From: an uncultured Gammaproteobacteria bacterium | GTDB lineage: Bacteria; Patescibacteriota; Microgenomatia; 2-02-FULL-39-11 | Length of the DNA: 64,000 nucleotides | Direction: 5' to 3' | Assembly: GCA_964354025.1 (NCBI GenBank) | Contig: CAYGXQ010000003.1 | Location: 16,888 to 80,887 of the forward strand | Shown here: one piece after another, positions 1 to 64,000 of the stretch | Layout of the letters: each line of letters starts with the position of its first letter | Position numbering within the stretch: position 1 is the first letter of the stretch | The notes under the pieces: model-generated | What the model was told of the DNA's origin: nothing | Databases searched by the model: none | The model's input: only the letters and a program-made list of their open reading frames with translations | Program-made: the position numbers and the translations under genes

Positions 1-1157
1 TACAGATAAAAGACCAAACAGTGATAAACGCCCTACCCGACCGGCCGGCAGAACAGTTGCCAACCGCAAAAGTGGAGACTCATGCCGTTTCTCCAACGAA
101 TATGGAAATAATTTCTTTAGGCAACCGTTTCTGGAAACGGGAGAATTTGCAAAGCAAAAATTGGGTTGTCGGAACACTGGCGGAGTATTTTGCCGACGGA
201 AAAATCGTTTCCACAAACGGAATTAAAAGCAAAGGCGACAATTTAATCAAAAGCGAAGAGGGTACCGTCGACCAATTACCGTTTGAAAAATGGGAAATCC
301 ATCTTTTTAAACCCACCGGAGAGGAAATCATTGTCAGCGGCGGCAAATATTACTTAAGTAAAAATCCTGTGGATAAACAGTGGCAGATGGGCGAATTAAA
401 AGCTCTTCTTCCCGATTTACCGGTAGTTACTCAACCCCAAACAAGTGTTCAACCGGAAACAGAAAACAGCGGTTTTGCTAAATTGGTGGAAAGACTGATG
501 GAAGAACTGCGCAAGTTTTTCCGTCCGGAACTTCTTAACCGTTTTGACGAAATCGTCGTATTCAAACCGCTTAGCCGCAAACACTTAAGCGCCATCGTCG
601 ACCTTCAGATGAAAAGCCTGACCAAAATGATAAATGAACAAGGGATTGGAGCCAAAATTTCCGAACCGGCCAGGGAATTTATCGGCGAAACCGGTTATGA
701 TCCGGTTTTTGGCGCCCGGCCGCTCAGACGAACAATTCAAAGGCTGGTGGAAAATCCGATTTCTTCATTGCTGATTAAAGGAGAGGTAAAAGAAGGCGAC
801 TCGATCTTGGTGGATTTTGACGGGAATGAACTGTCTTTTAAAATAGAAAAAATGGAGAAGAAAAAACCGGAAGAACCGGTTGTTGTTTCTCAGACGGCGG
901 TTAAACCGGGAGAGGTGAAAGCCACTGATAGTAAAGCGGCAGAGGTGAAGACACCCGGAGAATTGCCGCAGAAGCCGGTTGTGCCGGGACAAATACCGGC
1001 GCCGGTGGCGCCAGCAGGTACAGATAAAACCGTTCTTCCGCCGGATGGAGAAAAATCGAAAACCGTGAACCCTCTTGAGGATTACTTCTCTACTCCCCCG
1101 CCGGCGCCAACCAATATGAAACCAAATATTCCTCCGACAACTGCCGCTTCAGTTTAA
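1..1157 (+). CDS. Partial (5'-truncated by window edge) Clp/Hsp100-family ATPase C-terminal region with atypical upstream segment and Pro-rich tail
   Basis: Reading frame is open to position 3. Residues ~155-270 (FRPELLNRFDEIVVF...GYDPVFGARPLRRTIQRLVENP) match the sensor-2/D2-small domain of ClpB/ClpC. The preceding ~150 aa and the C-terminal PxxP-rich tail are not Clp-like. Confidence 0.55.
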   Translation, partial: QIKDQTVINALPDRPAEQLPTAKVETHAVSPTNMEIISLGNRFWKRENLQSKNWVVGTLAEYFADGKIVSTNGIKSKGDNLIKSEEGTVDQLPFEKWEIHLFKPTGEEIIVSGGKYYLSKNPVDKQWQMGELKALLPDLPVVTQPQTSVQPETENSGFAKLVERLMEELRKFFRPELLNRFDEIVVFKPLSRKHLSAIVDLQMKSLTKMINEQGIGAKISEPAREFIGETGYDPVFGARPLRRTIQRLVENPISSLLIKGEVKEGDSILVDFDGNELSFKIEKMEKKKPEEPVVVSQTAVKPGEVKATDSKAAEVKTPGELPQKPVVPGQIPAPVAPAGTDKTVLPPDGEKSKTVNPLEDYFSTPPPAPTNMKPNIPPTTAASV

Positions 1158-1316
1158 TTCTTCCATTTAACGCCCCCTATCCCCCTCTTAGTCTAAGAGG
1201 GGGAATTAACAGCGTCATTCCGACCGATTCCATGGTAGTGGATGAGTGGAGGAATCTTCTAACCTGGGAAGATCCCTCGGATCCGCCAGCTGGCGGACTC
1301 GGGATGACATAGGAAG

Positions 1317-2042
1317 TTAACGGAGGGTAATTTTCTTTTTCAACAGCTTTTGCCAAAGGGAGAGATTGGCGGTGACAAAGAGAAGGACCAGAAAATCGGT
1401 TACTCCGGCAATTATCAGATACAGATTAAGATCGGAAAAAACCACGGTAATCTGCATGGTTAGCTTTTCATCAAAAAAGACCCGGACGCCGATAAAGTAC
1501 AAAGAGATTAAAACAAGAAGAATGATCGGCCCGATAAAAATCAAACTTTGCAGATCCTGACGGCTGGAAAACATGGTGATTGAGATCACAAAGAATAAGA
1601 AGAAACAAAGAGTATTAAGTATTAAGTATTGGGTATTAAGTATATTTGATAAATCAGGTAATAATAGTTTTCCGATTACATATATTAATATCAGGCCAAC
1701 AAACATCGGTGCCAAGCCAATGAGGGTTTGGCGGAAGGGGTCAGTTTCCACGATTTCCAACTTTCCGGCTTTCACCTGTTTGCTTTTACCGTCATTGATT
1801 GATTCAATTTCCGGCATGACTGATAATTCTCCGGTGGGCACCCGTAGTATGGTGGCCGCCAGAAAATGAGCCACTTCATGGATAATTGTTCCCAGAAGAA
1901 GAATGACGGCTAAAATCCTCATGGAAAAACCTTCACTGCTAGTCAGAAGAAATAAAAAGGCATAAAACCTAGCGGTAACCAGCCGGGAAAGGAAATAGAT
2001 GATCAGGAGAAGAAAAAGAAGAAGCAGAAATTGAAGCAGCAT
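1317..2042 (-). CDS. Polytopic membrane protein with HExxH motif (site-2 protease / M50-like zinc metalloprotease candidate)
   Basis: Multiple hydrophobic helices; HEVAH embedded in a predicted TM helix, as in intramembrane metalloproteases. Confidence 0.45.
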   Translation of the reverse strand: MLLQFLLLLFLLLIIYFLSRLVTARFYAFLFLLTSSEGFSMRILAVILLLGTIIHEVAHFLAATILRVPTGELSVMPEIESINDGKSKQVKAGKLEIVETDPFRQTLIGLAPMFVGLILIYVIGKLLLPDLSNILNTQYLILNTLCFFLFFVISITMFSSRQDLQSLIFIGPIILLVLISLYFIGVRVFFDEKLTMQITVVFSDLNLYLIIAGVTDFLVLLFVTANLSLWQKLLKKKITLR

Positions 2043-2094
2043 GAGTAATTTATTTTTAGTCTATCAGATGGAAAAACCGAAGTCAAAAAAGGAG

Positions 2095-3660
2095 TTAACC
2101 ACCTTCTCCTTGTTGAGAAGCAGTAGCGGTAGATTCTTTATCCCATTGTTGGAAAAGCTGCAGCAGTAAAGCAAGCATACTTATTCCAATCATCGCTTTA
2201 TCTCCCCAATTTCTATTTTTGTGGAAAAGCAGAAGCTCATCTACTCGTTTTATCATTGTTCCTTTGTCAAGTTTATTCGGACGAGCTTGATATTGATCTA
2301 ATTTCACCATCTCGTCAACAATTTTATCCGGTGCAGGTATGAATTCTTTTAAAACTCGGCCGATGCCCGGTAAATTTTCCGGAGTACCGATTGCATTGAC
2401 AATTTGTTCTACCTGTAATCTGTTGATCACCGCATCTTTCCAGAATTGAGCGCTAATATTTGGCAATTCTGGAGCAAAAAGATTTACAAAAGCAGAAAGC
2501 TCTATTATTGGTTCTCTTGGAAGAGAAAATACAGCACCATATAATTTTCGGAGTTCTATTAATTTCTCTTTATTTTTTGTCGGGTCTAGTTTCAATCGCG
2601 TTTCGAGAATTCGTAAGGCTCCTTCAACAACCGGTCTGGTATACGGTTGATCAGCGGGGAAATATTTCGCTAAAGTAATAACGGTAAATGATTGCTTATC
2701 AAAAGAGGCATATTCTGGATCAGAAACTATATTCTCACACTCTTTAAGCAGGAATTCCTGAATTTTTTGGATAGTTTCTTTTTTTATTACTCCGTCTTCT
2801 TTGTAAACAAAACCATTGGCGTCAAAAACATCCCTTTCTTTTGCTTTTATTTCTTCAGCACCAGGCAGATAATCCACCAAGGCGCCAAATAATCTTTTCG
2901 CCTTTACCGCTCTTTGTGGTTGATTTTGATCTTCTCCAAGTCGCTCCAATCCTCCCAGAATTGGACCCACGCTATTGCGGACATAGATGGTTGTTCCAGT
3001 TCCATTTCCGTTTCCATCAAGCAAAACATAAGACTCGTCATCGGGATTATACCGGTAATGTTTATTTCTGATGCTCTCAACATCGTCGCGATGTTCCAAC
3101 ATTAGATACATTTCTACCTCTGCTTCTTGGCCAGGTTGTATTGGTTGTGGTGAAAGTTTTTTCCATTCTGTAAGTCTTTCTTTAATTTCTGTTTGAGCAG
3201 CTTCCAGTTTTTTATCCAATTCCCGCCTTTCTTTGGCAGCAGTGTTGATTTGCTTTCGTCTTTTAATTTCTTTGGCAAACAATTCATTATCATCAGTTTT
3301 TAAATAGTTAATAACAGAATCTCTATCTTCTTTCCAAAAACCGGCTTCACTGGCTAGCATGACGACGTGAACAGCGCCGTGAGGATCATCACCGAAAAGG
3401 GTCTCTATTTCTGTCCGGGTGAGAGTTCTACCTTCGATATTTAAGACATGTAAAACCGCCGGACCAAATTCATTGTCGTGAGACCTGTCAGGTTTTGGTT
3501 TAGGTTCAGGCGGAGGCGGTGGAGGTAGAGCTGCTGGCGCAGCCTCAGGAGGCGGTGGAGATGTGTCAATTGGAGGTGGATTTCCTCCTCCCACTGGTTC
3601 TCCTTCTGGACTTGTACTAACTGGTTGAGTGGGTTGTGTTGGTTGAGCAGTACTAGACAT
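2095..3660 (-). CDS. Hypothetical protein with Pro-rich N-terminus (PPPPPPEPKPKP); no recognisable domain
   Basis: Long ORF, host-like codon usage, divergent from the 3751 gene. Confidence 0.5.
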   Translation of the reverse strand: MSSTAQPTQPTQPVSTSPEGEPVGGGNPPPIDTSPPPPEAAPAALPPPPPPEPKPKPDRSHDNEFGPAVLHVLNIEGRTLTRTEIETLFGDDPHGAVHVVMLASEAGFWKEDRDSVINYLKTDDNELFAKEIKRRKQINTAAKERRELDKKLEAAQTEIKERLTEWKKLSPQPIQPGQEAEVEMYLMLEHRDDVESIRNKHYRYNPDDESYVLLDGNGNGTGTTIYVRNSVGPILGGLERLGEDQNQPQRAVKAKRLFGALVDYLPGAEEIKAKERDVFDANGFVYKEDGVIKKETIQKIQEFLLKECENIVSDPEYASFDKQSFTVITLAKYFPADQPYTRPVVEGALRILETRLKLDPTKNKEKLIELRKLYGAVFSLPREPIIELSAFVNLFAPELPNISAQFWKDAVINRLQVEQIVNAIGTPENLPGIGRVLKEFIPAPDKIVDEMVKLDQYQARPNKLDKGTMIKRVDELLLFHKNRNWGDKAMIGISMLALLLQLFQQWDKESTATASQQGEGG

Positions 3661-3750
3661 ACAGTAAATTTATCATACTATCCCCTATTTTTATTTTCCA
3701 GTTGCAAATTTTCATTACCTTATATAGTATGGAATTAAGGATAAATTTTT

Positions 3751-6132
3751 ATGGCACCTCAACCAGCACCACCAGCAGTAGTTACCAACAAACCTAAAGA
3801 AGGAGAGGTGGCTACTACATCTACACCGGAAGTAAAACCGACGCTATCAATAAAATATACGGAACTAAAGAAGATAGAAATACCTACCCTGGAACCTCCG
3901 AAACCCGTAGTGCTTGATGAGGACTGTATAAATACCCTTAAAAGTACCCTAGTCTATCACTTTCAGATATTAGAGCAGACAGCCGCTGGGTCACGGCCTG
4001 CTGCCGATACCTTACGCGGACAATTTTATGAACTGTTCAAAAGTGCCGTATTAAAGAAATACGGAAAAGTCGATTCAGAAAAACTGGAAGATTTATATAC
4101 CGTTGCTGAAGAGTTTATAAAAACAGGAGAAAGAGAAGGAGAAGGAAAAGGCGCGGCGATCAGATTAGCCTTAAAACTGGATGAATGGGAAGAAGCAACG
4201 CTTCAGGCAAAAACAGGGATAATGTTTAAAAATAAAAAAGCCATAAAAGAATGGCAGATTGATAAAATAAAGAGAAAAAGATGTAAAGCAACGAAAGAAG
4301 GCTTCGCAGTTGAAGAATATACTCCCTGGTATTTATCAAAATTTCGAAAAATCTCAAGACCGATCACCGGATATGAATATGAATTTGAAGGAGGGCGTAA
4401 TTTAAGTAACGTACTTCTTACACCCGAACAAACAGAATTTTTGATACAAGCGGGTTTGGATGTAGTCAACTTAACAGATAAACAAAAAGAACAGATTGAA
4501 GTCAGATTCAGTAATATCGCTGATCTAAGAATAAATTTATACTCTCAAACCGGACTTGAACAAAAGGATATCGAGTTGAATTTCATCAAAAAAGATCCAA
4601 CCAATGCAACCGGTAGAAATTATCGTGATAATAAGACAGCGCATTTAATTGGAGAGGTAAGCGCCGGTGGACCGTTGACTAATGTAAGAGAAATAATTGA
4701 GCAGGAGGGCACAGATATTGCACTGGACGTAAAAAAGAAAACAGAAGAGGAACTAGAGAAATTAAAAGCGAAACATGAAGCTGGTAGATTACGCGAAAGA
4801 ACTCATAAGCAGTTGGTTAAAAGAATCGCGGAAATCGATACAGAAGCCAAAGAGGAAATGGATGAGGATGAAAAAGTAAAAAAACAGACAGAACTGCAAA
4901 AAGAAATAGATAGGCTTAAAGAAGAATTGGCATTGTTTGGAAGAAAAAGCGCATTGCCAAATGAAATCGCTGAAGCTGAAAAAGCTCGTGATAAAGCTTC
5001 CGATCTAGTAACAGATCGCCAGACAAAAATAAAAGTTCCGGGTGAAGCATCGGTTGACCTAATTAAATGGGCGGGAGACCTGTCACAAACGGAAAGCTGG
5101 AAATATATCGAGATGCAATGCAAATTGCTTGAAAGACAAATGCAATTATTGAGAGAACAGCTAACAGAAGCTCGCGCTGGATTAAAAGAACACAATACCT
5201 CAAGGCCCCAAAGTGATCTTAGAAATATAATCCAGTATGATCCCAAAACCGGAGTCAAGGTAGCCGATGTTAAACCTGACCCGGTTGACGTAAAAGAAAA
5301 AGAAGAATTTTTAAGGATACAGGCAGAATTAAATAAGGAAATTGATGATTTAAAGAATAAAATCTATAAAGATTCATGGTCTGGAGGAACAAAACCTCTT
5401 GCAGAGTTAATACAAGAATTGACCGACCAGTATTCAAGAAGGAAAGCGGCAGTTGAGGATCCGGAAACCAAACAACTACTTGATGCATATATTGCTTGCG
5501 AAAAAGCAGTTGCAGATAAAACTAAGGAGCAAATAGAGGTCGAAGCTAAAGTTACTGCTTTAGCGGCTACAGCTGATGAAAAAGATGAACTGCAGATAAA
5601 AGCAAAGAAAAAGAAAGTACAGAAAGAAAAGGAGGTTGTTGGTGCTCCATCCGGCAAAGCTAAAACGGAAATGCAGGCCTTAACTGCTTTGGAAAAAATA
5701 TATACAACTCAAGGTGAAACCGATTTAAACAATCGCATAAAAGAAGCAGAGCAGGACTTATTAAAATTTGAGCTCAGTCCTAATTGGGAAAAATTTCCTC
5801 CGGTTATCCAGCGTTGCATTCAATTAATTTATGGAGATGATGTGAGAGAAACTTTCTTGACCGATAAAGATGCTTATGAGCAGGTGATGGCTTTGATGAC
5901 GTCAAAAAAATATTTGGATATATTTATAGACGCAATTGAATCTTCAGGAGCAGTAATTGCTGTTCTCGCTCCAAAAGCATCTGTTAATGCTGATGGGGTA
6001 TATGAACATGTTGATCAAGTGTTTCATGGGGCTACCATAGTGTCGAATACATTTCCTCTAAATATTATTAACGAAGAATTGATTAAAAAAATTGTTGATG
6101 GGTTAAGGAAGAAAGCCTTAAATATACCATGA
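3751..6132 (+). CDS. Hypothetical 793-aa protein, K/E-rich with long predicted coiled coils
   Basis: Long ORF; heptad-like charged repeats; no catalytic motif recognised. Confidence 0.5.
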   Translation: MAPQPAPPAVVTNKPKEGEVATTSTPEVKPTLSIKYTELKKIEIPTLEPPKPVVLDEDCINTLKSTLVYHFQILEQTAAGSRPAADTLRGQFYELFKSAVLKKYGKVDSEKLEDLYTVAEEFIKTGEREGEGKGAAIRLALKLDEWEEATLQAKTGIMFKNKKAIKEWQIDKIKRKRCKATKEGFAVEEYTPWYLSKFRKISRPITGYEYEFEGGRNLSNVLLTPEQTEFLIQAGLDVVNLTDKQKEQIEVRFSNIADLRINLYSQTGLEQKDIELNFIKKDPTNATGRNYRDNKTAHLIGEVSAGGPLTNVREIIEQEGTDIALDVKKKTEEELEKLKAKHEAGRLRERTHKQLVKRIAEIDTEAKEEMDEDEKVKKQTELQKEIDRLKEELALFGRKSALPNEIAEAEKARDKASDLVTDRQTKIKVPGEASVDLIKWAGDLSQTESWKYIEMQCKLLERQMQLLREQLTEARAGLKEHNTSRPQSDLRNIIQYDPKTGVKVADVKPDPVDVKEKEEFLRIQAELNKEIDDLKNKIYKDSWSGGTKPLAELIQELTDQYSRRKAAVEDPETKQLLDAYIACEKAVADKTKEQIEVEAKVTALAATADEKDELQIKAKKKKVQKEKEVVGAPSGKAKTEMQALTALEKIYTTQGETDLNNRIKEAEQDLLKFELSPNWEKFPPVIQRCIQLIYGDDVRETFLTDKDAYEQVMALMTSKKYLDIFIDAIESSGAVIAVLAPKASVNADGVYEHVDQVFHGATIVSNTFPLNIINEELIKKIVDGLRKKALNIP

Positions 6133-6509
6133 AAAAATATACGATTTCAGATTTAGCAACTGTATTGCAATTAGATAAATCTGTAAAAGAAGATTTACGC
6201 ATAAATTATGAAAACTACAATGAAGATTTAAAGTACGAAATCCAAAAGGTTTTATGGGATGGAGTGCATGAACTGAAAAACAGATTGGCTAAATTGAAAC
6301 ATGAAGAAATGCTTTTGGAAGTGGATGAAGGCAAAAGGGAATTAACCACAGATCTTTACCAGCAGGCGGTAAAAGCCGTCTGGCAGGATTTTGATGATCT
6401 CCTTGCCGGAAAGAAAAATGACATTTCGCAAATAGAGGAAATCCGCTCTAAACTCAAACTGCCGGACTTACCTCTTCCCCATCCGGATGACCGACGGGTT
6501 ACTCAGTAA
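6129..6509 (+). CDS. Hypothetical protein, translationally coupled (ATGA overlap) to the 3751 gene
   Basis: Start overlaps the upstream stop. Confidence 0.4.
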   Translation: MKKYTISDLATVLQLDKSVKEDLRINYENYNEDLKYEIQKVLWDGVHELKNRLAKLKHEEMLLEVDEGKRELTTDLYQQAVKAVWQDFDDLLAGKKNDISQIEEIRSKLKLPDLPLPHPDDRRVTQ

Positions 6510-6516
6510 ATCTCCC

Positions 6517-6543
6517 ATTAATTTCATGGAACATAGTTTTCGG
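6517..6543. repeat. Direct repeat R1 (ATTAATTTCATGGAACATAGTTTTCGG), copy 1, 8 nt after the stop of 6129..6509
   Basis: 27/27 with one mismatch versus copy 2 at 7445-7471; a CTCC is also shared upstream. Confidence 0.7.
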
Positions 6544-6663
6544 AAGATTTTATTTTATCTTGACCACTTTTTTGAATGATTCAACGAATCACTTTCCGCT
6601 AGATTTTTGATTATTTAATCCGGCCGTTTGCAGTTTACCTTTCTCGTGATAAAATATCAGTAT

Positions 6664-7005
6664 ATGACCATAAAATATTTGGCCGATAAATTTAAGATTC
6701 CCAAGTCTGATTTGGAAAATGAAGCTTCTGAAATCCTTCTTCTTTCTGAAATACGAAGAATTGAAGGAGAAATATATTCCATTACAGAAAAACATGGAGT
6801 AAAGACACTTTCTCAAATGGATAAAATGATCAAAAGCGGTAAATTAACGGAAAAACAAATCGGCGAAGATTTTTTTAAGCTTGATTATTTAATAGAGAAA
6901 AAGAAAGAAGTAGAAGGTTTGTTAAAAGACTATAAGGAGAAATTCAATCCATGGATCGTTATGAACAATTTCAAAGGATTGCTGAAGTTGAATTTAGGAC
7001 GATAA
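6664..7005 (+). CDS. Small hypothetical protein (first gene of repeat-flanked cassette); ATG at 6664 preferred over the TTG at 6628 used by the ORF track
   Basis: ORF; alpha-helical, charged. Confidence 0.35.
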   Translation: MTIKYLADKFKIPKSDLENEASEILLLSEIRRIEGEIYSITEKHGVKTLSQMDKMIKSGKLTEKQIGEDFFKLDYLIEKKKEVEGLLKDYKEKFNPWIVMNNFKGLLKLNLGR

Positions 7006-7328
7006 TTTCCGGTACGGATAACTTCGGACACAAATTACGAATTTATTTCATCGATAAAAGTTTTCTCGATGTATTTGTTTCCACCCAATGCAAGTTTCAG
7101 TTATTTTCATTTCATTGGGAAAGAAGACATTTGGAAAAGGGATTTTTCAGGCTTGATAATACTCCTGATCCAAAATGGAAAAAAATAAGTTCTTTCCCAA
7201 TCCATTTTCATAGAAGATCATATGACAATGTAGTAAATTCACCGTTTAGTAAGAATGATAATATCGAGGATTTATTCCGTGAATTTATGAAGCTTATACA
7301 AGAGAAAACTGGAAATAAAGAAGGATAA
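6951..7328 (+). CDS. Small hypothetical protein with conserved-looking W-x-R...FRLDN...FPIHFH motif (second cassette gene, 55-nt overlap with the first)
   Basis: ORF; motif reminiscent of small proteins found in two-gene TA-like cassettes (from memory, not verified). Confidence 0.4.
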   Translation: MDRYEQFQRIAEVEFRTIISGTDNFGHKLRIYFIDKSFLDVFVSTQCKFQLFSFHWERRHLEKGFFRLDNTPDPKWKKISSFPIHFHRRSYDNVVNSPFSKNDNIEDLFREFMKLIQEKTGNKEG

Positions 7329-7444
7329 ATTATGCAGGTAAATATATTTTTAGTAATTACGGCAGTGATCTTGATGTCTATTGCCGGTTATCTCATTTTC
7401 TTCCGTTTAGGAAAAAAGTAAGTCTGCAAATACTTGTACTCCTC

Positions 7445-7471
7445 TATTAATTTCATGGAACATCGTTTTCG
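7445..7471. repeat. Direct repeat R1, copy 2 (ATTAATTTCATGGAACATCGTTTTCGG)
   Basis: See copy 1; lies 20 nt after a 29-codon hydrophobic mini-ORF (7332-7421). Confidence 0.7.
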
Positions 7472-7573
7472 GCTAAGTCTACTGAATTAAAATTCCGTGC
7501 CCAAATATTACCGTAAATAAATTAACAAACTGCTCCTTTCGGAAAATGTTATGATAAATGTTAATATTATTAT

Positions 7574-8005
7574 ATGAATAAATTAATTATTTTTACTGAC
7601 GGAGGGGCCAGAGGCAACCCGGGTCCGGCGGGGATCGGTGTAATAGTAAAAACCGAAACAGGAGAAATAGTTCAAAAAATTTCTCAAAGAATCGGAGAAA
7701 CGACCAATAACGTTGCCGAGTACACGGCAGTGGTAAAAGCGCTGGAGTGGATGAAAAATAATACTACGTACTCGCCTCATGGTGTCGCGTCTACGGGGCA
7801 AGTTTTCCAATTTTATTTAGACTCGACGTTAGTTGTTAATCAGTTGAACGGTTTGTTTAAGGTGAAGGATGCCAAGCTAAGGGAACTGCTTTTACAAGTC
7901 CGGATGCTGGAACAGGAAGTCGGCGGAAAAATCTATTACTCCGCCATCCCCCGCGAAAAAAATATGGAAGCGGACGCGTTAGTTAACGAAGCACTCGACA
8001 GTTAA
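7574..8005 (+). CDS. rnhA: Ribonuclease HI
   Basis: TDGGARGNPGPAG...AEY...ALVNEAL; RNase H type 1 catalytic D/E/D signature and length. Confidence 0.85.
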   Translation: MNKLIIFTDGGARGNPGPAGIGVIVKTETGEIVQKISQRIGETTNNVAEYTAVVKALEWMKNNTTYSPHGVASTGQVFQFYLDSTLVVNQLNGLFKVKDAKLRELLLQVRMLEQEVGGKIYYSAIPREKNMEADALVNEALDS

Positions 8006-8019
8006 AATATAATTAATTT

Positions 8020-10383
8020 ATGACTAAAAAAAGAACAATGGAAATGACGGAAGAAACAGTTTTGCCCCGGGCTTTAATTATCGGCGGGGGTGATTTTGCT
8101 CTGTTTTTGTCAGACAAACTGCAGGAAAACGGCTGTTCGGCTGATGCAATTGACAGTTATCCGACCCATAAAAAGCAAAGCTTCCTATCTTACAAGTTTG
8201 ATTATCTTTTCCTGTTTACGGATTTTGATTCCCTTCCTGAAATCCTGCACAAATTTCTCAAGCCGGAAGGGAAATTGTTATTGGTTACCCAAGACGGTGA
8301 AGAGATCGATGATTTTTATCTTAAACAAAACGTCAATATTTTGAAAATCGGTGACCTGGTTGCCTGGCCGGCCGATGAACTGGCGGAAAAAATTTTCAAG
8401 ACAATTTTTTCCTCAAGCAGCCGTAAAATAATTAATGTCCGAAAAAAAGCCCAAAAAATCCAGGTAGAAATTCCCGTTATAAAGTCTGTTTCGAAAGAAG
8501 ATCTAAAAGATCATCTTTTTAAACCTGTTTCTCTCCCCTCTTCCCAATCCAAATTAAAAGTTACCACCAGGATAAATCTTCTCCCGATATTCCTGACGCT
8601 GGTGGTAATATTTTTATTTTCCTCTGTTGTTTTAGCCGGATTTACTTATTTATATGTCAAGGATTTGTCAAAAATTTTCAGTAATTTCCAAACCCATCTG
8701 GTCACTTCAGACATCGAAGCGATTGGTAATGATTTCTCTCAAGCAAAAAAGAAAATACAATTGGGTAAATCCGTTTACAATTTCACTTACAATATCCTTA
8801 TTCCTTTCCAGGAAGTAAAAGCCGTAAAAGATATCGGTGTGGTTTTCAGCTCTTCAAGCGAACTGATTACTTCCGGTGAAGAGGTGGTTGGTTATTTCCA
8901 AAAATTCACATCAATGAACACCGCTTCCTTAGCCGATTTTGAAATTACAATTAAAAAAATTGACAACCTTATCCTTTCACTTTCCCAAACTAAAAGCCGG
9001 CTAGACCAAGTCAGTCTCCCCTATTTTCCCAAAAGTACATTTAATAATTTCCTGACAATTTCCTTGGATAAATTAATTACTCTGCGCCAGCTTTTACCCA
9101 TTGCCCAAAAAATCATTATTACTGAAAAGAAAACCACTTATCTGGTCTTATTCCAAAACAATATGGAACTTCGTCCCACGGGCGGTTTCATCGGTTCATA
9201 CGGCCTTCTCACTTTTGAAAACGGTAAAATAGCCGATTTCCAGATATATGACGTTTATGCCGCCGACGGCCAGTTAAAAGGCCACGTTGAGCCGCCCTTG
9301 CCGATCAGGAAATACTTGAACCAACCAAATTGGTTTTTGAGAGACAGCAACTTTGATCCGGATTTTGCCCTTTCGGCCGATCAGGCGATTTGGTTTCTGG
9401 AAAAAGAGACCGGTCAAAAAGCGGATGGAGTGATAGGCATAAACTTAAATTTATTGCTCCAACTGCTTCGATCAATCGGCCCGGTTACTTTACCGGATTT
9501 CCGTGATGAGATCATTACCAGCGATAATTTTTATTTTAAAACCCAATCCTACTCCCAAAACGACTTCTTTCCCGGCTCCAGTGCGAAAAAAGATTTTTTA
9601 AGCAGTCTCACTAAAGCGATGGAAATAAAGCTGACAACAGGGACCGATATCCGCTTCCTTGACGTCCTGATTTCTCTTAAAAATTCACTGGAAGAAAAAA
9701 ACATCCTCCTTTATTCAACAGACGAAAACATCCAGAAAGAAATTGAAAAGACAGGTTGGGCGGGGAGGATGTCGGCAGTTGCCTGCCTTGAGAATTTCCA
9801 GAAATGTTTTCCTGACTTCCTGGCCGTTAATGAAGCCAATCTCGGCGTCAATAAAGCCAATTATTTTATTTCCAAATCAACCGCTGTAGAAAAAAGATTA
9901 AGCGCCAACGGTGACATCGTCAGCACGGTGACTATTTCTTATGAAAACAAAAGCCTTCCCAACCTTTTGACTGCCAGCCATTACCGCAATTACCTGCGTT
10001 TTTTTGTACCCAGCGGCAGCCGATTGATGGGAGCGACCTTTAACGGGAAATTCATTACTCCGAACAGTATTGAAACCACCTCTTATGCAAATGACAAAAC
10101 CTCATTCGGTTTTCTCGTCGATATCCCGCCTGACAGTCAGGCGGTTGTGAAAGTCTCCTATGTATTGTCGAAACAAATGACTAAAGACAGCAGTAGTTAC
10201 CAGTTATTTTTTCAGAAACAGGGAGGAGATAAAAATTCACCGCTGATAATCTCAATTATTTACCCCTCAGGCATGAATATGAAACCGCTTAACTTTAAAT
10301 CGACAGCCGGACGCCCTCAGGAAACATACTACACGACAGATACCTCGGTCGACCGGATTTTTTCACTAGAGGTTACCCAGTAG
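8020..10383 (+). CDS. Large membrane-anchored extracytoplasmic protein, DUF4012-like
   Basis: Single TM; NMELRPTGGFIGSYG motif typical of DUF4012; convergent with and overlapping an LCP gene. Confidence 0.5.
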   Translation: MTKKRTMEMTEETVLPRALIIGGGDFALFLSDKLQENGCSADAIDSYPTHKKQSFLSYKFDYLFLFTDFDSLPEILHKFLKPEGKLLLVTQDGEEIDDFYLKQNVNILKIGDLVAWPADELAEKIFKTIFSSSSRKIINVRKKAQKIQVEIPVIKSVSKEDLKDHLFKPVSLPSSQSKLKVTTRINLLPIFLTLVVIFLFSSVVLAGFTYLYVKDLSKIFSNFQTHLVTSDIEAIGNDFSQAKKKIQLGKSVYNFTYNILIPFQEVKAVKDIGVVFSSSSELITSGEEVVGYFQKFTSMNTASLADFEITIKKIDNLILSLSQTKSRLDQVSLPYFPKSTFNNFLTISLDKLITLRQLLPIAQKIIITEKKTTYLVLFQNNMELRPTGGFIGSYGLLTFENGKIADFQIYDVYAADGQLKGHVEPPLPIRKYLNQPNWFLRDSNFDPDFALSADQAIWFLEKETGQKADGVIGINLNLLLQLLRSIGPVTLPDFRDEIITSDNFYFKTQSYSQNDFFPGSSAKKDFLSSLTKAMEIKLTTGTDIRFLDVLISLKNSLEEKNILLYSTDENIQKEIEKTGWAGRMSAVACLENFQKCFPDFLAVNEANLGVNKANYFISKSTAVEKRLSANGDIVSTVTISYENKSLPNLLTASHYRNYLRFFVPSGSRLMGATFNGKFITPNSIETTSYANDKTSFGFLVDIPPDSQAVVKVSYVLSKQMTKDSSSYQLFFQKQGGDKNSPLIISIIYPSGMNMKPLNFKSTAGRPQETYYTTDTSVDRIFSLEVTQ

Positions 10384-11517
10384 TTCCTTCCCCCCTTTAA
10401 TAAATTCCTCTTGGTTGAAAATTTCCATTTCGCTGATGAAATCAGAGACCAGTGTTTTCCCGTTTTTGTCCCGACAGCCGAGAACAAAATAGCGCAGCAT
10501 TTCAAAGTGAAACCGGTTTCTTTTTTCCCCGTTGCCGATTTGCAGCCAAAGTTGTTGAGTGAAAGGCGTTTTGACGATTTGGCAAACGGTACTGTTTTGT
10601 TTATCGGTAAAAAATTTTTCCACCCGGTTGGTTAAATTCGTTAAATATGCTTCCATCTCGTTTTGGTAGTTAAGGTATTCTTTATCGTTCTTCCAGTTTT
10701 CTCCAGTTTTGTACTCATCCTCAAAAAAATGAATTTCCGAAGTTTTATAGTTTGGAGTAGGGTTGGTAACCAGTTCAATTCGTCCCGGCTCAGTCGGGAA
10801 ATCAAAAGCAATAAGTGTATCCAAGGTCAAGCTGGCTGTATCAAAATCCAAGTCTGTCTCAATGAAGTTAAAAAGAAGATGGGTGAAAGTTTTGGGTAGA
10901 GAAGCAACCTGATTTAAATGGTTTACAATCATATCTTTAAGATATAGAGCCTGATTGCGGCTTCTCTGGTAATCACCAACGCCATATTGCCTGTTCCGTA
11001 AGAATTGAAGAGAAGGAGATTCCGGGATCCCTAAGATCCGCAAAACCCCCAGGGTTTGGGAGAAATTAATTTTGACCAGATAATCAATTTTTATTTTGGC
11101 GATCTTTTCGATTTGGGAGACGGCAAAGGGGATACCCATGGTGTGACAGGAGTTGCTCAGATAGGCGCTGTCACTGCCAACCTGCAACAGATCAATGGAC
11201 GTACCCCGGGGGATACTGGTGATTCTCAACTTTTTTTGGTTCGGAATAATAGAGAAAATATGGATGGCATCGCAGCGGGGATTTTTATCGCCGCGCCTGC
11301 CGTCAAGACCGAGCAGTAAAATATTGACCGGTTTAGCGAGTACCGGTTTCAAAGTAACCGTAGGTGATAAGGAAGGCACCGAAGGAGAAGTTGAGACCGG
11401 CAAAGTTGTGGTTGCGGTTTGCCCGGCCGGAAAAAAATAACGCCATTTGATAAAGGTCAGGGAGACGATAAACACAACAGCGGTGACGGCGATCATCAGT
11501 CTGAATTTCTTTATCAT
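10366..11517 (-). CDS. LytR-CpsA-Psr (LCP) family cell-wall glycopolymer transferase
   Basis: N-terminal TM, then ILLLGLDGRRGDKNPRCDAIHIFSI...ITSIPRGTSID, the LCP signature. Confidence 0.75.
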   Translation of the reverse strand: MIKKFRLMIAVTAVVFIVSLTFIKWRYFFPAGQTATTTLPVSTSPSVPSLSPTVTLKPVLAKPVNILLLGLDGRRGDKNPRCDAIHIFSIIPNQKKLRITSIPRGTSIDLLQVGSDSAYLSNSCHTMGIPFAVSQIEKIAKIKIDYLVKINFSQTLGVLRILGIPESPSLQFLRNRQYGVGDYQRSRNQALYLKDMIVNHLNQVASLPKTFTHLLFNFIETDLDFDTASLTLDTLIAFDFPTEPGRIELVTNPTPNYKTSEIHFFEDEYKTGENWKNDKEYLNYQNEMEAYLTNLTNRVEKFFTDKQNSTVCQIVKTPFTQQLWLQIGNGEKRNRFHFEMLRYFVLGCRDKNGKTLVSDFISEMEIFNQEEFIKGGKELLGNL

Positions 11518-11548
11518 AAGAGATAATGGTGAAACAAATATAATCTTA

Positions 11549-11577
11549 TTGACTTCAAATGTGAAGCCCGGTACAAT
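11549..11577 (+). promoter_or_regulatory. Sigma-70-like promoter TTGACT-N17-TACAAT upstream of rplY
   Basis: Hexamers and spacing read directly from the sequence. Confidence 0.4.
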
Positions 11578-11590
11578 ACACTAACTGTTT

Positions 11591-12310
11591 ATGGAAAAAA
11601 TTGCCTTAAAAGCTGATTCCCGAAAAATCGTTGGCCGTAAGGTCAAAACGCTGCGAAGACAAGGACTGATTCCGGCGAGCGTTTATGGAAAAGACTTCAA
11701 ATCACAGGCGGTTGTCATGAATTTAAAGGAATTTCAATCCGTCTTTGCCAAAGCCGGCGAAACAGGTTTAGTTGACCTTCAACTGGAAGGGAAAGGCCTG
11801 CCGGTTCTTATCCATACCCTGCAATATCACCCGGTAACCGGATTGCCACTCCATGTCGATTTCTATAAAGTCAATTTGAAACAGAAAGTAACCGCCAAAG
11901 TGCCTTTGGTCCAAATTGGTGAATCATCGGCGGTTAAAGATAGAATAGGTGCGCTATTGACGCTTTTGACTGAAATTGAAGTGGAAGCCCTGCCGGCTGA
12001 TTTGCCTGACAAGATCGAAGTGGATATTGCCAAGCTGGCAACCATTGATCAGACAATTAAAGTCGGAGATTTGAAAATTCCGGCCGGGGTCAAAATACTT
12101 GCCGACACTAATTTGGATATAGTTAAGATTGGTTCCCTTGTTTCCAAAGAAGCGGAAAAAATGGCTAAAGAAGAAGCGGAGAAAGCCGCTGCTATCGCCG
12201 CCACCGCTGCCGCTTCAGCAGAAAGCGCACCTTCTGAAGGGGTAAAGAAAGAAGAAGTCACCCCATCTTCGGAAAAGAAAGCCGCCCCTTCCGAAACCAA
12301 AACAAAGTAA
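11591..12310 (+). CDS. rplY: 50S ribosomal protein L25 / general stress protein Ctc with A/E/K-rich C-terminal extension
   Basis: RKVKTLRRQGLIPASVYG...HVDFYKV; bL25 fold motifs. Confidence 0.85.
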   Translation: MEKIALKADSRKIVGRKVKTLRRQGLIPASVYGKDFKSQAVVMNLKEFQSVFAKAGETGLVDLQLEGKGLPVLIHTLQYHPVTGLPLHVDFYKVNLKQKVTAKVPLVQIGESSAVKDRIGALLTLLTEIEVEALPADLPDKIEVDIAKLATIDQTIKVGDLKIPAGVKILADTNLDIVKIGSLVSKEAEKMAKEEAEKAAAIAATAAASAESAPSEGVKKEEVTPSSEKKAAPSETKTK

Positions 12311-12354
12311 CTACAAGCATGCTAACTGCTGGTAGTAAACCACTTGTAGTAAAG
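12310..12354. repeat. Palindromic REP-like element, family 2 (ACTACAAGC...CTTGTAGTAAA), directly after the rplY stop
   Basis: Inverted repeat CTACAAG/CTTGTAG; second locus at 55444-55502. Confidence 0.45.
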
Positions 12355-12356
12355 AC

Positions 12357-12899
12357 CTATTCCTCAAAGAAGTTGTTGCCGATATTTACTGTAGGATTTT
12401 CTTTAGTGACAGTTTTGAGATAAGCGGCGCTTTTTTCCCGGTCATTGAGAAGGTAATACAAAACCGCCAGTTTCGTTTTGGTGTAAGTATAATCCGGGAA
12501 AGAATCTTTGAGTTTTTCCCAATTCTCCGCTTCTTTTTTAATCTTCTCTCTTTTTGAGATGAGATTGTTCCAGGTTTGGGATGGAGAGGACTGTTGGCCG
12601 AGAGTTTTCGAGTCGGATAGGGAAGGGTTTTGGAAAAATAATTGGGCCAATTGGTATTCTTTCTCAGCCGCCTTCTCATTTATCGTCAAATAGTTTTGCC
12701 CCAACTCTTCATGGAACTTACCGGTAAATGGTTGGGCCAAGATTTTATCTCTTAACCAACCAAAATTGTTCGGTTTAATGAAAACGGGATAGAAGAGGTT
12801 AGCGGCGGCTATGATTAGTACCAAAGACCAGAGGATGACTGCGGCAATTCTGCGGTTAAAATGCGGGAATTTAATAAACTTCATATCTTCATCTTCCAT
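12357..12899 (-). CDS. Hypothetical membrane-anchored protein
   Basis: N-terminal TM; no domain recognised. Confidence 0.4.
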   Translation of the reverse strand: MEDEDMKFIKFPHFNRRIAAVILWSLVLIIAAANLFYPVFIKPNNFGWLRDKILAQPFTGKFHEELGQNYLTINEKAAEKEYQLAQLFFQNPSLSDSKTLGQQSSPSQTWNNLISKREKIKKEAENWEKLKDSFPDYTYTKTKLAVLYYLLNDREKSAAYLKTVTKENPTVNIGNNFFEE

Positions 12900-12978
12900 T
12901 ATATTAAGGGAAGCCGTCTTTAGGCAATAGCAGAATTTCCTATTGACGAAAACAAAAATTTAGCGGAAAATAATATTA

Positions 12979-13626
12979 ATGAAAATTGGCTGCCTGAAAC
13001 TTTGCGAAATGCTATTGTTATTTTTTGGTGTCTTATTGATATTTCCCCGCCAAACTTTTGCCCAAGAGGGAGCTTCTGTTTCCGCGACAGCGACAGTGCC
13101 AGCGGTTAATAATCAGGTAAACCAATTGCAACTGCTGAAAGAGTCAACCCCATCTTCGCAGTCAGCCATAAATTCTGAAGCCCAAGCTTCTCTTAAAACT
13201 TTAATTTCCAGGATTGAGGCCGCTTCGGCCAGACTGGAAAATATCACTAACAGGATTTCCGCCCGGATGGAGATGATGAAACAGCAAAATTTTAAGATTG
13301 CCAACAAGGATAACCTGCTTTTAACCGCTTTGAAAAAGGAAACGGCAAAGTTAACGGAAGAAATCCAAAAACTAAGTACTGCCCGGGAAAATTTCCAACA
13401 AGGCTCAGATGCGAAAAAAAATTATCCGCTGCTTCGCAAACAAATAATTGTTATTCTTAACATACTGAAGTCGATTGATACCCAGCAAAAAAAATTAGTC
13501 GGTAATCTAAAATTGTACAACCCGCCGTCGGCAATTCCAACCCGTAAGCCGACGCCAACCCGTAAGCCGACGCCGACAAAAATTCCAACACCGACAAAAA
13601 AACCGACGGTGACGCCAAAAATATGA
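12979..13626 (+). CDS. Secreted hypothetical protein with C-terminal PT(R/K)KPTPT tandem repeats
   Basis: Signal peptide-like N-terminus; direct DNA repeats ccaacccgtaagccgacgcc x2. Confidence 0.45.
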   Translation: MKIGCLKLCEMLLLFFGVLLIFPRQTFAQEGASVSATATVPAVNNQVNQLQLLKESTPSSQSAINSEAQASLKTLISRIEAASARLENITNRISARMEMMKQQNFKIANKDNLLLTALKKETAKLTEEIQKLSTARENFQQGSDAKKNYPLLRKQIIVILNILKSIDTQQKKLVGNLKLYNPPSAIPTRKPTPTRKPTPTKIPTPTKKPTVTPKI

Positions 13627-14093
13627 ACGAACAAACAAATCCAAACGGTTATACGAGTAACGTCTCGCTAGGCGAGGAACAGGTTAATCCAAACCAGGGC
13701 CTGCCACCCCCGCCGGCGGAAACGACCGTGGCCGTTTCGTCTGAGAGAAGAGGACCGCCTAAATGGTTTTATTTCATTTTCCTGGCAGTGTTGATAGCTT
13801 TTGTAGCAGTGGCGGCAATTTTGGTCATTACTTTAAGTAATAAGAAATCAGGCGGGAAAACCGCTGAACAAAAACCTTCGTCACCAACGGAAATTACCGC
13901 AACGCCGACCGAGGAAATTAGTCCTACCCCAAGCATTCCTCCGGTTGATCCGGCGGTTTTGAAGTTGAACCAATTGGACACCTCTGATGAAGTGGTAAAT
14001 ATTGAAACTGATACCAAGGGAACGGATTTGACGTTTATAGAAGACAGCTTGTCAGCGCTGGACAGTAAAATCGGATTTACTACATCTATGTAA
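13623..14093 (+). CDS. Hypothetical single-pass membrane protein, Pro/Thr-rich
   Basis: ATGA overlap with upstream gene; TM helix. Confidence 0.4.
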   Translation: MNEQTNPNGYTSNVSLGEEQVNPNQGLPPPPAETTVAVSSERRGPPKWFYFIFLAVLIAFVAVAAILVITLSNKKSGGKTAEQKPSSPTEITATPTEEISPTPSIPPVDPAVLKLNQLDTSDEVVNIETDTKGTDLTFIEDSLSALDSKIGFTTSM

Positions 14094-14105
14094 ACTGGAT
14101 GCAGT

Positions 14106-14543
14106 TTACTTCCGATAGATGAAGTTCGAGAGTTTCTTAATCGAATAACCGATTACACCACTTCCTCCCAAAATTACCCAAGTAAGTTCATTTGGTCCGG
14201 TAGCCGGAATTTCGCTGGTTGTTATCCCGCCTTTAGTTGTATTTTGTCCACTATTGGTCGTATTTTGTCCGCCATAAAAAGCTGAAGGAGTGGGAGTGGG
14301 TGAGATTTTATTAATGACAGATGGAGTTATTGTAGGCGTAATATTGGGCGGAGTGGTCAGTGAAGTAGATTTGATAAAAGGAAAAAACTGGCCAAGACGG
14401 CTGCGCAGCGCCGCCGCAATCCGTCCGCTTGAGAGAATGACGATAACGATAAAGATAAAACCCAGAAAGACTAAAAGTATTCTACTTGATGACATAATTA
14501 GATTAAGTTGGCCTATAATAGACGATTTAAGGCAATCTGTCAA
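14106..14543 (-). CDS. Hypothetical membrane-anchored Thr/Pro-rich protein
   Basis: ORF with TM. Confidence 0.4.
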   Translation of the reverse strand: MTDCLKSSIIGQLNLIMSSSRILLVFLGFIFIVIVILSSGRIAAALRSRLGQFFPFIKSTSLTTPPNITPTITPSVINKISPTPTPSAFYGGQNTTNSGQNTTKGGITTSEIPATGPNELTWVILGGSGVIGYSIKKLSNFIYRK

Positions 14544-14567
14544 CCTTTATGATAAAATTGACTTTTT

Positions 14568-15047
14568 ATGGATGATCAAATGTTTCAAAGTCAGACTTAC
14601 GGCAATCTTGATCTTTGTGGAGTGCGGGAAAAGGCGCTTGAATTTATCGGCAAATTTCCTGATTTCCCTTACCAGTTGATTATCGGGACCGATTCCCAGC
14701 CGAAAAACGGATCGGGCGTGGATTTCGTCACTGCCATTGTCGTTCACCGTATCGGCATGGGCGGAGTCTATTTTTGGAAAAGAATAGTCGAAAGCAAAAG
14801 TCTGGTAATGCGTGACCGGATCTATACGGAAGCCACTTTATCTTTGACTTGTGCCCAGGAAGTCCTGAAAGTTTTCAAAAAAGACCCTGTCTGTAAGACA
14901 CTGGAAATTCACGTCGACATCGGCCAAAACGGTGAGACAAGAGAAATGATTTCCGAAATTGTCGGCATGATCAGAGGATCAGGTTTTCGGGTTAAAACCA
15001 AGCCGGAAAGCTATGGCGCCTCAAAAGTAGCTGATCGTCATACTTAA
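14568..15047 (+). CDS. YkuK/DUF458-like (RNase H-like fold) protein candidate
   Basis: IGTDSQ...FVTAIVVH motif recalled from the DUF458 family; weak. Confidence 0.35.
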   Translation: MDDQMFQSQTYGNLDLCGVREKALEFIGKFPDFPYQLIIGTDSQPKNGSGVDFVTAIVVHRIGMGGVYFWKRIVESKSLVMRDRIYTEATLSLTCAQEVLKVFKKDPVCKTLEIHVDIGQNGETREMISEIVGMIRGSGFRVKTKPESYGASKVADRHT

Positions 15048-15152
15048 AATTATAAATTACAAATGCTAAATGCTAAATTAAATGACTAAATTATTAAATT
15101 CTAAATTAATTCAGAAATTTAGAAATTTATAATTTCATTTATAATTTATAAT

Positions 15153-17534
15153 TTATAATTTAATTGAAGGGGAAGGAGAGGCGGGGATCAGAGTCGGGCA
15201 GCCGCCAACCGGTTGGGTCCCGGAGACAAAATATTCGGTCCGTCCATAGCAGGGAAAAGCAATGATGCCTTTTGGCATCACAAAAGGTTTATCCTCTTTG
15301 TTTTTCAATATTTCTTTCATGATTTGCTGCCAGATAGGCGCCGCGCCGGTGACGCCAGAAGTCAACCGGGGGTTCATAGGCGAACCGTCATTGTTGCCCA
15401 CCCAAACCGTCACGACAAAATCACCCGTATAACCGATGGTCCAATTGTCCCTTTTGTTGTCGCTGGTGCCGGTTTTGACGGCTACCGTATGACTGGGAAT
15501 GACTAAGGAAGAAGAGGGCCCGAAAGCCGGAGTGCGAGCCAGATTATCCGAAAGGATGTTGGAGATGATATAAGCGATTTCAGGTGAGGTAGCCTTAACC
15601 GGCGTCTTTTCCTCGGGGAGAGGTAAAACCTCGCCTTTATAGTCTGTAATCTTTAAAAAAGGCGTCAAATCCGCTCTTTCACCGGCGTTGGCTAAACTGC
15701 CATAGACTTTAGTCATGTCAAGCATGGTTACGTCGCCCCCGCCCAAAGTTAAAGACAGTCCGAAACGGCTTTCATCATTCCAAGAGGTGATGCCCATCAG
15801 TTTTCCCTGTTCAATCATTGCCTTGAGACCGATCCTGGCCAGGGTTTTGACCGCCGGAATATTATATGAGGAACCCAAAGCCGTCCGCAGTGTCACCCGT
15901 CCATGATAGCGGCCGTCATAGTTGACCGGGGCGTAAGCAGCTTGTCCGGCCACTTTATAGGTAATTGGAGTATCGTCAATCATGGTGGCGGCCGTCATCC
16001 CGCGGGTTAAGGCGGCGGCGTAATTGACTACTTTAATTGATGAACCGGGTTGACGAAGAGCAGTGGTGACGTTGACATTACCCTGATTTGAGAGGTCAAA
16101 ATAGTCGGTTGAGCCGACCATGGAGAGAATTTCTCCGGTTTTAGGGTCGGTAATGAGGATGGCGCCGTTACCGACGTTTAAGTTTTTCAGGCCATTGATA
16201 TTTTCCGTGACAATTTTTTGTGCCATTTCCTGTAAGTTTAAATCAAGAGTGGTTTTTACCCGCAACCCGCCGGTTTCCACAATCCGCAACCCATAAAGCC
16301 TTTCCAGTTCTTCTTTGACATACATCACGAAATGAGGCGCCAAAATCGCTGTACGGGGATTATTGTAATTTAAAGTTTCCGCGGCCGCCTGATCTGCGGT
16401 TTCCTTATTAATATAACCTTCATCAGTCATCCGTTTCAAAACTTCTTCCTGGCGTTGTTTAGCCAGTTCCGGATGAATTCCGTATGGAGAGAAACGGCTT
16501 GGCGCCGCCGGCAGTCCGGCTAAAAGCGCGGTTTCTGAGAGCGTTAATTCTTTGATGCTTTTTCCGAAATAGGTTTGAGCGGCCGCTTCGATTCCCCAGG
16601 CGGTACCGCCATATGGTACCTGATTGAGATACATCTCAAGTATCTGGTCTTTGCTGTAGATCCCCTCAGCCCAAACGGAAAGGATGATTTCCTGGATTTT
16701 CCGCTTGACCGTCCGGTCAGGATTGAGAAGGGCGCTTCTTATAAGTTGCTGGGTAATCGTTGATCCTCCTTCAATTGTATCGGTAGTCAAATTATGGATT
16801 AAAGCCCGGATGATGGCAGAGACAGAAAAACCCTTGTGGAAATAGAAATCCTTGTCTTCGGTGGCAATGGTGGCCTGGATAACCGTTTCCGGCACATCGG
16901 CCAATTTGATGGGAGTCCGGTTTTGTTCGGCATAAATTTCGTAAAGCAGTTTGTCATTGCGGTCATAGATTTTTGTCGTTGTCGGCGGGTCTTTAACGGT
17001 CAAGTATCTGGGATTGGGAATCGTCTGGATAAAAATTTTCAGCTGGTAAAAAACAGTTATGGTTAAAACTACCAAAGCGCCCAAAAAGAAATATTTGATT
17101 TTTAAAAAAACAATTTTTAAAGCCCGGGGAATTTTAATCCTGATTCTTAATCTTTTCCTTTTCGGGAATTTAAATTTCAGTTTAGGGATCGTGAATTTTG
17201 GCAGACTGAATTTAAGAATTGTAATTTTCGGCAGTCTGATTCTGAAGGAAAAGATTTTCTTTTTTAGAATAAGGATTTTCTTATTGATCTTTTCGGCAAG
17301 AGAAGGTTTCCTGTGGTATATGATGCCTCTTTTTTTCTTGATGCCCTTAGGTGACTTAGGTAACCTAAGTGACTTAAGTAACTTATAGGACTTAAGAAAA
17401 AAAGAGATTATGATCCTTATCAGGTTGATGATAACCTCACCGAAACCTTTGAAGAAAAAAAGCGGCAGAAATAAAACCTGAGAAATCAGATTGATGTATG
17501 GGGCAGTTTTGATATTTTTCTTTCCTCTTGGCAT
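15153..17534 (-). CDS. Class A penicillin-binding protein (bifunctional transglycosylase/transpeptidase); true start uncertain, ~150-aa K/R-rich repetitive leader precedes the TM
   Basis: GT51 motifs EDKDFYFHKG and GGSTITQQ; transpeptidase SSIK, SYN and KTGT motifs. Confidence 0.85.
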   Translation of the reverse strand: MPRGKKNIKTAPYINLISQVLFLPLFFFKGFGEVIINLIRIIISFFLKSYKLLKSLRLPKSPKGIKKKRGIIYHRKPSLAEKINKKILILKKKIFSFRIRLPKITILKFSLPKFTIPKLKFKFPKRKRLRIRIKIPRALKIVFLKIKYFFLGALVVLTITVFYQLKIFIQTIPNPRYLTVKDPPTTTKIYDRNDKLLYEIYAEQNRTPIKLADVPETVIQATIATEDKDFYFHKGFSVSAIIRALIHNLTTDTIEGGSTITQQLIRSALLNPDRTVKRKIQEIILSVWAEGIYSKDQILEMYLNQVPYGGTAWGIEAAAQTYFGKSIKELTLSETALLAGLPAAPSRFSPYGIHPELAKQRQEEVLKRMTDEGYINKETADQAAAETLNYNNPRTAILAPHFVMYVKEELERLYGLRIVETGGLRVKTTLDLNLQEMAQKIVTENINGLKNLNVGNGAILITDPKTGEILSMVGSTDYFDLSNQGNVNVTTALRQPGSSIKVVNYAAALTRGMTAATMIDDTPITYKVAGQAAYAPVNYDGRYHGRVTLRTALGSSYNIPAVKTLARIGLKAMIEQGKLMGITSWNDESRFGLSLTLGGGDVTMLDMTKVYGSLANAGERADLTPFLKITDYKGEVLPLPEEKTPVKATSPEIAYIISNILSDNLARTPAFGPSSSLVIPSHTVAVKTGTSDNKRDNWTIGYTGDFVVTVWVGNNDGSPMNPRLTSGVTGAAPIWQQIMKEILKNKEDKPFVMPKGIIAFPCYGRTEYFVSGTQPVGGCPTLIPASPSPSIKL

Positions 17535-17580
17535 GGGGAAAAGAATATAGCACAGGTTATAGGTTCAGTAAAGAGGAATT

Positions 17581-19806
17581 TTAGAGTTTGATGTTGGTTA
17601 CCGGTTCGCTGCCCTCATGCGGACAGTCCAGACAATAACTACCGAACATATCCGAGACGATTTGCTGTTCTTTGACTTCAGTATTGTCTTTTTGGTCAGA
17701 AGGCGCCAGGTTACGGGTGTTTTTATCAATCGTTACATTCTGTTTCAGGTTTTCCGTTTCCTTAGGGACGGTGTCTTTGATGAAATATTCATATCTGGTC
17801 GGGCAGCCGCGGTCAGCGGCATTTTTATCCGGATTGGGAGGCAGTTTCCCTGAAAGGCTGCATATTTGGGTCCCGATAATCTCCGGCGGCTGTTTCGGCC
17901 AAAGGTCAGGCTGGTTTTTCAAAATCTGAGTGAAAATTTTATTCCAAATCGGCGCCGCGCCGGTAATGCCTGAAGAGAGGTATGGATCCATCGGTTTATT
18001 ATCGTTGTTGCCGACCCAAACCGTCACCACAAAGTTAGGGGTGTAGCCAATCGTCCAATTATCTCTTTTATCGTCGGTCGTGCCGGTTTTGACCGCTACC
18101 GCGTGGTTGGGAACGATCAGAAATGAGGAGGTGCCGAACATTTGTGAACGGGCGTTGTTGTCAAGCAAAATATGAGACATGAGAAAGGTGGTTTCATTGG
18201 AAAGGACTCTTGGTCCCTGGATGAGAAGGGTAGAGGGGAAGGAAAGAGGCTTGTCAATTTCTTTAACCAAATTTTGATCCTTATACTCTTCTAGAATCTT
18301 ACCGTTATGATCTTCAACTTTCAGGATGGAAATCAGATCTTTTCTGATGCCGGAATTGGCAAAAACGCCAAAAACCTTAGCCATATCAAGTATCGTTACT
18401 TCGCCCCCGCCCAAAGTCAAAGATAAGCCGTATTTCGAAGGATCGGCAAAAGTGGAAATTCCCATTGCTGAAGCAGAGGCAATGACCGGTCCCACTCCGT
18501 TTAAAGCCATCATTTTAACCGCCGGAATATTGAAAGAATTGCCAAGAGCAAAGCGCAGTTGCACCGGACCATGGAATTTGCCGTCGTAGTTGACCGGGCA
18601 ATAAGGCTTTTGGCCGACTACCTGAAAACAGGTCGGTTCGTCAATAAAAAGAGTCGCCGGAGTCACTTTTTTTGTTTCAAAACCAACGGCGTAATTGATC
18701 GGCTTGATAGCCGAACCGGGTTGACGGAAAGAAGTGGTGACGTTGAAGTTGCCGCTGTCGGTGGCAAAATAGTCTTTTGAACCGACCATAGCCAGAATTT
18801 CTCCAGTAGCAGGGCGGGTAACCAAAGCGGCCCCGTTGCCGACCCGGTAATTTTTCAGTTTGGCGATTTCTGTAGCCACCGCGTCCTGGGCAAATTCCTG
18901 CAGCGGCAGATCCAAACTGGTAGTTACTTTCAGTCCGCCGGTTTCCACTATTTTTTCACCGTATTTTTCGACCAGTTTTTCTTTGATGTACATCACGAAG
19001 TGCGGGGCGGCAATATCACTTCTTTGAGGACGAAAATCCATCTTTTCGCTTAACGCTTCACGCTTTACGCTTTCTGTAATATAGCCGTCTTCGACCATCC
19101 GCTGGAGGACTTCTTTCTGGCGGTCGATCGCATATTCAGGATGAGCTCCGTAAGGAGAATAAACCGTTGGCGCCGCCGGCAGTCCGGCTAAAAGTGCAGC
19201 TTGCGCCAAGGATAACTGCTTAACGTTTTTACCAAAGTATTTTTCCGCGGCCGCTTCGATCCCCCAAGCAGTGCCGCCGTAAGGCACCTGGTTGAAATAC
19301 ATTTCCAGAATCTGGTCTTTGTTGTACAACCGTTCCGTCCAGAATGCCAAAATGATTTCCCTGATTTTCCGGCTTAAAGTCCGCTCCGGGGTCAAAAGAG
19401 CGGTTTTAACCAGCTGCTGGGTGATGGTTGAGCCGCCCTGCAGTTTTTGGTGAGACAGTGTTTCCTTAACCGCCCGCAAAATGCCGCCGACGAGGCTGAC
19501 GCCCTGATGGCGGTAAAAATCTTTATCTTCAATGGCAATCGTCGCCTGGCGAAGATAAAGGGGAATGTCTGCCAGTTTGACCAAGGTCCGGTTTTGCTCA
19601 GTATAAACTTCATAAAGCAGAGCACCGCTCCTATCAAAGATTTTGGTGGTTTGGGGAATTTCGTAGGAAATCAGTTTTGAAGGGCTGGGAAGACCGGTAA
19701 AAATAACAAAGAACATAAAACATAAAACAAAGAACAAAGAAAATATAATAAATAACAGGACAACTTTTTTCTTTGGTTGAAATTGTTTTGATGATTCCTT
19801 TTCCAT
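17581..19806 (-). CDS. Class A penicillin-binding protein (paralog), with Cys-containing C-terminal extension
   Basis: EDKDFYRHQG and GGSTITQQ; SAIK, SFN and KTGT motifs. Confidence 0.9.
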   Translation of the reverse strand: MEKESSKQFQPKKKVVLLFIIFSLFFVLCFMFFVIFTGLPSPSKLISYEIPQTTKIFDRSGALLYEVYTEQNRTLVKLADIPLYLRQATIAIEDKDFYRHQGVSLVGGILRAVKETLSHQKLQGGSTITQQLVKTALLTPERTLSRKIREIILAFWTERLYNKDQILEMYFNQVPYGGTAWGIEAAAEKYFGKNVKQLSLAQAALLAGLPAAPTVYSPYGAHPEYAIDRQKEVLQRMVEDGYITESVKREALSEKMDFRPQRSDIAAPHFVMYIKEKLVEKYGEKIVETGGLKVTTSLDLPLQEFAQDAVATEIAKLKNYRVGNGAALVTRPATGEILAMVGSKDYFATDSGNFNVTTSFRQPGSAIKPINYAVGFETKKVTPATLFIDEPTCFQVVGQKPYCPVNYDGKFHGPVQLRFALGNSFNIPAVKMMALNGVGPVIASASAMGISTFADPSKYGLSLTLGGGEVTILDMAKVFGVFANSGIRKDLISILKVEDHNGKILEEYKDQNLVKEIDKPLSFPSTLLIQGPRVLSNETTFLMSHILLDNNARSQMFGTSSFLIVPNHAVAVKTGTTDDKRDNWTIGYTPNFVVTVWVGNNDNKPMDPYLSSGITGAAPIWNKIFTQILKNQPDLWPKQPPEIIGTQICSLSGKLPPNPDKNAADRGCPTRYEYFIKDTVPKETENLKQNVTIDKNTRNLAPSDQKDNTEVKEQQIVSDMFGSYCLDCPHEGSEPVTNIKL

Positions 19807-19844
19807 AACAGAGTAATTTATTATACAATAATCATTAAATACTT

Positions 19845-20870
19845 ATGGAAATTGCCGCGCTTCACAGTAATTGGGTCGACCTGATCGTCATCCTCATGAT
19901 AATTCTTTATCTGGTGAGCGGCTGGCGGAGAGGATTTCTTTTGGGATTGGTCGATCTGGTGGGTTTTGTCGCCTCTTTTGCTTTTGCCCTGAAGACTTAT
20001 GCCTTTGTCGGTCAACTGCTGGTCGCTAATTTCCAAATTCCCCAAGGAATCGGTAAAGCGGTTGGTTTTTTACTCAGCGGGCTTTTGATTGAATTTGTTT
20101 TGTCGATGGTAATCAATTTGATTTATAAATACCTCCACAGGCGCTATTTCATCGCTTTGGCTAATCTGGAAAGAAGAAACATTCTCACTTTATTTAAACG
20201 TCTGGACCGGTTCTTTGGTTTTCTGCCGGCAGTCGGCGAAGCGTTGATCTTTACCGCTTTCATGCTGACTCTCCTGATTGCTTTGCCGATACAAGGAGCG
20301 ATCAAAAAGGATATCCTTTCCGCCCAAATCGGCGGAGCTCTGGTTGTCAGGACTCAAAGTATCGAAAAAGAGTTAGACCAGATTTTTGGTGAAGCGGTCA
20401 ATGAATCGCTGAATTTTTTGACCGTCAACGCCAATCCCCAAAGCACGGAAAAGATAGATCTAAAATTTACCCAGACCCAAGTCGAAGAAGATCCCGCCAG
20501 TGAAGAAGCGATGCTAATCTTGATCAATAAGGAAAGGACAAAGATGGATTTGTCACCGTTATCTTTTTCCCTGGCTCTTCGGACACTGGCGCGAAGTTAT
20601 GCCGAGGATATGTTTGCCCGCGGCTATTTTTCCCATAACGATCCGGAAGGATTAACCCCTTTTGACAGGATGAGAAAAAACGGGATCGAATTCTACGCCG
20701 CCGGCGAAAATCTGGCCCTGGCGCCGAATGTAGAACTAGCTCATCAGGGTTTGATGAATTCTCCCGGCCATCGGGCCAATATTCTCTCGGCGGATTTCGG
20801 TCAGATCGGCATCGGCGTTATTGATGGCGGCATATACGGACTGATGTTTGTGCAGGAATTCACTAATTAA
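19845..20870 (+). CDS. CvpA-family membrane domain fused to C-terminal CAP/SCP/PR-1 (YkwD-like) domain
   Basis: N-terminal CvpA-like TM segment (GWRRGFLLGLVDLVGF); C-terminal GYFSHNDPEG...GHRANIL CAP motifs. Confidence 0.75.
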   Translation: MEIAALHSNWVDLIVILMIILYLVSGWRRGFLLGLVDLVGFVASFAFALKTYAFVGQLLVANFQIPQGIGKAVGFLLSGLLIEFVLSMVINLIYKYLHRRYFIALANLERRNILTLFKRLDRFFGFLPAVGEALIFTAFMLTLLIALPIQGAIKKDILSAQIGGALVVRTQSIEKELDQIFGEAVNESLNFLTVNANPQSTEKIDLKFTQTQVEEDPASEEAMLILINKERTKMDLSPLSFSLALRTLARSYAEDMFARGYFSHNDPEGLTPFDRMRKNGIEFYAAGENLALAPNVELAHQGLMNSPGHRANILSADFGQIGIGVIDGGIYGLMFVQEFTN

Positions 20871-20902
20871 GCATGAAGAAAGATGCTTGCCCCGTATAAA
20901 CG

Positions 20903-21544
20903 CTACTTCATAACGGTAATTCTCTTAAGACCTTCGATGATAGCCTGACTGATTAAATCTTCCAGTAATAATAAATTGCCTTCATCTGCTTCCCGCATGG
21001 CTTTAATATATTTTTTCCTGTCAGTTCCTGTTTCCGCTTTTATTTCAATCGTCGGTAATCCAAGCTTAAGAAGAAGGAGAATGGTTAGCATACGGGCAGT
21101 TCTACCGTTGTAATCCTGGAAAGGATGAATAAAAACAAATTTATGTTGGAACCAGGCAAGAAGTTTTACTGCCTCGAGTATGTATTTATCTGCTTTAGGA
21201 TCTGGTAAATGCTTTAATCTTTCCTCCAAATCTTCATAGAAATTTACCATAAGTTCAGGTATCTTAAAATATGGCGTAGCTTCTTTTCCGGAAATTGTCA
21301 CTTGTATTTTTCTGAATTTACCAGCCCATTTTGGGAATATCCAGCCGAATGATATTGCATGCAATTTACAAATAAATTCTGGAGTTATTCTGACAGCTTT
21401 GTTTTTCTTTACTTGCTGACGGATGAAATCCAACCCCTTTTTTGTTCCTTCAATTTCAAGTTTAAGCAGTTTCGATCGGGGAATAATACCGAAAGCTGAT
21501 TCTTTATACGAAGTTGCGTCCTTTGGTTTCGTTGCGGCTTTCAT
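20903..21544 (-). CDS. Class I Fic-domain toxin (AMPylator family)
   Basis: Fic motif HPFQDYNGRTAR; no intrinsic inhibitory helix; coupled upstream small ORF. Confidence 0.8.
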   Translation of the reverse strand: MKAATKPKDATSYKESAFGIIPRSKLLKLEIEGTKKGLDFIRQQVKKNKAVRITPEFICKLHAISFGWIFPKWAGKFRKIQVTISGKEATPYFKIPELMVNFYEDLEERLKHLPDPKADKYILEAVKLLAWFQHKFVFIHPFQDYNGRTARMLTILLLLKLGLPTIEIKAETGTDRKKYIKAMREADEGNLLLLEDLISQAIIEGLKRITVMK

Positions 21545-21732
21545 TTATATAATCGAGAAATCATCTTGCGGGTGACAGGTTCTCCTTCAAGCTTAGTGGT
21601 GCGAAAGATAATTTCTGGGATCAGGACACGAAAAAATCCCAACACGTTTTTTCTTTTCTTAGCAGTGCGGTATTTAGAATATGCCTGTAATAGTATATTT
21701 CTATTCTTTTTACTCATATCTAAAGTATACAA
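21541..21732 (-). CDS. Putative Fic antitoxin (FicA/VbhA-like), 63 aa
   Basis: Carries the [ST]xxxE[GN] inhibitory motif (TTKLEG); ATGA overlap with the Fic gene. Confidence 0.55.
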   Translation of the reverse strand: MYTLDMSKKNRNILLQAYSKYRTAKKRKNVLGFFRVLIPEIIFRTTKLEGEPVTRKMISRLYK

Positions 21733-21831
21733 CTATCTGGAAGCTAAATAAAGATTTAGAATTAAATCATTGAGATCCATTTCTCCTTAAAACTACAGAG
21801 ATTGACTATTTGATGGTAAGCAGATAGAAAT

Positions 21832-22485
21832 ATGCAAGCAGAAGAACAAGATAAATTAGCACGAGTCGTACCATCAGTACCAGAACCTGTTGAAGAAACA
21901 CAAAAAGACGCATTAACATTATTGGGTGAAGCCGTAGCAGCTACAGCGGTTTCTGAAGAAGAAAAAGCTTTAGCTCAAGCATTAATAACTAGACAACAAG
22001 CACTAAAAGCAGAATGGCAAGCTAAAATAACCCAAGGATTAGCCAAAGGAGAGATAAACGGTATCATAGTTTCTGATCTTCATGGTGCTTTAATGGCTGC
22101 AAATATACCAGCAAGCGGTGGACCAACACCAATTGAATTTAGAGCTGATGAAGAAGCGGGGGGCAAACCATTTTTTAAACAAGCATACATTCAATTTCCA
22201 TTATTAGAAGCGATGACGGTTGGTGATGAACAACATAGGTGTATGGTTCAACCGTCTGAAGAATTTCAAGATAGAGTATTAAAACAGCTTGGAGCCTATT
22301 CTGGAGAAAATAAACCAGTTTGGGCGGCTCAGCATGATGCAAAAGGCGGAATGGTTGAACGTGTCCCAACCTCACTAGCTGGAGTAGAATTATCTGCGAA
22401 TATTATTGGAAGTGCTGGTGGTTTTTCTATTAGTACAAAACTAAACGAAGCAGCGTTTGGTAAAGCTATAGGTGTTCCTCACTAA
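21832..22485 (+). CDS. Hypothetical protein with foreign codon usage (A/T-ending codons)
   Basis: ORF; Ala/Glu-rich N-terminus; codon preference differs from neighbours. Confidence 0.45.
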   Translation: MQAEEQDKLARVVPSVPEPVEETQKDALTLLGEAVAATAVSEEEKALAQALITRQQALKAEWQAKITQGLAKGEINGIIVSDLHGALMAANIPASGGPTPIEFRADEEAGGKPFFKQAYIQFPLLEAMTVGDEQHRCMVQPSEEFQDRVLKQLGAYSGENKPVWAAQHDAKGGMVERVPTSLAGVELSANIIGSAGGFSISTKLNEAAFGKAIGVPH

Positions 22486-22649
22486 TACTTACCTTAGTTC
22501 TAATAGTTCCTTAAAGGGATACAGATTGAGCTAATAAAAGTTCCAAGTTCGTTCCACATTCTCCTCAGATTGTTAAGAGAGAGCGAAAACCCAAACTAGT
22601 ATTGACATAGTATCAGTTTAGGAGTAAAGTAAAAATAGGAGGTATCGAT

Positions 22650-23252
22650 ATGTTTACATTACCGGATTTACCATATGCGTATGAGGCGTTGGAGCCCTAT
22701 ATTGATCGTGAGACGATGCATATCCATCACGACAAGCATCATGCCACATACGTTGCTAACTTAAACGATCTTCTGAAAGATCAACCGGAGTTTGCCCAAA
22801 TGGAGATAGGGCAATTGGTGAAAAGTTTAAATAAAGTTCCTGAAGCTTTCAGACAAAAGGTCATCAATAACGCCGGCGGAGTCATCAACCACAGCCATTT
22901 CTGGCAGCTGATGAGTCCGAAAGATGAAAAAAACCAGCCGCAGGGGAAATTTCAGGAAGCTATAAATTCCGCTTACGGCGGTTTGGAGAAATTTCAGGAA
23001 AATTTTAGTGCCAAAGCTTTAGGAAGATTCGGCAGCGGTTGGGTTTGGCTGATTGCCAAAGACAACAAATTAGAGATTGTTGATACTGCCAATCAGGACA
23101 CGCCGGAGTCAAATGGAAACAAAATACTTTTGACTCTGGATGTCTGGGAACACGCTTATTACCTGAAATACCAAAACCGGCGAGCCGATTATATAAAGGC
23201 CTGGTGGAACGTGGTTAACTGGAAAGAAGTAGAGAAACGGTTTATAATGTAA
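22650..23252 (+). CDS. sodA: Fe/Mn superoxide dismutase
   Basis: HHDKHH...NNAGG..NHS.FW...GSGWVWL...DVWEHAYY; strong RBS and TTGACA-N17-TAAAGT upstream. Confidence 0.9.
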   Translation: MFTLPDLPYAYEALEPYIDRETMHIHHDKHHATYVANLNDLLKDQPEFAQMEIGQLVKSLNKVPEAFRQKVINNAGGVINHSHFWQLMSPKDEKNQPQGKFQEAINSAYGGLEKFQENFSAKALGRFGSGWVWLIAKDNKLEIVDTANQDTPESNGNKILLTLDVWEHAYYLKYQNRRADYIKAWWNVVNWKEVEKRFIM

Positions 23253-23255
23253 TTA

Positions 23256-24737
23256 ATGCCCAGAGAATATTTCAGCGAGCTTTCCGATCACAAGTCGCCT
23301 CCATCCTATAAATTCTTCAACGGCCAAAAGTGGGCAAATTCTTTAAGCGGCAAGACCAAAGAAGTCATTTCCCCAATAGATAATCATGTTTTAGGTTTGA
23401 TACCGGTGGTTACTCATTCCGAGATCGATCAGGCGATAAGACTGGCCAAAAAAGCCCAGAAAGAGTGGGCGGGCGTGCCGATGATACAAAGAGCTAAAGT
23501 CCTGCATCTGGCCGCTGACTGGCTCCGTCACCACGAACATTATTTCACCACCCTTTTGATCAAAGAAATCGGCAAATCTCAAGCGGAAGCCAAAGACGAG
23601 ATATTACGAAGCGCGGACATGATCGACTATTTTGCCAATGAAGGGCTAAATCTGCGCGGTGAAGAACTCTCAGGCGAGGCTTTTCCCGGTTACGACCAGA
23701 CGAAAATGGCCATTATCGAAAGAGTGCCGTTGGGGGCCATTTTATCCATCCCGCCTTTTAATTACCCGGTCAATTTGGCGGTTTCCAAAATTGCTCCGGC
23801 TCTCATTACCGGCAACTGTGTCATCTTCAAACCGCCGACCCAGGGGACGATTTCCGATTTGCACCTGACGGAAGTTTTCCGGATCGCCGGTTTGCCGGAG
23901 GGGCTGATTGTCACTTTGACCGGCGGCGGCGAGGACATCGGCGATTATCTTTGTACGCATCGGGATATCGACATGGTTACTTTCACCGGTTCCTCAAAAG
24001 TAGGGCAGGAGATTGCCGCCATCATCGGCATGATCCCGATCCTTTTTGAGTGCGGCGGCAACAATCCGGCCCTGATTTTGCCGGATGCGGATATGGAAGG
24101 GACAGCCACCGAAATAGTGAAAGGCGCTTTTTCCTATTCCGGCCAGCGTTGTACGGCCATCAAATACGTTTTGGGTTTGCCGCCGACTCTGAAGGAGATT
24201 TTACCGAAGGTGATAGCCAAAACCAAAGAACTTTATAAAATGGGAGATCCTAGGATCGAATCAAACAATCTGGGGCCGGTCATTTCAGACGCGGCTGCGG
24301 ATTTGATTGAAAAAAGGATTATCATGGCCAAAGCCGACGGAGCCAAAATAGCATATGGCGGAACCAGAAAAGAAAGATATCTCGAGCCGACTATTTTAAC
24401 CGGCGGCCGGCCGAGTATGGAAATCGTCCACACGGAAACTTTCGGGCCGGTAGTGACTTTTATGGAAATAAAATCTATCGATGAAGCGATCGCCATTATT
24501 AACGCTTCAACCTACGGTTTGCAGGCCTCGATTTTTACCAGCGATGAAGGCGCCGGCATCCGGCTGGGCAAGCAGATTGAGGTGGGGACGGTCCAAATCA
24601 ACAGCAAACCGCAAAGAGGCCCGGATCATTTTCCATTTTTGGGCATAAAAGGCAGCGGCTCGGGAGTTCAGGGAGTGCGTTATACTTTAGAAGCGATGAC
24701 CAGGCTTCGCTCAATCGTTCTCAATAAACCGCATTAA
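23256..24737 (+). CDS. Aldehyde dehydrogenase family, GapN-like non-phosphorylating dehydrogenase
   Basis: ALDH motifs FNYP.N, TGSSKVG and the catalytic Cys region ECGGNNP. Confidence 0.8.
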   Translation: MPREYFSELSDHKSPPSYKFFNGQKWANSLSGKTKEVISPIDNHVLGLIPVVTHSEIDQAIRLAKKAQKEWAGVPMIQRAKVLHLAADWLRHHEHYFTTLLIKEIGKSQAEAKDEILRSADMIDYFANEGLNLRGEELSGEAFPGYDQTKMAIIERVPLGAILSIPPFNYPVNLAVSKIAPALITGNCVIFKPPTQGTISDLHLTEVFRIAGLPEGLIVTLTGGGEDIGDYLCTHRDIDMVTFTGSSKVGQEIAAIIGMIPILFECGGNNPALILPDADMEGTATEIVKGAFSYSGQRCTAIKYVLGLPPTLKEILPKVIAKTKELYKMGDPRIESNNLGPVISDAAADLIEKRIIMAKADGAKIAYGGTRKERYLEPTILTGGRPSMEIVHTETFGPVVTFMEIKSIDEAIAIINASTYGLQASIFTSDEGAGIRLGKQIEVGTVQINSKPQRGPDHFPFLGIKGSGSGVQGVRYTLEAMTRLRSIVLNKPH

Positions 24738-25254
24738 ACGATTTCATTGCAATTTCCAGGGTTTCCGTCGGGCCGTTGGCATAAGTATCAATTACCAGAT
24801 CATACATTTTTGGGTTCCAAAAATCTTTGGTCAGGTAGAGCTTTTCCCATTTCTTGATGTTTTCTTCTTCCCGGGTCTGCAGGTGATATTTGGCTTCTTC
24901 TATGGTCATTTTATCGCGGTTGACCAGGCGGTCAATCCGCACCGCGTCATCAGGGCAAGTGAGAAGAATTTTATAAACCTCAGGGATTCCCTGGGCGTCA
25001 TAACCGGCCAGCCACGATTCAATAACCAAATGATTTTCCTTTCGGAGTTTTTCTTTGATCAGGTTATCCAGATCAAGGTGATATTGATCGGAAGTGCGGC
25101 TGGTTTCTTCCAAAGGAATGCCGTTTTTCCTGACGTGCTCGCGGACGAGTTCTCCACCGAGAATCAATTGCCAGCCCAGTTTTTCCGATAAAGATCTGGC
25201 CAAAGTCGTCGAACCGGTGGCGGCTTTACTGGAGATGGTGATGTTTCGAAGCAT
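24721..25254 (-). CDS. Archaeal-type cytidylate kinase / AAA-family nucleotide kinase-like, with degenerate P-loop
   Basis: N-terminus ITISSKAATGSTTLAR aligns to IxISGPPGSGKTT, but the Walker A Lys is lost. Confidence 0.5.
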   Translation of the reverse strand: MLRNITISSKAATGSTTLARSLSEKLGWQLILGGELVREHVRKNGIPLEETSRTSDQYHLDLDNLIKEKLRKENHLVIESWLAGYDAQGIPEVYKILLTCPDDAVRIDRLVNRDKMTIEEAKYHLQTREEENIKKWEKLYLTKDFWNPKMYDLVIDTYANGPTETLEIAMKSFNAVY

Positions 25255-25399
25255 AGGGTTATCTTACACTAAGAACTTTTTTTTGACAAATGTTCGCGGA
25301 TAATGGTAAGATAGAACATGTTGGCACAAATGTTCCAGCCAAATATAAAATTAGTAATTTACAAATACCCGGCTAAGGCCGGGATTATTTTGGGCTAAA

Positions 25400-25810
25400 A
25401 TGGCAAAAATCGTTTGTTTCTGCGGCAGTTTCAAATTTTATAAAGAGATGATCGAGGTGGCTGAAATACTCAAGAAGGCCGGTTATCAGGTGATTGTACC
25501 TAAACCTTCGCACATCCGTCACGGCCATAAGCCGGAAGAACTGAAGAAAATAAAATATGACCAAAAAACCCTGCAAAAATGGGAGGGTGAAGGCGCTTTT
25601 TCCCATCTGGAAAATATAAGAAAAAGCGATTTAATCTATATTTATAACCAAGGTTCATACTTGGGTCCGGCAGTGACGGTAGAAATCGGTTACGCGCTGG
25701 CACTCGGCAAGCTGATTTACGCCCGGGCAGCCGTGACGGATATTACGGTGACAAACTTTATCAAAGCGGTGGTCAGTCCGCATAAATTACTTAAATTATT
25801 AAGTGTATAA
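25400..25810 (+). CDS. Nucleoside 2-deoxyribosyltransferase-like small protein candidate
   Basis: C-terminal VTVEIGYALALGK resembles the TAFE.GYA motif of the family; weak. Confidence 0.35.
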   Translation: MAKIVCFCGSFKFYKEMIEVAEILKKAGYQVIVPKPSHIRHGHKPEELKKIKYDQKTLQKWEGEGAFSHLENIRKSDLIYIYNQGSYLGPAVTVEIGYALALGKLIYARAAVTDITVTNFIKAVVSPHKLLKLLSV

Positions 25811-26792
25811 TATGATTATGCATCAATTTGGAGAACTGACAGAACTTCACGTCCACGTGGGAAGCGCGGTTGACCCGCCGATCATGTGGGAGATCGCTCA
25901 CGAACAGGGGATCAAACTGCCGACGAAAAACTACTGGGAATTTGAGAAGCTGATTACCGTGGCCGACAAAACCAACTACGATAAATATCTGGAACTTTTT
26001 TACTGGACGGAACTCATCCAATCCTCACCGGAAGCCATGGATAAGAGCATTTATTCGATTGCTTCAGGTGCTTATAGGAAAAACAACATCACCACTCTTG
26101 AAATCCGTTTTAACCCGATGAAAAGAAACAGGGAAGGGGAGCGGGATCTTGACCACATCATTCTGGCTGCCATTCACGGCATGGAAAGGGCCATGCTCGC
26201 TTATCCGGTCCGGGTCGGTTTGATCTTTTGCCTGGACCGCTCTTTTTCACCGAATTTAAACGGGATTATTGCCGAAAAGGCGATGAAATACAGCCGCCGC
26301 GGCGTCGTGGGAATTGATCTGGCCGGACATATCGACAGTAAATTTCGACTTGAGGATATTGCGGAAATTGCCGTCCAATGCCGTAAATTTGGTTTAGGGA
26401 TTACCATCCATACCGGCGAGGCCACAGGGGCCGATGAAGTCAAAGAAGTGATGCGGTTGATTGCGCCCGAGCGTTTAGGTCACGGCATCAGAAGCGTTGA
26501 GGACGAAAATCTTTTGGATGATTTGAGCGCCAAAGGCACAGTTTTGGAAATTTGTCCCTCCTCTAATTTGCATACCGGCGTGGTTAAAAGCCTTGAGGAA
26601 TTTAAAGTTATTTTTTGCAAGCTTAAACAGCACGGAGTCAAATTTACCATTAATACCGACGGACCGGAAATGATCAAGACCAATCTTTCCGCCGAATACA
26701 ATCTGCTTTTAGAAAATGGTATCTTAGAAAAAGAAGACGTACTCAGCGCTTCAAAGGAAGCGAGAAAGGCAAGTTTCATCAAAAATGTCTGA
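25803..26792 (+). CDS. Adenosine/AMP deaminase family metallo-hydrolase
   Basis: ELHVHVGS...HGIRSVEDE...ICPSSN, adenosine deaminase signatures. Confidence 0.7.
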   Translation: MYNMIMHQFGELTELHVHVGSAVDPPIMWEIAHEQGIKLPTKNYWEFEKLITVADKTNYDKYLELFYWTELIQSSPEAMDKSIYSIASGAYRKNNITTLEIRFNPMKRNREGERDLDHIILAAIHGMERAMLAYPVRVGLIFCLDRSFSPNLNGIIAEKAMKYSRRGVVGIDLAGHIDSKFRLEDIAEIAVQCRKFGLGITIHTGEATGADEVKEVMRLIAPERLGHGIRSVEDENLLDDLSAKGTVLEICPSSNLHTGVVKSLEEFKVIFCKLKQHGVKFTINTDGPEMIKTNLSAEYNLLLENGILEKEDVLSASKEARKASFIKNV

Positions 26793-27843
26793 TATAAAAA
26801 AAGGCTTGACTTTCGATGATGTTTTGCTTTTGCCTGGGTTTGCCGAGATTAAACGGGAAGAGATAGACATTACCTCTTCCTGGTCGCCAAAAATAAAACT
26901 GAACGTTCCCTTGGTTTCGGCGCCGATGGACACGGTGACTGGGGCGAAAATGGCTATCGCCCTGGGTAAATTAGGCGGTTTGGGAGTGATCCACCGCAAC
27001 TTATCAGTAGAAAATCAGGCGAAAGAAATTTTTTCAGCCAAAAAAGAAATTCCGTTTGTCGCAGCGGCGGTGGGTGTCGGTGACGATTTGGTTAACCGTT
27101 TGGATGTCTTGGTCAAAGCCGGTCTTGATGTTGTCGTGGTTGACAGTGCCCACGGCTATTCCAAATTTGTGGTTGAGGCAACTGTTTATATTGCCCAAAA
27201 ATACCCCCAACTTTTCCTTATTTCCGGCAATGTCGCCACTTATGAAGGGGCTCAAAAATTAATTTCCTCCGGGACTCATGCTCTTCGGGTCGGTATGGGT
27301 CCGGGTTCAATCTGTACTACCAGGATTGTCGCCGGTATCGGCGTGCCGCAGTTTACCGCTATCTTTGAAACTGCTCGAGCCGCCGGGGAAAATAATATTC
27401 CGGTTATTGCCGACGGCGGTATCCGTTTTTCCGGTGACGTAGTCAAAGCATTGTCCGCCGGTGCCGGTGCAGTCATGCTCGGTTCGCTTTTTGCCGGTTG
27501 TGAGGAAGCGCCGGGAAAATTGGTGACAGTGAAAGGCAAAAAATACAAGTCATACCGGGGCATGGGATCGCTTCCGGCGATGAAAGAAGGCAGTGCCGCC
27601 CGGTATGGTCAAACCTATCATCAGGGTCTGGAGAAAAAACTGATCGCGGAAGGTGTTTCCGGTCTGGTGCCATACCGCGGTTCCTTGGAAGAGGTGGTGA
27701 CGCAATTGGTTGGCGGACTGCGGTCGGGGATGTATTACGCCGGGGCGAAAAACATTAAAGACCTCCAGAAAAAAGCTGAGTTTATTAAAATCACGCCGGC
27801 CGGACTGACGGAAAGTTTTCCGCACGACGTTATACTTAAGTAA
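26785..27843 (+). CDS. guaB: IMP dehydrogenase (short, CBS-less form) / GMP reductase family
   Basis: [11 protein letters not shown]...SAPMDTVT...catalytic [11 protein letters not shown] loop; immediately upstream of guaA. Confidence 0.8.
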
Positions 27844-27844
27844 T

Positions 27845-27860
27845 CTGCCTGCGCAGGCAG
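27845..27860. promoter_or_regulatory. Perfect 16-nt palindrome CTGCCTGCGCAGGCAG between guaB and guaA
   Basis: Seen in sequence; could be a hairpin attenuator/terminator or a protein site. Confidence 0.3.
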
Positions 27861-27873
27861 GCTTAAGTCACTT

Positions 27874-29391
27874 ATGATTCTAATTGTTGATTTCGGTTCC
27901 CAAACTTGCCATTTGATCGGCCGCCGTCTTCGGGAACTGGGTGTCGAGTTTGAGATTGTTTCCCCCGAAGATATTCTTTTTAACATCGAAGACTACAAAC
28001 CCAAAGGCTTGATCCTGTCAGGCGGGCCGTCTTCGGTTTACGCCAAGGGAGCTTTACTGATTGATAAAAAAATCTTCGATAAAAATCTTGCGGTTTTGGG
28101 CATCTGTTACGGCCTTCAGGTGATGACACATCTTTTAGGCGGCCAGGTTCATCCGGGCAAAAAAAAGGAATACGGATCAACGGAATTCCATGTTACTAAG
28201 CCAAATATATTATTCACCGGATTGCCGGCTACTTTTCCGGTTTGGATGAGTCATTTTGACGAAGCGGTCAAACCGCCGGTTGGGGCCATCGTTACCGGTT
28301 CGACACGTTCCGTCAAGGTAGCCGCTTTTGCCGACGAAAAGAAAAAATTATACGGGATTCAGTTCCATCCGGAAGTCTATCATACGCCATTGGGGATGGA
28401 TATTCTGGCCAATTTTGTGTTTAAAGTATGCGGAGAGAAACCGGTAAAAAAAGTGACGGATGCGGAAATCATGATTGCCAATATCAAAAAGATCATCGGC
28501 TCTGAAAAAGCGGTTTGCGCCCTTTCCGGCGGGATTGACTCAAGCGTGGCGGCGGTTTTGACCCACCGGGCCATCGGGGATAACCTGACCTGTTTTTATG
28601 TTGACACCGGACTGATGCGCCAGGGAGAAACTGAAGCGGTTGTCAAAACTTACCAGAATTATTTTCAGCTGAATCTGAAAGTTTTGCATGCCGAAGATAT
28701 TTTTCTGAAAAATTTAAAAGGGATTGTCGATCCGGAGAAAAAAAGGAAAGTTATAGGGGAGACTTTTATCCGGCTTTTTGAAAAAGAAGCAAAAAAAATT
28801 AAAACCCGGTTTTTAGTCCAGGGAACGATTTATCCCGATGTCATTGAAAGCCAGGGCAGTAAACATTCCGCGAGAATTAAGACCCATCACAACGTCGGCG
28901 GTTTGCCGGAAAAGCACGGTTTTAAAATCGTGGAACCGCTCTGGATGCTTTACAAAGACGAAGTCCGGGAAATTGCCAGAAAATTGAATTTCCCCCCGGA
29001 GGTCGTCAACCGCCATGTTTTTCCCGGTCCGGGTTTGGCCGTGCGGACTATCGGCGAAGTCACCAAGGAAAAACTGGATATTTTGCGAAGAGCGGACGCG
29101 ATTGTCATTGACGAAATCAGAAAAGCCGGACTATATGATCAAATTTGGATGGCTTTTGCCATCTTCACCGGAGTTAAGTCAACCGGCGTCACAGGCGACG
29201 AGCGGAAATACGGGGAGACGATTGCTCTGCGGGTAATCGAATCCAAAGATACGATGACCGCCGATTGGGTGAGACTGCCTTACGATCTTTTGGAAAAGAT
29301 AGCCAACCGGATCGTCAGTGAAGTCTTTGAAGTTGTCCGGGTCGTCTACGACATCACCACCAAACCGCCGGCCACGATGGAGTGGGAGTAA
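27874..29391 (+). CDS. guaA: GMP synthase (glutamine-hydrolysing)
   Basis: GATase1 (GICYGLQ) plus ATP-pyrophosphatase SGGIDSSV and C-terminal dimerisation domain. Confidence 0.9.
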   Translation: MILIVDFGSQTCHLIGRRLRELGVEFEIVSPEDILFNIEDYKPKGLILSGGPSSVYAKGALLIDKKIFDKNLAVLGICYGLQVMTHLLGGQVHPGKKKEYGSTEFHVTKPNILFTGLPATFPVWMSHFDEAVKPPVGAIVTGSTRSVKVAAFADEKKKLYGIQFHPEVYHTPLGMDILANFVFKVCGEKPVKKVTDAEIMIANIKKIIGSEKAVCALSGGIDSSVAAVLTHRAIGDNLTCFYVDTGLMRQGETEAVVKTYQNYFQLNLKVLHAEDIFLKNLKGIVDPEKKRKVIGETFIRLFEKEAKKIKTRFLVQGTIYPDVIESQGSKHSARIKTHHNVGGLPEKHGFKIVEPLWMLYKDEVREIARKLNFPPEVVNRHVFPGPGLAVRTIGEVTKEKLDILRRADAIVIDEIRKAGLYDQIWMAFAIFTGVKSTGVTGDERKYGETIALRVIESKDTMTADWVRLPYDLLEKIANRIVSEVFEVVRVVYDITTKPPATMEWE

Positions 29392-29435
29392 ACCCCTTTG
29401 CAAAATAAAAATTATTTGTTATATTAAAAACAATA

Positions 29436-29917
29436 TGGATGAAGAAGAAAAAGAAAAAAAGGAAGAAAAGGCGGAACATAAACCGGAAAATAATAGCAAA
29501 TATCTGCTGATTGCCGGAGCAGTTGTCCTGGTGATTGCCCTTTGGATGGGTTTTAAGATGATTACCGGCATGGGCGTCCAATACCTGGCGACTGTGGTTG
29601 ACGGGCCGAAAGAAGTGGCCGCCGGCAGTATCACCACTTTTACTTGGCGGGTGGACGGAAGGCCGACCACCATCAATATGACGACTGTTTATATGGGAAC
29701 AACCTCCACTCCCGGTACTTTAGAGACGACAGTCAAACCGGAAGAGACGACCTATACGCAGTTCGTTGGGGATTTTGCCAGCGGCAAATACGCCGTTCCT
29801 CTGCAGTTTGTCGGCAACATCAAGATGGATACTCCCGGCACTTATTATTACCGCGTTTATGCTCCGGTCGGTGAGAAAAACTACTGGTCAGACGAATATT
29901 CTTTTGAAGTGAAGTGA
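29436..29917 (+). CDS. Hypothetical membrane-anchored protein (acidic N-terminus, TM, beta-rich ectodomain); ATG at 29436 preferred over the track start 29318, which overlaps guaA
   Basis: ORF with TM. Confidence 0.45.
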
Positions 29918-29931
29918 AGCAAAAAGCTTCA

Positions 29932-30354
29932 TTATGGTTTCGGAGTTGGCGAAACACTGACGACACCCCATTCCTTGCAGATTTGCCATTGAAGAGATTT
30001 GACTTGGGACTGCGTCAGGTCTGAGATTTCTTTTTCCACGGTTTTGATAACTTCACTTTTGACTTCTGTCACTTTCTCAGAAACTGTTTCTTTAGTATTT
30101 TGGATCGTGTTTTGGACAGTATTTTTGACCGTGTTTTTGACGGTATTTTCGACGAAATCTTCCAGGAAAGAAGTCGGTGTAGACGGTTGACTTTCCTGTT
30201 CTCCCAAAACGCTTTTTTCCGAATCGCTTTTGACCAGATTTTTGGGAAAGCCTTTTAAAAGTCCGGTGGTAAAAACAAAACCCAGCACCATGAGAGAAAT
30301 GATAGTCAATCCCAAAAGAATTTTCGGCGCTTTGTCTTTTATTTTGTCATTCAT
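29932..30354 (-). CDS. Hypothetical membrane-anchored protein with NTVKNTVQNT repeats
   Basis: ORF; DNA tandem repeats. Confidence 0.4.
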   Translation of the reverse strand: MNDKIKDKAPKILLGLTIISLMVLGFVFTTGLLKGFPKNLVKSDSEKSVLGEQESQPSTPTSFLEDFVENTVKNTVKNTVQNTIQNTKETVSEKVTEVKSEVIKTVEKEISDLTQSQVKSLQWQICKEWGVVSVSPTPKP

Positions 30355-30364
30355 GACAACTTAA

Positions 30365-31108
30365 TCATAACACATGGCGCTTAAGGTATTGGAGAGCCTG
30401 ATTGATAACCGGACGGTTTCTATATTTCTTGACGAGAACCAGTAATTCTTTTTCATTTTTATGTTTCAATTTATTAACTTCGGCAATAAGGAGCGGAAGG
30501 CAACGGATGATGTTGTCCACGATAGTGACGGTGGCCTTTTGCGCAGTGCGGGAAAGAGGATTGAGATCGACCGTGATGACTTTTTTGCCCAACTTGATAA
30601 GCTGTTCCGTCCGGTCGCCATCCTCAAGCGGGACAAAAATGACATCAGCTGTTTTTTGGCCGGCCTGACTGATGTATTTTCGGTTGCTGGTTACATTCGG
30701 AATGACAGTTTTTTCTGCGACAAGGACTTCCCCGGCACCGTATTTTTTGAGATGGGTAACAATGGTTCTTTCCCGTTTTCGGGAAGGGTGGAAAAGATTA
30801 ACTTCTAATTTGGCGTTTGTGATTTTTGCCAGTTTGATCAATTCTTTGGGGACTAAAGCGGCGGTATTGCCATTGACGGAAATGACCGGCTCTCGGCAAA
30901 GGAGGAACATAGTCGCGGCCGCCTCAATCGCTTTTTGGGCGAAGGCATGAGTTTTTTCACCGAGGAGATAATCAAAAGCCTCGCCCCGGCCATGAGCTGT
31001 CAATCCTTGTAGCGAAGTAATGCCGTTTTTCACTCCTTTTACCAAAAGGTCACGGTAATGGAGGGAATGATAGCGGGGATGGGACTTGGAAAGAATATAT
31101 TTTGTCAT
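30365..31108 (-). CDS. COG1701/DUF137-like protein: candidate archaeal-type phosphopantothenate synthetase
   Basis: Size (~250 aa), GRGEAFDYL-type motif recalled from this family, and adjacency to a GHMP kinase as in archaeal PoK-PPS pairs. Confidence 0.4.
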   Translation of the reverse strand: MTKYILSKSHPRYHSLHYRDLLVKGVKNGITSLQGLTAHGRGEAFDYLLGEKTHAFAQKAIEAAATMFLLCREPVISVNGNTAALVPKELIKLAKITNAKLEVNLFHPSRKRERTIVTHLKKYGAGEVLVAEKTVIPNVTSNRKYISQAGQKTADVIFVPLEDGDRTEQLIKLGKKVITVDLNPLSRTAQKATVTIVDNIIRCLPLLIAEVNKLKHKNEKELLVLVKKYRNRPVINQALQYLKRHVL

Positions 31109-31127
31109 AATATTATGATTTAAATTA

Positions 31128-31219
31128 TCATTGCGAGTACTTCGATATCATTGCGAGCGGAGCGAAGCAATCCCGTCCGAGATTGCCACGGCTCGTTGAC
31201 CGGCGAGCCTCGCAATGAC
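31128..31219. repeat. MITE/REP-like palindromic element family 1, copy A (TIR GTCATTGCGAG...CTCGCAATGAC; left arm partly duplicated)
   Basis: Core GCGAAGCAATCCCGTCCGAGATTGCCACGGC shared with copies B and C. Confidence 0.75.
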
Positions 31220-32054
31220 AGATACTCATGTTGGTCCTATCAGTAATTATTAACGTCTCCTGTCTGTATCGGTTATCGTTTTCAACCGGTCTATCACTGA
31301 TAACCACTTGTCCGAGCATGGAGATGGTCGCGTGGCCGCCGGCTTTTTTTATCCTGGCAATCAGTGAAGCTGCGGTTTTATTTTCCAACAATCCGCTTTT
31401 TTTAGCAAAGTCCAAAGAAAGATCTAAAACTTCGGCCAGAGTTAAATTATCACTGTGTTTGGTCTTTTCCAATGCCTCCTGGGCGGCTTGATTGATGAAA
31501 GACAGCCGTTTGGCATTCTTCAATATTTTTGGGGTGGCAAGACCTTTGACGACAGTCGCGTATAATTTTTTTCCAACAAAAGGGAAACGAACCGCGACTG
31601 TTGGCAAACCGGGTTTGCTTTTCAAAAGAAAACCGCCGGTGACGGCGGTGGCGACGCTGCCGAGTCCGGTTTTATTAGTAATTTCCGCGATGTGGGCAAT
31701 TTCTGCTAATTCTTCTTTTGTTTTATTCAGTTTTAACAGTTTGTTGATGGCGCAGGCGGTTGAGAGAGTTGAAGCGGCACTGATACCAAAGCCAAAACCG
31801 AGCGGCAAGTCTGATTTTATTTTTATTAATAACGGTTTATCAGTTAAAGCTTTTACTATTGATAAAACAGTCGGGAAGGAGATAGGTTGTCCATTAACAA
31901 AGATCTGCGTCCGCTTGTTTTGACTGACTATAGCAGTAACTTTTTTATCGATGGCACAACCGATGCCGATTGAGCCGGCTTTAACAGGATCTTTATGGGG
32001 GCAAGCTTTAAAGATAAAGCTGAGAGTAGCCGGATAAGAAGCAGATGCTTTCAT
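31128..32054 (-). CDS. GHMP-family kinase, candidate archaeal-type pantoate kinase; C-terminus runs into a repeat element
   Basis: GHMP motif PLGFGFGISAAS; the last ~45 codons overlap repeat copy A (31128-31219). Confidence 0.5.
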   Translation of the reverse strand: MKASASYPATLSFIFKACPHKDPVKAGSIGIGCAIDKKVTAIVSQNKRTQIFVNGQPISFPTVLSIVKALTDKPLLIKIKSDLPLGFGFGISAASTLSTACAINKLLKLNKTKEELAEIAHIAEITNKTGLGSVATAVTGGFLLKSKPGLPTVAVRFPFVGKKLYATVVKGLATPKILKNAKRLSFINQAAQEALEKTKHSDNLTLAEVLDLSLDFAKKSGLLENKTAASLIARIKKAGGHATISMLGQVVISDRPVENDNRYRQETLIITDRTNMSICHCEARRSTSRGNLGRDCFAPLAMISKYSQ

Positions 32055-32159
32055 AATAACTGGAGTTACGCAATAAATAATAGTTTAGATTGTCATTGCG
32101 AGCAAAGCGAAGCAATCCCGTCCGAGATTGCCACGGCTACTTCGTAGCCTCGCAATGAC
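32052..32159. repeat. MITE/REP-like element family 1, copy B (extended left flank GGAGTTACG...TTTAGATT shared with copy C)
   Basis: Seen in sequence; sits in the divergent promoter region between 31128..32054 and 32236..33504. Confidence 0.75.
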
Positions 32160-32235
32160 ATTAAATTACGTAAGTCCTGTACTAAGTAAGTCGCTATTAT
32201 AGTTTTTCTCCTTCTTATAGTAAAATCGGGGGGAG

Positions 32236-33504
32236 ATGAAGATGAAGAAATATTTCCCTTTATTTTTTCTGGTAGCCCTATTCTTATTCGTCAGGTTATA
32301 TCATTTTACGGATAACCTGAACTTCGGTACCGATCAGGGAATGGGGATGCTTGATATATATAATCTTTACCAGCAGAAAAAAATCACCCTTATTTCCCAG
32401 ACCTCGTCCTTGACAGTTCACGGCCGGTATTTTTATTTCGGGCCGGCACTTTATTATATCTTCATGCCGTTTCTGATCCTGTTTAAATGGGATCCGGTTT
32501 CTGTTTCAATGATGATGGTATTTTTCAATCTGTTGCCCTTTGTATTGTTATATCAGGCAATCAGGAAAAAATTCTGCAGTGTTCTTCCGGCTATTATATT
32601 TTCAGTTATCTTCGCGGTGACGCCGGTAATTATAAATTATTCACGCTTTTTCTGGCCACCGAATCTCCTGATTCCCTTATCCGGTCTGGTGCTTTATTTT
32701 CTCTTAAAAATTAACCGGAAGGAAAAAAATTATTTATTAATTCTATTAATTGGATTATTTATCGGCCTCGGTTTCCAAGTTCATTACTCTTTTATCTTGA
32801 CAGGGATAGTTGCTTTTATCTGGTTAACCGTAGAAAAACAAATCAGTTGGTTTAAACTGTTATTATTGACTGTCGGCTTTATTATCGGCATTTCCCCCCT
32901 AATTGTTTTTGAGCTGCGCCATAATTTCTATAACCTGCAAACTCTCTGGTTTTATTTCACTACAGAAAGCAGTCAGCGTAGCGTCCCCGTTTTCCAACCT
33001 CACCTGCATTATTTCCTTAATATTCTTCCCTTCTTCTTCTTTGTTATTTGTTATATGTTATATGTTTTATGTAATAAAAACAGGTATCCGGTTTATCTAT
33101 TATTAATCGCCTATACAGTCTGGTCGACACAGTTTTTTTTACCAAAACCTACCCACGGTTTCATGATGGTTGACGGTTGGAACTTCGCCGGAGAGAAAAA
33201 GGCGGCCGAAATTATTCTTTCCGAAAAACCAGCCAAAAATTATAACGTGGTGGATATTTTAACCGGCGATACCCGCTCAATGGCCATCCGTTATCTTTTG
33301 ACGATCGGCGGCTCTGCGCCGATAGGCGTGACGGAATATCCTTCGGGAAATGTTTTGTTTATCACCTCAAAACTGCCGATCGGGCAGATTCTGGCAGGCA
33401 GTCTTTGGGAAATAGATTGCATTAAGCCGGTAAAAGTAGTTAAAACCTGGGAGATAAAAAACGGGATTTATTTATATCAGGTGGAGAAAGCGAAAAAAAT
33501 ATGA
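32236..33504 (+). CDS. GT-C fold glycosyltransferase (ArnT/PMT, GT39/83-like) polytopic membrane protein
   Basis: ~11 predicted TM helices and N-terminal architecture typical of the family. Confidence 0.45.
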   Translation: MKMKKYFPLFFLVALFLFVRLYHFTDNLNFGTDQGMGMLDIYNLYQQKKITLISQTSSLTVHGRYFYFGPALYYIFMPFLILFKWDPVSVSMMMVFFNLLPFVLLYQAIRKKFCSVLPAIIFSVIFAVTPVIINYSRFFWPPNLLIPLSGLVLYFLLKINRKEKNYLLILLIGLFIGLGFQVHYSFILTGIVAFIWLTVEKQISWFKLLLLTVGFIIGISPLIVFELRHNFYNLQTLWFYFTTESSQRSVPVFQPHLHYFLNILPFFFFVICYMLYVLCNKNRYPVYLLLIAYTVWSTQFFLPKPTHGFMMVDGWNFAGEKKAAEIILSEKPAKNYNVVDILTGDTRSMAIRYLLTIGGSAPIGVTEYPSGNVLFITSKLPIGQILAGSLWEIDCIKPVKVVKTWEIKNGIYLYQVEKAKKI

Positions 33505-35297
33505 CTGATGTTGAACTGGTGAAATCAAAGATAGATATAGTTTCTTTCCTTTCGGATTACATTACACTCAAAAAAGCCGGCCGGAACTTCAAGGCCCTTT
33601 GCCCGTTTCACAGCGAAAAGACGCCTTCTTTCGTCGTTTCGCCCGAACGGCAGTCGTGGCATTGTTTCGGCGGCTGCGGCGAAGGCGGCGACGCCATCTC
33701 TTTTTTGGAAAAATGGGAAAACCTGGAATTTCTGGAGGCACTCCGGATTTTGGCCAAAAAAGTCGGGGTGACCCTGTCCAACTACATACCTTCTTCGCAA
33801 ACGCAACTGAAAGACCGGCTCATTGAAGCCAATCATCTGGCCAGCGAGTTTTACCATTATTTATTGGTCAACCACAAAGTGGGCAAAAGAGCCAGAGAAT
33901 ATCTGGAAAGCCGCCACATCAAAAACGAGACGATTAAAACCTTCATGCTCGGTTACGCGCCGGAAAGTTGGGACAGTCTGCTTAAATACTTATTGAAAAA
34001 AGGCTATCAGACAGGAGAAATTCATCAAGCCGGACTGGCGGTCAAATCAGACCGTGGCCGGTATTACGACCGTTTCCGGGGGAGACTGATGTTTACCCTT
34101 TGTGACCATCGTGGCAACGTCATCGGTTTCTCCGGCAGACTTTTAAATGAAGAAGTTTACCCCGAGCGTGAGCGAGGAGCAAAATACGTCAATACAGCTG
34201 AAACGCCGGTCTATATCAAAGGCAATACCCTTTACGGTCTTCATATCACCAAGGAAGCAGTCAAAAAAGAAAAGGAAGCGGTTTTAGTTGAGGGCGAATT
34301 TGACATGCTTTCCTCATTCCAAGCCGGCAGAGCCAATGTCTGCGCCATCAAAGGTTCGGCCCTGACTGAAGGGCAGCTTTTGCTTCTTAAGCGCTACACG
34401 GAAAATCTGATTTTGGCTCTCGACAGCGATTTCGCCGGTAGTGAAGCGGCCAAACGCGGGATAGAGGCGGCTGATCTGGCCGGATTTACTTTGAAAGTGG
34501 CGAAACTGCCATACGGGAAGGACCCGGCGGATTGTATCGAAAAAGATCCGCATCTGTGGAAACAAGCCCTGAAAGGTGCCGTCCCCATTTATGACTTTAT
34601 CATCCAAAATGCCCTGGAAAAGTATGACCGCGGTGAAGTTTTCGGCAAGAAAAAAATCGGCAGCGAAGTCATCCCGTTTTTGGCAAAAATCACCAACCCG
34701 ATTATCATTTCCCATTACACCAAGAAGCTGGCCAAAGAACTGGAAGTGACCGAGGAATCAATTGAAACTTCCATCCGGCAGTTTGCCAAAGAGAAAAAAA
34801 TGCCGGCGGTTGCCGTTTCCGCGAAAGTCCAATTGCCCCGCAACATCATGCTGGAAGAATACCTGCTTTCCCTGATTATCCAAAGCAAAGAGCCGCAAAA
34901 GACGTTTGACGAGTCAGCCAAAATTTTATCCACTGATGATTTTGCCAGCCCGGCCGTAGCCGCCATTTTCCACGAGCTTGAAAAATATTTCAAGAAACAT
35001 GAACAGTTTAACATAAAGATTTTCGGTAAAAGCCTACCTCCCGAGCTGGTTTTGACTTTTGATAAAGCCTATTTGGTGGATATAAACCAGGTCCTGTCTG
35101 ACGATAAGCATTTTCAGAAAGAATTGTCATATACCGCCAAAAATATCAAGGTAATTGGCCTTCGAAGGAGAATCAATGACCTTTCGACTAAAATAAAACA
35201 ATTGGGAAAAGAAGAAGAGCAGGAAGAAACGGGGAAATTACAGGAAATTCAAAGGCAATTGATAAAGGAAATAGATGAGCTTGATAAATCAAGCTGA
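33501..35297 (+). CDS. dnaG: DNA primase
   Basis: CHC2 zinc finger CPFHSEKTPSF...CFGCG; TOPRIM EGEFDMLS; followed by rpoD. Confidence 0.9.
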   Translation: MTDVELVKSKIDIVSFLSDYITLKKAGRNFKALCPFHSEKTPSFVVSPERQSWHCFGGCGEGGDAISFLEKWENLEFLEALRILAKKVGVTLSNYIPSSQTQLKDRLIEANHLASEFYHYLLVNHKVGKRAREYLESRHIKNETIKTFMLGYAPESWDSLLKYLLKKGYQTGEIHQAGLAVKSDRGRYYDRFRGRLMFTLCDHRGNVIGFSGRLLNEEVYPERERGAKYVNTAETPVYIKGNTLYGLHITKEAVKKEKEAVLVEGEFDMLSSFQAGRANVCAIKGSALTEGQLLLLKRYTENLILALDSDFAGSEAAKRGIEAADLAGFTLKVAKLPYGKDPADCIEKDPHLWKQALKGAVPIYDFIIQNALEKYDRGEVFGKKKIGSEVIPFLAKITNPIIISHYTKKLAKELEVTEESIETSIRQFAKEKKMPAVAVSAKVQLPRNIMLEEYLLSLIIQSKEPQKTFDESAKILSTDDFASPAVAAIFHELEKYFKKHEQFNIKIFGKSLPPELVLTFDKAYLVDINQVLSDDKHFQKELSYTAKNIKVIGLRRRINDLSTKIKQLGKEEEQEETGKLQEIQRQLIKEIDELDKSS

Positions 35298-35316
35298 TTT
35301 AAGATAAAATTGTTTT

Positions 35317-36414
35317 ATGACAAAAGCCAAAAGTACTATTTCTGATTCAGTGAAAGCCCTGATCAAAGAAGGCCGGGAAAACGGTTTTATCACCCAGGAT
35401 GAGATTTTGGTCATTTTCCCCAAACCCGAAGACCATCTTATTGAGCTGGATGAGCTTTACGCCCAACTTATCAAGGCCCAGATCGACGTTTTCGAGACTC
35501 TTTCCGATGAAGAAGAAAAAGAAGCCCAAAAAACCGTGACCGAGCTTGAGAAAGAACTGGAATCGTTGACGGTCATGCACGAAGGCGGGATTTCCGACCC
35601 CGTTAGGATGTATCTTAAAGAAATCGGCCGGACGCCGCTTCTGAAGTTTGCCGACGAGATCGATTTGGCCAAGCGTTACGAAAAAGGGGAAAGGGCCGCC
35701 AAACAAAAATTGATTGAATCCAACCTGCGGTTAGTCGTCTCTATCGCCAAGAAATACATCGGCCGCGGCCTTTCTCTTCTTGATCTTATCCAGGAAGGCA
35801 ACCAGGGCTTGATCAGGGCAGTGGAAAAATATGACTGGCGCAAAGGCTATAAGTTTTCCACTTACGCCACCTGGTGGATAAGACAGGCGATCACCAGAGC
35901 CATTGCCGATCAGGCCAGGACAATCCGCATTCCGGTCCATATGGTTGAGACGATTAACCGCTATTTGAAAATCTCAAGAAAGCTGATGCAGGAATTGGGC
36001 CGGGAGCCGATGCCTGAAGAAGTGGCTCAAGCGATGGAGATCGAAGTGGAAAAAGTCCGCGAGATAATGAAAGTCTCCCAGGAGCCGACTTCCCTGGCCA
36101 CCCCGGTTGGCGATGACGAAGACTCGCTTTTGGGTGATTTTATCCAGGATACCACCCAGCCGTCACCTTATGACTCCGCCTCAAGGGAGCTTTTGAAAGA
36201 ACACATTAACGAAGTTCTTCATACGCTTTCAGATCGGGAAAAAAGAGTTCTGATTTTACGTTTCGGTTTGGAAGACGGCCGGCCGCGGACTTTAGAAGAA
36301 GTCGGGGTTGAGTTTGGCGTTACCCGTGAGCGGATCAGACAGATAGAGGCAAAGGCCTTGAGAAAACTTAGACACCCCAGTAGATCTAAGAAATTAAAAG
36401 ACTATCTTGAATAA
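35317..36414 (+). CDS. rpoD: RNA polymerase sigma factor RpoD (sigma-70)
   Basis: Region 2 [37 protein letters not shown] and region 4 HTH. Confidence 0.9.
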
Positions 36415-36415
36415 T

Positions 36416-36531
36416 ACTGATAACAGGAGTTACGTGGTATAACCTCGTTTAGATTGTCATTGCGAGCCGAAGGCGAAGCAATCCCGTTCGAGATTGCCAC
36501 GGCCCCGATTAAATCGGGACCTCGCAATGAC
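36416..36531. repeat. MITE/REP-like element family 1, copy C, between convergent rpoD and uppP
   Basis: TIRs plus conserved core. Confidence 0.75.
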
Positions 36532-36555
36532 ATGGAGTTTTGATAGAGGTTCTAG

Positions 36556-37329
36556 TTAAAGAAAAGGCAAGAAAGCAATGGCCAGAATGATCCGGTAGAC
36601 GGCAAAATAGACAAAATTGTGGCCTTGGATGTATTTTAATAAGAACTTAACCGCCGCCAGGGCCGAGAAAAAAGCGCCGAGGAAGCCCACTCCCAACAAT
36701 AAATATTCATTTCCCTGAAATTGAAAACTGCTTTTAACCAAATCAAGACCGGTGGCCGCCAGCATGGTCGGGATGGCCAGAAGGAAAGAAAATTCCACCG
36801 CCGTTTTCCGCTCCAGCCCGACAGACATGCCGCCGAAAATGGTGGCGGCTGAGCGGGAGACGCCGGGGATCATGGAAATAGATTGGATGAGTCCGATCAA
36901 TCCGGCTTTTGGGTAATTCAGCTGGTCAATTTTGGTGACTTTATCTTTTTGCTGTTGGAAGATTTTTTCCAAAATTAACATCAAGATACCGCCTAAGAAA
37001 AGGGAGATGACCACGACGGTCAGATTTCCCAGCAGATATTTTTTGACGATTTTATAAAGCAAAAAACCAAAGATGCCGGTGGGAATGAAAGCGACCAGAA
37101 TTTTTTTCCAAAGATGGAAGTTTTTTTTGAGAGTGGGGAAATAAAGAAAGACAACTGCCAGGATGGCGCCAAACTGGATAATAATCTCAAAACTTTTGAC
37201 AAACTCCGTCTGTGGGATGTTGAGAAGTTTGCCGGCCAAAATCATGTGTCCGGTTGATGAAATCGGCAGAAATTCAGTAATGCCTTCAACTAGAGATAAA
37301 ATGAGCGCTTGAAAGATATTCATTGTCAA
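36556..37329 (-). CDS. uppP: Undecaprenyl-diphosphatase
   Basis: MNIFQALILSLVEGITEFLPISSTGHMIL BacA signature. Confidence 0.9.
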   Translation of the reverse strand: MTMNIFQALILSLVEGITEFLPISSTGHMILAGKLLNIPQTEFVKSFEIIIQFGAILAVVFLYFPTLKKNFHLWKKILVAFIPTGIFGFLLYKIVKKYLLGNLTVVVISLFLGGILMLILEKIFQQQKDKVTKIDQLNYPKAGLIGLIQSISMIPGVSRSAATIFGGMSVGLERKTAVEFSFLLAIPTMLAATGLDLVKSSFQFQGNEYLLLGVGFLGAFFSALAAVKFLLKYIQGHNFVYFAVYRIILAIAFLPFL

Positions 37330-38078
37330 TTAGTTTTGAGGCTGGCAACCATCGTGTCCAATGTGGTAAGCGTTTCGGCGGCAGTTACCAGCGGATTGTC
37401 AGAGTAGGGTACTTCATACATGATAAAACCGTAAGTGGTCGGCTCCAGCCAATTGGTTTCTCTTTTTTGGCAAACCGCAAAGAAATTTTTTCCGGCAGAA
37501 GGGTTGGCCGTGATATCCACCCGTCGGTATATTTGACCAAAGTTTCCCTTAAACTCCGTGTAGGAATCGTAGGTAAACTCGGATATGTCAGGGAACATTT
37601 CCGAAGGCGAAAGGGGCGCGTCTTTGAAACCGCAGGGTTTTCCTTCGGTAGCCAGGTTTGTTCTGATGATTAAAGCGGAGTCGCTGCTTTCGATAGTGTT
37701 TACCGTCGTATAATTCTCTTTTTCCGTTTTCAGCTGCCAACCCGGCGGCGCCTGCAAAGAGAAGCTTAAGTCTTCGACTTTGATGTTGAAGGTTTGTTTT
37801 TGGGGCAAGCTTTCCTGTTTGACGCTTTCAGTTGGTTTGACGGTTGGCTGTAAAACGATTGTTGCGGCAATTTCCTGAGTTGGGATTGGAGTTTCTTTCT
37901 GAAGAGGAGCAGGTGTAATCGGTAATAAATCAGTTTTTGCGACAGAAAGACGGCCGAGGTAAAAACCGGCTCCGGTAAAAACAGAAACAATCAGAATCGC
38001 CAAAAATATTTTTCCTAATAAATTAAACAGTCTGTTATTTGGATTTATCGGTTTTTCCGCTTTTGGCTGGTTATCCAT
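37326..38078 (-). CDS. Hypothetical membrane-anchored extracytoplasmic protein
   Basis: ATGA overlap with uppP; N-terminal TM. Confidence 0.4.
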   Translation of the reverse strand: MDNQPKAEKPINPNNRLFNLLGKIFLAILIVSVFTGAGFYLGRLSVAKTDLLPITPAPLQKETPIPTQEIAATIVLQPTVKPTESVKQESLPQKQTFNIKVEDLSFSLQAPPGWQLKTEKENYTTVNTIESSDSALIIRTNLATEGKPCGFKDAPLSPSEMFPDISEFTYDSYTEFKGNFGQIYRRVDITANPSAGKNFFAVCQKRETNWLEPTTYGFIMYEVPYSDNPLVTAAETLTTLDTMVASLKTN

Positions 38079-38304
38079 GTTATTTCCATAATAGATGAAA
38101 TAAACAGCGGCTGTAAATAGGGGATTACAACTTTATATTCTAGATTTCGTTTAGCACCTCAAATCCTTTATAACTTCCGGTAATGGCCAGACCAATAATT
38201 TTTATGATCCACTTGCCGGTGGCGGTTTTCATGTCGTGCATAGTACACAGTACACAATGTACTATGCACTAATGTCAAGAAAATAAGACTATGTATATAT
38301 TTTC

Positions 38305-39285
38305 TTAACTTACAATGTTAAACAAGTAGCCGATGAGCATTATTCCCACAATTGTAATTCCGAAAAAGGTAAGGAGAAGCGGCCACTTCATCACTTTTTT
38401 CAAAATCAAAGCCTCCGGAAGGGATAGGGTGACGGTGGCCGTCATAAAAGCCAAAGCTGTACCCATGGGGATACCTTTTCCAACCAAGGCTTCGATGACA
38501 GGAATAACGCTGACGGAATTGGCGTAAAGGGGAACGCCCAGCAAAGTGGCGATCGGGATGGTATACCAACTCCGGATGGAGAGGTATTTGATGACTAAAT
38601 TTTCCGGGATAAACCCGTGGATGAGAGCTCCCAAAGCTACACCCAGGACAACATACGGGAAAACTTTTTTGGTGATATCCATCGCCTCCGATGACCAAAG
38701 TTTAACTAAATCTTTAAACGGGACAATTTCATTTTTGTATTTACCTTCAACCTGTTTTTTTGATTTGAACTTCAAAAATTCCGGCTGGATATATTTTTCC
38801 ATTTTGAGTCTTTGGATGAGCATCCCGCCCAAAATACTGATCCCGATGCCGACAAAGTTATAAAGGAGACTGATTTTCCAACCGAAGATGGCCGGAAAAA
38901 GATAAAGCGACGCTTCATTCACCAGAGGCGAACAGATGAGAAAAGTGAAGGTCACTCCCAGGGGGATGCCGGCGGATAAAAAACCGATGAAAAGGGGAAT
39001 GGAAGAGCAGGAACAAAAAGGAGTGATTACTCCCAAGAGGGCAGCCAGCAAATATTCCAGGCCATACCAGCGCCTTTTGGTCAGGATATCCCTTACTTTT
39101 TCGATGGGGAAGAAGTAGCGGATAATGGCCATGAGACAGTTGATGAGGATAAATAAAATCCCGATTTTGATGGTATCGTAGACGAAATAGTTGACCGCCT
39201 CGGCCAAATAGGTGTCCGCGGCAATTCCCAGCCATTGGGAGGTAACAATATCAGCTAATGTTTGAACCGGAGCAAATAAATCCAT
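38305..39285 (-). CDS. DUF318/ArsP-family permease
   Basis: TPFCSCSSIPLF motif and polytopic topology; partnered with a small thioredoxin-like gene. Confidence 0.65.
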   Translation of the reverse strand: MDLFAPVQTLADIVTSQWLGIAADTYLAEAVNYFVYDTIKIGILFILINCLMAIIRYFFPIEKVRDILTKRRWYGLEYLLAALLGVITPFCSCSSIPLFIGFLSAGIPLGVTFTFLICSPLVNEASLYLFPAIFGWKISLLYNFVGIGISILGGMLIQRLKMEKYIQPEFLKFKSKKQVEGKYKNEIVPFKDLVKLWSSEAMDITKKVFPYVVLGVALGALIHGFIPENLVIKYLSIRSWYTIPIATLLGVPLYANSVSVIPVIEALVGKGIPMGTALAFMTATVTLSLPEALILKKVMKWPLLLTFFGITIVGIMLIGYLFNIVS

Positions 39286-39288
39286 AGG

Positions 39289-39546
39289 TTATTTTTCTAC
39301 CAACACTTTCTGGATTTTCTCCTTTATTTTCTCAATATCAGGCGTAAATCCGGTCATGGCAATCCGGCCGTTGACCGAAAGGACAGGACTGCTCATGGCT
39401 CCCAGTTCAATAATTTTTTGCATGCCCTTATTTCCGGTCAGATATTCGACTTGAGTTCCCAGTTTCATTTCGGAGACGGCCTTTTGGGTCAGCTCGTAAA
39501 GGTTTTTACACGTTGGACAGCCTGAACCGAGCACCTGTATTTTCAT
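39289..39546 (-). CDS. Thioredoxin-family small protein (redox-active disulfide protein 2-like)
   Basis: GCPTC CxxC motif; 85 aa. Confidence 0.7.
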   Translation of the reverse strand: MKIQVLGSGCPTCKNLYELTQKAVSEMKLGTQVEYLTGNKGMQKIIELGAMSSPVLSVNGRIAMTGFTPDIEKIKEKIQKVLVEK

Positions 39547-39848
39547 ATTTTACCCGGCCGGAGCTTTTTAATCATTGGAAATATAAATTTCGATACGCTA
39601 ACAAGAACTAAAGATACAACAAAGTAAACTGCCGAGATAAATATTGCCATAACCAAAAGAAGGCGGGGTTGTTGGGGTTTTTTGAAATAATCGATCATGA
39701 CCACTATTGGTCTGTAGTAAGTAACGTATTCTCCATTGTTATACTGTTCTCGCAGTATTGGCAAACACAAAACGAGGAAGGTAAGCAAAACATTAAGCAG
39801 CCGGGGCTTTAAAAAATCTATTCTTTTCTCTACTTTCATTATCTTCAT
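39543..39848 (-). CDS. Small hypothetical 2-TM membrane protein
   Basis: ATGA overlap. Confidence 0.35.
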   Translation of the reverse strand: MKIMKVEKRIDFLKPRLLNVLLTFLVLCLPILREQYNNGEYVTYYRPIVVMIDYFKKPQQPRLLLVMAIFISAVYFVVSLVLVSVSKFIFPMIKKLRPGKI

Positions 39849-39987
39849 TTTACAATAATCAGTGGCTTCATGCCTTCCCTAAAGGACTTATTCTGCAACC
39901 AAATAATTGAGTTTGATTTTGATTTAAACAGCATTAAAATTCTATTTTCCGAACTTAAAATATCAATTGAAAATAATTTCACTTCTG

Positions 39988-40611
39988 CTATTTCTTTTCA
40001 CTAACAGCTTTCCATAATCGCATTATACCGTAACCAATTAGTAGACAGCCTACAATTCCATTTAAAAATTTAACTAATAAAATCGGAACCGCTTCCCTGA
40101 CAAGAGAAAATATAATTACGGAAGAGCCCATAAAAATAAATGTGGCTAAACCAGTTCCTATACCAAACAATAATAATTCTCTTTTAGAATAACCATATTC
40201 AACTGCTTTGGAGGTAATCAAACTGGTGAAGAAAACGATAGTCATTGGACTGGATATTGTTAATAAAAATACTGATGTGAAGCTTGTGATGATGCTGGAA
40301 CCCCCTGTCGTCACTGTGTTTGAAGCGTTTCCAATAATTGCTCCCTTTAGTATTAAATATCCGAATGCTGACAACACCAATGAACTGATTATCCCGAATA
40401 TCTTTTTGAACTTTTTGTGTTCAAGTAATTTTCCTATACCGAAAATTGCCAACGATATATACAGATAATCAACAGTGGTAACAGCAAATACACCCGCTAA
40501 ACCATCCAAAAATGTCTTCTGAAGTGCCAAATTAACGATAAAGAAAAAAACAGGTCCAATAGCCAATTGAAGTGTTAGTCCAGTTAATAGACCATTTTTA
40601 AGTTCTTTCAT
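39988..40611 (-). CDS. LysE/RhtB-family amino-acid exporter
   Basis: 6-TM, LTLQLAIGPV N-terminal motif. Confidence 0.55.
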   Translation of the reverse strand: MKELKNGLLTGLTLQLAIGPVFFFIVNLALQKTFLDGLAGVFAVTTVDYLYISLAIFGIGKLLEHKKFKKIFGIISSLVLSAFGYLILKGAIIGNASNTVTTGGSSIITSFTSVFLLTISSPMTIVFFTSLITSKAVEYGYSKRELLLFGIGTGLATFIFMGSSVIIFSLVREAVPILLVKFLNGIVGCLLIGYGIMRLWKAVSEKK

Positions 40612-40714
40612 AAATAACTCTATTGCTGAGTAAGTATTGCCAGTGTAGCTTTAACAGAAGAATTATCAGTATTTATTAGCTTCACCCTGCCTTTAAAACG
40701 ATTACGAAGCGGGG

Positions 40715-40885
40715 TCAAAAATTCATCTGCCATGAGGGAGTCAGTACAAATACCTCAGCAAAATCAACCACCACTTCCTCATTTTCCGGAATGTCCTTGA
40801 GCACCGGTTAAAAAGCTAATAATGCTTCTTTTTCTGAAGGACGGGAAACTAAGGTAGTGCCAAATTTTTTCAACTGTATAATCAT
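40715..40885 (-). pseudogene. Degraded MazE/PemI (AbrB-fold) antitoxin remnant with in-frame TAA
   Basis: MIIQLKKFGTTLVSRPSEKEALLAF*PVLKDIPENEEVVVDF resembles Kis/PemI N-terminal and C-terminal segments. Confidence 0.3.
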
Positions 40886-40969
40886 ATTACATCCTCTCTT
40901 TTATTTTAACTTATCAATCTCAACTTATACAGTCTGTAAAAGATCCTGGAAAAGAGATGGTAAAATTAG

Positions 40970-41248
40970 ATGATGGTTGCCAGATGGTCGGGGAAAGTGA
41001 CTAAAAATAGTATTGCTCTTGACCTGGAAGAGGGCGTTTTTACTTGGGATAATCCCCGTAAAATTGCCCAAAGTTTGAAACAATCAGCGCTAAACAGTAC
41101 CAGAAGAAAAACCAATTCCTTCCAATCCGCCATGAGTATGCTGATTTTTTACATCAACCGGGCCGGCAAGAATTTAAGACCCGAAAGAAGGAAAATCCTC
41201 AAGCAGGCTAAAATTGAATTGAGAAAGTTGAAAGATGACTCTTTTTAA
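40970..41248 (+). CDS. DUF3175-like small protein
   Basis: RWSGKVT...DLEEGVFT...SAMSMLIFYINRAGKNL pattern recalled for DUF3175. Confidence 0.5.
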   Translation: MMVARWSGKVTKNSIALDLEEGVFTWDNPRKIAQSLKQSALNSTRRKTNSFQSAMSMLIFYINRAGKNLRPERRKILKQAKIELRKLKDDSF

Positions 41249-41332
41249 ACAGTCTAGATAGAAAATGGTTTATACTCGTTGAGTTGAACGATTTTAGAAC
41301 TTTCAAATTTGTTTAAAATATAAAATAAAGTT

Positions 41333-41824
41333 CTAATTAATTGTAATAAACATCCTATTCAAATAACACGAATTTTCTTCTTTTTCATCATTAGGATATT
41401 TCAATAGGCATTCATTAACTATTTTTAGATCGTTGACCCTTGCTCGGTAACAAATATTAAGGTCGTGTACATATGTAGAATAAATTTTATCAACTTCTTC
41501 ACGTGCCATAAAACATGAACCATCACTCTTCATATTTAAATCACATAACCTTTTTTCAGCCTCAGCTTGTTTATTAGATACCGCACGATAACAATTATCA
41601 AAATTAGCTTCAGAAGGTTTGCTATATCTTGCTATGTATTTTGCTAAGATAGACATTCTATTGTTAAGGAAAAGCCAAACAACCAAGATGGATCCGATAA
41701 TAACAATTACCAGCACCAACAAAGTTATAAAAATAAATAATAACTTACGGATTTTAGATGGTATATTCATAAAACTATTATACCAATATCTAGAGTTAAA
41801 AATAGTGACTTGAGAAATGGTCAT
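41333..41824 (-). CDS. Hypothetical membrane-anchored Cys-rich protein
   Basis: TM plus 6 Cys. Confidence 0.4.
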   Translation of the reverse strand: MTISQVTIFNSRYWYNSFMNIPSKIRKLLFIFITLLVLVIVIIGSILVVWLFLNNRMSILAKYIARYSKPSEANFDNCYRAVSNKQAEAEKRLCDLNMKSDGSCFMAREEVDKIYSTYVHDLNICYRARVNDLKIVNECLLKYPNDEKEENSCYLNRMFITIN

Positions 41825-41990
41825 TATTTAGGATAACTGACTCGTCCGGCCCCGATGTGCTTATTCTTCTATGAATTCCAGCGGGTAGACTACTATTCCA
41901 TAAACGCTTCCCTACAAAGTCCTCTAGTTTCTCCAGCCGGATAGACAGCATATGAAAACAATACCACTATTTGAACGATTAGATGGTTTT

Positions 41991-42224
41991 TCATCTCTTT
42001 TTCCATCTGGGAAGTTTTGGCATCATTTCGTCGGCCATTTTTTGGGCTTCTTCTCTAGTTTTTCCCATCAGTTTCATGGCGGCTCCTATGCTTCCTTCCC
42101 TTACCTGTTCATATGTTTTCAGCGCTCCGGTTTCTTGGTCTTGGCAATAGATACAATATCTTCCATCAAACTTTGACGTTGTTTTCTCATCCAGCGGCAT
42201 TCCGCAACTTTCACATATTTTCAT
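41991..42224 (-). CDS. Zinc-ribbon domain small protein
   Basis: CESCGMPL...YCIYC. Confidence 0.55.
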   Translation of the reverse strand: MKICESCGMPLDEKTTSKFDGRYCIYCQDQETGALKTYEQVREGSIGAAMKLMGKTREEAQKMADEMMPKLPRWKKR

Positions 42225-42515
42225 CGTTTCACCTCCTTGTATATTATTCTAATCTTACTATTTTATCACAAAAAAAGGGGCGTCACGGCACTCCTTATTA
42301 TTTCTTTGCTTCCCCTAGTAGACATGTTCAGGAACAGGAAAGTTGAAATAGAAATCGACATTACTCAAATTAAAACAATTTACGAAAACTTTTGTTTATC
42401 ACAGTTTGCCTAATTTATTGAGTCGCTCCACCAAACGATTATCAAACAATCAAAATATCCTCCGATAAATAGATGTGGGTAATTAAGATAACAACATCGC
42501 CAATTATCCAAAAAA

Positions 42516-43994
42516 ATGTTAAAATCCAATTCAGCAATTATGTCAACGATCATGGAAAGTAAACAAGTTGAACTCGAAAATGTCGAAAATAAAACAATCT
42601 CAGGAAAGGAGCTTTCTAGCGATTTATGGGAAATAATCACTGCCTTCAGCAATGCAGACGGAGGATTAATTTCATTAGGAGTTGACCCGAAGGGTAACAG
42701 GCTTGGAGTAAACCCTGATTTCATAGACAAACTTCAAGCAGATGTGGTTACCCTTTGCGGTAGCGGTTTTAATCATCGGTTGTACCCCGGTATTAGTACC
42801 GATCAGGACAAAGTAATCAATATTTATATCCCACCAGCCCCAGCTCAATATCGCCCTATTTACTCAACTAGTAGAAATCTGCCCCGAGGAGCAAGAGTGC
42901 GTGTTGGAACATCTAATGTACAAGTCGACGATGAATGGATACGTCGCTTTGCGATTTCTGCAAGAGGAGGAGCTGAACTTATGCCTTTTAAAGAGAACTA
43001 TAAAAAATACTTCGACGAAGGTATCATCTCCAAATACTTGGATATTGTAATAAAAAAAAGAGGTCCTGTTTACACTGGGCTATCCATCGATGAAATTTTA
43101 ACAAAGTTAAGAGCAATTACTAATGAAAAAGAGATAACAATGTTCGGACTTTTAGCTTTTAGTAATGCCACAGGTCTACAAGAATTAACAGCACCTACTG
43201 TCAATATTGCAGTTACGCACTATGCGGGTACAAACAAAATTAATCCTGATGATATTGCTGAGGTTTCCTTAGATGACAGAGAATTTTCAGGGAACGTTGT
43301 AAACCAGTTCGAGGAATCATTAAAATTTATAGAATCCAAACTTCCAGCGAGAAGTAGAATTGATACGGAAGGTAAAAGAACAATCTACTTGGCAATACCA
43401 ACTTTGGCACTTAGGGAAACCTTAGCAAACGCAATTGTCCACAGAGATGACACAACTTTCAAAGGTAGAATACAAATTGATATATACAATGACAGGATTG
43501 AATTTGCTAACCCCGGACGTAGTTTAATTCCATTAGAACTGCTTGAAACCGCTCACCCAGAAACAAGAAATCCCCTACTAATGAGTTATATGAGGGACTT
43601 AAACATAACTGAACACAGAGGTAGGGGTATAAGAACAATAAAGGTTTCCCTAAAAGCTGCCGGTCTCGCAGAGCCTACTTTTGTTCACAAACATGATTGG
43701 TTTGTAGCAACAATTTTCAGCTCCGCTTTCATTAAAGACGCCGATCAAGCGTGGTTACAACAATTCCAAAATCAGAAGTTAAACGAACATCAATTTAATG
43801 CCCTCGTTCATGTTAAACATAACCCAAATGGAATCAGCAATTCTGAATACAGAAACCTAAACAATATGACAAACGTCAGAGACGACATCAGGGCTAAAAA
43901 GGAATTAGTTAAGTTAACGAAACTTGAACTATTCAACAAAGTTGGAGAAAAACGTTATCGTCGTTACATACTAAACCCAGAACTAACAGAATAA
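42516..43994 (+). CDS. AlbA_2 (divergent AAA / Schlafen-like) + HATPase_c_4 domain protein (putative ATP-dependent DNA-binding regulator); true start may be the ATG at 42552
   Basis: N-terminal ESKQVELE...ELSSDLWEIITAFSNADGGLISLGV; C-terminal LANAIVHRD...IQIDIYNDRIEFANPG. Confidence 0.65.
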   Translation: MLKSNSAIMSTIMESKQVELENVENKTISGKELSSDLWEIITAFSNADGGLISLGVDPKGNRLGVNPDFIDKLQADVVTLCGSGFNHRLYPGISTDQDKVINIYIPPAPAQYRPIYSTSRNLPRGARVRVGTSNVQVDDEWIRRFAISARGGAELMPFKENYKKYFDEGIISKYLDIVIKKRGPVYTGLSIDEILTKLRAITNEKEITMFGLLAFSNATGLQELTAPTVNIAVTHYAGTNKINPDDIAEVSLDDREFSGNVVNQFEESLKFIESKLPARSRIDTEGKRTIYLAIPTLALRETLANAIVHRDDTTFKGRIQIDIYNDRIEFANPGRSLIPLELLETAHPETRNPLLMSYMRDLNITEHRGRGIRTIKVSLKAAGLAEPTFVHKHDWFVATIFSSAFIKDADQAWLQQFQNQKLNEHQFNALVHVKHNPNGISNSEYRNLNNMTNVRDDIRAKKELVKLTKLELFNKVGEKRYRRYILNPELTE

Positions 43995-44101
43995 TTCTAT
44001 CGACCTTTCTATCGACCCCCTTTTTATGCGTGTAATACCACCAAATGCCCTACAACGTCTTTTAGTCTTCTATCGACCTTTCTATCGACCAACTATCGAC
44101 C
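43995..44101. repeat. Iteron-like direct repeats (5 copies of TATCGACC; 23-nt unit TTCTATCGACCTTTCTATCGACC twice)
   Basis: Seen in sequence immediately after the stop of 42516..43994. Confidence 0.55.
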
Positions 44102-44317
44102 ATATTAAAGAGTCCGATATGATGCGATAAAACCATTCGACACAATCTTAAATTATGCCGATGGTCAACTTTGGCTCGAGAAACGTAGTTTTAATATAAC
44201 CAAGCGATTCCTGCGTATTATAGAGATATTTCAGGACGCTAAGTTTGAGCAACAAAAGACTGGAGATCGAAAAAGTCAAACCCTCTCTTAATTCCTGCAT
44301 AAATTCACGAATAAATC

Positions 44318-44346
44318 TTGACTAATCTTATATAATCTTATATAGT
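44318..44346 (+). promoter_or_regulatory. Promoter TTGACT-N17-TATAGT embedded in palindrome TTGACTA(ATCTTATATA)x2 GTCAA upstream of Fic 44365
   Basis: Seen in sequence. Confidence 0.45.
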
Positions 44347-44364
44347 CAATATATAAGAAAACAT

Positions 44365-45411
44365 ATGAATAAACTAGATTCACGATTAAAAGACATTCAG
44401 ACGGACATCTGGAAAGATATTGCTGCAATTGACGAGTTAAAAGGCAGATGGACGGCTGGTGCCCATTTTCATCCGCAGGTTTTGACCCGGCTAAAACGCT
44501 CCGTTCTAATTACTTCTACGGGAGCATCCACAAGAATAGAAGGAGCAAAATTATCCGATGAGGATATTGAGAAACTGATGAGAGGCATATCAATTGAAAA
44601 ATTTGCTGATAGGGATAAACAGGAGGTAAAAGGATATTTTGAACTGCTGCAAAATGTCTTTAATTCATGGCCAAGTCAAATTTTTAATGAAAGCGCGATT
44701 AAACACTTCCACAAAGAAATGTTGAAGTATGTGGAAAAGGATAAACAGCATAGAGGTAATTATAAAACCATGGAAAACAAGGTGCACATGATAAATGAAA
44801 AAAGCCAATCAATCGGTATTCTATTTAATACAACACCTGCTTACCTGACGCCTATTTATATGCAGGAATTGGTTGAATGGACCGTAAAAGCTTTAAAAGA
44901 AAAGTCTTATCATCCTATCCTTACAATAGGAAATTTCCTTGTTGAATTTCTGCAAATCCATCCGTTTCAGGATGGAAACGGCAGAATATCACGAATCCTG
45001 ACAAACCTTCTTTTACTTAAAGAAGGTTATTTGTATATGCCTTATGTTTCTCATGAGAAATTGATTGAGGATAATAAACCAGATTATTACCTGGCTTTGC
45101 GAAACAGCCAAAAAACATTCAAGACAAAGATTGGCCCATGGCTGCAATTCTTTGTAAAAATCTTGCTTTTACAATCACAAATTGCCGTAGATTTGCTGAC
45201 TTCTGAAACAATAGAAAAAATATTATCGCCAATACAACTAAAAGTATGGAATTATTTTCTGAAAGTAAAACAGGCAGCTCCGCTTGATATATCCAAAAAC
45301 TCCAATGTTGCTAGACCTACGGTTAATCAAGTTCTCTCTAAACTTCTAAAACTCAAGAAAATAGAGCGGATTGGGTTAGGAAGAAGCACAAGATACCGCT
45401 TGATTAAATAA
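44365..45411 (+). CDS. Class II Fic family protein (intramolecular inhibitory helix, C-terminal wHTH)
   Basis: HPFQDGNGRISR Fic motif; STRIEG inhibitory motif. Confidence 0.85.
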   Translation: MNKLDSRLKDIQTDIWKDIAAIDELKGRWTAGAHFHPQVLTRLKRSVLITSTGASTRIEGAKLSDEDIEKLMRGISIEKFADRDKQEVKGYFELLQNVFNSWPSQIFNESAIKHFHKEMLKYVEKDKQHRGNYKTMENKVHMINEKSQSIGILFNTTPAYLTPIYMQELVEWTVKALKEKSYHPILTIGNFLVEFLQIHPFQDGNGRISRILTNLLLLKEGYLYMPYVSHEKLIEDNKPDYYLALRNSQKTFKTKIGPWLQFFVKILLLQSQIAVDLLTSETIEKILSPIQLKVWNYFLKVKQAAPLDISKNSNVARPTVNQVLSKLLKLKKIERIGLGRSTRYRLIK

Positions 45412-45494
45412 GAATTTGAATAAAAATTGGCTTGGTGCCTAAAATGTTAAGTTTATGTAACTGCTTAAAAATCCTATTTTAGTATAATTCAAAC

Positions 45495-46277
45495 ATGAAG
45501 CTCTTAAAATCGAGCAAGTGGAAATTAGCATTTAAGGTAACACCCTTTGTTGCCGTAATTATTCTTCTAAAACTGTTCGCCCATCAGTCAGGTTGGGAAT
45601 TTCTGACACTTAATACTCTTTTCGGGGCTATCATTTCGGCTAATGTATTTTTAGTGGGTTTCTTGATATCCGGAGTATTGGTTGACTATAAAGAGGCAGA
45701 AAAGATTCCGGGAGAGTTATCATGCAGTTTAGAAGTTTTAACCGATGAGTGCTATATCGTTTATAAAAACAAGAAAAGTAAGGCAGCCATAAACTTTATG
45801 AAAACCATTCATGATCTAACTGCATCAGTTATCAAGTGGCTGCATAAAAAAGAAAGAACGGAAACCGTGTTAAACAAAATCACTGGGTTAAACGACCACT
45901 TTTTGGCTCTTGAACCTCTGACACAAGCAAATTTTATCGTTCGCCTGAAAAACGAACAACACAATCTCAGAAGGCTTATCACGAGAATTCATACCATCAG
46001 GGAAACATCATTTAATCCGGCAGGTTATGCCATAGCTGAAATTATCTCGGTAATCTTGTGCATCGGCCTGATATTTACCAAAATAGACCCTTATTATGAA
46101 AGCGTCTTCTTTGTGGCTTTTGTTTCTTTTATCCTTATCTATATGGTGCTTCTTATCAGGGATTTGGATAATCCGTTCGGTTACTACGAAAAAGAAAATT
46201 ACGCTGACGAGGTGTCCTTAAAACCTCTATTTGATTTGGAAAAACGGATACCCCATGATTTGGATAAATTGAAGTAA
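45495..46277 (+). CDS. Hypothetical membrane protein
   Basis: TM helices. Confidence 0.4.
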   Translation: MKLLKSSKWKLAFKVTPFVAVIILLKLFAHQSGWEFLTLNTLFGAIISANVFLVGFLISGVLVDYKEAEKIPGELSCSLEVLTDECYIVYKNKKSKAAINFMKTIHDLTASVIKWLHKKERTETVLNKITGLNDHFLALEPLTQANFIVRLKNEQHNLRRLITRIHTIRETSFNPAGYAIAEIISVILCIGLIFTKIDPYYESVFFVAFVSFILIYMVLLIRDLDNPFGYYEKENYADEVSLKPLFDLEKRIPHDLDKLK

Positions 46278-46480
46278 AACCGTTGCCAACAGCTTCGTAC
46301 AACGCTCTATAATCGCTTTAAACATGCGATTTACCAAAACCTAATGATCAGATAAAGATATTGATACGAACTGTTACTGTATAAAGCTCCCTAATTAATT
46401 TGTAAAACTACTCTCAGTAAACAAACAGCCTATCGAGTTTCCCCGATAAGCTGTTTAATAATCCTTAAAGAAATAAAAGA

Positions 46481-47236
46481 TTATTTCTTTTTTCCTGCAT
46501 TTTCACCAGCTTGAGAATTGGGATTAAATGGTTTCTGTAAGCCTGGAGCTGTTAAAATACCTTTACTTTCTATTCCGCTCTTATATAATTGACAGGCTTT
46601 AGAATCAAGTAATACTGTTACCTTATTATTGAAGGGATCACAATCCACCTGATCTAGTACCCCGTCATTATCTGTATCAAGACTAATTTCATTTACCGAC
46701 ACAGCATCTAAGTACATACCAAATGAATCATCTGCTCCGGTTTCGGTAAATTCAAGGCGTATAACTCCTCCGGTACCCATTCTTGTTACAGTTTCATCTT
46801 TCCAGGCACTTTCACTTGTCCATGATGCTATATGAGTACCAATAGTCTCGTCTCCCCATTTTACAACCATCTGATTGTCCGGCATGTTGTGTCTTGGTAT
46901 CCAGGAATATTTGATTTCATATTTATACCCTAGTTTGGTAGGAATATCCTGATAGATTCTAGTCGGATGATAGGAATCTAACTCGGCATGCTGATTACCT
47001 TCACGGGATATTTGATCAAAGTTGTCTTGGATTTCAAGTAACCCTGTACCATAAGGATCCGGTCTAAGATAGTCAACACTCCACCCAAGGCCTACTGTAC
47101 CAGTTGGAAAAGTATCATACATGTAAACAACGGGCGTTTCAAAACCACCATTAATAACTAGTTCGGCTGCAGAAACGTTGGTGGCAAATACGAAAACTAA
47201 CATTAAACCACCCAAAATTGATAATATTTTATTCAT
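46481..47236 (-). CDS. Secreted protein with jelly-roll-like domain and Ca-binding DTDNDGVLD repeat
   Basis: Signal peptide; ELVINGGFE...GW pattern. Confidence 0.4.
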   Translation of the reverse strand: MNKILSILGGLMLVFVFATNVSAAELVINGGFETPVVYMYDTFPTGTVGLGWSVDYLRPDPYGTGLLEIQDNFDQISREGNQHAELDSYHPTRIYQDIPTKLGYKYEIKYSWIPRHNMPDNQMVVKWGDETIGTHIASWTSESAWKDETVTRMGTGGVIRLEFTETGADDSFGMYLDAVSVNEISLDTDNDGVLDQVDCDPFNNKVTVLLDSKACQLYKSGIESKGILTAPGLQKPFNPNSQAGENAGKKK

Positions 47237-47275
47237 TTATTTCACCTCCTTCCTTTTTCATCCTACTTTTTGCAT

Positions 47276-47310
47276 AAAAAAACCACGACTTTCGTTGTGG
47301 TTTATTTTTA
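47276..47310. terminator. Bidirectional rho-independent terminator (A-run, CCACGAC-TTTC-GTTGTGG, T-run) downstream of tRNA-Asn
   Basis: Hairpin and flanking runs seen in sequence. Confidence 0.55.
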
Positions 47311-47428
47311 TACTGCCCTGTAATATGAATTTTTCATATACTAAAAGGCAGTAGGAATTATATTGTAAGTATAGCTTTTTATTATCAGAACGTCATGTGC
47401 ATGATTAGTGTTCCCTATTAACTAATTG

Positions 47429-47696
47429 CTCCCCCGGGAGGATTCGAACCTCCAACCTTCTTCTTACAAGTAACCTTTCGTTACCGAAAGACTTGGACTA
47501 TCTTATTCCCGATAATATCGGGATCGGGTATATAGTCTCTACACATTTATGATGCGCCGACTGGCGCGTCAATTTAGCTCGGGATAACCCCGATTCAATC
47601 GGGGGTCCCCCGAATTAGCCCGATTTTCCATCCCGATTTTCATCGGGACGCTGCCTTTTTCGACAGGAAGCCGCTCTACCATTGAGCTACAGGGGA
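47429..47696 (-). tRNA. tRNA-Asn(GUU) split by a group I intron; exons 47663-47696 and 47429-47466
   Basis: Spliced product UCCCCUGUAGCUCAAUGGUAGAGCGGCUUCCUGUUAAGAAGAAGGUUGGAGGUUCGAAUCCUCCCGGGGGAG folds as a canonical 72-nt cloverleaf and resembles E. coli tRNA-Asn (U1-A72, G73, loop CUGUUAA). Confidence 0.75.
47467..47662 (-). ncRNA. Group I (IC3-like) self-splicing intron, 196 nt, no ORF
   Basis: Follows exon U35 and ends in G. P1 pairs exon CUGU with intron GCAG; P2 is UCCCGAU-GAAA-AUCGGGA. The GUGUAGAGACUA...AAGAUAGUCC core resembles the Azoarcus tRNA-Ile and Anabaena tRNA-Leu introns. Confidence 0.65.
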
Positions 47697-47931
47697 ACGT
47701 AAGATTCGCCTTTGGCGAATCAACGTTCCACAACGTTTATCCCGATTAATCGGGATATTACGTTGGGAATATTAACGTACGATTGGCATTTTATCATCAA
47801 ATAGAGCATAAATCCACCCCATTATCTGCCGTTGTACATCTGCCTAACTAAATCTGATGGCAAACACTCCATATGGATGAATATTTTTCGGTATTTCCTA
47901 TATGGAGAGTAAGAATAAACAGTATTGAAAC

Positions 47932-49284
47932 TTATATAGTAACTTGATTTTCTACCTTTGTTTGAAATAGTTTTGCAATAGACACAGTATTGGGTATAAA
48001 TATGAATTTTTTCCCTGAATGAATTTTATCCAATAATTGTTTTTTTACTAAAAACATTAAATCTGATCTAGCGGTTTCGTAAGATAATCTGTTAATTGTT
48101 TTATAAGTAGTTATGTCAATAGTTTTATCTCTATTTGCATTCAATTCCTGCAATAGAGATGCTTGTCTTTCATTATATTCACCTAACTGGCCAGCGATCT
48201 TTTGAATAATTTTTTCTTTTTCAAGCTTGGTTTCATAATGGGCTATAAATTCTTTGATTGATAATACAATCGCTTTTAAAGAATAAGATAAAAAATAGGT
48301 TAAATCGTTTTCGTCATGTTCTGCATACAAATATGAATTATCATATTGTATTTTTGATTTTTTGATTATTCTTGAAACAGAAAGATACTGAAACAACCAA
48401 TAATTTTTTCTAAGTAAATACCAGTAAAATAAAGCCCTTGCGGTTCTACCGTTTCCATCTACAAACGGATGAAGATAGGCTAACCAAAAATGTAGAATAC
48501 TCGCTTTAATTACTGGATGAATAAACTCCTCTTCTAACTCATCTGAATTGGCAAAAATTATAAACTTTTCCAATTCTTTCTCCATGATATTGCCGGTCGG
48601 AGGAGTATACACTATTTCTCCGGTTAGCCTGTTTACAATATTTATTCCATCAGAATCAATTCTTAACCTACCGGAGTCAGCGTCATTCTCTAAAGTTCCG
48701 GCAGTAATATTTTTTTGAATATCCAGTAAGATATTTAAATTTAGTTTTAAATCTTTCCAGTCCATCAGTCTCTGCATGACTTGATAATTGTTTATAATCA
48801 TCTGTTCATCTCTGTTTCGGGCTTTTCTTTGGCTTAAAAGCATCTCCTTTGCTATTTTTCTTGAGGTATTTGCACCCTCAATCTGACTTGACGCGATTGC
48901 TTCTTCTGTTAAACTGTTTATTATCATTTGACTTTTTTGGGTAGCAGTTGGTTTCTCAGTAGTAGAACTTAAAAATCCACTCGTGTTAGAATCTATTAAA
49001 CTAAGCTTCTGATACATTGATTTAGTAATTGTAAATCTAAAATTTTGATTATTGCTGCCTCTTACAGGTGTAATTTCTGCGTTAGACATTCTTGAGAACT
49101 TTAAATAAGCCCAAGCTTCTTCTGGAGAAAATCCTTCTGGTATCGGATAGTGTTTGAATTTTTCCCAATAAACATATTCCTTATCAGCTTGCTTCACTAG
49201 TTCTCTTAAGCCATCTGAATGAACGGCTTTTTTTATCAGATCTTCTGTAAAATACCTAACCCAATTTGGTGGTCTAGCAATCAT
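47932..49284 (-). CDS. Class II Fic family protein (450 aa, Fic_N-like N-terminus, C-terminal wHTH)
   Basis: HPFVDGNGRTAR; SSQIEG inhibitory motif. Confidence 0.85.
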   Translation of the reverse strand: MIARPPNWVRYFTEDLIKKAVHSDGLRELVKQADKEYVYWEKFKHYPIPEGFSPEEAWAYLKFSRMSNAEITPVRGSNNQNFRFTITKSMYQKLSLIDSNTSGFLSSTTEKPTATQKSQMIINSLTEEAIASSQIEGANTSRKIAKEMLLSQRKARNRDEQMIINNYQVMQRLMDWKDLKLNLNILLDIQKNITAGTLENDADSGRLRIDSDGINIVNRLTGEIVYTPPTGNIMEKELEKFIIFANSDELEEEFIHPVIKASILHFWLAYLHPFVDGNGRTARALFYWYLLRKNYWLFQYLSVSRIIKKSKIQYDNSYLYAEHDENDLTYFLSYSLKAIVLSIKEFIAHYETKLEKEKIIQKIAGQLGEYNERQASLLQELNANRDKTIDITTYKTINRLSYETARSDLMFLVKKQLLDKIHSGKKFIFIPNTVSIAKLFQTKVENQVTI

Positions 49285-49460
49285 ATTCCTCCTAACTACT
49301 AATTTGCTACTAATTTTTACTAAATTAGTAGTAAGAGTATAACATATAATTTGCCAATTTGCTACTAATTGATACTAGTCTAGTAGTTAATAGCTCTATT
49401 ATTACTGCTTTTGTTAATAATTTGACTATTCGTCAGTAAGGGGTTCGATCTTCTGATATA

Positions 49461-50018
49461 ATGACTCTAAATCCTAACAAAGAAGGTGAGAATATGAAGA
49501 AATGTAAAAGTTGCAAGTCAGAAATTGATTCCAAAGCAACGAAATGCCCACACTGTCGGACAGATCAAAGAATCTGGTTTCGAAGACATCCGATCTTAAC
49601 TTTTTTAATTGTACTTTTTATTGCTCCTTTTATTTTGGCGGGTATGACTGGCTCGTCACCGCCATATAGTAATGGAGGATCAACTACTCCTGTACCGACA
49701 AAACAATCAACTTTTAATGCAGGTGTAAATTTCACCGGTACTCAATTTGTTATCAGCAATCTGGAAAAGTATGCCTGTGAGAATGCGAGGATGAAGGTAA
49801 ATGGAGATTATTCTTTAGACGGTTATAATCTTGAATCTGCTCTAGACTCAACTGTAAAAACAGGAACTGCCACTGTTTACAAAGTCGGAGCAGGGCAATT
49901 TACGAAAGGAGATGGTACAAGATTTAATCCTTTTGCTACCAAACCTCTGAATTTCAGTATTAGCTGTCGGGGCAATAATGAATTAAGTTCTGCTTTTGGA
50001 TACTGGGAGTTTAAGTAA
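49461..50018 (+). CDS. Hypothetical protein: N-terminal zinc ribbon (CKSCKS...CPHC), TM, extracytoplasmic domain
   Basis: Cys pairs and TM. Confidence 0.4.
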   Translation: MTLNPNKEGENMKKCKSCKSEIDSKATKCPHCRTDQRIWFRRHPILTFLIVLFIAPFILAGMTGSSPPYSNGGSTTPVPTKQSTFNAGVNFTGTQFVISNLEKYACENARMKVNGDYSLDGYNLESALDSTVKTGTATVYKVGAGQFTKGDGTRFNPFATKPLNFSISCRGNNELSSAFGYWEFK

Positions 50019-50127
50019 TGTTCCGGAGAGCTTATTATTATTTAAATTAAGATTTTAATTGAGGCTAAATTTTGAAAATATCTGGTGAATTACATAAAAT
50101 AGACATAAGACAAAACTTAACATCCTC

Positions 50128-50166
50128 TTGACAGATGTAAGGAATAGATTGTATAATCCTTACATC
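50128..50166 (+). promoter_or_regulatory. Promoter TTGACA-N18-(TG)TATAAT with 10-bp perfect inverted-repeat operator (GATGTAAGGA / TCCTTACATC) flanking the -10, upstream of Fic 50188
   Basis: Seen in sequence. Confidence 0.5.
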
Positions 50167-50187
50167 TAGTATAAAGATGTTAGGCTT

Positions 50188-51345
50188 ATGAAAATTGGTA
50201 AACTCGTCCAACAACCCAGTGGATATCAGGCATTTATCCCAAACAAGTTCCCTCCAGAGGAGCAGATTGCCCTGAGTTCTAAAACTCAGCAGCTTCACGC
50301 CAAGGCTGCCCTTATGCTGGGGAAGCTAGACGGTATTACCCAGTTATTGCCTGACCTCGATTTCTTCATTTTTATGTACATCCGTAAAGAAGCGGCCCGG
50401 TCAAGTGAGATTGAAGGTACCCAGGCAACTATTATTGATGTCATTAAAAGTGAGGCGCAAATTGAAAGTCGTTTTCCCCAAGATGTCGAGAGAATTGTCC
50501 ACTATATTCATGCGATGGAATATGGCTTAAAACGATTGGAAACTTTGCCGTTATCACTTCGGTTTATTCGGGAAATCCACAAGGTACTGATTAGCGGCAC
50601 TATTGACGCTCCTGGTAAAACACCGGGAGAGTTTAGGACTTCTCAAAACTGGATCGGCGGGGGTTCTCCTAATACTGCCAAATTTGTACCACCAACACAC
50701 GTAGAAATGAATCGATGTCTTGATGATTTTGAAAAGTTTCTGCACGCTACTGACGAATACCCACCACTTATTAAGGCGGCTTTGGCCCATGCCCAATTTG
50801 AGACAATCCACCCTTTCTTAGATGGTAATGGAAGAACAGGACGGCTCCTAACCACTTTTTATCTTTGTAAATTGGGGATTCTTGAGAGGCCAGTTCTTTA
50901 TCTTTCTGAATACTTTTTGAATAATCAAAAGACGTATTACGGATCATTGAATTCATATCATCAAGAAGAGGCTGACATCTCCGGATGGTTGGATTTCTTT
51001 TTAGATGGTGTGGCTATTATTGCTGCTGAAGCGATTGAAGCATCAAAAAAAATTAATGTCTTACGTCAAAAAGATACTATTAAAATTCAATCTTTGGGTC
51101 GAAGAATAAAAACAGGCATGATGGTATTAGAAAATCTCTATAAGCTGCCTATTATTAGTGTGCGAAAAGTTGAAGAATGGACAGAACTTTCTCGTCCTCA
51201 GGCCAACGACTTGGTTAAAAAGCTTGTAGAATTAGGAATTCTTGAACAAAGAGATAAAGATATTGAGTATGGTAGGGAATTTTGGTATAAAAAATATCTG
51301 GATTTGTTTGTAAGCAAAGAAGAAGTTAAAAAATCGAATGAATAA
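50188..51345 (+). CDS. Class II Fic family protein (Fic_N + Fic + wHTH)
   Basis: [12 protein letters not shown]; SSEIEG; GYQAFIP Fic_N motif. Confidence 0.85.
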   Translation: MKIGKLVQQPSGYQAFIPNKFPPEEQIALSSKTQQLHAKAALMLGKLDGITQLLPDLDFFIFMYIRKEAARSSEIEGTQATIIDVIKSEAQIESRFPQDVERIVHYIHAMEYGLKRLETLPLSLRFIREIHKVLISGTIDAPGKTPGEFRTSQNWIGGGSPNTAKFVPPTHVEMNRCLDDFEKFLHATDEYPPLIKAALAHAQFETIHPFLDGNGRTGRLLTTFYLCKLGILERPVLYLSEYFLNNQKTYYGSLNSYHQEEADISGWLDFFLDGVAIIAAEAIEASKKINVLRQKDTIKIQSLGRRIKTGMMVLENLYKLPIISVRKVEEWTELSRPQANDLVKKLVELGILEQRDKDIEYGREFWYKKYLDLFVSKEEVKKSNE

Positions 51346-52066
51346 ACCTGACTTTACCCTCGATAAAATAAAATTTGCATCTGATGGGCCAACATTTGAA
51401 AAAGCCGTAGCTTTGTATGAAAGCGGCAAAGTTATCCAAGTTGAAGAAGGTATCCGATCGTATACAGCCGTTGTTATGGGTACAAAACCATACCGCGTCT
51501 CGGTGGAAGCACAGAATTTTAGATATGCTTATTGTTCTTGTTATCTGGGTAAAAATGACACATATTGTAAACATATGTTGGCTTTGGCAATTTATGTGGT
51601 TCAAGACGGGAGGCCGTTAACCGATAATGATAAGAAACTGATACAAAATCCAGCTTGTAGTGGTAAATTGGGAACTTTATCAGGTAGCGAGCTATCAGCT
51701 ATAAAACATGCAATTTCTACTTCCCTACGTTACATCAAAGCTTATACTGGTCCGTCTCGTACTTGGTTTGCCTATCAAAACTCACTTTTCGAAGGTTGCA
51801 ATCGGCTATCTGCTATTATCTCCGATTTGCCAGTAAGTGTTCAAACAGCTGAGTTGTTGGTTGATATATTGTTGAGATTGGATAAGAAACTATGCACTGG
51901 CGGAGTTGATGACTCGGATGGTGAAGTGGGTGGATTCATTGAAGAAGCGGTGAGCGTGCTACAAGAATTTGTGAAATTGGATCCGAATTGTGTTAACGCT
52001 TTCGATAAGCTGAAAAAAAGAGAGATATGTTTTGGCTGGGAGGAATCTTTGTTGAAAACTTATTGA
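51338..52066 (+). CDS. SWIM zinc-finger domain protein, overlapping the Fic stop by 8 nt
   Basis: CSCYLGKNDTYCKH = CxCx9CxH. Confidence 0.7.
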   Translation: MNKPDFTLDKIKFASDGPTFEKAVALYESGKVIQVEEGIRSYTAVVMGTKPYRVSVEAQNFRYAYCSCYLGKNDTYCKHMLALAIYVVQDGRPLTDNDKKLIQNPACSGKLGTLSGSELSAIKHAISTSLRYIKAYTGPSRTWFAYQNSLFEGCNRLSAIISDLPVSVQTAELLVDILLRLDKKLCTGGVDDSDGEVGGFIEEAVSVLQEFVKLDPNCVNAFDKLKKREICFGWEESLLKTY

Positions 52067-52139
52067 TCAGTGTGCATTCCGGATATTCTAGGTAATTTAT
52101 CCAGATCTAACCAAATTTATCAAAACCGTGCCTGAAAGA

Positions 52140-52376
52140 GAACCGTCCCCTTACACTTACATTAGGTTGGTTTATCAAGAAGAATATTTAGATAAGAAAT
52201 CGGCGTAACAGAGAGAAAAACAGTTAAAAGGTTGGACAAGCGCAAAGAAGAAAGCACTTATTAAAAGAGATATTGGTCATTTGAGAGAACTAAGCAAAGC
52301 AGTTGAGCAGTTCGGCCCTGAGCTCGCTGCCGAAGGGTTTGGCGAAGCCCTCGCGAGGATGAGAAGTTTACAGTGA
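52140..52376 (+). pseudogene. GIY-YIG (UPF0213/YhbQ-like) nuclease remnant: C-terminal half only, with in-frame TAA
   Basis: ...RLVYQEEYLDKKSA*QREKQLKGWTSAKKKALI... matches the conserved C-terminal KLVYyEeF...REKqLKgWsRaKKeaLI; the N-terminal GIY-YIG core is absent. Confidence 0.5.
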
Positions 52377-52387
52377 GCTTGTCGAAC

Positions 52388-52406
52388 TGAATCCTCCCGG
52401 GGGAGC
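52388..52406 (+). repeat. 19-nt copy of the tRNA-Asn 3' end (GAATCCTCCCGGGGGAGCA) in inverted orientation relative to the intact tRNA
   Basis: Identical to the reverse complement of 47428-47446. Confidence 0.6.
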
Positions 52407-52631
52407 AGGTAATCCCAGGGAAAATTAATTATCCCATTACCGAAGTCATACGGTTTGGAAGCGTTAGAGATCAAAAAAGTTTTGTTTACTCTTTCTTTTA
52501 AATCCCTTCTTGCTTTGTTCAAAAGGTATATAACCACACTGCAAAATCAATTTGTAAAGTTGAAATTGCAGGGTACCACATTTTATGATTAGAACTTCTC
52601 ATATCGAATATAATAGTATTATAATTGTTCT

Positions 52632-53963
52632 ATGAAACCTGCCGGGAAAACTTTATTTCTTCTGATTCTTCTTCTGGTTGTCCTGGATATCCTTCTTGGC
52701 GTTGCCTTTTTAATTATCACCAAACGCATTCCTGGAAAAACGCCGGTAGTCCAAACACCTGTCATTAAACCGGTTCAACTTTCAAGCATCAAAAAAACGC
52801 AATCCGTCACTCCTGACGGGGGCATCATCTCATTAACCGATGAAAAAGGAACGACAACAACCCTGACCATTCCCAAAGGTTCACTAACGAGCGCCACTGA
52901 CATTACTGTGACCGCGCTTAGTGAACCGCCGTTTGAATATGAGGGATCGTCGCCGCCACTTCCTGGCGTGCTCATTGAGCCTCTTAATATCCATTTTATC
53001 CAGCCGGCGCAATTGTCATTCCGTGTCGGTCAAAATTTAAACATTCCAATCCATATATCCCTTCCTCCCGTCGATACAAACGAATCATCGCCGGCAGGCC
53101 AATCCAATCCGGAAAGAGTGGAACAGCGGATCCCGGCTACTATCATTTACACCGACAGCGGAACATCCCGCACGGGGACAACGGTTTCATACATCCCTTC
53201 GTCCCGTTCTTCAGCAGATGATGGAGAAGTCATTACTCCGGTTTCTGAAGGGGGAACATATTCACCGGATGTGCAAGTAGACCATGATGAAGCGATGAAT
53301 CAACTCGAACGAATTCTCGCTGATCCAAACGTCACCCTTGAACAGGTTCTCGATGCGGCGGTGGCCGCCGGCATGTATGATTTTGAAGGATTGAGCAGTT
53401 GGGCCAAAGACAAACTCAAAAAGAAAGTGGAACTTGAAATTCTTGCTCTTGCCGGCGAGTGTTCAGCCAACACCCGGCCGTTGAGCAGATTTGAACTCCT
53501 GCAGTGGCGAAATATCGCCAAGCGGTTTAGTTGGAATACGGAAGAACATCAATTTGACAGTTTTTTGGAGCAATGCAAGAAATATTACAGTTATAAATTT
53601 GTCGTAGATCGATCCGGACCGAACTATACAATAATTAATACCTGGAGTCATAGTGTTTGCGGATATATTGACGACAGTTGGGAGGGAATTTTTAAGGGCG
53701 AATATGGAGGAGGAATTTGGGGAGGATGTCAGTCAGGTTCCCCATATTACTCGACTCTTGCACCTCGCGGTGGCAAGACATCGTTTGTGGAACCGGCGCT
53801 TGTCGGTCAGGGTGGTTGTGCTCCGGGCGCCCCGTGTTTTTCATGCAGTGATATCTCTTCGCAAAGTCGCGAGTTGATTTACGACGGAAGATTTACCGTT
53901 TCGATGTCAGATTACGATAGGCAACCAATGTCAACTATCACTATTGAAAGTGCCTGTCCGTAA
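52632..53963 (+). CDS. Hypothetical membrane-anchored extracytoplasmic protein with Cys-rich C-terminus
   Basis: TM; 12 Cys in the last 150 aa. Confidence 0.4.
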   Translation: MKPAGKTLFLLILLLVVLDILLGVAFLIITKRIPGKTPVVQTPVIKPVQLSSIKKTQSVTPDGGIISLTDEKGTTTTLTIPKGSLTSATDITVTALSEPPFEYEGSSPPLPGVLIEPLNIHFIQPAQLSFRVGQNLNIPIHISLPPVDTNESSPAGQSNPERVEQRIPATIIYTDSGTSRTGTTVSYIPSSRSSADDGEVITPVSEGGTYSPDVQVDHDEAMNQLERILADPNVTLEQVLDAAVAAGMYDFEGLSSWAKDKLKKKVELEILALAGECSANTRPLSRFELLQWRNIAKRFSWNTEEHQFDSFLEQCKKYYSYKFVVDRSGPNYTIINTWSHSVCGYIDDSWEGIFKGEYGGGIWGGCQSGSPYYSTLAPRGGKTSFVEPALVGQGGCAPGAPCFSCSDISSQSRELIYDGRFTVSMSDYDRQPMSTITIESACP

Positions 53964-54009
53964 GTTCTATCGATTTTCGGTGGAAGGTAGGAACAAATCA
54001 ACCTCAATT

Positions 54010-54579
54010 ATGTCAAATTTGTTTGAGCGTGCCAGGAAATACAGGAAAAACACAAAGAAAATCTTAGACGAAATTATCTACCGTTGGTCTCCAAGAAGCA
54101 TGGATGCCAAACTTTTGCCCGATACCGTTCTTGAGCCGCTTTTTGAAGCAGCCGGATATGCCCCATCGGCATTTAACAATCAGCCCTGGAGATTCTACTT
54201 CGCCCAAAGAGGAAACAAAAGTTTTACCGATTTGTTGAATTTATTAACCACATTTAATCAGGAGTGGTGCAAAAACGCTTCCTTTCTTATTATTCTGGTT
54301 TCAAAAAAGACCTTTGATTACAACGGAAAGTTCGATCGAACCCATTCCTTTGACACCGGAGCCGCCTGGGAAGCTTTTGCCATTGAAGGAATCAGGAGAA
54401 ACCTAGTCGTTCACGGCATGAGCGGTTTTGACTACGACAAAGCCAAGGAATATCTTAAGCTGAATGATGACTTCCAAGTAGAATGTATGATTGCCGTTGG
54501 CCAACCGACAAAGGAAATAAATAATGAAGAAGTTTCTTTACGAAAAACTCTCAAAGAAATTGCCATTAAATTGAAATAA
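54010..54579 (+). CDS. Nitroreductase family flavoprotein (start at internal ATG 54010 preferred)
   Basis: APSAFNNQPWRF motif. Confidence 0.7.
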   Translation: MSNLFERARKYRKNTKKILDEIIYRWSPRSMDAKLLPDTVLEPLFEAAGYAPSAFNNQPWRFYFAQRGNKSFTDLLNLLTTFNQEWCKNASFLIILVSKKTFDYNGKFDRTHSFDTGAAWEAFAIEGIRRNLVVHGMSGFDYDKAKEYLKLNDDFQVECMIAVGQPTKEINNEEVSLRKTLKEIAIKLK

Positions 54580-54580
54580 G

Positions 54581-55012
54581 ATGACAATTAAAAATCTCAA
54601 AGGAAAACTTTTTTTAGCCGGAGCGGTGGGAGTAAGCATTTTTCTCCTGTTTTTTGTCGTTACCTGCGCCTGGATCGGTTTCGGTGTCAAGAATCAGTGT
54701 CAGGAAGCAAAAAGAGAGTACGGGAGAGAGTTCGCCGGAGGCGAGATAAGTTGCGTGGAAGCTTTGATAAACATTCTCAACGATGAAAAGAAAAGTTATC
54801 GGCAAAAGAATTCGGCGATTTGGGCTTTGGGACAGCTGGGAGACAGCCGGGCCTTGCCGTTTCTGGAGAGTTACTACACCGGTCAAATTCCTCCTCGTGA
54901 GTCGCTGGATAAATCCATCAGCCAACACGAGCTGAAAAAAGCCATCAACTTAACCTCAGGCGGCTTTAATATGACCGCTATTTTCTGGCGAAACGGATTA
55001 TTAGATAAGTAG
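54581..55012 (+). CDS. Membrane-anchored HEAT/PBS-lyase repeat protein
   Basis: NSAIWALGQLGDSRALPFL HEAT-like repeat. Confidence 0.5.
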   Translation: MTIKNLKGKLFLAGAVGVSIFLLFFVVTCAWIGFGVKNQCQEAKREYGREFAGGEISCVEALINILNDEKKSYRQKNSAIWALGQLGDSRALPFLESYYTGQIPPRESLDKSISQHELKKAINLTSGGFNMTAIFWRNGLLDK

Positions 55013-55036
55013 AATCGTATTCGATATAATATTCTC

Positions 55037-55444
55037 ATGGAGACGATGGAAGTTGAAACGAAAGGGCAGACCGATATTGTCGAGATCACCGCCGGAGTGC
55101 AGGAGATTGTCAATCGCGGTAAAGTGAGTAGCGGCCTTGTCCATCTTTTCGTTATCGGCTCGACCGCATCGCTCACCACCTCGGAAGACGACGAAAATCT
55201 CTATCAGGATCTCAAAGAACTGCTGGAAGAAATCATCCCTTACCGCAAAAACTGGAAGCATCACCAAACCTGGGGTGATGACAATGGCGCGGCGCATCTC
55301 CGAGCCTCTCTTATTGGTCCCAGCCTGTGTGTGTCGGTTAAAGAGGGGAAACTGGTGCTTGGCGCTTGGCAGAAAATCATTCTGATTGATTTTGACACCC
55401 ATCCCAGAACCCGGAAGATTGTCGTCTCTATCACAAAAGAGTAA
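55037..55444 (+). CDS. YjbQ/UPF0047 family (secondary thiamine-phosphate synthase) protein
   Basis: DNGAAHLRASLIGPSL...GAWQKIILIDFD pattern. Confidence 0.75.
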   Translation: METMEVETKGQTDIVEITAGVQEIVNRGKVSSGLVHLFVIGSTASLTTSEDDENLYQDLKELLEEIIPYRKNWKHHQTWGDDNGAAHLRASLIGPSLCVSVKEGKLVLGAWQKIILIDFDTHPRTRKIVVSITKE

Positions 55445-55502
55445 ACTACAAGCGGTTTACTACAAGCAATTAACATGCTTGTAGTGTGCACGCTTGTAGT
55501 AA
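55444..55502. repeat. Palindromic REP-like element family 2, composite (ACTACAAGC x2 ... GCTTGTAGT x2)
   Basis: Nested inverted repeats right after the yjbQ stop. Confidence 0.5.
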
Positions 55503-55623
55503 ATCCAAGTTGAAATCCGCATGTGCAAACCCAATACACACCTGGTGTGTATGGTATGTACGCTCCTCTTAATGCTATCCTATAGTTTGAATTCGTGATT
55601 ATTTTGTTATACAATCCTCTCTT

Positions 55624-57222
55624 ATGGTAGCTAAAGAAGCTTATCCGTCTCATCTATATCAAATACATCATAAGGATGGAAACTTATCATTTATTGGTGA
55701 TACAAGAAGCGTTAAAAAGGATAGTCCACTGGCTTACAGAAACTCATCAATGCCGATAAGTGATGCAGATTTCGGAGCTAAATTAGATCAAGCTTCATTA
55801 CCTCTCAATAGAGGTACTACCAAAATTATTGGCTGGGGAGGAGACAGTGTGTGCATAAGATTAGGAAATGGGAGCGATCGTTATGCAGCTGTACTAAGAA
55901 GTAATCGAGAACCTGGGAATTGGGATTCTCTTTTGAAACACTGGAGAAGAGAGCAAGAGTCGAATATAATATTTCATCCTCATACTATTCCAGAAGCTTT
56001 AGTAATAGTGAACGGTATAGATGGTCAACCGGCAGTAATGAAAATTGCTCGGGAAGTTACTGGTGCGACGCTATCCGAAGTTTCAAGTTTATATCTGTTT
56101 TTAAACAGAAGGATAATAGAGCAATATATACACTGGAGCAAAACAAATTTAAAAAGATTTTTACATGAGAGAGTAATTACCGATCCTATTGGTCATACTA
56201 ATAGTAATACACTTAAAGCTTTATTCGAAAAATATGGCCTTTTTTTATTCGAATCAAGTAATTTAATGATTGATTTTCAGCATAATAATCTTGTGATGAT
56301 TGATGGTGAGTCAGACGATTTTCGAAACCTTCCACCCCACCGAAAAGTCCAACTATTATCTCGAGCTGTTAATATGGGCGTTAGTATTGGTATTCTTGAG
56401 TTGTTTCAAGGAATACACAAAGTACATGATAGATTGTTTCCTTCTTCTATAGATAAAGAGCAAACTGATAATACTCCTGGTGTAGATCAATTAAAGGAGG
56501 GTTTTGCGGAAACTATTAGGATTCTTGATGATTCACGTCTAAACTACAGAATAGTAGGTTCTTTTGCTGCTGCAGCAACCATTAATGCTGCAGGCGGAAA
56601 TTATTATTTAACCCCGTTTAGAAGAGACAGAACAATTAGAGATATTGACGTATTAGTTTTGGATGGAGATCCGGATAGAGTAGAAAAAGTAAAAAGTGAG
56701 ATTAATTCAAGAAAAAAACAGAATCATTTTTATCCCGAAATCTCATTTGTCATACCCAGAGTGTTTGAGAGAAGCCAAAGTTATGTTGAAAGTAGAGCCT
56801 CTATCTTGCCACTGCTTATCACAAGGATAGCGATGGATTGTTCTGGTAATTTTTACCTAGTTTATGAGGAAAAATATACACAATTACCAATGGACTATTT
56901 AAATCCCATATATAAAACATATGAAGGTGTAGTATTTCCCACTTTAGAGGCAGGGGTACTTGCAGGACTTTATTTAACCAGGATGGGTGTATTTAAATCT
57001 AAAGACATCGAAAAGGTTGCTACTCTTCTAGATTTAACCAAAGCTCAAATCCCAGTAGAATTTCTTGATTTTTCTAGAGTACTAAGAACAAATTGGCCCA
57101 CTCTTTATAGAAATTTTTTAATTAGAGACATTATTCATTATTTTTCAGGGGGACTTTTAAGTAGGGGTATTTATTCATATATAATATCCCGTTTCACTAA
57201 TCGAAATAATAGAAAAAACTAA
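55624..57222 (+). CDS. Hypothetical 532-aa AT-rich protein; C-terminal half has a nucleotidyltransferase-like GS...DID signature, N-terminal half possibly kinase-like
   Basis: VGSFAAAATINAAGG...RDIDVLVLDGD; codon usage unlike neighbours. Confidence 0.4.
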   Translation: MVAKEAYPSHLYQIHHKDGNLSFIGDTRSVKKDSPLAYRNSSMPISDADFGAKLDQASLPLNRGTTKIIGWGGDSVCIRLGNGSDRYAAVLRSNREPGNWDSLLKHWRREQESNIIFHPHTIPEALVIVNGIDGQPAVMKIAREVTGATLSEVSSLYLFLNRRIIEQYIHWSKTNLKRFLHERVITDPIGHTNSNTLKALFEKYGLFLFESSNLMIDFQHNNLVMIDGESDDFRNLPPHRKVQLLSRAVNMGVSIGILELFQGIHKVHDRLFPSSIDKEQTDNTPGVDQLKEGFAETIRILDDSRLNYRIVGSFAAAATINAAGGNYYLTPFRRDRTIRDIDVLVLDGDPDRVEKVKSEINSRKKQNHFYPEISFVIPRVFERSQSYVESRASILPLLITRIAMDCSGNFYLVYEEKYTQLPMDYLNPIYKTYEGVVFPTLEAGVLAGLYLTRMGVFKSKDIEKVATLLDLTKAQIPVEFLDFSRVLRTNWPTLYRNFLIRDIIHYFSGGLLSRGIYSYIISRFTNRNNRKN

Positions 57223-57323
57223 TTAGTCTTTACAAAAAGAATGAATCTAAACATCATCCATTAGTAATAAGTTAGGTTCAGATGATATCCCACAGGTGGA
57301 GTAGAAAAGGATATAATAATAAA

Positions 57324-57752
57324 ATGAGGACAATCAAGATAGCGGTTATTGCGATTATCGCTTTGACCATTCTTGCCTGGAGGCTTGACCGCGCTCTTTT
57401 CAATCCTTACATTCCGGATTATCAGGACCAGATCCGCTCCGACGTCACTACCCTTAAATTTACCGTTCCCAAAGACAAAGAGGGCTGCGAGAAAGCCGGC
57501 GGTGTTTGGAAAAAGATGGGTCCCAGACCCTTTGAAGAATGCAACCTGCCGACTAAAGACAGCGGCAAAAGCTGCGAAAGCAGTAATGTTTGCGAAGGAG
57601 TGTGTTTGGCGCAACTGTCAAGAGAAGATCTGCAAAAGGGGATGAGAGGACAAAAATTCAAGACCAAAGGCCAGTGTTCGAGTTATATCAAAATAATGGG
57701 CTGTCAGGCGTACGTCTATCAGGGTTGGGCGAGTGTCGTTTGCGCCGATTGA
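57324..57752 (+). CDS. Secreted/membrane-anchored Cys-rich small protein
   Basis: TM/signal, 10 Cys. Confidence 0.4.
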   Translation: MRTIKIAVIAIIALTILAWRLDRALFNPYIPDYQDQIRSDVTTLKFTVPKDKEGCEKAGGVWKKMGPRPFEECNLPTKDSGKSCESSNVCEGVCLAQLSREDLQKGMRGQKFKTKGQCSSYIKIMGCQAYVYQGWASVVCAD

Positions 57753-57757
57753 AAAAA

Positions 57758-59221
57758 ATGAACACGAAAAAATTTACCATCCTCCACAGCAACGATATGC
57801 ACGGTGATTTCCTGCCTGAGACCCTGATGGAGAAAAAAGAACAGATTGGCGGCCTGGCCCTTTTATCAGGCTACGTGAAAAAAGTCAGGGCCTCGGAAGA
57901 AAATATTTTATACGTCATCTCCGGCGACATGCTGCAGGGGTCTTTAATTGACAGCGAGTATAAAGGGATCTCGACCATTGAAATCATGAATTACCTTTCT
58001 CCCGATGTGGCCACTTTAGGCAACCACGAATTTGACTACGGTTTGCCCCATCTTCTTTTTTTGGAAAAAATGGCCAACTTCCCGATTGTCAACGCCAACC
58101 TTTACATCAAGCCTTATATGAAGAGATTGATGAAGCCTTATATTATCTTGAAAAAGGCGGGCTTTGACATCCTTTTTACCGGCATCATTACCGATAAAAT
58201 CATTGACGCTTTAAAAACCGATGACCTGATCGGCAGTTTCGTTACTCTTCAGGAAGCTTCCGAGGAAGTCGGCAAAATCACCAATGCCTATAAAAATGAC
58301 GATATCGATTTGACAGTGCTTCTTACCCATATCGGTTTTGAGTCAGACATCGCCCTGGCCAAAATGCTTAAAAAGGAATGGGGAGTGGACCTGATCATCG
58401 GCGGCCATTCGCATACCGCTTTGGAAAAGCCGGAAAAAGTGAATGATATTTTGATTGCCCAGGCCGGCACCGGTACCAACCAGATCGGCCGGTTTGATAT
58501 CGTCGTTGACGACGACACCAACAGCATTGTTGAGTATGAGTGGAAATTAGTACCAATTAATGACGAAACTTGCGAACCAGACAAAGACTTGATTGATTAT
58601 ATCGGCTCTTTCAAAAAAAGAGTCGACGCCAAATACTCCACTCCCATCTGCCGTTTCAATGATGTTTTAACCCATCCCAAAAGGGAAATCGAGACGGCTT
58701 TGGGTAACCTGGTGGCCGATATTTTTGCGGAAAACAGCGAAGCGGATGTGGTTTTGGTTGGTTCAGGTTCGATCAGAGTCAAAGAGCTCGGGCCGGTGGT
58801 TACCTTAGGCAATCTCGAGCAGTGTTTCCCTTATGATGATGTCCTTTGGCGCTTTAGCGTAAACGGGGCCACTGTCAGGAAAATATTTCAGCATATCATG
58901 CGGCTGGAAAACCGGGATGGGGAGGGGGAGTGTTACCAGTTGAACGGGAAAGTGAAGGCGATCTATAATGATAAAAAGAAAGGTCTGGAAAAGCTGACGG
59001 TTGACGGAAAACCGGTGGATGATAAAGCTTTATACAAAATTGCCATGCAGGGATTTCATTATAATAATGCCCTTTCTTATTTGGGAGTCGATCAGGATGA
59101 ATTGAAAGCACGGGGAGAGGAGAAAGTGGTGACCACTTCCGGCAAGCAGGTTTTGGAAGAATATTTGCGGAATCATCAAAACATTGGCAAATCAATTGAA
59201 GGGAGAATAATTTATTTATGA
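57758..59221 (+). CDS. 5'-nucleotidase / UshA-like metallophosphoesterase
   Basis: ILHSNDMHGDF and GNHEFDYG calcineurin-like motifs, plus C-terminal 5'-nucleotidase domain. Confidence 0.75.
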   Translation: MNTKKFTILHSNDMHGDFLPETLMEKKEQIGGLALLSGYVKKVRASEENILYVISGDMLQGSLIDSEYKGISTIEIMNYLSPDVATLGNHEFDYGLPHLLFLEKMANFPIVNANLYIKPYMKRLMKPYIILKKAGFDILFTGIITDKIIDALKTDDLIGSFVTLQEASEEVGKITNAYKNDDIDLTVLLTHIGFESDIALAKMLKKEWGVDLIIGGHSHTALEKPEKVNDILIAQAGTGTNQIGRFDIVVDDDTNSIVEYEWKLVPINDETCEPDKDLIDYIGSFKKRVDAKYSTPICRFNDVLTHPKREIETALGNLVADIFAENSEADVVLVGSGSIRVKELGPVVTLGNLEQCFPYDDVLWRFSVNGATVRKIFQHIMRLENRDGEGECYQLNGKVKAIYNDKKKGLEKLTVDGKPVDDKALYKIAMQGFHYNNALSYLGVDQDELKARGEEKVVTTSGKQVLEEYLRNHQNIGKSIEGRIIYL

Positions 59222-59748
59222 AAAAATTATTGGTTTTTATCATCCCGGCGGTTATCATAGTTTTGGTCATAGGCTTTTTCATACGGCGGCAAAATACATT
59301 AAATACCATTGTTTCCAATCCGGTTGAGACAATTAATCCATTGCCTTCCTCAATGGTAAAACAGAAATTAAACCAGATGCTTCCTCTTCGACAGGAAGAC
59401 GTTATCGGGGTATTTTTTGAGCAGATCAACGGGAAAAAAATCCCGGAGGCTATCGCCATGATGGATGAGGCAACGGTGGGCGATGATTCAGCAAAACAAG
59501 CATGGGGTGTGCAGTTTAACAGTCTGTCCGAGATAAAAATAGAAAAAATCGAGCCGTCTATGAGAGAAGAATGGACGGATACGACTCAAACCTACAGAGT
59601 AGATTTAATTCTCAAGGTGGATCCAAGCGCCGCCTCCGCGCCGATCCCGAATTACGGTTGGGAAAGCGGTAAAAATACCAGATGGGTTGGGTTGATTAAA
59701 AACGAGAAAAACCGTTGGAAAGTTTCCGGTATCGGCACCGGTCCTTAG
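59218..59748 (+). CDS. Hypothetical membrane-anchored protein
   Basis: ATGA overlap; N-terminal TM. Confidence 0.4.
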   Translation: MKKLLVFIIPAVIIVLVIGFFIRRQNTLNTIVSNPVETINPLPSSMVKQKLNQMLPLRQEDVIGVFFEQINGKKIPEAIAMMDEATVGDDSAKQAWGVQFNSLSEIKIEKIEPSMREEWTDTTQTYRVDLILKVDPSAASAPIPNYGWESGKNTRWVGLIKNEKNRWKVSGIGTGP

Positions 59749-60266
59749 GCTTTTTTAAGATTGACCAAATATTCGGCGATAAAACCGGATAACAGAATCA
59801 GGACAGCCGTTAATAAAAAGCGGATCAACATAAAAAGCATTCCCATAAAATGCAGTTCCACCAATTCGGCAATGACGCCGATACCGTTCCAGGCAGAAAC
59901 AAAAATGATGACAGCAGAAACCCTGGCCCCTTTATCCAAAAAATTCTTGGCCATCGGGAAAGACAGGTAAAAAGGCCCGGTTGACATCAAAGAACCCAAA
60001 AATAGAGCTTTGAGGGAACCGTAAAAACCGGTTCCCCGGCCGAAATTCTTTTCAATCATTTCCGGCGTCACCATGACGGAGAAAATACCGATGAGGAGGA
60101 TAATGGCCGGGAAGATTAAGATAAATTGGGCAAAAGATTTCCAGGAAGATTGCAGCGATGAGATCAGCTTATCGGGGAAAAAATAGAAGACGATTGCCAT
60201 AATAATGATGAAAATGAAGAGATAGAGAAACGAAGATATGGTTTGATTTTGTTTTTGCTTATCCAT
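59745..60266 (-). CDS. Predicted permease subunit (two-component membrane permease pair, DUF318-like)
   Basis: 4-5 TM; paired with the 60271 gene. Confidence 0.4.
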   Translation of the reverse strand: MDKQKQNQTISSFLYLFIFIIIMAIVFYFFPDKLISSLQSSWKSFAQFILIFPAIILLIGIFSVMVTPEMIEKNFGRGTGFYGSLKALFLGSLMSTGPFYLSFPMAKNFLDKGARVSAVIIFVSAWNGIGVIAELVELHFMGMLFMLIRFLLTAVLILLSGFIAEYLVNLKKA

Positions 60267-60270
60267 ATTT

Positions 60271-60771
60271 TTAGGTAATAAGATGAAAGATCAGTCCGGT
60301 CAAAAGACCGACAGTAACCGAAATCAGATAGGTCAAGCCTACGCGGATAAAAGGCAGTTTTTTGCCCAGATATTTCATCTCAATCGGAAGAGTAAAAATG
60401 GAAGCCATGGTGGAGGCACAGGCGAAAACCGCCACCGTACCGACAGCCGCTCCGCCGTGGTAAAGCGTGGCGGCAATCGGGAAGGCGATGATGCCCGGAA
60501 TTTGCAAAAAGGAGCTGAATACAGAGACAAAAAAGAAACCTTTCAGTCCCGCCTGGTCGCCCAAGTAGTTGGCGATATTTTCTGGACTAAAAAAAGCGGA
60601 GAAGAGACCGATCAGGCCGACGATGATAAGAATCAGCGGCAGCATGCCAAAAATGGTTTGCCAGCCGGTGGTAAGCGCCCTGAGCCCTTTTTCCTTATCT
60701 TTGATGAGGATATAAAGCCAAACAGCGATAATGACTCCGTTGACCAAAATAGCAAACAGAAGATCGTTCAT
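60271..60771 (-). CDS. Predicted permease subunit (partner of 59745..60266)
   Basis: Polytopic membrane protein. Confidence 0.4.
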   Translation of the reverse strand: MNDLLFAILVNGVIIAVWLYILIKDKEKGLRALTTGWQTIFGMLPLILIIVGLIGLFSAFFSPENIANYLGDQAGLKGFFFVSVFSSFLQIPGIIAFPIAATLYHGGAAVGTVAVFACASTMASIFTLPIEMKYLGKKLPFIRVGLTYLISVTVGLLTGLIFHLIT

Positions 60772-60854
60772 ATTTTTGGTGACTAAGATGATAGTAAAAT
60801 ATTTTAGTAGTATTTGTAAACAGCAATTTTCTCCACGGATGATATAATTAGCCC

Positions 60855-61415
60855 ATGAATCGGGATGTTTTTATTTTCCATGGTACGGCGGGCAACCCGC
60901 AGGAAAATTGGTTTCCTTGGTTAAAAGGGCAACTGGAGAAAAAAGGTTGTCGTATTTTTGTTCCTCAATTTCCCACTCCCGAAGGAGAATCGCTTGATGC
61001 CTGGTTAAAAATATTGGATGGTTATAAACAATATATTAATAAAGAGACTATTCTGATTGGACACAGCAAAGGAGGATTGTTTTTACTCCGTTTACTGGAA
61101 AGATTGAAACAACCTGTTTACGCCTCGTTTTTCGTTTCAGCCCCAATAGGGATAAAGTCTTATGTTTATTATAATCAGAGTTATAAATTCGCCCATGGAT
61201 TCAATTTTGATTGGGAAACGATTAAATCTCATTCCCAACATTTTACCGTTTATCATTCAGACGATGATCCGTATACTTGTCTTGACAACGGTAAGGGACT
61301 CGCTAAAAAACTTGGTATTCAACTTACTTTCATCCCTCACGCCGGCCACTTCAATGAAAAAAGCGGATATATAAGGTTTGAAAGATTATTAAAAGATATT
61401 GAAAGGATACTGTAG
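60855..61415 (+). CDS. RBBP9/YdeN-family alpha/beta serine hydrolase
   Basis: VFIFHGTAGNPQENWFPWL...ILIGHSKGG nucleophile elbow. Confidence 0.55.
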   Translation: MNRDVFIFHGTAGNPQENWFPWLKGQLEKKGCRIFVPQFPTPEGESLDAWLKILDGYKQYINKETILIGHSKGGLFLLRLLERLKQPVYASFFVSAPIGIKSYVYYNQSYKFAHGFNFDWETIKSHSQHFTVYHSDDDPYTCLDNGKGLAKKLGIQLTFIPHAGHFNEKSGYIRFERLLKDIERIL

Positions 61416-61416
61416 T

Positions 61417-62793
61417 ATGAAGAAAATTATATCCACTAATCCGGGCAGAAATTACGAAATAGTCGGAGAAGTTGTGGTGACTCCAAACAGCGACATCAGA
61501 CAAAAAGTAAAAGACGCCAATGACATAAAAGAGGATTGGCGAAGACTTGGGGTAGTCAAAAGAGCGGCGATACTTCGAAAAGCCTATCAGGCTTTCCAAA
61601 AAAGAGCCGGAGAAATTGCCGAAATCATCACCAAAGAAATCGGCGCGCCGATTACCGAATGTCGGGAAGAAGTGGCGTGGGACTGGGGATATTTCGAATG
61701 GTTTTTAGATCATGCGCAGCAATACCTTGCCCCTGAAATTATCCATGAAGACAAAAACGAGATTTTCAGACAAATCTATGAGCCGCTTGGGACGGCGGCG
61801 GTGATTACGCCATGGAACTTGCCCTTTGATCTGTTTTTGTGGGGCGTAATCCCGAATCTGTTGGTTGGCAATACGGTTGTTTATAAAGCCTCGTCGCAGT
61901 GCGCTTTGTCCGGCAAATTATTTGGAGAAATTATGGAGAGCGCCGGTTTACCCAAAGGCGTTTTTTCCGCCATCCACGGCACCAGTATCCAGGGAGATTA
62001 TTTAGTCCGCCAGGCAGTTGATCTAATCTGGTTTACCGGCAGCAGCGAGGTGGGGAAACACTTATATCAGCTGGCCGGAGAGAAATTCATCAAAGCGGTG
62101 ATGGAAATGGGTGGCTCCAACCCGGCGATTGTTTTTGCAGATGCCGACCTTGATTTAATGACGGATAAGATCATGTTTAAAAGATACGCCTATACCGGCC
62201 AGACTTGCGATGCGGTCAAACGGCTGATTGTTCATAAAGAAGTATTCACTCAGGTGGTTAACAGATTGAAAGCTAGAGTAGCAAAGATTGTTATCGGAGA
62301 TCCGCAGGACCCGAAAACGCAAATGGGTCCGCTGACTTCCAAAAAGCAGGTGGATAAATTGATAAGGCAAGTTAAAGCGTCGGTGAAAATGGGCGCAAAA
62401 GTAATTACCGGCGCCAGGCAACCTGAAGATTTAAAAGGCGCTTATTATTTGCCGACGATTTTAACCGGAATTACCGGAAACATGCCGGTTTGGAAAGAAG
62501 AAGTTTTTGGGCCGGTTTTGCCGATTGTCCAGTTTGAAAATGAAAAAGAAGCGATAAAGTTAGCCAACGATACTCCTTACGGTTTAAGCGCTCAAGTTTA
62601 TACCAAAGATATAAAGCGGGCGCAAAAAATGGCCGGTGAGTTAAAAGCGGGAAGCGTGGATATAAACGGGATTAATCATTTCCGGCCGTTTGTTCCTTTT
62701 GGGGGAATTAAAGAGTCGGGCATGGGTAAAGAACACGGTAAACTCGGCTTCCATGACCTTTGCCGGATAAAAGTGATCTCGCAAACAAAGTGA
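61417..62793 (+). CDS. NAD(P)-dependent aldehyde dehydrogenase
   Basis: ITPWN.P, FTGSSEVG, EMGGSNP, GQTCDA catalytic Cys region. Confidence 0.8.
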   Translation: MKKIISTNPGRNYEIVGEVVVTPNSDIRQKVKDANDIKEDWRRLGVVKRAAILRKAYQAFQKRAGEIAEIITKEIGAPITECREEVAWDWGYFEWFLDHAQQYLAPEIIHEDKNEIFRQIYEPLGTAAVITPWNLPFDLFLWGVIPNLLVGNTVVYKASSQCALSGKLFGEIMESAGLPKGVFSAIHGTSIQGDYLVRQAVDLIWFTGSSEVGKHLYQLAGEKFIKAVMEMGGSNPAIVFADADLDLMTDKIMFKRYAYTGQTCDAVKRLIVHKEVFTQVVNRLKARVAKIVIGDPQDPKTQMGPLTSKKQVDKLIRQVKASVKMGAKVITGARQPEDLKGAYYLPTILTGITGNMPVWKEEVFGPVLPIVQFENEKEAIKLANDTPYGLSAQVYTKDIKRAQKMAGELKAGSVDINGINHFRPFVPFGGIKESGMGKEHGKLGFHDLCRIKVISQTK

Positions 62794-62819
62794 TATAATT
62801 TAGCCGTGATAATTAAAAA

Positions 62820-63089
62820 ATGAACAATAACGAGTTACTAATGGCACTGGCGAGTGATCTTAAACGGATTGCTTTAGGTATCCAAAAAAAATCTTATCCC
62901 ATGGCTGACAGATTTTCCCAGGAAGCTCTTCGCTGGAAAAGTGAAATAAAAACAGGAGAATTACAGCATTATATGCGGGCAATAATAGATAATCTGGACA
63001 GGATATTAAAAGGTGAAAATTCCGACCGTAAAGCCGAGGACGCGCTTATGTATAGTACACTGATCCAGAATTATGTGATGTATAAATAA
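62820..63089 (+). CDS. Small hypothetical protein
   Basis: ORF only. Confidence 0.3.
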   Translation: MNNNELLMALASDLKRIALGIQKKSYPMADRFSQEALRWKSEIKTGELQHYMRAIIDNLDRILKGENSDRKAEDALMYSTLIQNYVMYK

Positions 63090-63215
63090 TAATTAAACAA
63101 ACCTGGGTTGAAGTTGATTATGAGAGAAAACAGACTAATAGCTATTTTCTCTACCTTGACATATTAAAGGTTATCGGTTAAACTTTTAATATAAATATTT
63201 ATATTAAAGGTTTTT

Positions 63216-64000
63216 ATGCCTAATTTTAAAGCCGGTACCTATAAACGGCAATTTCAGTATAAAAGTTTCTTCCCCAGCTTGATCAACCAATTGCCGGTGG
63301 AAATCAAAGATGAAAAATTGTTTCCGCTGGTGGAAGAGGCGGGAAATCTTTTAGGGAAATTAGACGCTTATTCTTCGCTTTTTGCCGACGTCAATTTTTT
63401 TATCCAAATGCATGTTGTCAAGGAAGCGACTACTTCCAGTTTCATCGAAGGAACAAAAACGAAAATTAATGAAGCTTTATTGCCAAAAGAGGCGATCGAT
63501 CCGGAAAAAAGAGATGATTGGCAGGAAGTGCAAAATTATATCAAAGCGCTTAATTTCGCCGTCAGTCAGCTGCCAAAACTGCCCCTTTCCATGAGGCTAA
63601 TCAAAACCGCCCATGGAATATTACTTTCCGGAGTCCGCGGTAAATATAAAACGCCCGGTGAGATCCGCAAGAGCCAAAACTGGATAGGGGGAAATTCTTT
63701 GCAGAATGCGACCTTTATCCCGCCGCACCCGGAAGATTTGCCTACGCTTTTGACCGATTTAGAAAAATTCTGGCATAATGAAGAATCAAAAATCCCATAC
63801 CTTATTAAAGTGGCTATTTCACATTACCAATTTGAAACCATCCATCCGTTTCTTGACGGCAATGGCCGTATTGGCAGGTTACTGATCATTTTGCAGCTGG
63901 TTGAGCACCAAATACTTCAAAAACCGACTTTGTATCTCTCTGAATATTTTGAGAAGTATCGGGTGGAATATTTTGATTCATTGTCCCGGGTAAGAATAGA
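63216..64000 (+). CDS. Class II Fic family protein, 3'-truncated by window edge (paralog of 50188..51345)
   Basis: SSFIEG inhibitory motif, [19 protein letters not shown]. Confidence 0.75.

Follow-up and report, generated by a model that had tools for sequence, protein, structure and literature searches.

The region spanning positions 41250-52410 of the window (the entire stretch of 64,000 nucleotides analysed here, from an uncultured member of the Patescibacteria) is an accessory region, which is composite rather than one simple island. It is probably a candidate defence region combining an islet at a tRNA-Asn gene, a copy of a Fic-SWIM module and a later inversion of 10,260 bp (Table 1). 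The preliminary description had observed an accessory region here, which we confirmed, and had interpreted it as a single island around tRNA-Asn, which is partly supported: the atypical composition, the link to the tRNA, the richness in class II Fic genes and the att-type repeat stand, but the structure is composite.

Table 1. Features of the accessory region and its boundaries, in window coordinates
Position	Strand	Feature	Basis or remark
41250..52410 (within)		DUF3175 gene	Pfam
41809..41842	+	5' half (LEKWSLFRITD) of conserved ~32-codon element; predicted left inversion breakpoint	blastn to L098/L115/L116
41843..52102		Predicted inverted segment, 10,260 bp, breakpoint ambiguous by 1 nt	Joining of split element
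41991..42224	-	Zn_ribbon_2 protein, 77 aa; candidate islet cargo	Pfam PF12674, E 1.4e-11
42516..43994	+	AlbA_2 (Schlafen-type) + HATPase_c_4 protein, 492 aa; candidate islet cargo	Pfam PF04326, PF13749
43997..44101	+	Five exact CTATCGACC repeats	Repeat family D6
44112..44255	+	C-terminal remnant of small Patescibacteria hypothetical gene	tblastn 60% identity, residues 93-140 of L117:9315-9788
44318..44346	+	Promoter-like site, palindrome TTGACTA...TAGTCAA, upstream of Fic44365
44365..45411	+	Fic44365, class II Fic, C-terminal wHTH, 348 aa	Pfam Fic; PADLOC SoFic 8.9e-39
45495..46277	+	Membrane protein, weak bestrophin-like match	Pfam PF14023, E 1.7e-5, below cutoff
46481..47236	-	Secreted protein, choice-of-anchor-C/DUF642-like	NCBIfam TIGR04362, E 1.9e-6, below cutoff
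47429..47696	-	tRNA-Asn(GUU)	Exons 47696-47663 and 47466-47429
47662..47467	-	Group I intron, 196 nt	Splits tRNA-Asn between anticodon bases 2 and 3
47932..49284	-	Fic47932, class II Fic, long N-terminal extension, C-terminal HTH, 450 aa	Pfam Fic; PADLOC SoFic 2.9e-40
49292..49387		Two copies of 32-nt unit, each with palindrome CTACTAATTT/AAATTAGTAG, between divergent genes	Repeat D2
49461..50018	+	Zn-ribbon membrane protein, 185 aa	Pfam Zn_ribbon_3, weak
50088..50187	+	Right part of conserved spacer, and promoter TTGACA-N18-TATAAT (50128-50157)	Homology to relatives starts at 50088
50188..51345	+	Fic50188, SoFic-type class II Fic, 385 aa; swappable SWIM-module cargo	Pfam Fic_N+Fic; PADLOC SoFic 3.6e-109, full length
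51338..52066	+	SWIM zinc-finger protein, 242 aa; constant gene of module	Pfam SWIM
52068..52102	-	3' half (WINYLEYPECTL) of ~32-codon element; predicted right inversion breakpoint
52103..52290	+	Possible GIY-YIG C-terminal remnant with in-frame stop	Pfam PF01541, E 0.01, below cutoff
52389..52407	+	Perfect 19-nt copy of tRNA-Asn 3' end, attR-like	Inverted repeat I8 with 47427-47445

The stretch has a GC content of 0.366 versus 0.427 for the rest of the window, and its 11 genes show a mean GC3 of 0.33 versus 0.45 for the other 54 (Mann-Whitney p = 3e-4), which bears out the claim of atypical, AT-rich composition. The left limit originally drawn for the AT-rich block did not hold: the 11-kb segment with minimum GC begins at about 39.4 kb, indicating that the block extends further left. 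The dnaG-rpoD genes, formerly listed among the flanking core genes, are located at 33.5-36.4 kb, to the left of the region and not on its right flank. Further AT-rich patches occur in the window at 4-9, 21-22 and 56-57 kb.

What had been taken for a plain island essentially coincides with the interval of a probable inversion, whose breakpoints appear to split a conserved element of about 32 codons. Joining 41809-41842 to the reverse complement beginning at 52102 restores this element exactly, collinear with five intact copies and with neither gap nor overlap. The left junction (41842/41843) also occurs in L001, an independently assembled Logan contig, with 100% identity over 40188-51932 of the window. 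When the inversion is undone, the SWIM gene becomes co-directional with Trx_3-ArsP, matching the relative L105, and tRNA-Asn and the 19-nt copy of its end are directly oriented at a distance of 5.87 kb; the inversion would thus account for the present inverted orientation of the att copy with respect to the tRNA. Even so, the SWIM module still lies 5' of tRNA-Asn and is directed away from it, whereas its place in relatives is after the tRNA 3' end, and this placement on the wrong side calls for at least one further rearrangement. The split element itself looks like a gene fragment, with codon-like conservation; no conserved stem-loop was found in it, and its truncated copies share the same endpoint in the window and L093, with that of L104 being 9 nt away.

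The de-inverted repeats delimit a stretch of about 5.9 kb, which we predict to be a tRNA-integrated islet without a remaining integrase. The 19-nt duplication takes in the discriminator base of tRNA-Asn and has, by our own estimate, a chance expectation of about 2e-3 in 17 kb. An att-like scar had been noted before; the perfect copy of the tRNA end speaks for it, but its present orientation is inverted relative to the tRNA. Between the repeats lie Fic44365 and the AlbA_2 ATPase, together with four further features, the GIY-YIG remnant among them. Both Pfam domains expected in the ATPase were recovered, and it additionally matches a pAgo-associated PADLOC model in part and, in the PDB, 2kyy, a RecG-related N-terminal domain. 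The CTATCGACC repeats reported 3' of its gene are likewise real, with 5 exact copies against 0.35 expected. The family of the gene remnant following them comprises small hypothetical proteins only. As for the proposed GIY-YIG remnant, its C-terminal Pfam match is weak, at 16.6 bits over profile positions 47-76 only. Scanning of about half of the window's genes, its annotated part, revealed no integrase or other recombinase, none was noticed in related loci, and no islet genes were found adjoining the SWIM module in relatives. In its 19-nt duplication of the tRNA 3' end, atypical composition, accessory or defence-type cargo and, after de-inversion, its position at the tRNA-Asn 3' end, the islet is reminiscent of tRNA-integrated islands; it differs from them in being devoid of an integrase, in the group I intron borne by its host tRNA and in its repeats being presently inverted through the later 10-kb inversion.

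The three Fic proteins of the region, as well as a further one encoded at 63216, combine HPFxDGNGRxxR with an N-terminal SxxxEG motif (STRIEG and HPFQDGNGRISR in Fic44365; SSQIEG and HPFVDGNGRTAR in Fic47932) and hence belong to class II, as previously assigned for the trio. The Fic at 20903 carries HPFQDYNGRTAR, with the inhibitory motif TTKLEG on a separate upstream ORF of 63 aa; it is therefore class I, as previously assigned. The count of five Fic genes in 64 kb was also right, but several Fic genes are found around the locus in relatives too, so that their abundance looks like a habit of the lineage rather than a singular expansion. Fic50188 matches the PADLOC model of SoFic (the class II AMP-transferase and single-gene anti-phage system of Shewanella oneidensis, PDB 3EQX/3ZCN) over its full length and PDB SoFic with 2e-33 over residues 38-373, and the trio shares with SoFic both motifs and the C-terminal wHTH. 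The differences are a score of 161.7 bits versus an NCBIfam equivalog cutoff of 550, the distance of Fic44365 and Fic47932 (E ~1e-39), the latter with a 130-aa N-terminal extension, and the predicted pairing of Fic50188 in an operon with a SWIM gene instead of a 47-aa AS1-like peptide. SoFic has been described as a toxin of abortive infection whose modulator is encoded downstream (PMC12249575). Each of the class II Fic proteins may similarly be an autoinhibited AMP-transferase acting as a single-gene abortive-infection toxin, and may be transcribed off its own repressible promoter.

The Fic50188-SWIM pair, earlier listed as island-specific cargo, appears together with its promoter (50088-52066) to be one copy of a Patescibacteria-wide module, conserved by tRNA-Asn, and often rpoD, in distant members of the group. 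The module has the order tRNA-Asn, spacer, palindromic promoter, variable cargo, SWIM and then the ~32-codon element, and the homology of the window to L104, L105 and L092 has exact limits at 50088 and 52063. In 6 distinct lineages, SWIM is preceded by a tRNA-Asn on its own strand. Gene order is thus conserved in distant relatives, with the tRNA linkage, unlike the conservation without it that the preliminary description had named as evidence against an island. No att repeats were found around the module in relatives. Other loci combine the spacer, palindromic promoter and post-SWIM element with differing cargo, such as RhuM, a Fic with a 146-aa protein, AAA_14-DUF4143 and others, and most cargo types match PADLOC phage-defence candidates (RhuM, PDC-S05; AAA_14-DUF4143, PDC-S01; DUF5655, PDC-S18; DUF4209, PDC-S39). 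Ordinary genes, for example copper-resistance genes and MnmA, also adjoin SWIM. The SWIM start overlaps the Fic50188 stop by 8 nt, and residues C66, C68, C77 and H79 of its product are invariant. A fold search with its AF2 model (pLDDT 74) gave no match outside the SWIM domain, and apart from the zinc finger no DNA-binding fold could be recognised.

All the palindromes reported at 44318-44346, ~49290-49400 and 50128-50166 are real. Moreover, a scan for sigma-70-like sites over 41-52.7 kb, scored out of 12, ranked 50128-50157 (12/12) and 44318-44346 (10/12) highest. The former sits within the palindrome ATGTAAGGA-N13-TCCTTACAT, which is conserved upstream of SWIM operons with Fic, RhuM or other cargo; as it travels with SWIM irrespective of the cargo, it is not the Fic-specific operator it was taken for. 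It occurs in 9 of the 13 subfamily-A loci with enough upstream sequence, and 10 of 38 subfamily-B loci carry a related everted palindrome at a distance of 33-54 nt on the upstream side of SWIM. Some loci have an ArsR-type HTH gene beside the palindrome, whose product could be the real binder in place of SWIM.

SWIM is 66-87% identical across classes (best 120 of 1668 homologues) where RpoD is 64-71% and DnaG 37-45% identical; it is absent from phage and plasmid collections, and four lineages retain the synteny with rpoD. Fic50188 shows 95% amino acid identity to its counterparts in L092 and L105, whose RpoD proteins are 64-65% identical, at a dS of 1.3-1.4 and dN/dS of ~0.02, a very strong purifying selection that is unusual for a defence gene. 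Between L092 and L105 the Fic dS is 0.175, whereas RpoD, at 68% identity, has reached dS saturation, a contrast that requires horizontal transfer; furthermore, the spacer-to-SWIM unit of L104 and L105 has ~96% nucleotide identity within unrelated flanks. Such comparisons indicate that the Fic cargo has passed from one lineage to another.

We propose that the ~5.9-kb islet integrated at the 3' end of the intron-containing tRNA-Asn(GUU), duplicating 19 nt of its end and bringing in the SoFic-type Fic44365, the Schlafen/AlbA_2-ATPase, Zn-ribbon, membrane and secreted proteins and the GIY-YIG remnant, and that its integrase has since been lost. The inversion, one of whose breakpoints falls midway through the ~32-codon element, would later have flipped both islet and module. 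The module's cargo would be exchanged horizontally between distant lineages, and SWIM, its only constant protein, may bind the conserved palindrome and control whichever cargo precedes it; both the defence role of the cargo and its regulation by SWIM are inferred. Integron platforms combine a fixed promoter and exchangeable cassettes with an IntI-type integrase. The module resembles them in its one fixed promoter with exchangeable single-gene cargo behind and in the short conserved element recurring at its cassette ends; it differs in having no IntI-type integrase, no conserved stem-loop in the boundary element and a tie to a tRNA gene. Variable, horizontally exchanged content between conserved anchors (tRNA-Asn, SWIM) also recalls defence-island hotspots. 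BrxR/CapW proteins are conserved wHTH-WYL regulators of diverse defence systems, and a constant SWIM gene with a palindromic operator beside many unrelated defence-candidate genes is comparable; unlike them, SWIM has a zinc finger and a helical domain, and its gene follows that of the cargo within one operon, behind a candidate operator.

A single classical island of ~11 kb, installed by a tyrosine integrase at tRNA-Asn and carrying the three Fic genes and SWIM, would be in keeping with the low GC over the full stretch, the tRNA linkage with its 19-nt repeat and the defence-type content. We nevertheless consider it unlikely, as the repeat is inverted relative to tRNA-Asn and on its 5' side, no integrase emerged from the scan of about half of the window's genes, Fic50188-SWIM has sharp homology boundaries of its own and shows synteny with tRNA-Asn and rpoD in distantly related members of the group, and the inversion seen from the split element explains the odd repeat geometry. 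That this inversion arose from faulty assembly of a metagenome-assembled genome is in turn highly improbable: the source is indeed an uncultured organism, and assemblies break within the highly conserved SWIM of co-occurring species, where L001 and L002 both end, but the left junction lies inside an independent contig, the breakpoints are defined to within 1 nt and a chimeric join would not yield two complementary halves of one element.

With regard to function, Fic50188 and SWIM could be a dedicated toxin-antitoxin pair, akin to SoFic-AS1 or to MqsRA and other toxin-first pairs, in which SWIM neutralises Fic and represses the operon via the palindrome. The overlap of the two genes, the putative operator overlapping the promoter and the fact that MqsA, like SWIM, is a zinc-finger protein are compatible with this, as is the downstream SoFic antitoxin reported in E. 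coli (PMC12249575). Yet near-identical SWIM proteins follow unrelated partners (RhuM, a 142-149-aa protein, AAA_14-DUF4143, a methyltransferase), about half of the loci have no tightly coupled partner and show the operator directly upstream of SWIM, Fic50188 already has its own inhibitory helix and the other Fic genes of the window lack a SWIM partner, leaving such a pair doubtful. Still less probable, in our assessment, is that SWIM and the Fic-wHTH proteins are housekeeping regulators with no mobile or defence function, in a recombination-prone, AT-rich part of the chromosome near rpoD and tRNA-Asn. The conservation of SWIM and Fic50188 above that of RpoD (dN/dS ~0.02-0.09), the rpoD synteny, the absence of SWIM from phages and plasmids and its ordinary neighbours would fit, but the transfer required by the L092/L105 Fic genes, the unrelated flanks of the spacer-to-SWIM unit, the variation of cargo among defence-candidate families and the att-type repeat with atypical GC3 argue against it.

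The intron-split tRNA-Asn gave no match with ARAGORN and Rfam run over the whole window; a narrow Rfam search detected RF00028 at 65.3 bits, exceeding the gathering score of 50, and tRNA-Asn(gtt) was called on the in-silico spliced product, so the earlier identification of the gene and its intron is correct. An intron at the same site is present in L088 and L092 and absent from L102, L105 and L117. Like bacterial anticodon-loop tRNA group I introns, it is small, ORF-less and located in the anticodon, has a U before the 5' splice site and a G at the 3' end, scores above the Rfam gathering threshold and varies in presence among relatives; its host and insertion site distinguish it from the introns of cyanobacterial tRNA-Leu and Azoarcus tRNA-Ile. 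Our literature search found no description of a group I intron in tRNA-Asn(GUU) between anticodon bases 2 and 3; group I introns in tRNA anticodon loops occur in CPR genomes too (PMC8172020).

The 242-aa SWIM zinc-finger protein encoded downstream of Fic50188 (the Fic proteins are named here by gene start) has 1668 homologues, the best 120 of which, from WWE3, Gottesman-, Roizman-, Levy- and Moranbacteria, are 66-87% identical to it; in the same relatives RpoD is 64-71% and DnaG 37-45% identical. A survey of 80 metagenome loci and several contigs showed that the gene directly upstream of SWIM, termed here the cargo, is variable, encoding RhuM in 15 loci, Fic in 9, a 142-150-aa protein without family match in 6 and AAA_14-DUF4143 in 5, with ArsR-type HTH proteins, methyltransferases, radical SAM proteins, HsdS, HsdR, DUF5655, RusA and others also found in this position. 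The cargo and SWIM genes are frequently separated by 17 nt or less, or overlap, and most of the cargo families match PADLOC defence candidates (PDC-S05, S01, S18, S39 and SoFic). Of these cargo genes, those for the ArsR-type HTH protein, RhuM and AAA_14 lack homologues in the window. Searches of viral contigs and of phage and plasmid records did not retrieve the SWIM gene, and our literature search found no paper naming SWIM, RhuM and Fic together. It is this SWIM-anchored cargo slot that is the part of the region worth following up. Six loci encode a Cys-rich protein of 142-149 aa between SWIM and a preceding Fic or RhuM gene; this protein, which the window lacks, is a second component of the module that recurs.

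The module shows a recurrent layout, in which the 3' end of tRNA-Asn, or an element of about 32 codons in its stead, is followed by a spacer (GAAACAACCACTAAATTACA), a promoter within the palindrome ATGTAAGG-N13-CCTTACAT, the cargo, SWIM and then the ~32-codon element. Among the loci of the window's SWIM subfamily whose upstream sequence is long enough, 9 of 13 have the palindrome, irrespective of the cargo; in a more distant SWIM subfamily the same half-sites occur in everted form in 10 of 38 loci, at 33-54 nt upstream of the SWIM gene. In four related Patescibacteria loci (L088, L092, L102 and L105) dnaG-rpoD precede tRNA-Asn-SWIM. The Fic genes of L092 and L105 are separated by a dS of only 0.175, as against RpoD proteins that are 68% identical with saturated dS, and their SWIM genes are ~82% identical in DNA; furthermore, L105 and another such locus, L104, share the stretch from spacer to SWIM at ~96% between unrelated flanks. 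These comparisons imply transfer of the promoter-cargo part, and in some cases of the entire unit, between distant lineages; no recombinase was seen. Fic50188 and the Fic proteins of L092 and L105 are 95% identical, with a dS of 1.3-1.4 and a dN/dS of 0.02.

Locations of features in the window and in related loci (L-handles)
Feature	Position	Strand	Remark
TumE-family toxin (PF20126)	6628-7328		
Class I Fic (Fic20903)	20903-21732		
Gene of low GC3	21832-22485		GC3 0.17
dnaG-rpoD	33.5-36.4 kb		
AT-rich region	41250-52410		
~32-codon element, 5' half	41809-41842	+	
Proposed inverted segment	41843-52102		10,260 bp
Iteron-like repeats	43997-44101		five copies
Remnant of ~48 codons	44112-44255		
Sigma-70-like site	44318-44346		
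tRNA-Asn with intron	47429-47696	-	
Group I intron	47467-47662	-	196 nt
Homology to module loci	50088-52063		only homologous stretch
Sigma-70-like site	50128-50157		12/12
SWIM	51338-52066	+	242 aa
~32-codon element, 3' half	52102-52068	-	
Copy of tRNA 3' end	52389-52407		19 nt, perfect
Gene of low GC3	55624-57222		GC3 0.23
~95-nt element	L098:4602-4700		
~95-nt element	L091:2430-2528, 8737-8835, 12248-12346		
Cys-rich protein	L092:7514-7954		
Cys-rich protein	L102:7559-7987		
Cys-rich protein	L091:7559-8008		

Based on these observations we tentatively raise the possibility, which we regard as doubtful, that Patescibacteria own a hitherto undescribed cassette platform anchored at tRNA-Asn, in which single defence genes (SoFic, RhuM, AAA_14-DUF4143 and others) would be captured, and exchanged across classes, between a palindromic promoter that stays fixed and a SWIM protein of extreme conservation, with the ~32-codon element as recombination site, SWIM as common repressor or sensor and no recognizable integrase. 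A role of the element in recombination fits its truncated copies, as those in the window and in the related locus L093 are cut at the same boundary between the codons for D and W, and that in a third locus ends 9 nt beyond it. Such a platform would resemble that of integron cassettes in that the conserved ~95-nt element recurs at cassette ends; however, the element has no visible covarying structure. Neither the window nor the genes annotated in the related loci showed a site-specific integrase, and in the relatives the tRNA end has no att-type repeat of at least 12 nt. A further reading, that Fic and SWIM form a type II toxin-antitoxin pair, accords with the 8-nt overlap of their genes and the palindromic operator at their promoter. 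A Fic-specific SWIM antitoxin is nevertheless unlikely, because SWIM also follows RhuM, AAA_14-DUF4143, small proteins and others, or stands alone. Knowledge of the families and co-occurrence suggest that SWIM may be an operator-binding protein, with the ArsR-type HTH protein, encoded beside the palindrome in some loci, as an alternative binder. The predicted model of SWIM (pLDDT 74) comprises a zinc-finger sheet and a helical bundle, and fold comparison gave no informative match.

Patescibacteria have tiny genomes and depend on host cells; to our knowledge they are not genetically manipulable, and little has been learned of the ways in which they gain and control defence genes. A conserved tRNA-linked slot, in which interchangeable defence-candidate genes would be expressed ahead of one highly constrained SWIM protein, would offer a concrete, searchable entry point to the study of gene flow and immunity in this phylum. 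It would also provide a candidate, open to testing, for a novel type of defence-island regulator or cassette system.

The ~32-codon element, of ~95 nt (consensus LEKW..FR.TDWINYLEYPE.TLKE..FL), is intact in relatives, where it lies on the opposite strand just after SWIM. It shows codon-like conservation, frequently lacks a start codon and occurs in up to three copies per locus at the ends of defence-candidate cassettes (L083-L120). We discarded a structured RNA, as there was neither an Rfam match nor any covarying helix on either strand, and likewise a displaced 3' terminus of some larger target gene, as a search of 5.8 billion proteins retrieved a single protein of 54 aa. With regard to the surroundings of SWIM, copper-related genes coding for CsoR, cupredoxin/DsbD, a P-type ATPase and a Met-rich SHOCT protein are often found a few kb downstream (L084, L088, L121, L143 and L147), and in the window ArsP and Trx_3 are encoded nearby; a link of SWIM to metal stress is possible. 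Two independent Logan assemblies that are 100% identical to the window, L001 (ERR3804374) and L002 (ERR3804373), both break inside SWIM, probably because its conservation among co-occurring species tangles assembly graphs.

A motif search bore out the presence of three class II Fic genes in the island and a class I Fic gene at 20903. The catalytic motif HxFx(D/E)GNGRxxR is found in all three island proteins (HPFQDGNGRISR, HPFVDGNGRTAR and a third 12-residue match), and the inhibitory motif (S/T)xxxE(G/N) precedes the Fic core in the same chain, as STRIEG at 55, SSQIEG at 132 and SSEIEG at 72. These proteins and Fic63216 are placed in class II by HPFxDGNGRxxR together with an N-terminal SxxxEG, and Fic20903 in class I as its inhibitory motif (TTKLEG) lies on a separate 63-aa upstream ORF; the catalytic motif of Fic20903 is itself degenerate, Tyr replacing the first Gly of GNG (HPFQDYNGRTAR). 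Fic50188 aligns over its full length with the PADLOC SoFic model (positions 5-358 of 361, 3.6e-109) and with solved PDB structures over SoFic residues 38-360 (2e-33), whereas Fic44365 and Fic47932 are distant relatives with only partial full-length likeness, and no island Fic attains the NCBIfam equivalog cutoff. SoFic has been described as a single-gene abortive-infection system, and in E. coli H397 it is counteracted by a 47-aa protein encoded downstream (PMC12249575). The three SoFic-type genes and the AlbA_2 protein are clustered in the window in the manner of a defence island; family knowledge and co-occurrence suggest that the Fic genes may have a defence function. An operator-like palindrome is indeed present at each of the three places where one had been described, and by similar reasoning these palindromes may serve repression. 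The region's two best sigma-70-like sites are listed in the table. The iteron-like repeats are also real, with CTATCGACC occurring five times against 0.35 expected.

The tRNA-Asn gene proved to consist, as described, of tRNA exons around an intron. Over the whole window neither ARAGORN in default mode nor Rfam at the gathering threshold reported an RNA gene, and ARAGORN in intron mode miscalled the gene as tRNA-Asp. The insert matches Intron_gpI (RF00028) at 65.3 bits against a gathering score of 50 (E 1.6e-16), a score cleared only if a narrow 381-nt stretch is searched and not the whole window. Its excision in silico leaves a 73-nt tRNA-Asn(GUU), called as tRNA-Asn(gtt). The intron, preceded by U and ending in G, separates anticodon bases 2 and 3. 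L088 and L092 have homologous introns at this site, and L102, L105 and the further related locus L117 have intron-less tRNA-Asn genes that align across it. The group I intron thus hid the tRNA from both standard detectors, and tRNA-linked islands in such genomes are therefore easily overlooked. That tRNAs of CPR genomes can be concealed by group I introns has been noted in passing (PMC8172020).

If 41842 is joined to the reverse complement of 52102, the window's split ~32-codon element is whole again, with no gap or overlap relative to five intact copies. This exact rejoining, together with the cut in L093 and the recovery of the left junction in an independent assembly, indicates that the intervening segment has been inverted. 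The att-like scar proposed at the right end is a perfect copy of the tRNA 3' end, inverted relative to the tRNA as the sequence stands. Only with the inversion undone do tRNA-Asn and this copy become direct repeats, 5.87 kb apart, bracketing a probable islet of the secreted, bestrophin-like, Fic44365, AlbA_2 and Zn_ribbon_2 genes and a GIY-YIG remnant, and promoter-Fic-SWIM then runs in the same direction as Trx_3-ArsP, which is also the arrangement in L105. This still leaves the module 5' of the tRNA and requires at least one further rearrangement; the window's order cannot be derived in a single step from that of the relatives (tRNA, spacer, promoter, cargo, SWIM). No ORF at 38-55 kb has a recombinase domain that would represent an integrase next to the att site. 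The islet genes have no homologues in the relatives having the tRNA-Asn/SWIM locus, the closest relative being only 71% identical in RpoD. The GIY-YIG remnant is weakly assigned from a match of its C-terminal part, and rejoining the gene across the second inversion junction did not improve the Pfam match. Between the AlbA_2 gene and Fic44365 lies a ~48-codon remnant of a small hypothetical family common in Patescibacteria, which points to gene decay inside the islet; a serine recombinase tail was dismissed for this remnant, as its family consists of small hypothetical proteins only.

The preliminary description holds as an observation and in part as an interpretation. The region is AT-rich (GC 0.366 versus 0.427 in the rest of the window) and atypical in codon usage, its 11 genes having a mean GC3 of 0.33 versus 0.45 (Mann-Whitney p = 3e-4); the 11-kb window of lowest GC begins near 39.4 kb, and smaller AT-rich patches occur elsewhere. 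Pfam reproduced the gene list (DUF3175, Zn_ribbon_2, AlbA_2+HATPase_c_4, three Fic, weak bestrophin-like, secreted, Zn-ribbon membrane and SWIM proteins). The dnaG-rpoD genes flank the region on the left, not on the right. The nearest species representative in GTDB, labelled Patescibacteria, is 71% identical in RpoD, and with the nearest such representatives (RpoD at most 71% identical) the shared synteny comprises dnaG-rpoD and nothing more. In the region two familiar kinds of structure, the tRNA-linked islet and the defence hotspot, take a new form. Another AT-rich patch (GC 0.30-0.32) encodes a TumE-family toxin, with a likely partner ORF overlapping upstream. Two genes of low GC3, without Pfam match and in surroundings of normal composition, may be further foreign genes.

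Follow-up and report, generated by a model that had tools for sequence, protein, structure and literature searches.

On the minus strand of the 64-kb stretch of DNA analyzed here (the window) lies a gene for tRNA-Asn that is interrupted within its anticodon loop. Exon 1 (47696-47663, 34 nt; TCCCCTGTAGCTCAATGGTAGAGCGGCTTCCTGT) supplies the 5' strand of the acceptor stem, the D-arm, the 5' strand of the anticodon stem, and residues C32, U33, G34 and U35. Exon 2 (47466-47429, 38 nt; TAAGAAGAAGGTTGGAGGTTCGAATCCTCCCGGGGGAG) starts with U36, A37 and A38 and continues through the 3' strand of the anticodon stem, the variable loop, the T-arm and the 3' strand of the acceptor stem to G73. An initial annotation of this DNA had proposed an interrupted tRNA-Asn(GUU) here, and both exons have exactly the coordinates and sequences that it gave. 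When the exons are joined, ARAGORN reads a 72-nt tRNA-Asn(gtt) whose cloverleaf is normal; the length of 73 nt reported by the program includes one base past G73.

The joined tRNA has an acceptor stem of 7 bp, one of them a U.G pair, a D-arm closed by GCUC/GAGC, a seven-nucleotide anticodon loop (CUGUUAA), a variable loop of 5 nt, and the T-arm GGAGG-UUCGAAU-CCUCC. The anticodon stem consists of 4 bp topped by a G27.A43 mismatch, which is the sole flaw in the cloverleaf and is common to the closest relatives as well. The CCA end is not encoded, since the bases after the discriminator G73 read CAA. G73 and the anticodon are identity elements for asparaginyl-tRNA synthetase. The body of the molecule is of the Asn type, with U1-A72 and G73 in agreement with the tRNA-Asn of Patescibacteria, and its nucleotides 1-24 are identical to those of tRNA-Asn in the WWE3 genome GCA_000503835.1.

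The position of the insertion was read off the sequence by listing the 8 possible junctions within the anticodon loop. The bases at positions -1 and omega are, in order, C/A, C/C, U/U, G/U, U/G, C/U, G/A and A/A, and only the fifth junction, between anticodon positions 35 and 36, combines a U at -1 with a G at omega. Together with the ARAGORN reading of the joined exons, this confirms the split between U35 and U36 that had been proposed. The intron itself (47662-47467) is 196 nt long; it follows U35 and ends with omega-G at 47467.

The insertion was identified as a group I intron by a local Rfam scan covering 451 nt (47350-47800), the only one of the Rfam scans to detect RF00028 (Intron_gpI). 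The match extends over the full model (1-253) and scores 65.3 bits against a gathering threshold of 50, with an E-value of 1.9e-16. Other matches in the local scan, including SpF41, CRISPR-DR32 and YrlA, had E-values above 1 and were dismissed as chance. The group I assignment made in the initial annotation is thus upheld by RF00028 and by the cloverleaf that remains when the intron is removed. Two Rfam scans of the whole 64 kb, one at the gathering threshold and one at an E-value of 0.01 or lower, were both without matches, most likely because of speed filters. ARAGORN in default mode detected no tRNA in the 64-kb window, and a search of the window found the intron core only at this locus.

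Folding of the intron alone with RNAfold gives a free energy of -78.2 kcal/mol (z = -5.55 relative to shuffled sequences), and helices P2, P3, P4, P5, P6a, P8 and P9 are recovered without comparative input. The window was also aligned with 93 relatives (94 sequences), and a structure was drawn from the window sequence; all coordinates below refer to the minus strand. P1 (47651-47666) pairs exon residues C32-U35 and intron C1 with intron G8-G12 (GGCAG). Within it, exon CUGU pairs with intron GCAG (47654-47651), and the wobble between U35 (47663) and G (47654) marks the 5' splice site. These four pairs do not vary in any of the 94 sequences; covariation is seen at the extension pair (CG 66, AU 9, UG 6, GC 5, UA 1). 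The P2 hairpin (47630-47649; GUCCCGAU-GAAA-AUCGGGAU) carries a GNRA loop whose G and A are invariant, and all eight of its pairs are changed on both sides. P1 and the P2 hairpin UCCCGAU-GAAA-AUCGGGA had been drawn in the same way in the initial annotation, and the 94-sequence comparison backs both.

The core of the intron was evaluated by pair counts over the same alignment. P3 is formed by AUCGGG (47619-47624) and its partner CCCGAU (47528-47523, that is, the 3' strand at 47523-47528), and three of its pairs covary, for example GC in 53 sequences and AU in 40. P4 (UCGGGG/UCCCGA) encloses the P5 hairpin CCCCGAU-UGA-AUCGGGG (47579-47613 for both); P4 is 98.9% paired and almost invariant, and P5 has double changes in 6/7 pairs. 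In the following segment (47543-47578), both pairs of P6 (GC/GU) are invariant and all eight pairs of the P6a hairpin UGA-GCGCC-AGUC-GGCGC-UCA covary. The guanosine-binding helix P7 consists of GACUAU (47532-47537), with J6/7 (AAAUGUGUAGA) just before it, and AUAGUC (47496-47501, pairing as 47501-47496), and it forms a pseudoknot with P3. The strands of P7 are complementary and invariant in 94/94 sequences; the invariance of P7, J6/7 and part of P3 arises partly because the search pattern demanded them, so that these elements carry no covariation evidence. All six pairs of the P8 hairpin CCCGAU-AUU-AUCGGG (47508-47522) covary. At the 3' end, P9.0 (AAG/CUU, the latter being the 3 nt that precede omega-G) encloses P9 (47468-47494 in all). 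The P9 hairpin UCUUUCG-GUAA-CGAAAGG has a GNRA loop, is 95.9% paired and shows double changes in 6/7 pairs; the middle pair of P9.0 covaries (AU 50, GC 29, CG 9, UA 3).

Taken over the 94 sequences, 90.1% of the cells hold a standard base pair, compared with 33-45% in controls in which the 3' partners were slid by 1-3 columns, and the covariation score is 0.434, compared with 0.065-0.118 in the slid controls. Changes on both sides are seen in 40 of the 64 pairs. On four of five measures none of 500 shuffles matched the observed value, and for the count of double-change pairs 16 of 500 did. Also conserved across the alignment are the U.G wobble, the GNRA loops of P2 and P9 (L2 and L9), and omega-G (47467), which is invariant and follows the covarying 3-bp P9.0. 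The intron therefore has the P3-P8 core of a group I intron, including the P3/P7 pseudoknot, with comparative support. A P10 pairing of the 3' exon (UAA) with the guide region was sought, and no convincing case was found. The J6/7-P7 and P7' parts of the core are of the bacterial tRNA-intron type, and the likeness to the Azoarcus and Anabaena introns noted in the initial annotation is fair at the sequence level; the comparison of the window core with Azoarcus was made with what we take to be the sequence of its tRNA-Ile intron.

Relatives of the intron were collected by scanning for the core pattern GTAGAGACTATATACC-N12-42-GATAGTCC with one genome per species. At least 120 related loci were found in species-level genomes, nearly all of them metagenome-assembled genomes (MAGs) of Patescibacteria/Microgenomates. 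Among the loci listed, the groups represented are Gottesman-, Woese-, Roizman-, Davies-, Levy-, Ames-, Curtiss- and Collierbacteria, together with some Paceibacteria and Saccharimonadales. Approximately 100 of the at least 120 loci lie in tRNA-Asn and the remainder in tRNA-Asp. In a set of 96 sequences (the window and 95 loci), ARAGORN reads the joined exons as Asn(GUU) in 86 and Asp(GUC) in 10, and the split is at 35/36 in all. A further 18 loci fell outside the exon-2 pattern; 17 of these read as Asn or Asp and had failed because their T-loop is GTCCGA or a variant like it, and the remaining locus stops too soon to be read. A rough neighbor-joining tree of the intron cores places most of the Asp hosts in a cluster and three apart. 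About 35 of the listed loci are in third-party assemblies labeled "uncultured Gammaproteobacteria/Pseudomonadales," and we suspect that these labels are wrong.

The closest relative among the matches listed is that of Candidatus Microgenomates bacterium PFL108 (JALHWS010000194.1; L096), in which the tRNA is 100% and the intron 91% identical; the next are from Gottesmanbacteria and Amesbacteria, with introns 75-81% identical. L096 has the same tRNA, insertion site and intron subfamily as the window. In P5 it has a U-A pair where the window has C-G, a compensatory change, and the whole P8 hairpin is swapped for another perfect hairpin. The remaining differences are in loops L5 and L6a and at one base in J8/7, and none of the differences disrupts a helix. 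Judged from the two sequences, this is the pattern expected of a ribozyme under selection. Orthologous tRNA-Asn introns are also present in MAGs of Gottesman-, Ames-, Roizman-, Davies-, Levy- and Woesebacteria; for L096 and these orthologues we saw neither annotation nor testing.

The window also encodes dnaG-rpoD, guaA and two PBP1A genes. Its rpoD and dnaG DNA is 66-75% identical to contigs of Gottesmanbacteria, and on those contigs the same tRNA lies approximately 2-3 kb from rpoD. The likeness of rpoD and dnaG, the nearby tRNA and the closest intron loci, which are in Microgenomates and Gottesmanbacteria MAGs, identify the host as a Microgenomatia bacterium; by these gene comparisons the chromosome is assigned to Patescibacteria, class Microgenomatia, and is Gottesmanbacteria-like. 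Next to the tRNA-Asn gene is a variable region of low GC content that contains three Fic genes. We also looked in the 64-kb window for a repeat of the tRNA 3' end that might mark the att site of an integrated island and found none.

The hexamer CCCGAT/ATCGGG occurs eight times in the window intron, the highest number when the window is compared with 95 relatives (96 sequences in all). There are six copies in L096 and none or one in most relatives. In the window, P2, P3, P5 and P8 each use CCCGAU/AUCGGG, and P4 nearly does. The window contains five hairpins of the form CCCGAT-N2-6-ATCGGG, where 0.03 would be expected: three in the intron, one after rpoD (36504-36518), and one (47741-47754) in a 65-nt insertion immediately upstream of the tRNA gene (47706-47770, minus strand). 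This insertion consists of two tandem hairpins, the first with a UCCCGAU/AUCGGGA stem like that of intron P2 and P8, and it separates a conserved upstream block from the tRNA gene. It is missing in L096, and it is uncertain whether it is part of the feature.

Several relatives have a P8 built from CCCGAU, and AUCGGG/CCCGAU is the commonest P3 of the family, so that much of the hexamer repetition is inherited. That the repeat has a functional meaning and is not an accident seems very doubtful to us. If it had one, the repeat could be a small palindrome, mobile or gene-converting, that takes the place of intron helices. Other possibilities are an alternative pairing between leader and intron or a protein-binding palindrome, either of which would modulate folding and splicing of the only tRNA-Asn precursor. 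In principle, a hexamer shared by P2, P3, P5 and P8 allows mispairing and slower folding, and the intron could be a compact natural model for studying how a ribozyme with redundant helices folds.

Since the intron is built like a working group I intron, we adopted the standard group I pathway as the model for its removal. Transcription of the gene would give a precursor of approximately 270 nt, in which the intron would fold into P1-P9 with the P3/P7 pseudoknot. The internal guide GCAG would bind exon CUGU, and U35 in its U.G wobble would set the 5' splice site. A free guanosine bound in P7 would attack 3' of U35; omega-G (47467), placed by the adjacent 3-bp P9.0, would then take over the guanosine site, and the freed 3'-OH of U35 would attack after omega-G to ligate the exons. 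The predicted product is the 72-nt tRNA-Asn, which would still require CCA addition. The exons are probably held together by the anticodon stem during this process, by analogy with the Anabaena pre-tRNA-Leu intron as reportedly described by Zaug and co-workers in 1993.

The intron has no room for a homing endonuclease, because 196 nt without an open reading frame are, as the initial annotation had already pointed out, too few to encode such a protein, and the helices fill the whole length. Vertical inheritance of the intron is likely. In summary, the locus is very probably a Microgenomatia tRNA-Asn(GUU) gene that is split at 35/36 by a compact group I ribozyme without a homing endonuclease. 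The conservation described above suggests that the intron is probably functional, and we infer that the window copy is spliced and that this gene is the working tRNA-Asn gene of the cell.

Alternatively, the gene could be a decaying copy in which the intron or the tRNA is dead, the cell being served by another tRNA-Asn beyond the window. Several features of the surroundings would accommodate this: our view is confined to 64 kb of the genome, so that an intron-less tRNA-Asn is possible outside it, the 65-nt insertion lies immediately upstream of the gene, the variable region with the Fic genes adjoins it, and a scan for a sigma-70-like promoter upstream gave no convincing site. Against it, the tRNA is unchanged relative to L096, all of the intron differences are compensatory, lie in loops or junctions, or amount to the exchange of a whole hairpin, and every block of the catalytic core is intact, as are the U.G wobble and omega-G. 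The sequences flanking the at least 120 related loci were found to contain no tRNA-Asn without an intron, and a genome rarely has both an intron-bearing and an intron-less copy for one anticodon (PMC13011429). We therefore regard a dead copy as quite improbable and retain the reading of a working gene.

The splice boundaries could also be placed elsewhere. With introns allowed (option -i), ARAGORN miscalls the locus as a tRNA-Asp(gtc) in which 175 nt at 37/38 are taken as the intron, and the same kinds of call are made by ARAGORN and tFind on related genes (Table 1 of PMC13011429), where Thr(UGU) with an intron at 33/34 is a known miscall. Both products were rejected on the rule of U at -1 and G at omega, one or both of which are missing. 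For the Asp model neither boundary fits, and it works only if the variable region is distorted and oversized and the anticodon stem is poor. At the limits of the 35/36 intron, in contrast, the U.G wobble of P1 and P9.0 are conserved or covary, the U1-A72, G73 body fits tRNA-Asn, and sequencing of spliced products from homologous genes confirmed 35/36 (PMC13011429); other boundaries or another product are extremely unlikely. As for a chance cluster of GC-rich hairpins between tRNA-like fragments, with no ribozyme at all, the empty whole-window Rfam scans and the use of one repeated hexamer for four helices might be taken in its favor. This resemblance by chance is refuted by the local RF00028 match and by the conserved core blocks and covarying helices of at least 120 homologs, one of which (L024, see below) was validated experimentally (PMC13011429), and its probability is close to negligible.

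Group I introns at position 35/36 in tRNA genes of Patescibacteria were described by Nakagawa et al. (mSystems 2026; PMC13011429; preprint July 2025). In 4,934 complete bacterial genomes they found 28 introns at 35/36, of which 19 are in Patescibacteria, and in 95 complete Patescibacteria genomes 15 introns at this site lie in tRNA-Asn(GUU) and 3 in tRNA-Asp(GUC). Asn(GUU) 35/36 is the dominant type of tRNA intron in this phylum, two of its 35/36 introns splice precisely in vitro, and tRNAscan-SE, ARAGORN and tFind miss or miscall such genes (PMC13011429). According to the same paper, the type had already been cataloged as Asn.4Ug by Williams in 2020 (tFind preprint). The suggestion in the initial annotation that an Asn(GUU) host with an insertion at 35/36 would be unusual is therefore outdated, because PMC13011429 and, by its account, Williams describe it as typical; in addition, at least 120 genomes carry the same subfamily as the window.

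The Asn(GUU) introns reported from other classes of Patescibacteria (for example the 234-nt intron of GCA_016700035.1, which was spliced in vitro; tFind type Asn.4Ug) share with the window the host tRNA, the site, and U at -1 with omega-G, and like it they are missed or miscalled by the standard tRNA finders. Unlike the window intron, they belong to a larger subfamily with the core GUUCAGAGACUAGAG and extra helices between P7 and P3'/P8; they are IA1 where a subgroup is shown, and some carry HNH endonuclease genes. Subgroup IA accounts for 25 of the 28 introns at 35/36, and no Patescibacteria tRNA intron falls in IC (PMC13011429). The window intron is without P7.1/P7.2 between P7 and P3', and its J6/7-P7 motif GUGUAGAGACU and P4/P6 junctions resemble those of the IC3-labeled bacterial introns in the portion of Table S5 of PMC13011429 that was compared; the IC3-like junctions are a likeness of sequence and do not amount to a subgroup assignment. 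The tRNA-Leu(UAA) intron of Anabaena/Nostoc at 34/35 and the tRNA-Ile(CAU) intron of Azoarcus (IC3) differ from the window in host tRNA and insertion position. The exact window intron is absent among the supplement rows of PMC13011429 listed, and among the table rows listed the core motif of its subfamily occurs only in two Microgenomatia tRNA-Asp introns.

The intron type is thus already known, a close homolog has been validated in vitro, and the window provides a further example. What is modestly new is that the compact 196-nt subfamily, which has been tested only in tRNA-Asp, occurs mostly in tRNA-Asn (approximately 9:1) in draft Microgenomatia genomes; this distribution extends the published view, which was based on 95 complete genomes. 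The scientific novelty is small, and the value of the example is mainly for annotation. Default ARAGORN and whole-sequence Rfam searches miss or miscall the gene, and a genome of this kind would falsely seem to lack tRNA-Asn, with a lowered completeness score.

The validated homolog (L024) lies in Candidatus Woesebacteria GW2011_GWF1_31_35 (CP011214.1 = GCA_001029755.1), which contains, letter for letter, the tRNA-Asp precursor studied in PMC13011429. This tRNA-Asp(GUC) precursor self-splices in vitro at 35/36, and mutation of omega-G to C blocks exon ligation (PMC13011429). The L024 intron resembles that of the window in being inserted at 35/36 after CUGU, in its length of 196 nt, in its set of helices, in the GNRA loops L2 and L9, and in having no endonuclease gene. 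The core blocks of the two introns, namely the GGCAGC guide, GGCUAAUUCGGGG, AUCCCGAGCUAAAU, UAAAUGUGUAGAGACUAUAUACC and AGAUAGUCC, are identical. The sequences of P2, P5, P6a, P8 and P9 differ, with approximately 60% identity over the aligned columns, and the host is tRNA-Asp in L024 as opposed to tRNA-Asn in the window, so that the 3' exon starts with CAC in the former and UAA in the latter.

The DNA immediately 5' of the split tRNA-Asn on the minus strand carries a 65-nt insertion (47706-47770) made of two tandem palindromic hairpins, which the window has and the closest relative among the loci listed, Candidatus Microgenomates bacterium PFL108 (L096), lacks. The first hairpin (47765-47731, minus strand) reads CAACGTAATATCCCGATTAATCGGGATAAACGTTG, and its UCCCGAU/AUCGGGA stem is shared with helices P2 and P8 of the group I intron. 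The second (47728-47695, minus strand) reads GAACGTTGATTCGCCAAAGGCGAATCTTACGTTC, and its final two bases are also bases 1 and 2 of the tRNA. A further hairpin of the type, CCCGAT-TAA-ATCGGG, is situated at 36504-36518, in the spacer 3' of rpoD. Altogether, five CCCGAT/ATCGGG-type hairpins are present in the 64 kb, against 0.03 expected from shuffling, and they comprise the intron helices, the hairpin of the upstream insertion and the hairpin following rpoD. Elsewhere in the window, two genes for PBP1A-family penicillin-binding proteins of 793 and 741 aa are arranged side by side on the minus strand (15153-19806).

When the whole window was analyzed with Rfam cmscan, the group I intron was missed both at the gathering threshold and at E <= 0.01, but it scored 65.3 bits when only 451 nt were scanned. 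With longer inputs, this family seems to be dropped by the speed filters of cmscan.

In an alignment of 94 introns (that of the window and 93 relatives), the compact intron subfamily is hosted by tRNA-Asn and tRNA-Asp at a ratio of about 9:1. Both hosts contain the CUGU half-loop. A rough neighbor-joining tree groups seven of the Asp introns together and places three among the Asn introns, a hint that the intron may have moved more than once between host tRNAs with this common half-loop.

The wider set of at least 120 related loci includes about 17 whose split tRNA-Asn or tRNA-Asp has the T-loop GTCCGA, or GTGCGA in one case (among them L003, L023, L031, L035, L046, L048, L050, L052, L053, L056, L061, L078, L087, L101, and L102). 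Position 55, normally a U (pseudouridine) in tRNA, is a C in these loci. Third-party MAGs with "uncultured Gammaproteobacteria" or "Pseudomonadales" in their titles, including the 615-kb chromosome OZ246397.1, account for about 35 of the at least 120 loci (L001, L004, L005, L018, L021-L023, L041, L072, and about 25 more). These loci contain the Patescibacteria-type tRNA-Asn intron despite their labels, and the labels look wrong.

Further upstream of the tRNA, a non-coding block (47788-47896) is conserved in L096 (91% identity) and in the related locus L008 (74%). ORFs within it do not exceed about 30 aa, and it may be a promoter, a leader region or a small RNA. The tRNA itself is surrounded by a stretch of 33-39% GC (about 40000-52000), compared with 40-48% in most of the remaining window. 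Three Fic/DOC genes lie in this stretch (44365-45411, 47932-49284, and 50188-51345), together with an ORF encoding a SWIM finger and, at 42516-43994, a Schlafen AlbA_2/HATPase_c_4 gene. The ORFs scanned included no integrase, and a search of the window did not reveal a second copy of the tRNA 3' end. The stretch looks like a variable island adjoining the tRNA. The distance between the tRNA and the feature at 39566-39868 is 7.6 kb in the window, whereas the corresponding distance to its homolog in L096 is about 3.1 kb.

Follow-up and report, generated by a model that had tools for sequence, protein, structure and literature searches.

Recurrent and promiscuous pairing of a SoFic-like Fic gene with a SWIM zinc-finger gene in a mobile cassette of candidate-phyla-radiation bacteria

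Does a Fic gene that shares its last nucleotides with the start of a SWIM zinc-finger gene have, in that gene, a dedicated partner? The question is raised by one locus in a window of 64,000 nucleotides, which is the whole stretch of DNA analysed, and for which a first-pass annotation had proposed a specific Fic-SWIM partnership, with the SWIM protein as target or immunity factor, as regulator, or as one half of a two-component toxin. Fic and RhuM toxins are widespread in defence islands and poorly understood. We know of no demonstrated activity for RhuM, and to our knowledge the C-terminal winged helix of SoFic is so far unexplained. No paper linking SWIM with Fic or RhuM was found in the literature, and the link of the SWIM family to interchangeable Fic and RhuM toxins that is set out here appears to be undescribed.

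The Fic gene occupies positions 50188..51345 of the forward strand and encodes 385 amino acids, and the SWIM-family gene occupies 51338..52066 of the same strand and encodes 242 amino acids. Both reading frames and their overlap lie exactly where they had been annotated; the 8 nt in common, ATGAATAA (51338..51345, forward strand), contain the SWIM start codon and the Fic stop codon. Promoter, Fic and SWIM together make up a shared cassette (50088..52064, forward strand), recognised by blastn as a block of nucleotide homology with other genomes. Positions 50088-52061 align with 4751-6724 of locus L005 at 81.6%, and 50088-51335 and 51338-52064 are the segments with homology to L002. An identical 8-nt overlap is also present in L005, L084, L085/86 and L088/90. 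Purifying selection acts on both genes: at a dS of about 1.4, dN/dS is 0.02 in Fic and 0.09 in SWIM. Rfam returned no match within 44-54 kb of the window, ARAGORN predicted no tRNA in the whole window, and a scan of the ORFs lying between 35 and 57 kb of the window showed no restriction-modification gene.

Judged by its domains and motifs, the Fic protein is a full-length class II SoFic-like AMPylase, composed of Fic_N, the Fic core and a C-terminal wHTH. Pfam detected Fic_N (6e-22, residues 36-114) and Fic (3e-21). The catalytic motif HxFx(D/E)GNGRxxR is present from H208 to 219, and across 26 relatives there is no variation at H208, P209, F210, D212, G213, N214, G215, R216 or R219. The intramolecular SSEIEG inhibitory helix claimed earlier was found within the Fic_N match, as the (S/T)xxxE(G/N) motif S72-S-E-I-E76-G77, and all 26 relatives share its S72, E76 and G77. 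The C-terminal wHTH, at residues ~300-385 and also claimed earlier, is backed by a weak Pfam match to MarR_2 (residues 312-355) and by the full-length alignment to SoFic: the PADLOC SoFic model covers the protein end to end (query 12-374 versus model 5-358/361, 363.5 bits, 3.6e-109). The closest solved structures in the PDB are the S. oneidensis SoFic entries (query residues 38-373, E 2e-33). Because its score of 161.7 bits against the NCBIfam SoFic equivalog NF046030 does not reach the cut-off of 550, the protein is a distant member of the SoFic family and not an orthologue.

Upstream of Fic, a promoter and operator with perfect hexamers and four half-sites of alternating orientation lie at 50116..50184 of the forward strand. 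The TTGACA-N18 promoter described in the first-pass annotation is real in the sense that TTGACA-N18-TATAAT is the sole 12/12 promoter match in the region, with the -35 hexamer TTGACA at 50128-50133, a spacer of 18 nt and the -10 hexamer TATAAT at 50152-50157. A canonical TGn extended -10 was ruled out, because the TG directly adjoins the -10 hexamer. The 10-bp perfect inverted repeat is present as well, with its arms GATGTAAGGA at 50134-50143 and TCCTTACATC at 50157-50166, and two extra half-sites were recognised, CTTAACATC (50116-50124) and GATGTTAGG (50176-50184), the latter being the last operator half-site and located at the ribosome-binding site. Of 70 distinct upstream regions belonging to related Fic genes, 61 contain an inverted repeat that matches at 8/9 or better across a spacer of 12-18 nt, versus 3 of 70 shuffles, and the half-site cores covary among related Fic promoters (AAGG, TAGG, TACA, TAAG, CAAG, TATGG, AAAC, GAAC). 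L097, for instance, has the variant GTTACA and L137 the variant GTCAAG. In alignments, promoter and operator are kept in Fic relatives with or without SWIM; they belong to the Fic gene itself.

Pfam SWIM (PF04434) is the only family match of the 242-aa protein (21.5 bits, cut-off 19.6), in keeping with the earlier statement that the SWIM finger is its only recognisable feature. The finger itself was confirmed and its spacing was corrected, from CxCx9CxH to CxCx8CxH: C66-x-C68-x8-C77-x-H79 is invariant in 38 diverse family members, 37 of which score as Pfam SWIM, and at E <= 1 Pfam finds nothing besides SWIM on these 38. The N-terminal extended SWIM finger, with predicted zinc binding, spans residues ~8-90. 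A C-terminal all-helical domain covers residues ~116-241, and within it W143, L150 and D191-D192-S193-x-G195 (the VDDSDG motif) are invariant. The AlphaFold2 model of the protein has a pLDDT of 95.7 and a pTM of 0.90. No match to the helical domain was found in PDB, BFVD or Pfam, the PDB and BFVD matches of the whole protein being SWIM proteins only; PHROGs gave no match, and an exact-sequence look-up returned no record. The family, of roughly 2,300 members, has a patchy distribution across Patescibacteria, with identities of 55-87% over the best 80 genome loci from many Patescibacteria lineages.

Viewed from the Fic side, SWIM directly downstream is restricted to one Fic clade, with identities of 92% or higher, in about five cassettes. 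The distinct Fic-SWIM cassettes are those of L005/L085/L086, of L084, of L088/L090 and of the window, together with that of L002/L082/L083, where a 146-aa ORF is inserted between Fic and SWIM. SWIM thus recurs behind Fic, in some five separate cassettes that share the 8-nt overlap, but generality fails: among SoFic-like relatives of 55-88% identity for which 800 nt or more of sequence follow the Fic gene, 0 of 39 have SWIM directly downstream. Intact Fic genes without SWIM exist even at 92-96% identity. In L081, an intact Fic gene (96% identical, its product catalytically competent by motif) is followed by a SWIM gene reduced to a 27-nt stub, and in L087 a Fic gene that is likewise intact and competent by motif occurs without SWIM.

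The SWIM-side census comprised the best loci of 80 species genomes, and the upstream neighbour was scored at 72 of them. Fic precedes SWIM homologues far above chance and from at least two Fic subfamilies; most SWIM homologues sit behind RhuM, restriction-modification or other genes, and the closest SWIM relative of the window protein (87%) has RhuM upstream. The upstream neighbours include RhuM (10), ResIII (6), Fic (5), HsdS (3), DUF4143 (2), KilA-N (2), AbiEii (1) and GmrSD (1), and three further SWIM loci have Fic upstream with a small ORF between. Roughly one upstream neighbour in every four or five is Fic or RhuM, restriction-enzyme subunits (HsdS, HsdR or Res) make up some 10 of the 72, and about 40% of the neighbours are of defence type. 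Only a minority of neighbours are of helicase type (ResIII upstream in 6/72, RecD-like downstream in 3/73). Members of the distant subfamily are also found in restriction-modification or toxin-antitoxin islands, such as the hsdM-hsdS-KAP_NTPase-SWIM arrangement of L162. The genes downstream of SWIM are heterogeneous and frequently housekeeping; because gaps of at most 25 nt occur downstream at only 10 of 61 loci, SWIM is usually the terminal gene.

The cassette is mobile. The Fic-SWIM pair moves between candidate-phyla-radiation bacteria as a 2-kb unit: L005 and L084 align at 94.8% identity across a stretch of exactly 1998 nt that begins with the Fic promoter and ends with the stop codon of SWIM, and their flanks are unrelated. 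The rpoD gene lies upstream of the cassette in the window, L002, L005 and L019. Vertical inheritance of the cassette beside rpoD was rejected, as the synonymous sites of rpoD are saturated (pS 0.83-0.91, dN 0.3) and those of the cassette are not (pS 0.16-0.64). Synonymous divergence is also discordant between neighbouring genes, both for L005-L002 (Fic dS 0.18, SWIM dS 0.78) and for L001-L003 (RhuM dS 0.60, SWIM dS 1.10). At the right cassette border, on the reverse strand and convergent with SWIM, positions 52068..52118 hold the degenerate tail of a large serine recombinase gene (...WINYLEYPECT...), which by its similarity is a mobile-element scar. In L168, frameshifted Resolvase, Recombinase and Zn_ribbon_recom pieces precede this tail. 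Downstream of SWIM, the remnant recurs in L001-L004, L006, L010 and L056; in L084, L087 and L092 it flanks Fic cassettes on either side. The tail scars have the general form ...DWxNYLEYPEYT..., and the tail was not found in phage records. An integron-like attC was considered for the repeated element and dismissed, the element being protein-like and the tail of the serine recombinase gene.

A dedicated toxin-antitoxin or immunity pair, with SWIM neutralising or controlling this Fic as in FicT-FicA or Sofic-AS1, is improbable on these data. Such a pair would be served by the 8-nt overlap, which implies stoichiometric co-expression; a downstream modulator of Fic also has a precedent, because the Sofic of E. 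coli has a downstream antitoxin gene, AS1, and wild-type Sofic is toxic despite its inhibitory helix (PMC12249575). The window Fic is nevertheless a class II protein with its own S72xxxE76G77 helix, and the (S/T)xxxE(G/N) motif is absent from the SWIM protein. The SLxEG of SWIM (S149-L-F-E152-G153, residues 149-153) was tried as a trans-inhibitory Fic motif and rejected, being one residue too short and unconserved in the distant subfamily. The specific partnership first proposed, whether as target/immunity, regulator or two-component toxin, is not supported, in view of the 39 relatives without SWIM directly downstream, of SWIM sitting behind many unrelated genes, of the interleaved RhuM- and Fic-linked proteins on the SWIM tree, of the discordant dS of Fic and SWIM, of a promoter and operator that belong to Fic itself, and of the intact Fic genes beside the L081 stub and in L087. 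The pairing is recurrent but promiscuous and dispensable, and therefore a Fic-specific antitoxin is unlikely. We consider it very improbable that SWIM belongs to the machinery of a serine-recombinase element, for example as recombination directionality factor (RDF) or regulator, with Fic and RhuM as its cargo. The recombinase remnant does lie directly downstream of SWIM, in convergent orientation, in the window, L001-L004, L006 and L056, its copies flank the cassettes of L084, L087 and L092, and a conserved gene beside variable cargo would suit a backbone role. Known serine-integrase RDFs also include sizes in the range of SWIM, ~28 kDa. Of 80 loci, however, only L026 has an intact serine recombinase at a distance of 6 kb or less from SWIM, the remnant is mainly limited to the clade of the window, L087 has the same scars around cassettes without SWIM, and a search of 2.9 million viral contigs and 72,556 plasmids turned up no relative of SWIM.

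Possible, if still doubtful, is a two-gene defence family in which SWIM stays constant, as sensor, adaptor or regulator, and works together with an effector that varies among Fic, RhuM, KilA-N-type proteins and KAP NTPase, much as effectors are exchanged in other defence systems. RhuM, and Fic when the loci with a small ORF between are included, head the list of upstream neighbours, SWIM shares the direction of the gene before it at 67/72 loci versus 339/484 in the background and is mostly last in its unit, RhuM-SWIM forms a lone pair in L161, and Fic-SWIM has been transferred together. On the SWIM tree, RhuM- and Fic-linked proteins interleave, in one clade at 76% identity or more, and this exchange mirrors the interchangeability known from restriction-modification loci (PMC3710099). 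A functional link rather than mere co-location is hinted at by the share of Fic and RhuM among the upstream neighbours, both being proposed protein-modifying toxins that replace each other in those loci (PMC3710099). The same tree, on the other hand, has no partner-specific SWIM clades, and SWIM is conserved far above what would be expected of a protein fitting unrelated partners. About half of the upstream neighbours are without a recognisable defence or toxin domain, some SWIM genes are placed amid housekeeping genes, Fic stays intact after SWIM loss, and nearly all SoFic-like relatives are without SWIM, SoFic being catalogued as a single-gene system (PMC12249575). Nor is the spacing tighter than background: upstream gaps of at most 25 nt were counted at 31/67 SWIM loci versus 141/339 background co-directional pairs (p = 0.5). 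Translational coupling was discarded as a special signature, as the upstream spacing of SWIM is no different from that of background gene pairs at the same loci. That the SWIM/VDDSDG protein is a partner-independent component (sensor, adaptor or antitoxin-like brake) of an unrecognised two-gene Patescibacteria defence family is in our estimate rather unlikely.

The explanation that we favour, with roughly even confidence, builds on the observed anatomy, recurrence, mobility, partner diversity, dispensability, selection and operator conservation. It holds that two separable, co-transcribed genes form a small defence-island cassette that spreads horizontally, with SWIM as an autonomous rider. 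By homology to SoFic, Fic would act through abortive-infection-type toxicity via AMPylation, and its winged helix may repress its own promoter, a Fic dimer binding the palindromic half-sites around the -35 and -10 elements and covering the ribosome-binding site. SWIM has no promoter of its own here and typically rides last in a co-directional unit, behind RhuM, Fic, KilA-N, KAP NTPase or type I/III restriction subunits; the Fic-SWIM junction of the window would be one product of cassette shuffling at such sites. The overlap would guarantee co-expression, and neither SWIM nor Fic would require the other. Domain type and conservation indicate that SWIM is most likely an autonomous defence-island factor acting on a conserved macromolecule, which may be DNA or a conserved host or phage protein, presumably engaged through the zinc finger and the helical pocket. 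Several observations run against the rider view: the share of Fic and RhuM among the upstream neighbours hints at a functional link, the 8-nt overlap is retained in all cassettes of the clade despite a dS of ~1.4, the cassette has been transferred as a pair, and the AS1 gene of E. coli Sofic sets a precedent for a downstream modulator.

Because it is conserved, structurally confident and recurrently placed behind interchangeable Fic and RhuM, the SWIM family is a concrete, cheap and testable candidate for a part in controlling toxins or sensing phages. From the covarying multi-half-site operator comes the prediction that proteins of the SoFic type repress their own promoter via the C-terminal winged helix, and the serine-recombinase tail scars suggest an exchange route for small defence cassettes among the tiny genomes of the candidate phyla radiation. 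If the two-gene family were true, SWIM would be an extremely promiscuous companion to protein-modifying toxins and would give the first functional access to RhuM; if none of these readings holds, the pair is one more shuffled defence-island cassette.

Among known systems, bacterial SWIM domains that stand at the N-terminus of SNF2-type helicases or beside them align with the N-terminal ~90 residues of the window protein (PDC-S62 2e-13 and DpdE 5e-4 in PADLOC, pilus_reg_Snf2 0.0024 in NCBIfam); the window protein differs from them in being without a helicase domain and in having a separate helical C-terminal fold with VDDSDG. With ZSWIM8 (PDB 9RWZ) it shares a SWIM finger followed by helical repeats. 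Among solved chains, ZSWIM8 alone gives a significant sequence match, which covers just the SWIM region (profile positions 17-95), and it is also the top fold match, which is non-significant (Foldseek E-value 0.065); unlike ZSWIM8, the window SWIM has no evident ubiquitin-ligase context. The reference for the Fic protein is SoFic, Shewanella oneidensis SO_4266, a single-gene defence system in PADLOC and DefenseFinder with PDB entries 3EQX, 3ZCN and 9TCL. The two correspond end to end, in Fic_N with the inhibitory helix, in the Fic core HxFx(D/E)GNGRxxR and in the C-terminal wHTH, and most relatives of the window Fic stand alone as SoFic does; the window Fic is set apart by its conserved multi-half-site operator and, in one narrow clade, by the overlapping downstream SWIM gene. 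Sofic of E. coli H397 likewise is a SoFic-type Fic with a downstream gene, the 47-aa AS1, which modulates toxicity (PMC12249575), whereas the 242-aa SWIM protein combines a zinc finger with a helical domain, can be dispensed with in close relatives and is promiscuous in its partners. The nearest parallel to the exchange of partners is the interchangeability of RhuM, often fused to Doc, and Fic/Doc in restriction-modification loci (Anantharaman et al. 2013, PMC3710099). Here too RhuM and Fic substitute for each other at one position, ahead of SWIM, and restriction-modification subunits often adjoin SWIM; in contrast to that account, from which the SWIM gene is absent, RhuM-SWIM and Fic-SWIM are also found as free-standing pairs.

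The Fic gene (window 50188..51345, plus strand; 385 aa) and the second ORF (51338..52066, plus strand; 242 aa) overlap in the sequence ATGAATAA, as described in the first-pass annotation. The Fic protein matches Fic_N and Fic in Pfam, with a weak match to the winged helix (wHTH); its catalytic motif starts at H208 and its inhibitory motif is S72xxxE76G77. The PADLOC SoFic model matches it end to end (3.6e-109), and its best PDB matches are SoFic structures, spanning residues 38-373; at 161.7 bits it lies below the NCBIfam equivalog cut-off of 550.

The second protein matches only SWIM in Pfam (21.5 bits; cut-off 19.6), and its finger reads CxCx8CxH, not the CxCx9CxH first proposed. In its AlphaFold2 model (pLDDT 95.7, pTM 0.90), residues 8-89 form two helices, four strands, a zinc knuckle and a helix, and residues 116-241 an all-helical domain, which no Pfam family matched. 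PDB and BFVD, searched by both sequence and fold, yielded SWIM proteins alone (ZSWIM8 and proteins of giant viruses and phages), with the finger as the matching part; the molecular activity of the window's protein can be proposed from its domains only. A set of 5.8 billion proteins held 1,668 relatives, the best 120 of which are all at least 66% identical and come from many Patescibacteria lineages. An exhaustive HMMER scan sorts the family into 312 clusters at 50% identity, and almost all are stand-alone proteins of about 240 aa; in rare longer relatives (P0123 and P0124) the whole SWIM/VDDSDG protein is joined either to DUF3201 or to an Xre-type HTH at the C-terminus. Invariant in 38 diverse members are Y52, C66, C68, Y69, C77, H79, W143, L150 and D191-D192-S193-x-G195. 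Search patterns for the family matched in only 135 of 185,579 species-representative genomes; SWIM is evidently an accessory gene of patchy distribution.

In a census of 80 genome loci around SWIM, the upstream gene was co-directional with SWIM in 67 of 72 loci, against a background of 339 of 484. Its Pfam family was RhuM in 10, ResIII in 6, Fic in 5, HsdS and HSDR_N in 3 each, the DUF4143 ATPase and KilA-N in 2 each, and AbiEii, GmrSD and DNA methylase in 1 each. Of the 705 ORFs in these loci, 9 carry the Fic motif, and four of these 9 stand directly upstream of SWIM; the fifth Fic neighbour (L041) is without the strict motif. A gap of at most 25 nt precedes SWIM in 31 of 67 loci, against 141 of 339 other co-directional pairs (p = 0.5), and follows it in only 10 of 61; tight spacing is therefore ordinary here, and SWIM is typically last in its unit. 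The genes downstream are mixed and often housekeeping (MnmA, S12, YceG, Mur ligase). Members of a distant SWIM subfamily likewise lie in defence or toxin-antitoxin islands, one with AbiEi_2, HipA and TacT. On a Peregrinibacteria contig (L162/L163, 1-7571) such a member ends the type I R-M operon hsdM-hsdS-KAP_NTPase-SWIM after a 4-nt gap, and an RloB and AAA_21 pair follows, facing it.

In three loci (L002, L007, L072) one small ORF separates SWIM from Fic or a Fic remnant. A 146-aa ORF matching no Pfam family is inserted between Fic and SWIM, 1 nt ahead of the SWIM start, at L002 5559-5999 and L007 262-702, and likewise in L082 and L083; the Fic upstream of it in L007 is a remnant of about 30 codons. 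In L022, L072 and L074 this place is taken by a 96-aa ORF (cluster c26).

A second census covered 80 metagenome loci of Fic relatives. SWIM follows Fic directly in L082-L086, L088 and L090, about five distinct cassettes whose Fic is at least 92% identical to that of the window. For 39 relatives of 55-88% identity the downstream sequence extends 800 nt or further, and SWIM comes directly next in none of them; in one (L147) a SWIM gene lies 2.4 kb off on the opposite strand. The first-pass observation is correct, and the Fic-SWIM association is recurrent and non-random; the proposed neighbourhood check finds it among close Fic relatives and in none of these 39 more distant ones.

Neighbour joining of the SWIM proteins leaves those linked to RhuM and those linked to Fic intermixed in the window's clade, and the closest relative of the window's protein (L001, 87%) sits behind RhuM. 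Between the window and L005, dS is 1.43 in both genes and dN/dS is 0.02 for Fic and 0.09 for SWIM; both are evidently real, constrained genes. Between L005 and L002, dS is 0.18 for Fic and 0.78 for SWIM, and between L001 and L003 it is 0.60 for RhuM and 1.10 for SWIM. The junction of upstream gene and SWIM is, judged by these values, a recombination point. A block of exactly 1998 nt is 94.8% identical between L005 and L084; it begins about 128 nt ahead of the Fic start and ends with the SWIM stop, and the sequences on either side are unrelated. In four lineages rpoD lies upstream (window 35317-36414, plus strand; L002 785-1873; L005 2561-3658; L019 4010-5080), at 1.2-2.5 kb from SWIM in the latter three and 14 kb in the window. 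Between these genomes rpoD (pS 0.83-0.91, dN about 0.3) has diverged far more than the cassette, which was therefore exchanged horizontally.

The window's rpoD-SWIM interval holds accessory genes, including a Schlafen/AlbA_2 protein, ArsP and LysE transporters and two more Fic genes (44365-45411, plus strand; 47932-49284, minus strand) within 6 kb upstream, making three Fic paralogues in 7 kb, and appears to be an expanded variable island. The 348-aa paralogue (Fic and wHTH) shows about 65-68% DNA identity to the Fic directly preceding SWIM in L043 and L052 but, unlike these, has no SWIM gene behind it. At 47431-47700 (minus strand) there are tRNA-like pieces, a T-arm and acceptor end reading GGTTCGAATCCTCCCGGGGGAGCA and, about 200 nt away, a possible 5' half; about 96 nt of the region are conserved in L002 (3919-4014). 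ARAGORN called no tRNA in the 64-kb window, and Rfam gave no match of any kind at 44-54 kb. The pieces may belong to a tRNA that is disrupted or contains an intron.

The promoter claimed for the pair, TTGACA (50128)-N18-TATAAT (50157), is the sole 12/12 match in the region, and the 10-bp perfect inverted repeat reported with it is present. Both hexamers and the repeat are retained upstream of eleven related Fic genes, six without SWIM; promoter and operator evidently belong to Fic. Half-sites lie in alternating orientation at 50116-24, 50134-43, 50157-66 and 50176-84, the last at the ribosome-binding site. An inverted repeat (at least 8/9, spacer 12-18 nt) is present in 61 of 70 distinct sequences upstream of Fic relatives (55-96% identity), against 3 of 70 shuffled controls, and the half-site core varies jointly in both arms (AAGG, TAGG, TACA, TAAG, CAAG, TATGG, AAAC, GAAC). 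An RNA hairpin was rejected because one arm, between -35 and -10, sits upstream of any transcript; the repeat is a DNA operator. No DNA-binding domain other than Fic's own wHTH is consistently encoded nearby, and through that wHTH Fic may regulate itself.

At the left border of L005, the 3' end of a tRNA-Asn (4654-4726) meets the cassette exactly where homology starts, and about 10 nt resembling that end (GGGAGCACT) are kept at the left borders of L002, L081, L084 and L088, suggestive of a past integration site at the tRNA end. Directly after the SWIM stop comes a conserved, roughly 100-nt element that reads on the minus strand as a protein tail (...LEKWEDFRTIDWINYLEYPEYTLKEISHFLHT; ...DWxNYLEYPEYT.KE..FL). 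It occurs in L001-L004, L006, L010 and L056, is degenerate in the window (52068-52118, minus strand), and flanks Fic cassettes on both sides in L084 (3777-3902, 5909-5998), L087 (three copies: 2246-2395, 3290-3442, 5315-5380) and L092 (2875-3114, 4677-4811). Longer versions extend into sequence that in L168 forms the frameshifted C-terminus of a gene encoding Resolvase, Recombinase and Zn_ribbon_recom domains; the tails are therefore scars of large serine recombinase genes, marking mobile-element traffic. The scars divide small cargo cassettes (Fic-SWIM, a methyltransferase, TspO+Fic), and their arrays look like tandem accretion of recombinase-borne elements.

Of four readings of SWIM we favour a separable, co-transcribed rider, at about an even chance. 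That it is a generic functional partner of Fic and RhuM toxins is possible, though clearly less probable. A Fic-specific antitoxin is unlikely: L081 keeps an intact Fic (96% identical, catalytic motif present) and, about 85 nt past it, no more of SWIM than its initial 27 nt (ATGAATTTACCTGACTTTACC...TAA), and L087 keeps an intact Fic (92%) with a recombinase scar directly after it and no SWIM. An intact toxin would not persist after losing an essential antitoxin. Least probable is a backbone function of the mobile element, since an intact recombinase lies close to SWIM in only 1 of 80 loci.

The Fic-SWIM pair is one case of a wider pattern in Patescibacteria, a conserved SWIM/VDDSDG protein encoded as the terminal gene after interchangeable defence-type genes. 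Our literature search found no paper connecting SWIM with Fic or RhuM, and the pattern is apparently undescribed so far. In earlier work, E. coli Sofic is toxic and is countered by AS1, a 47-aa downstream protein (PMC12249575), and RhuM-like proteins take the Fic/Doc toxin position in R-M loci, often fused to Doc (PMC3710099).
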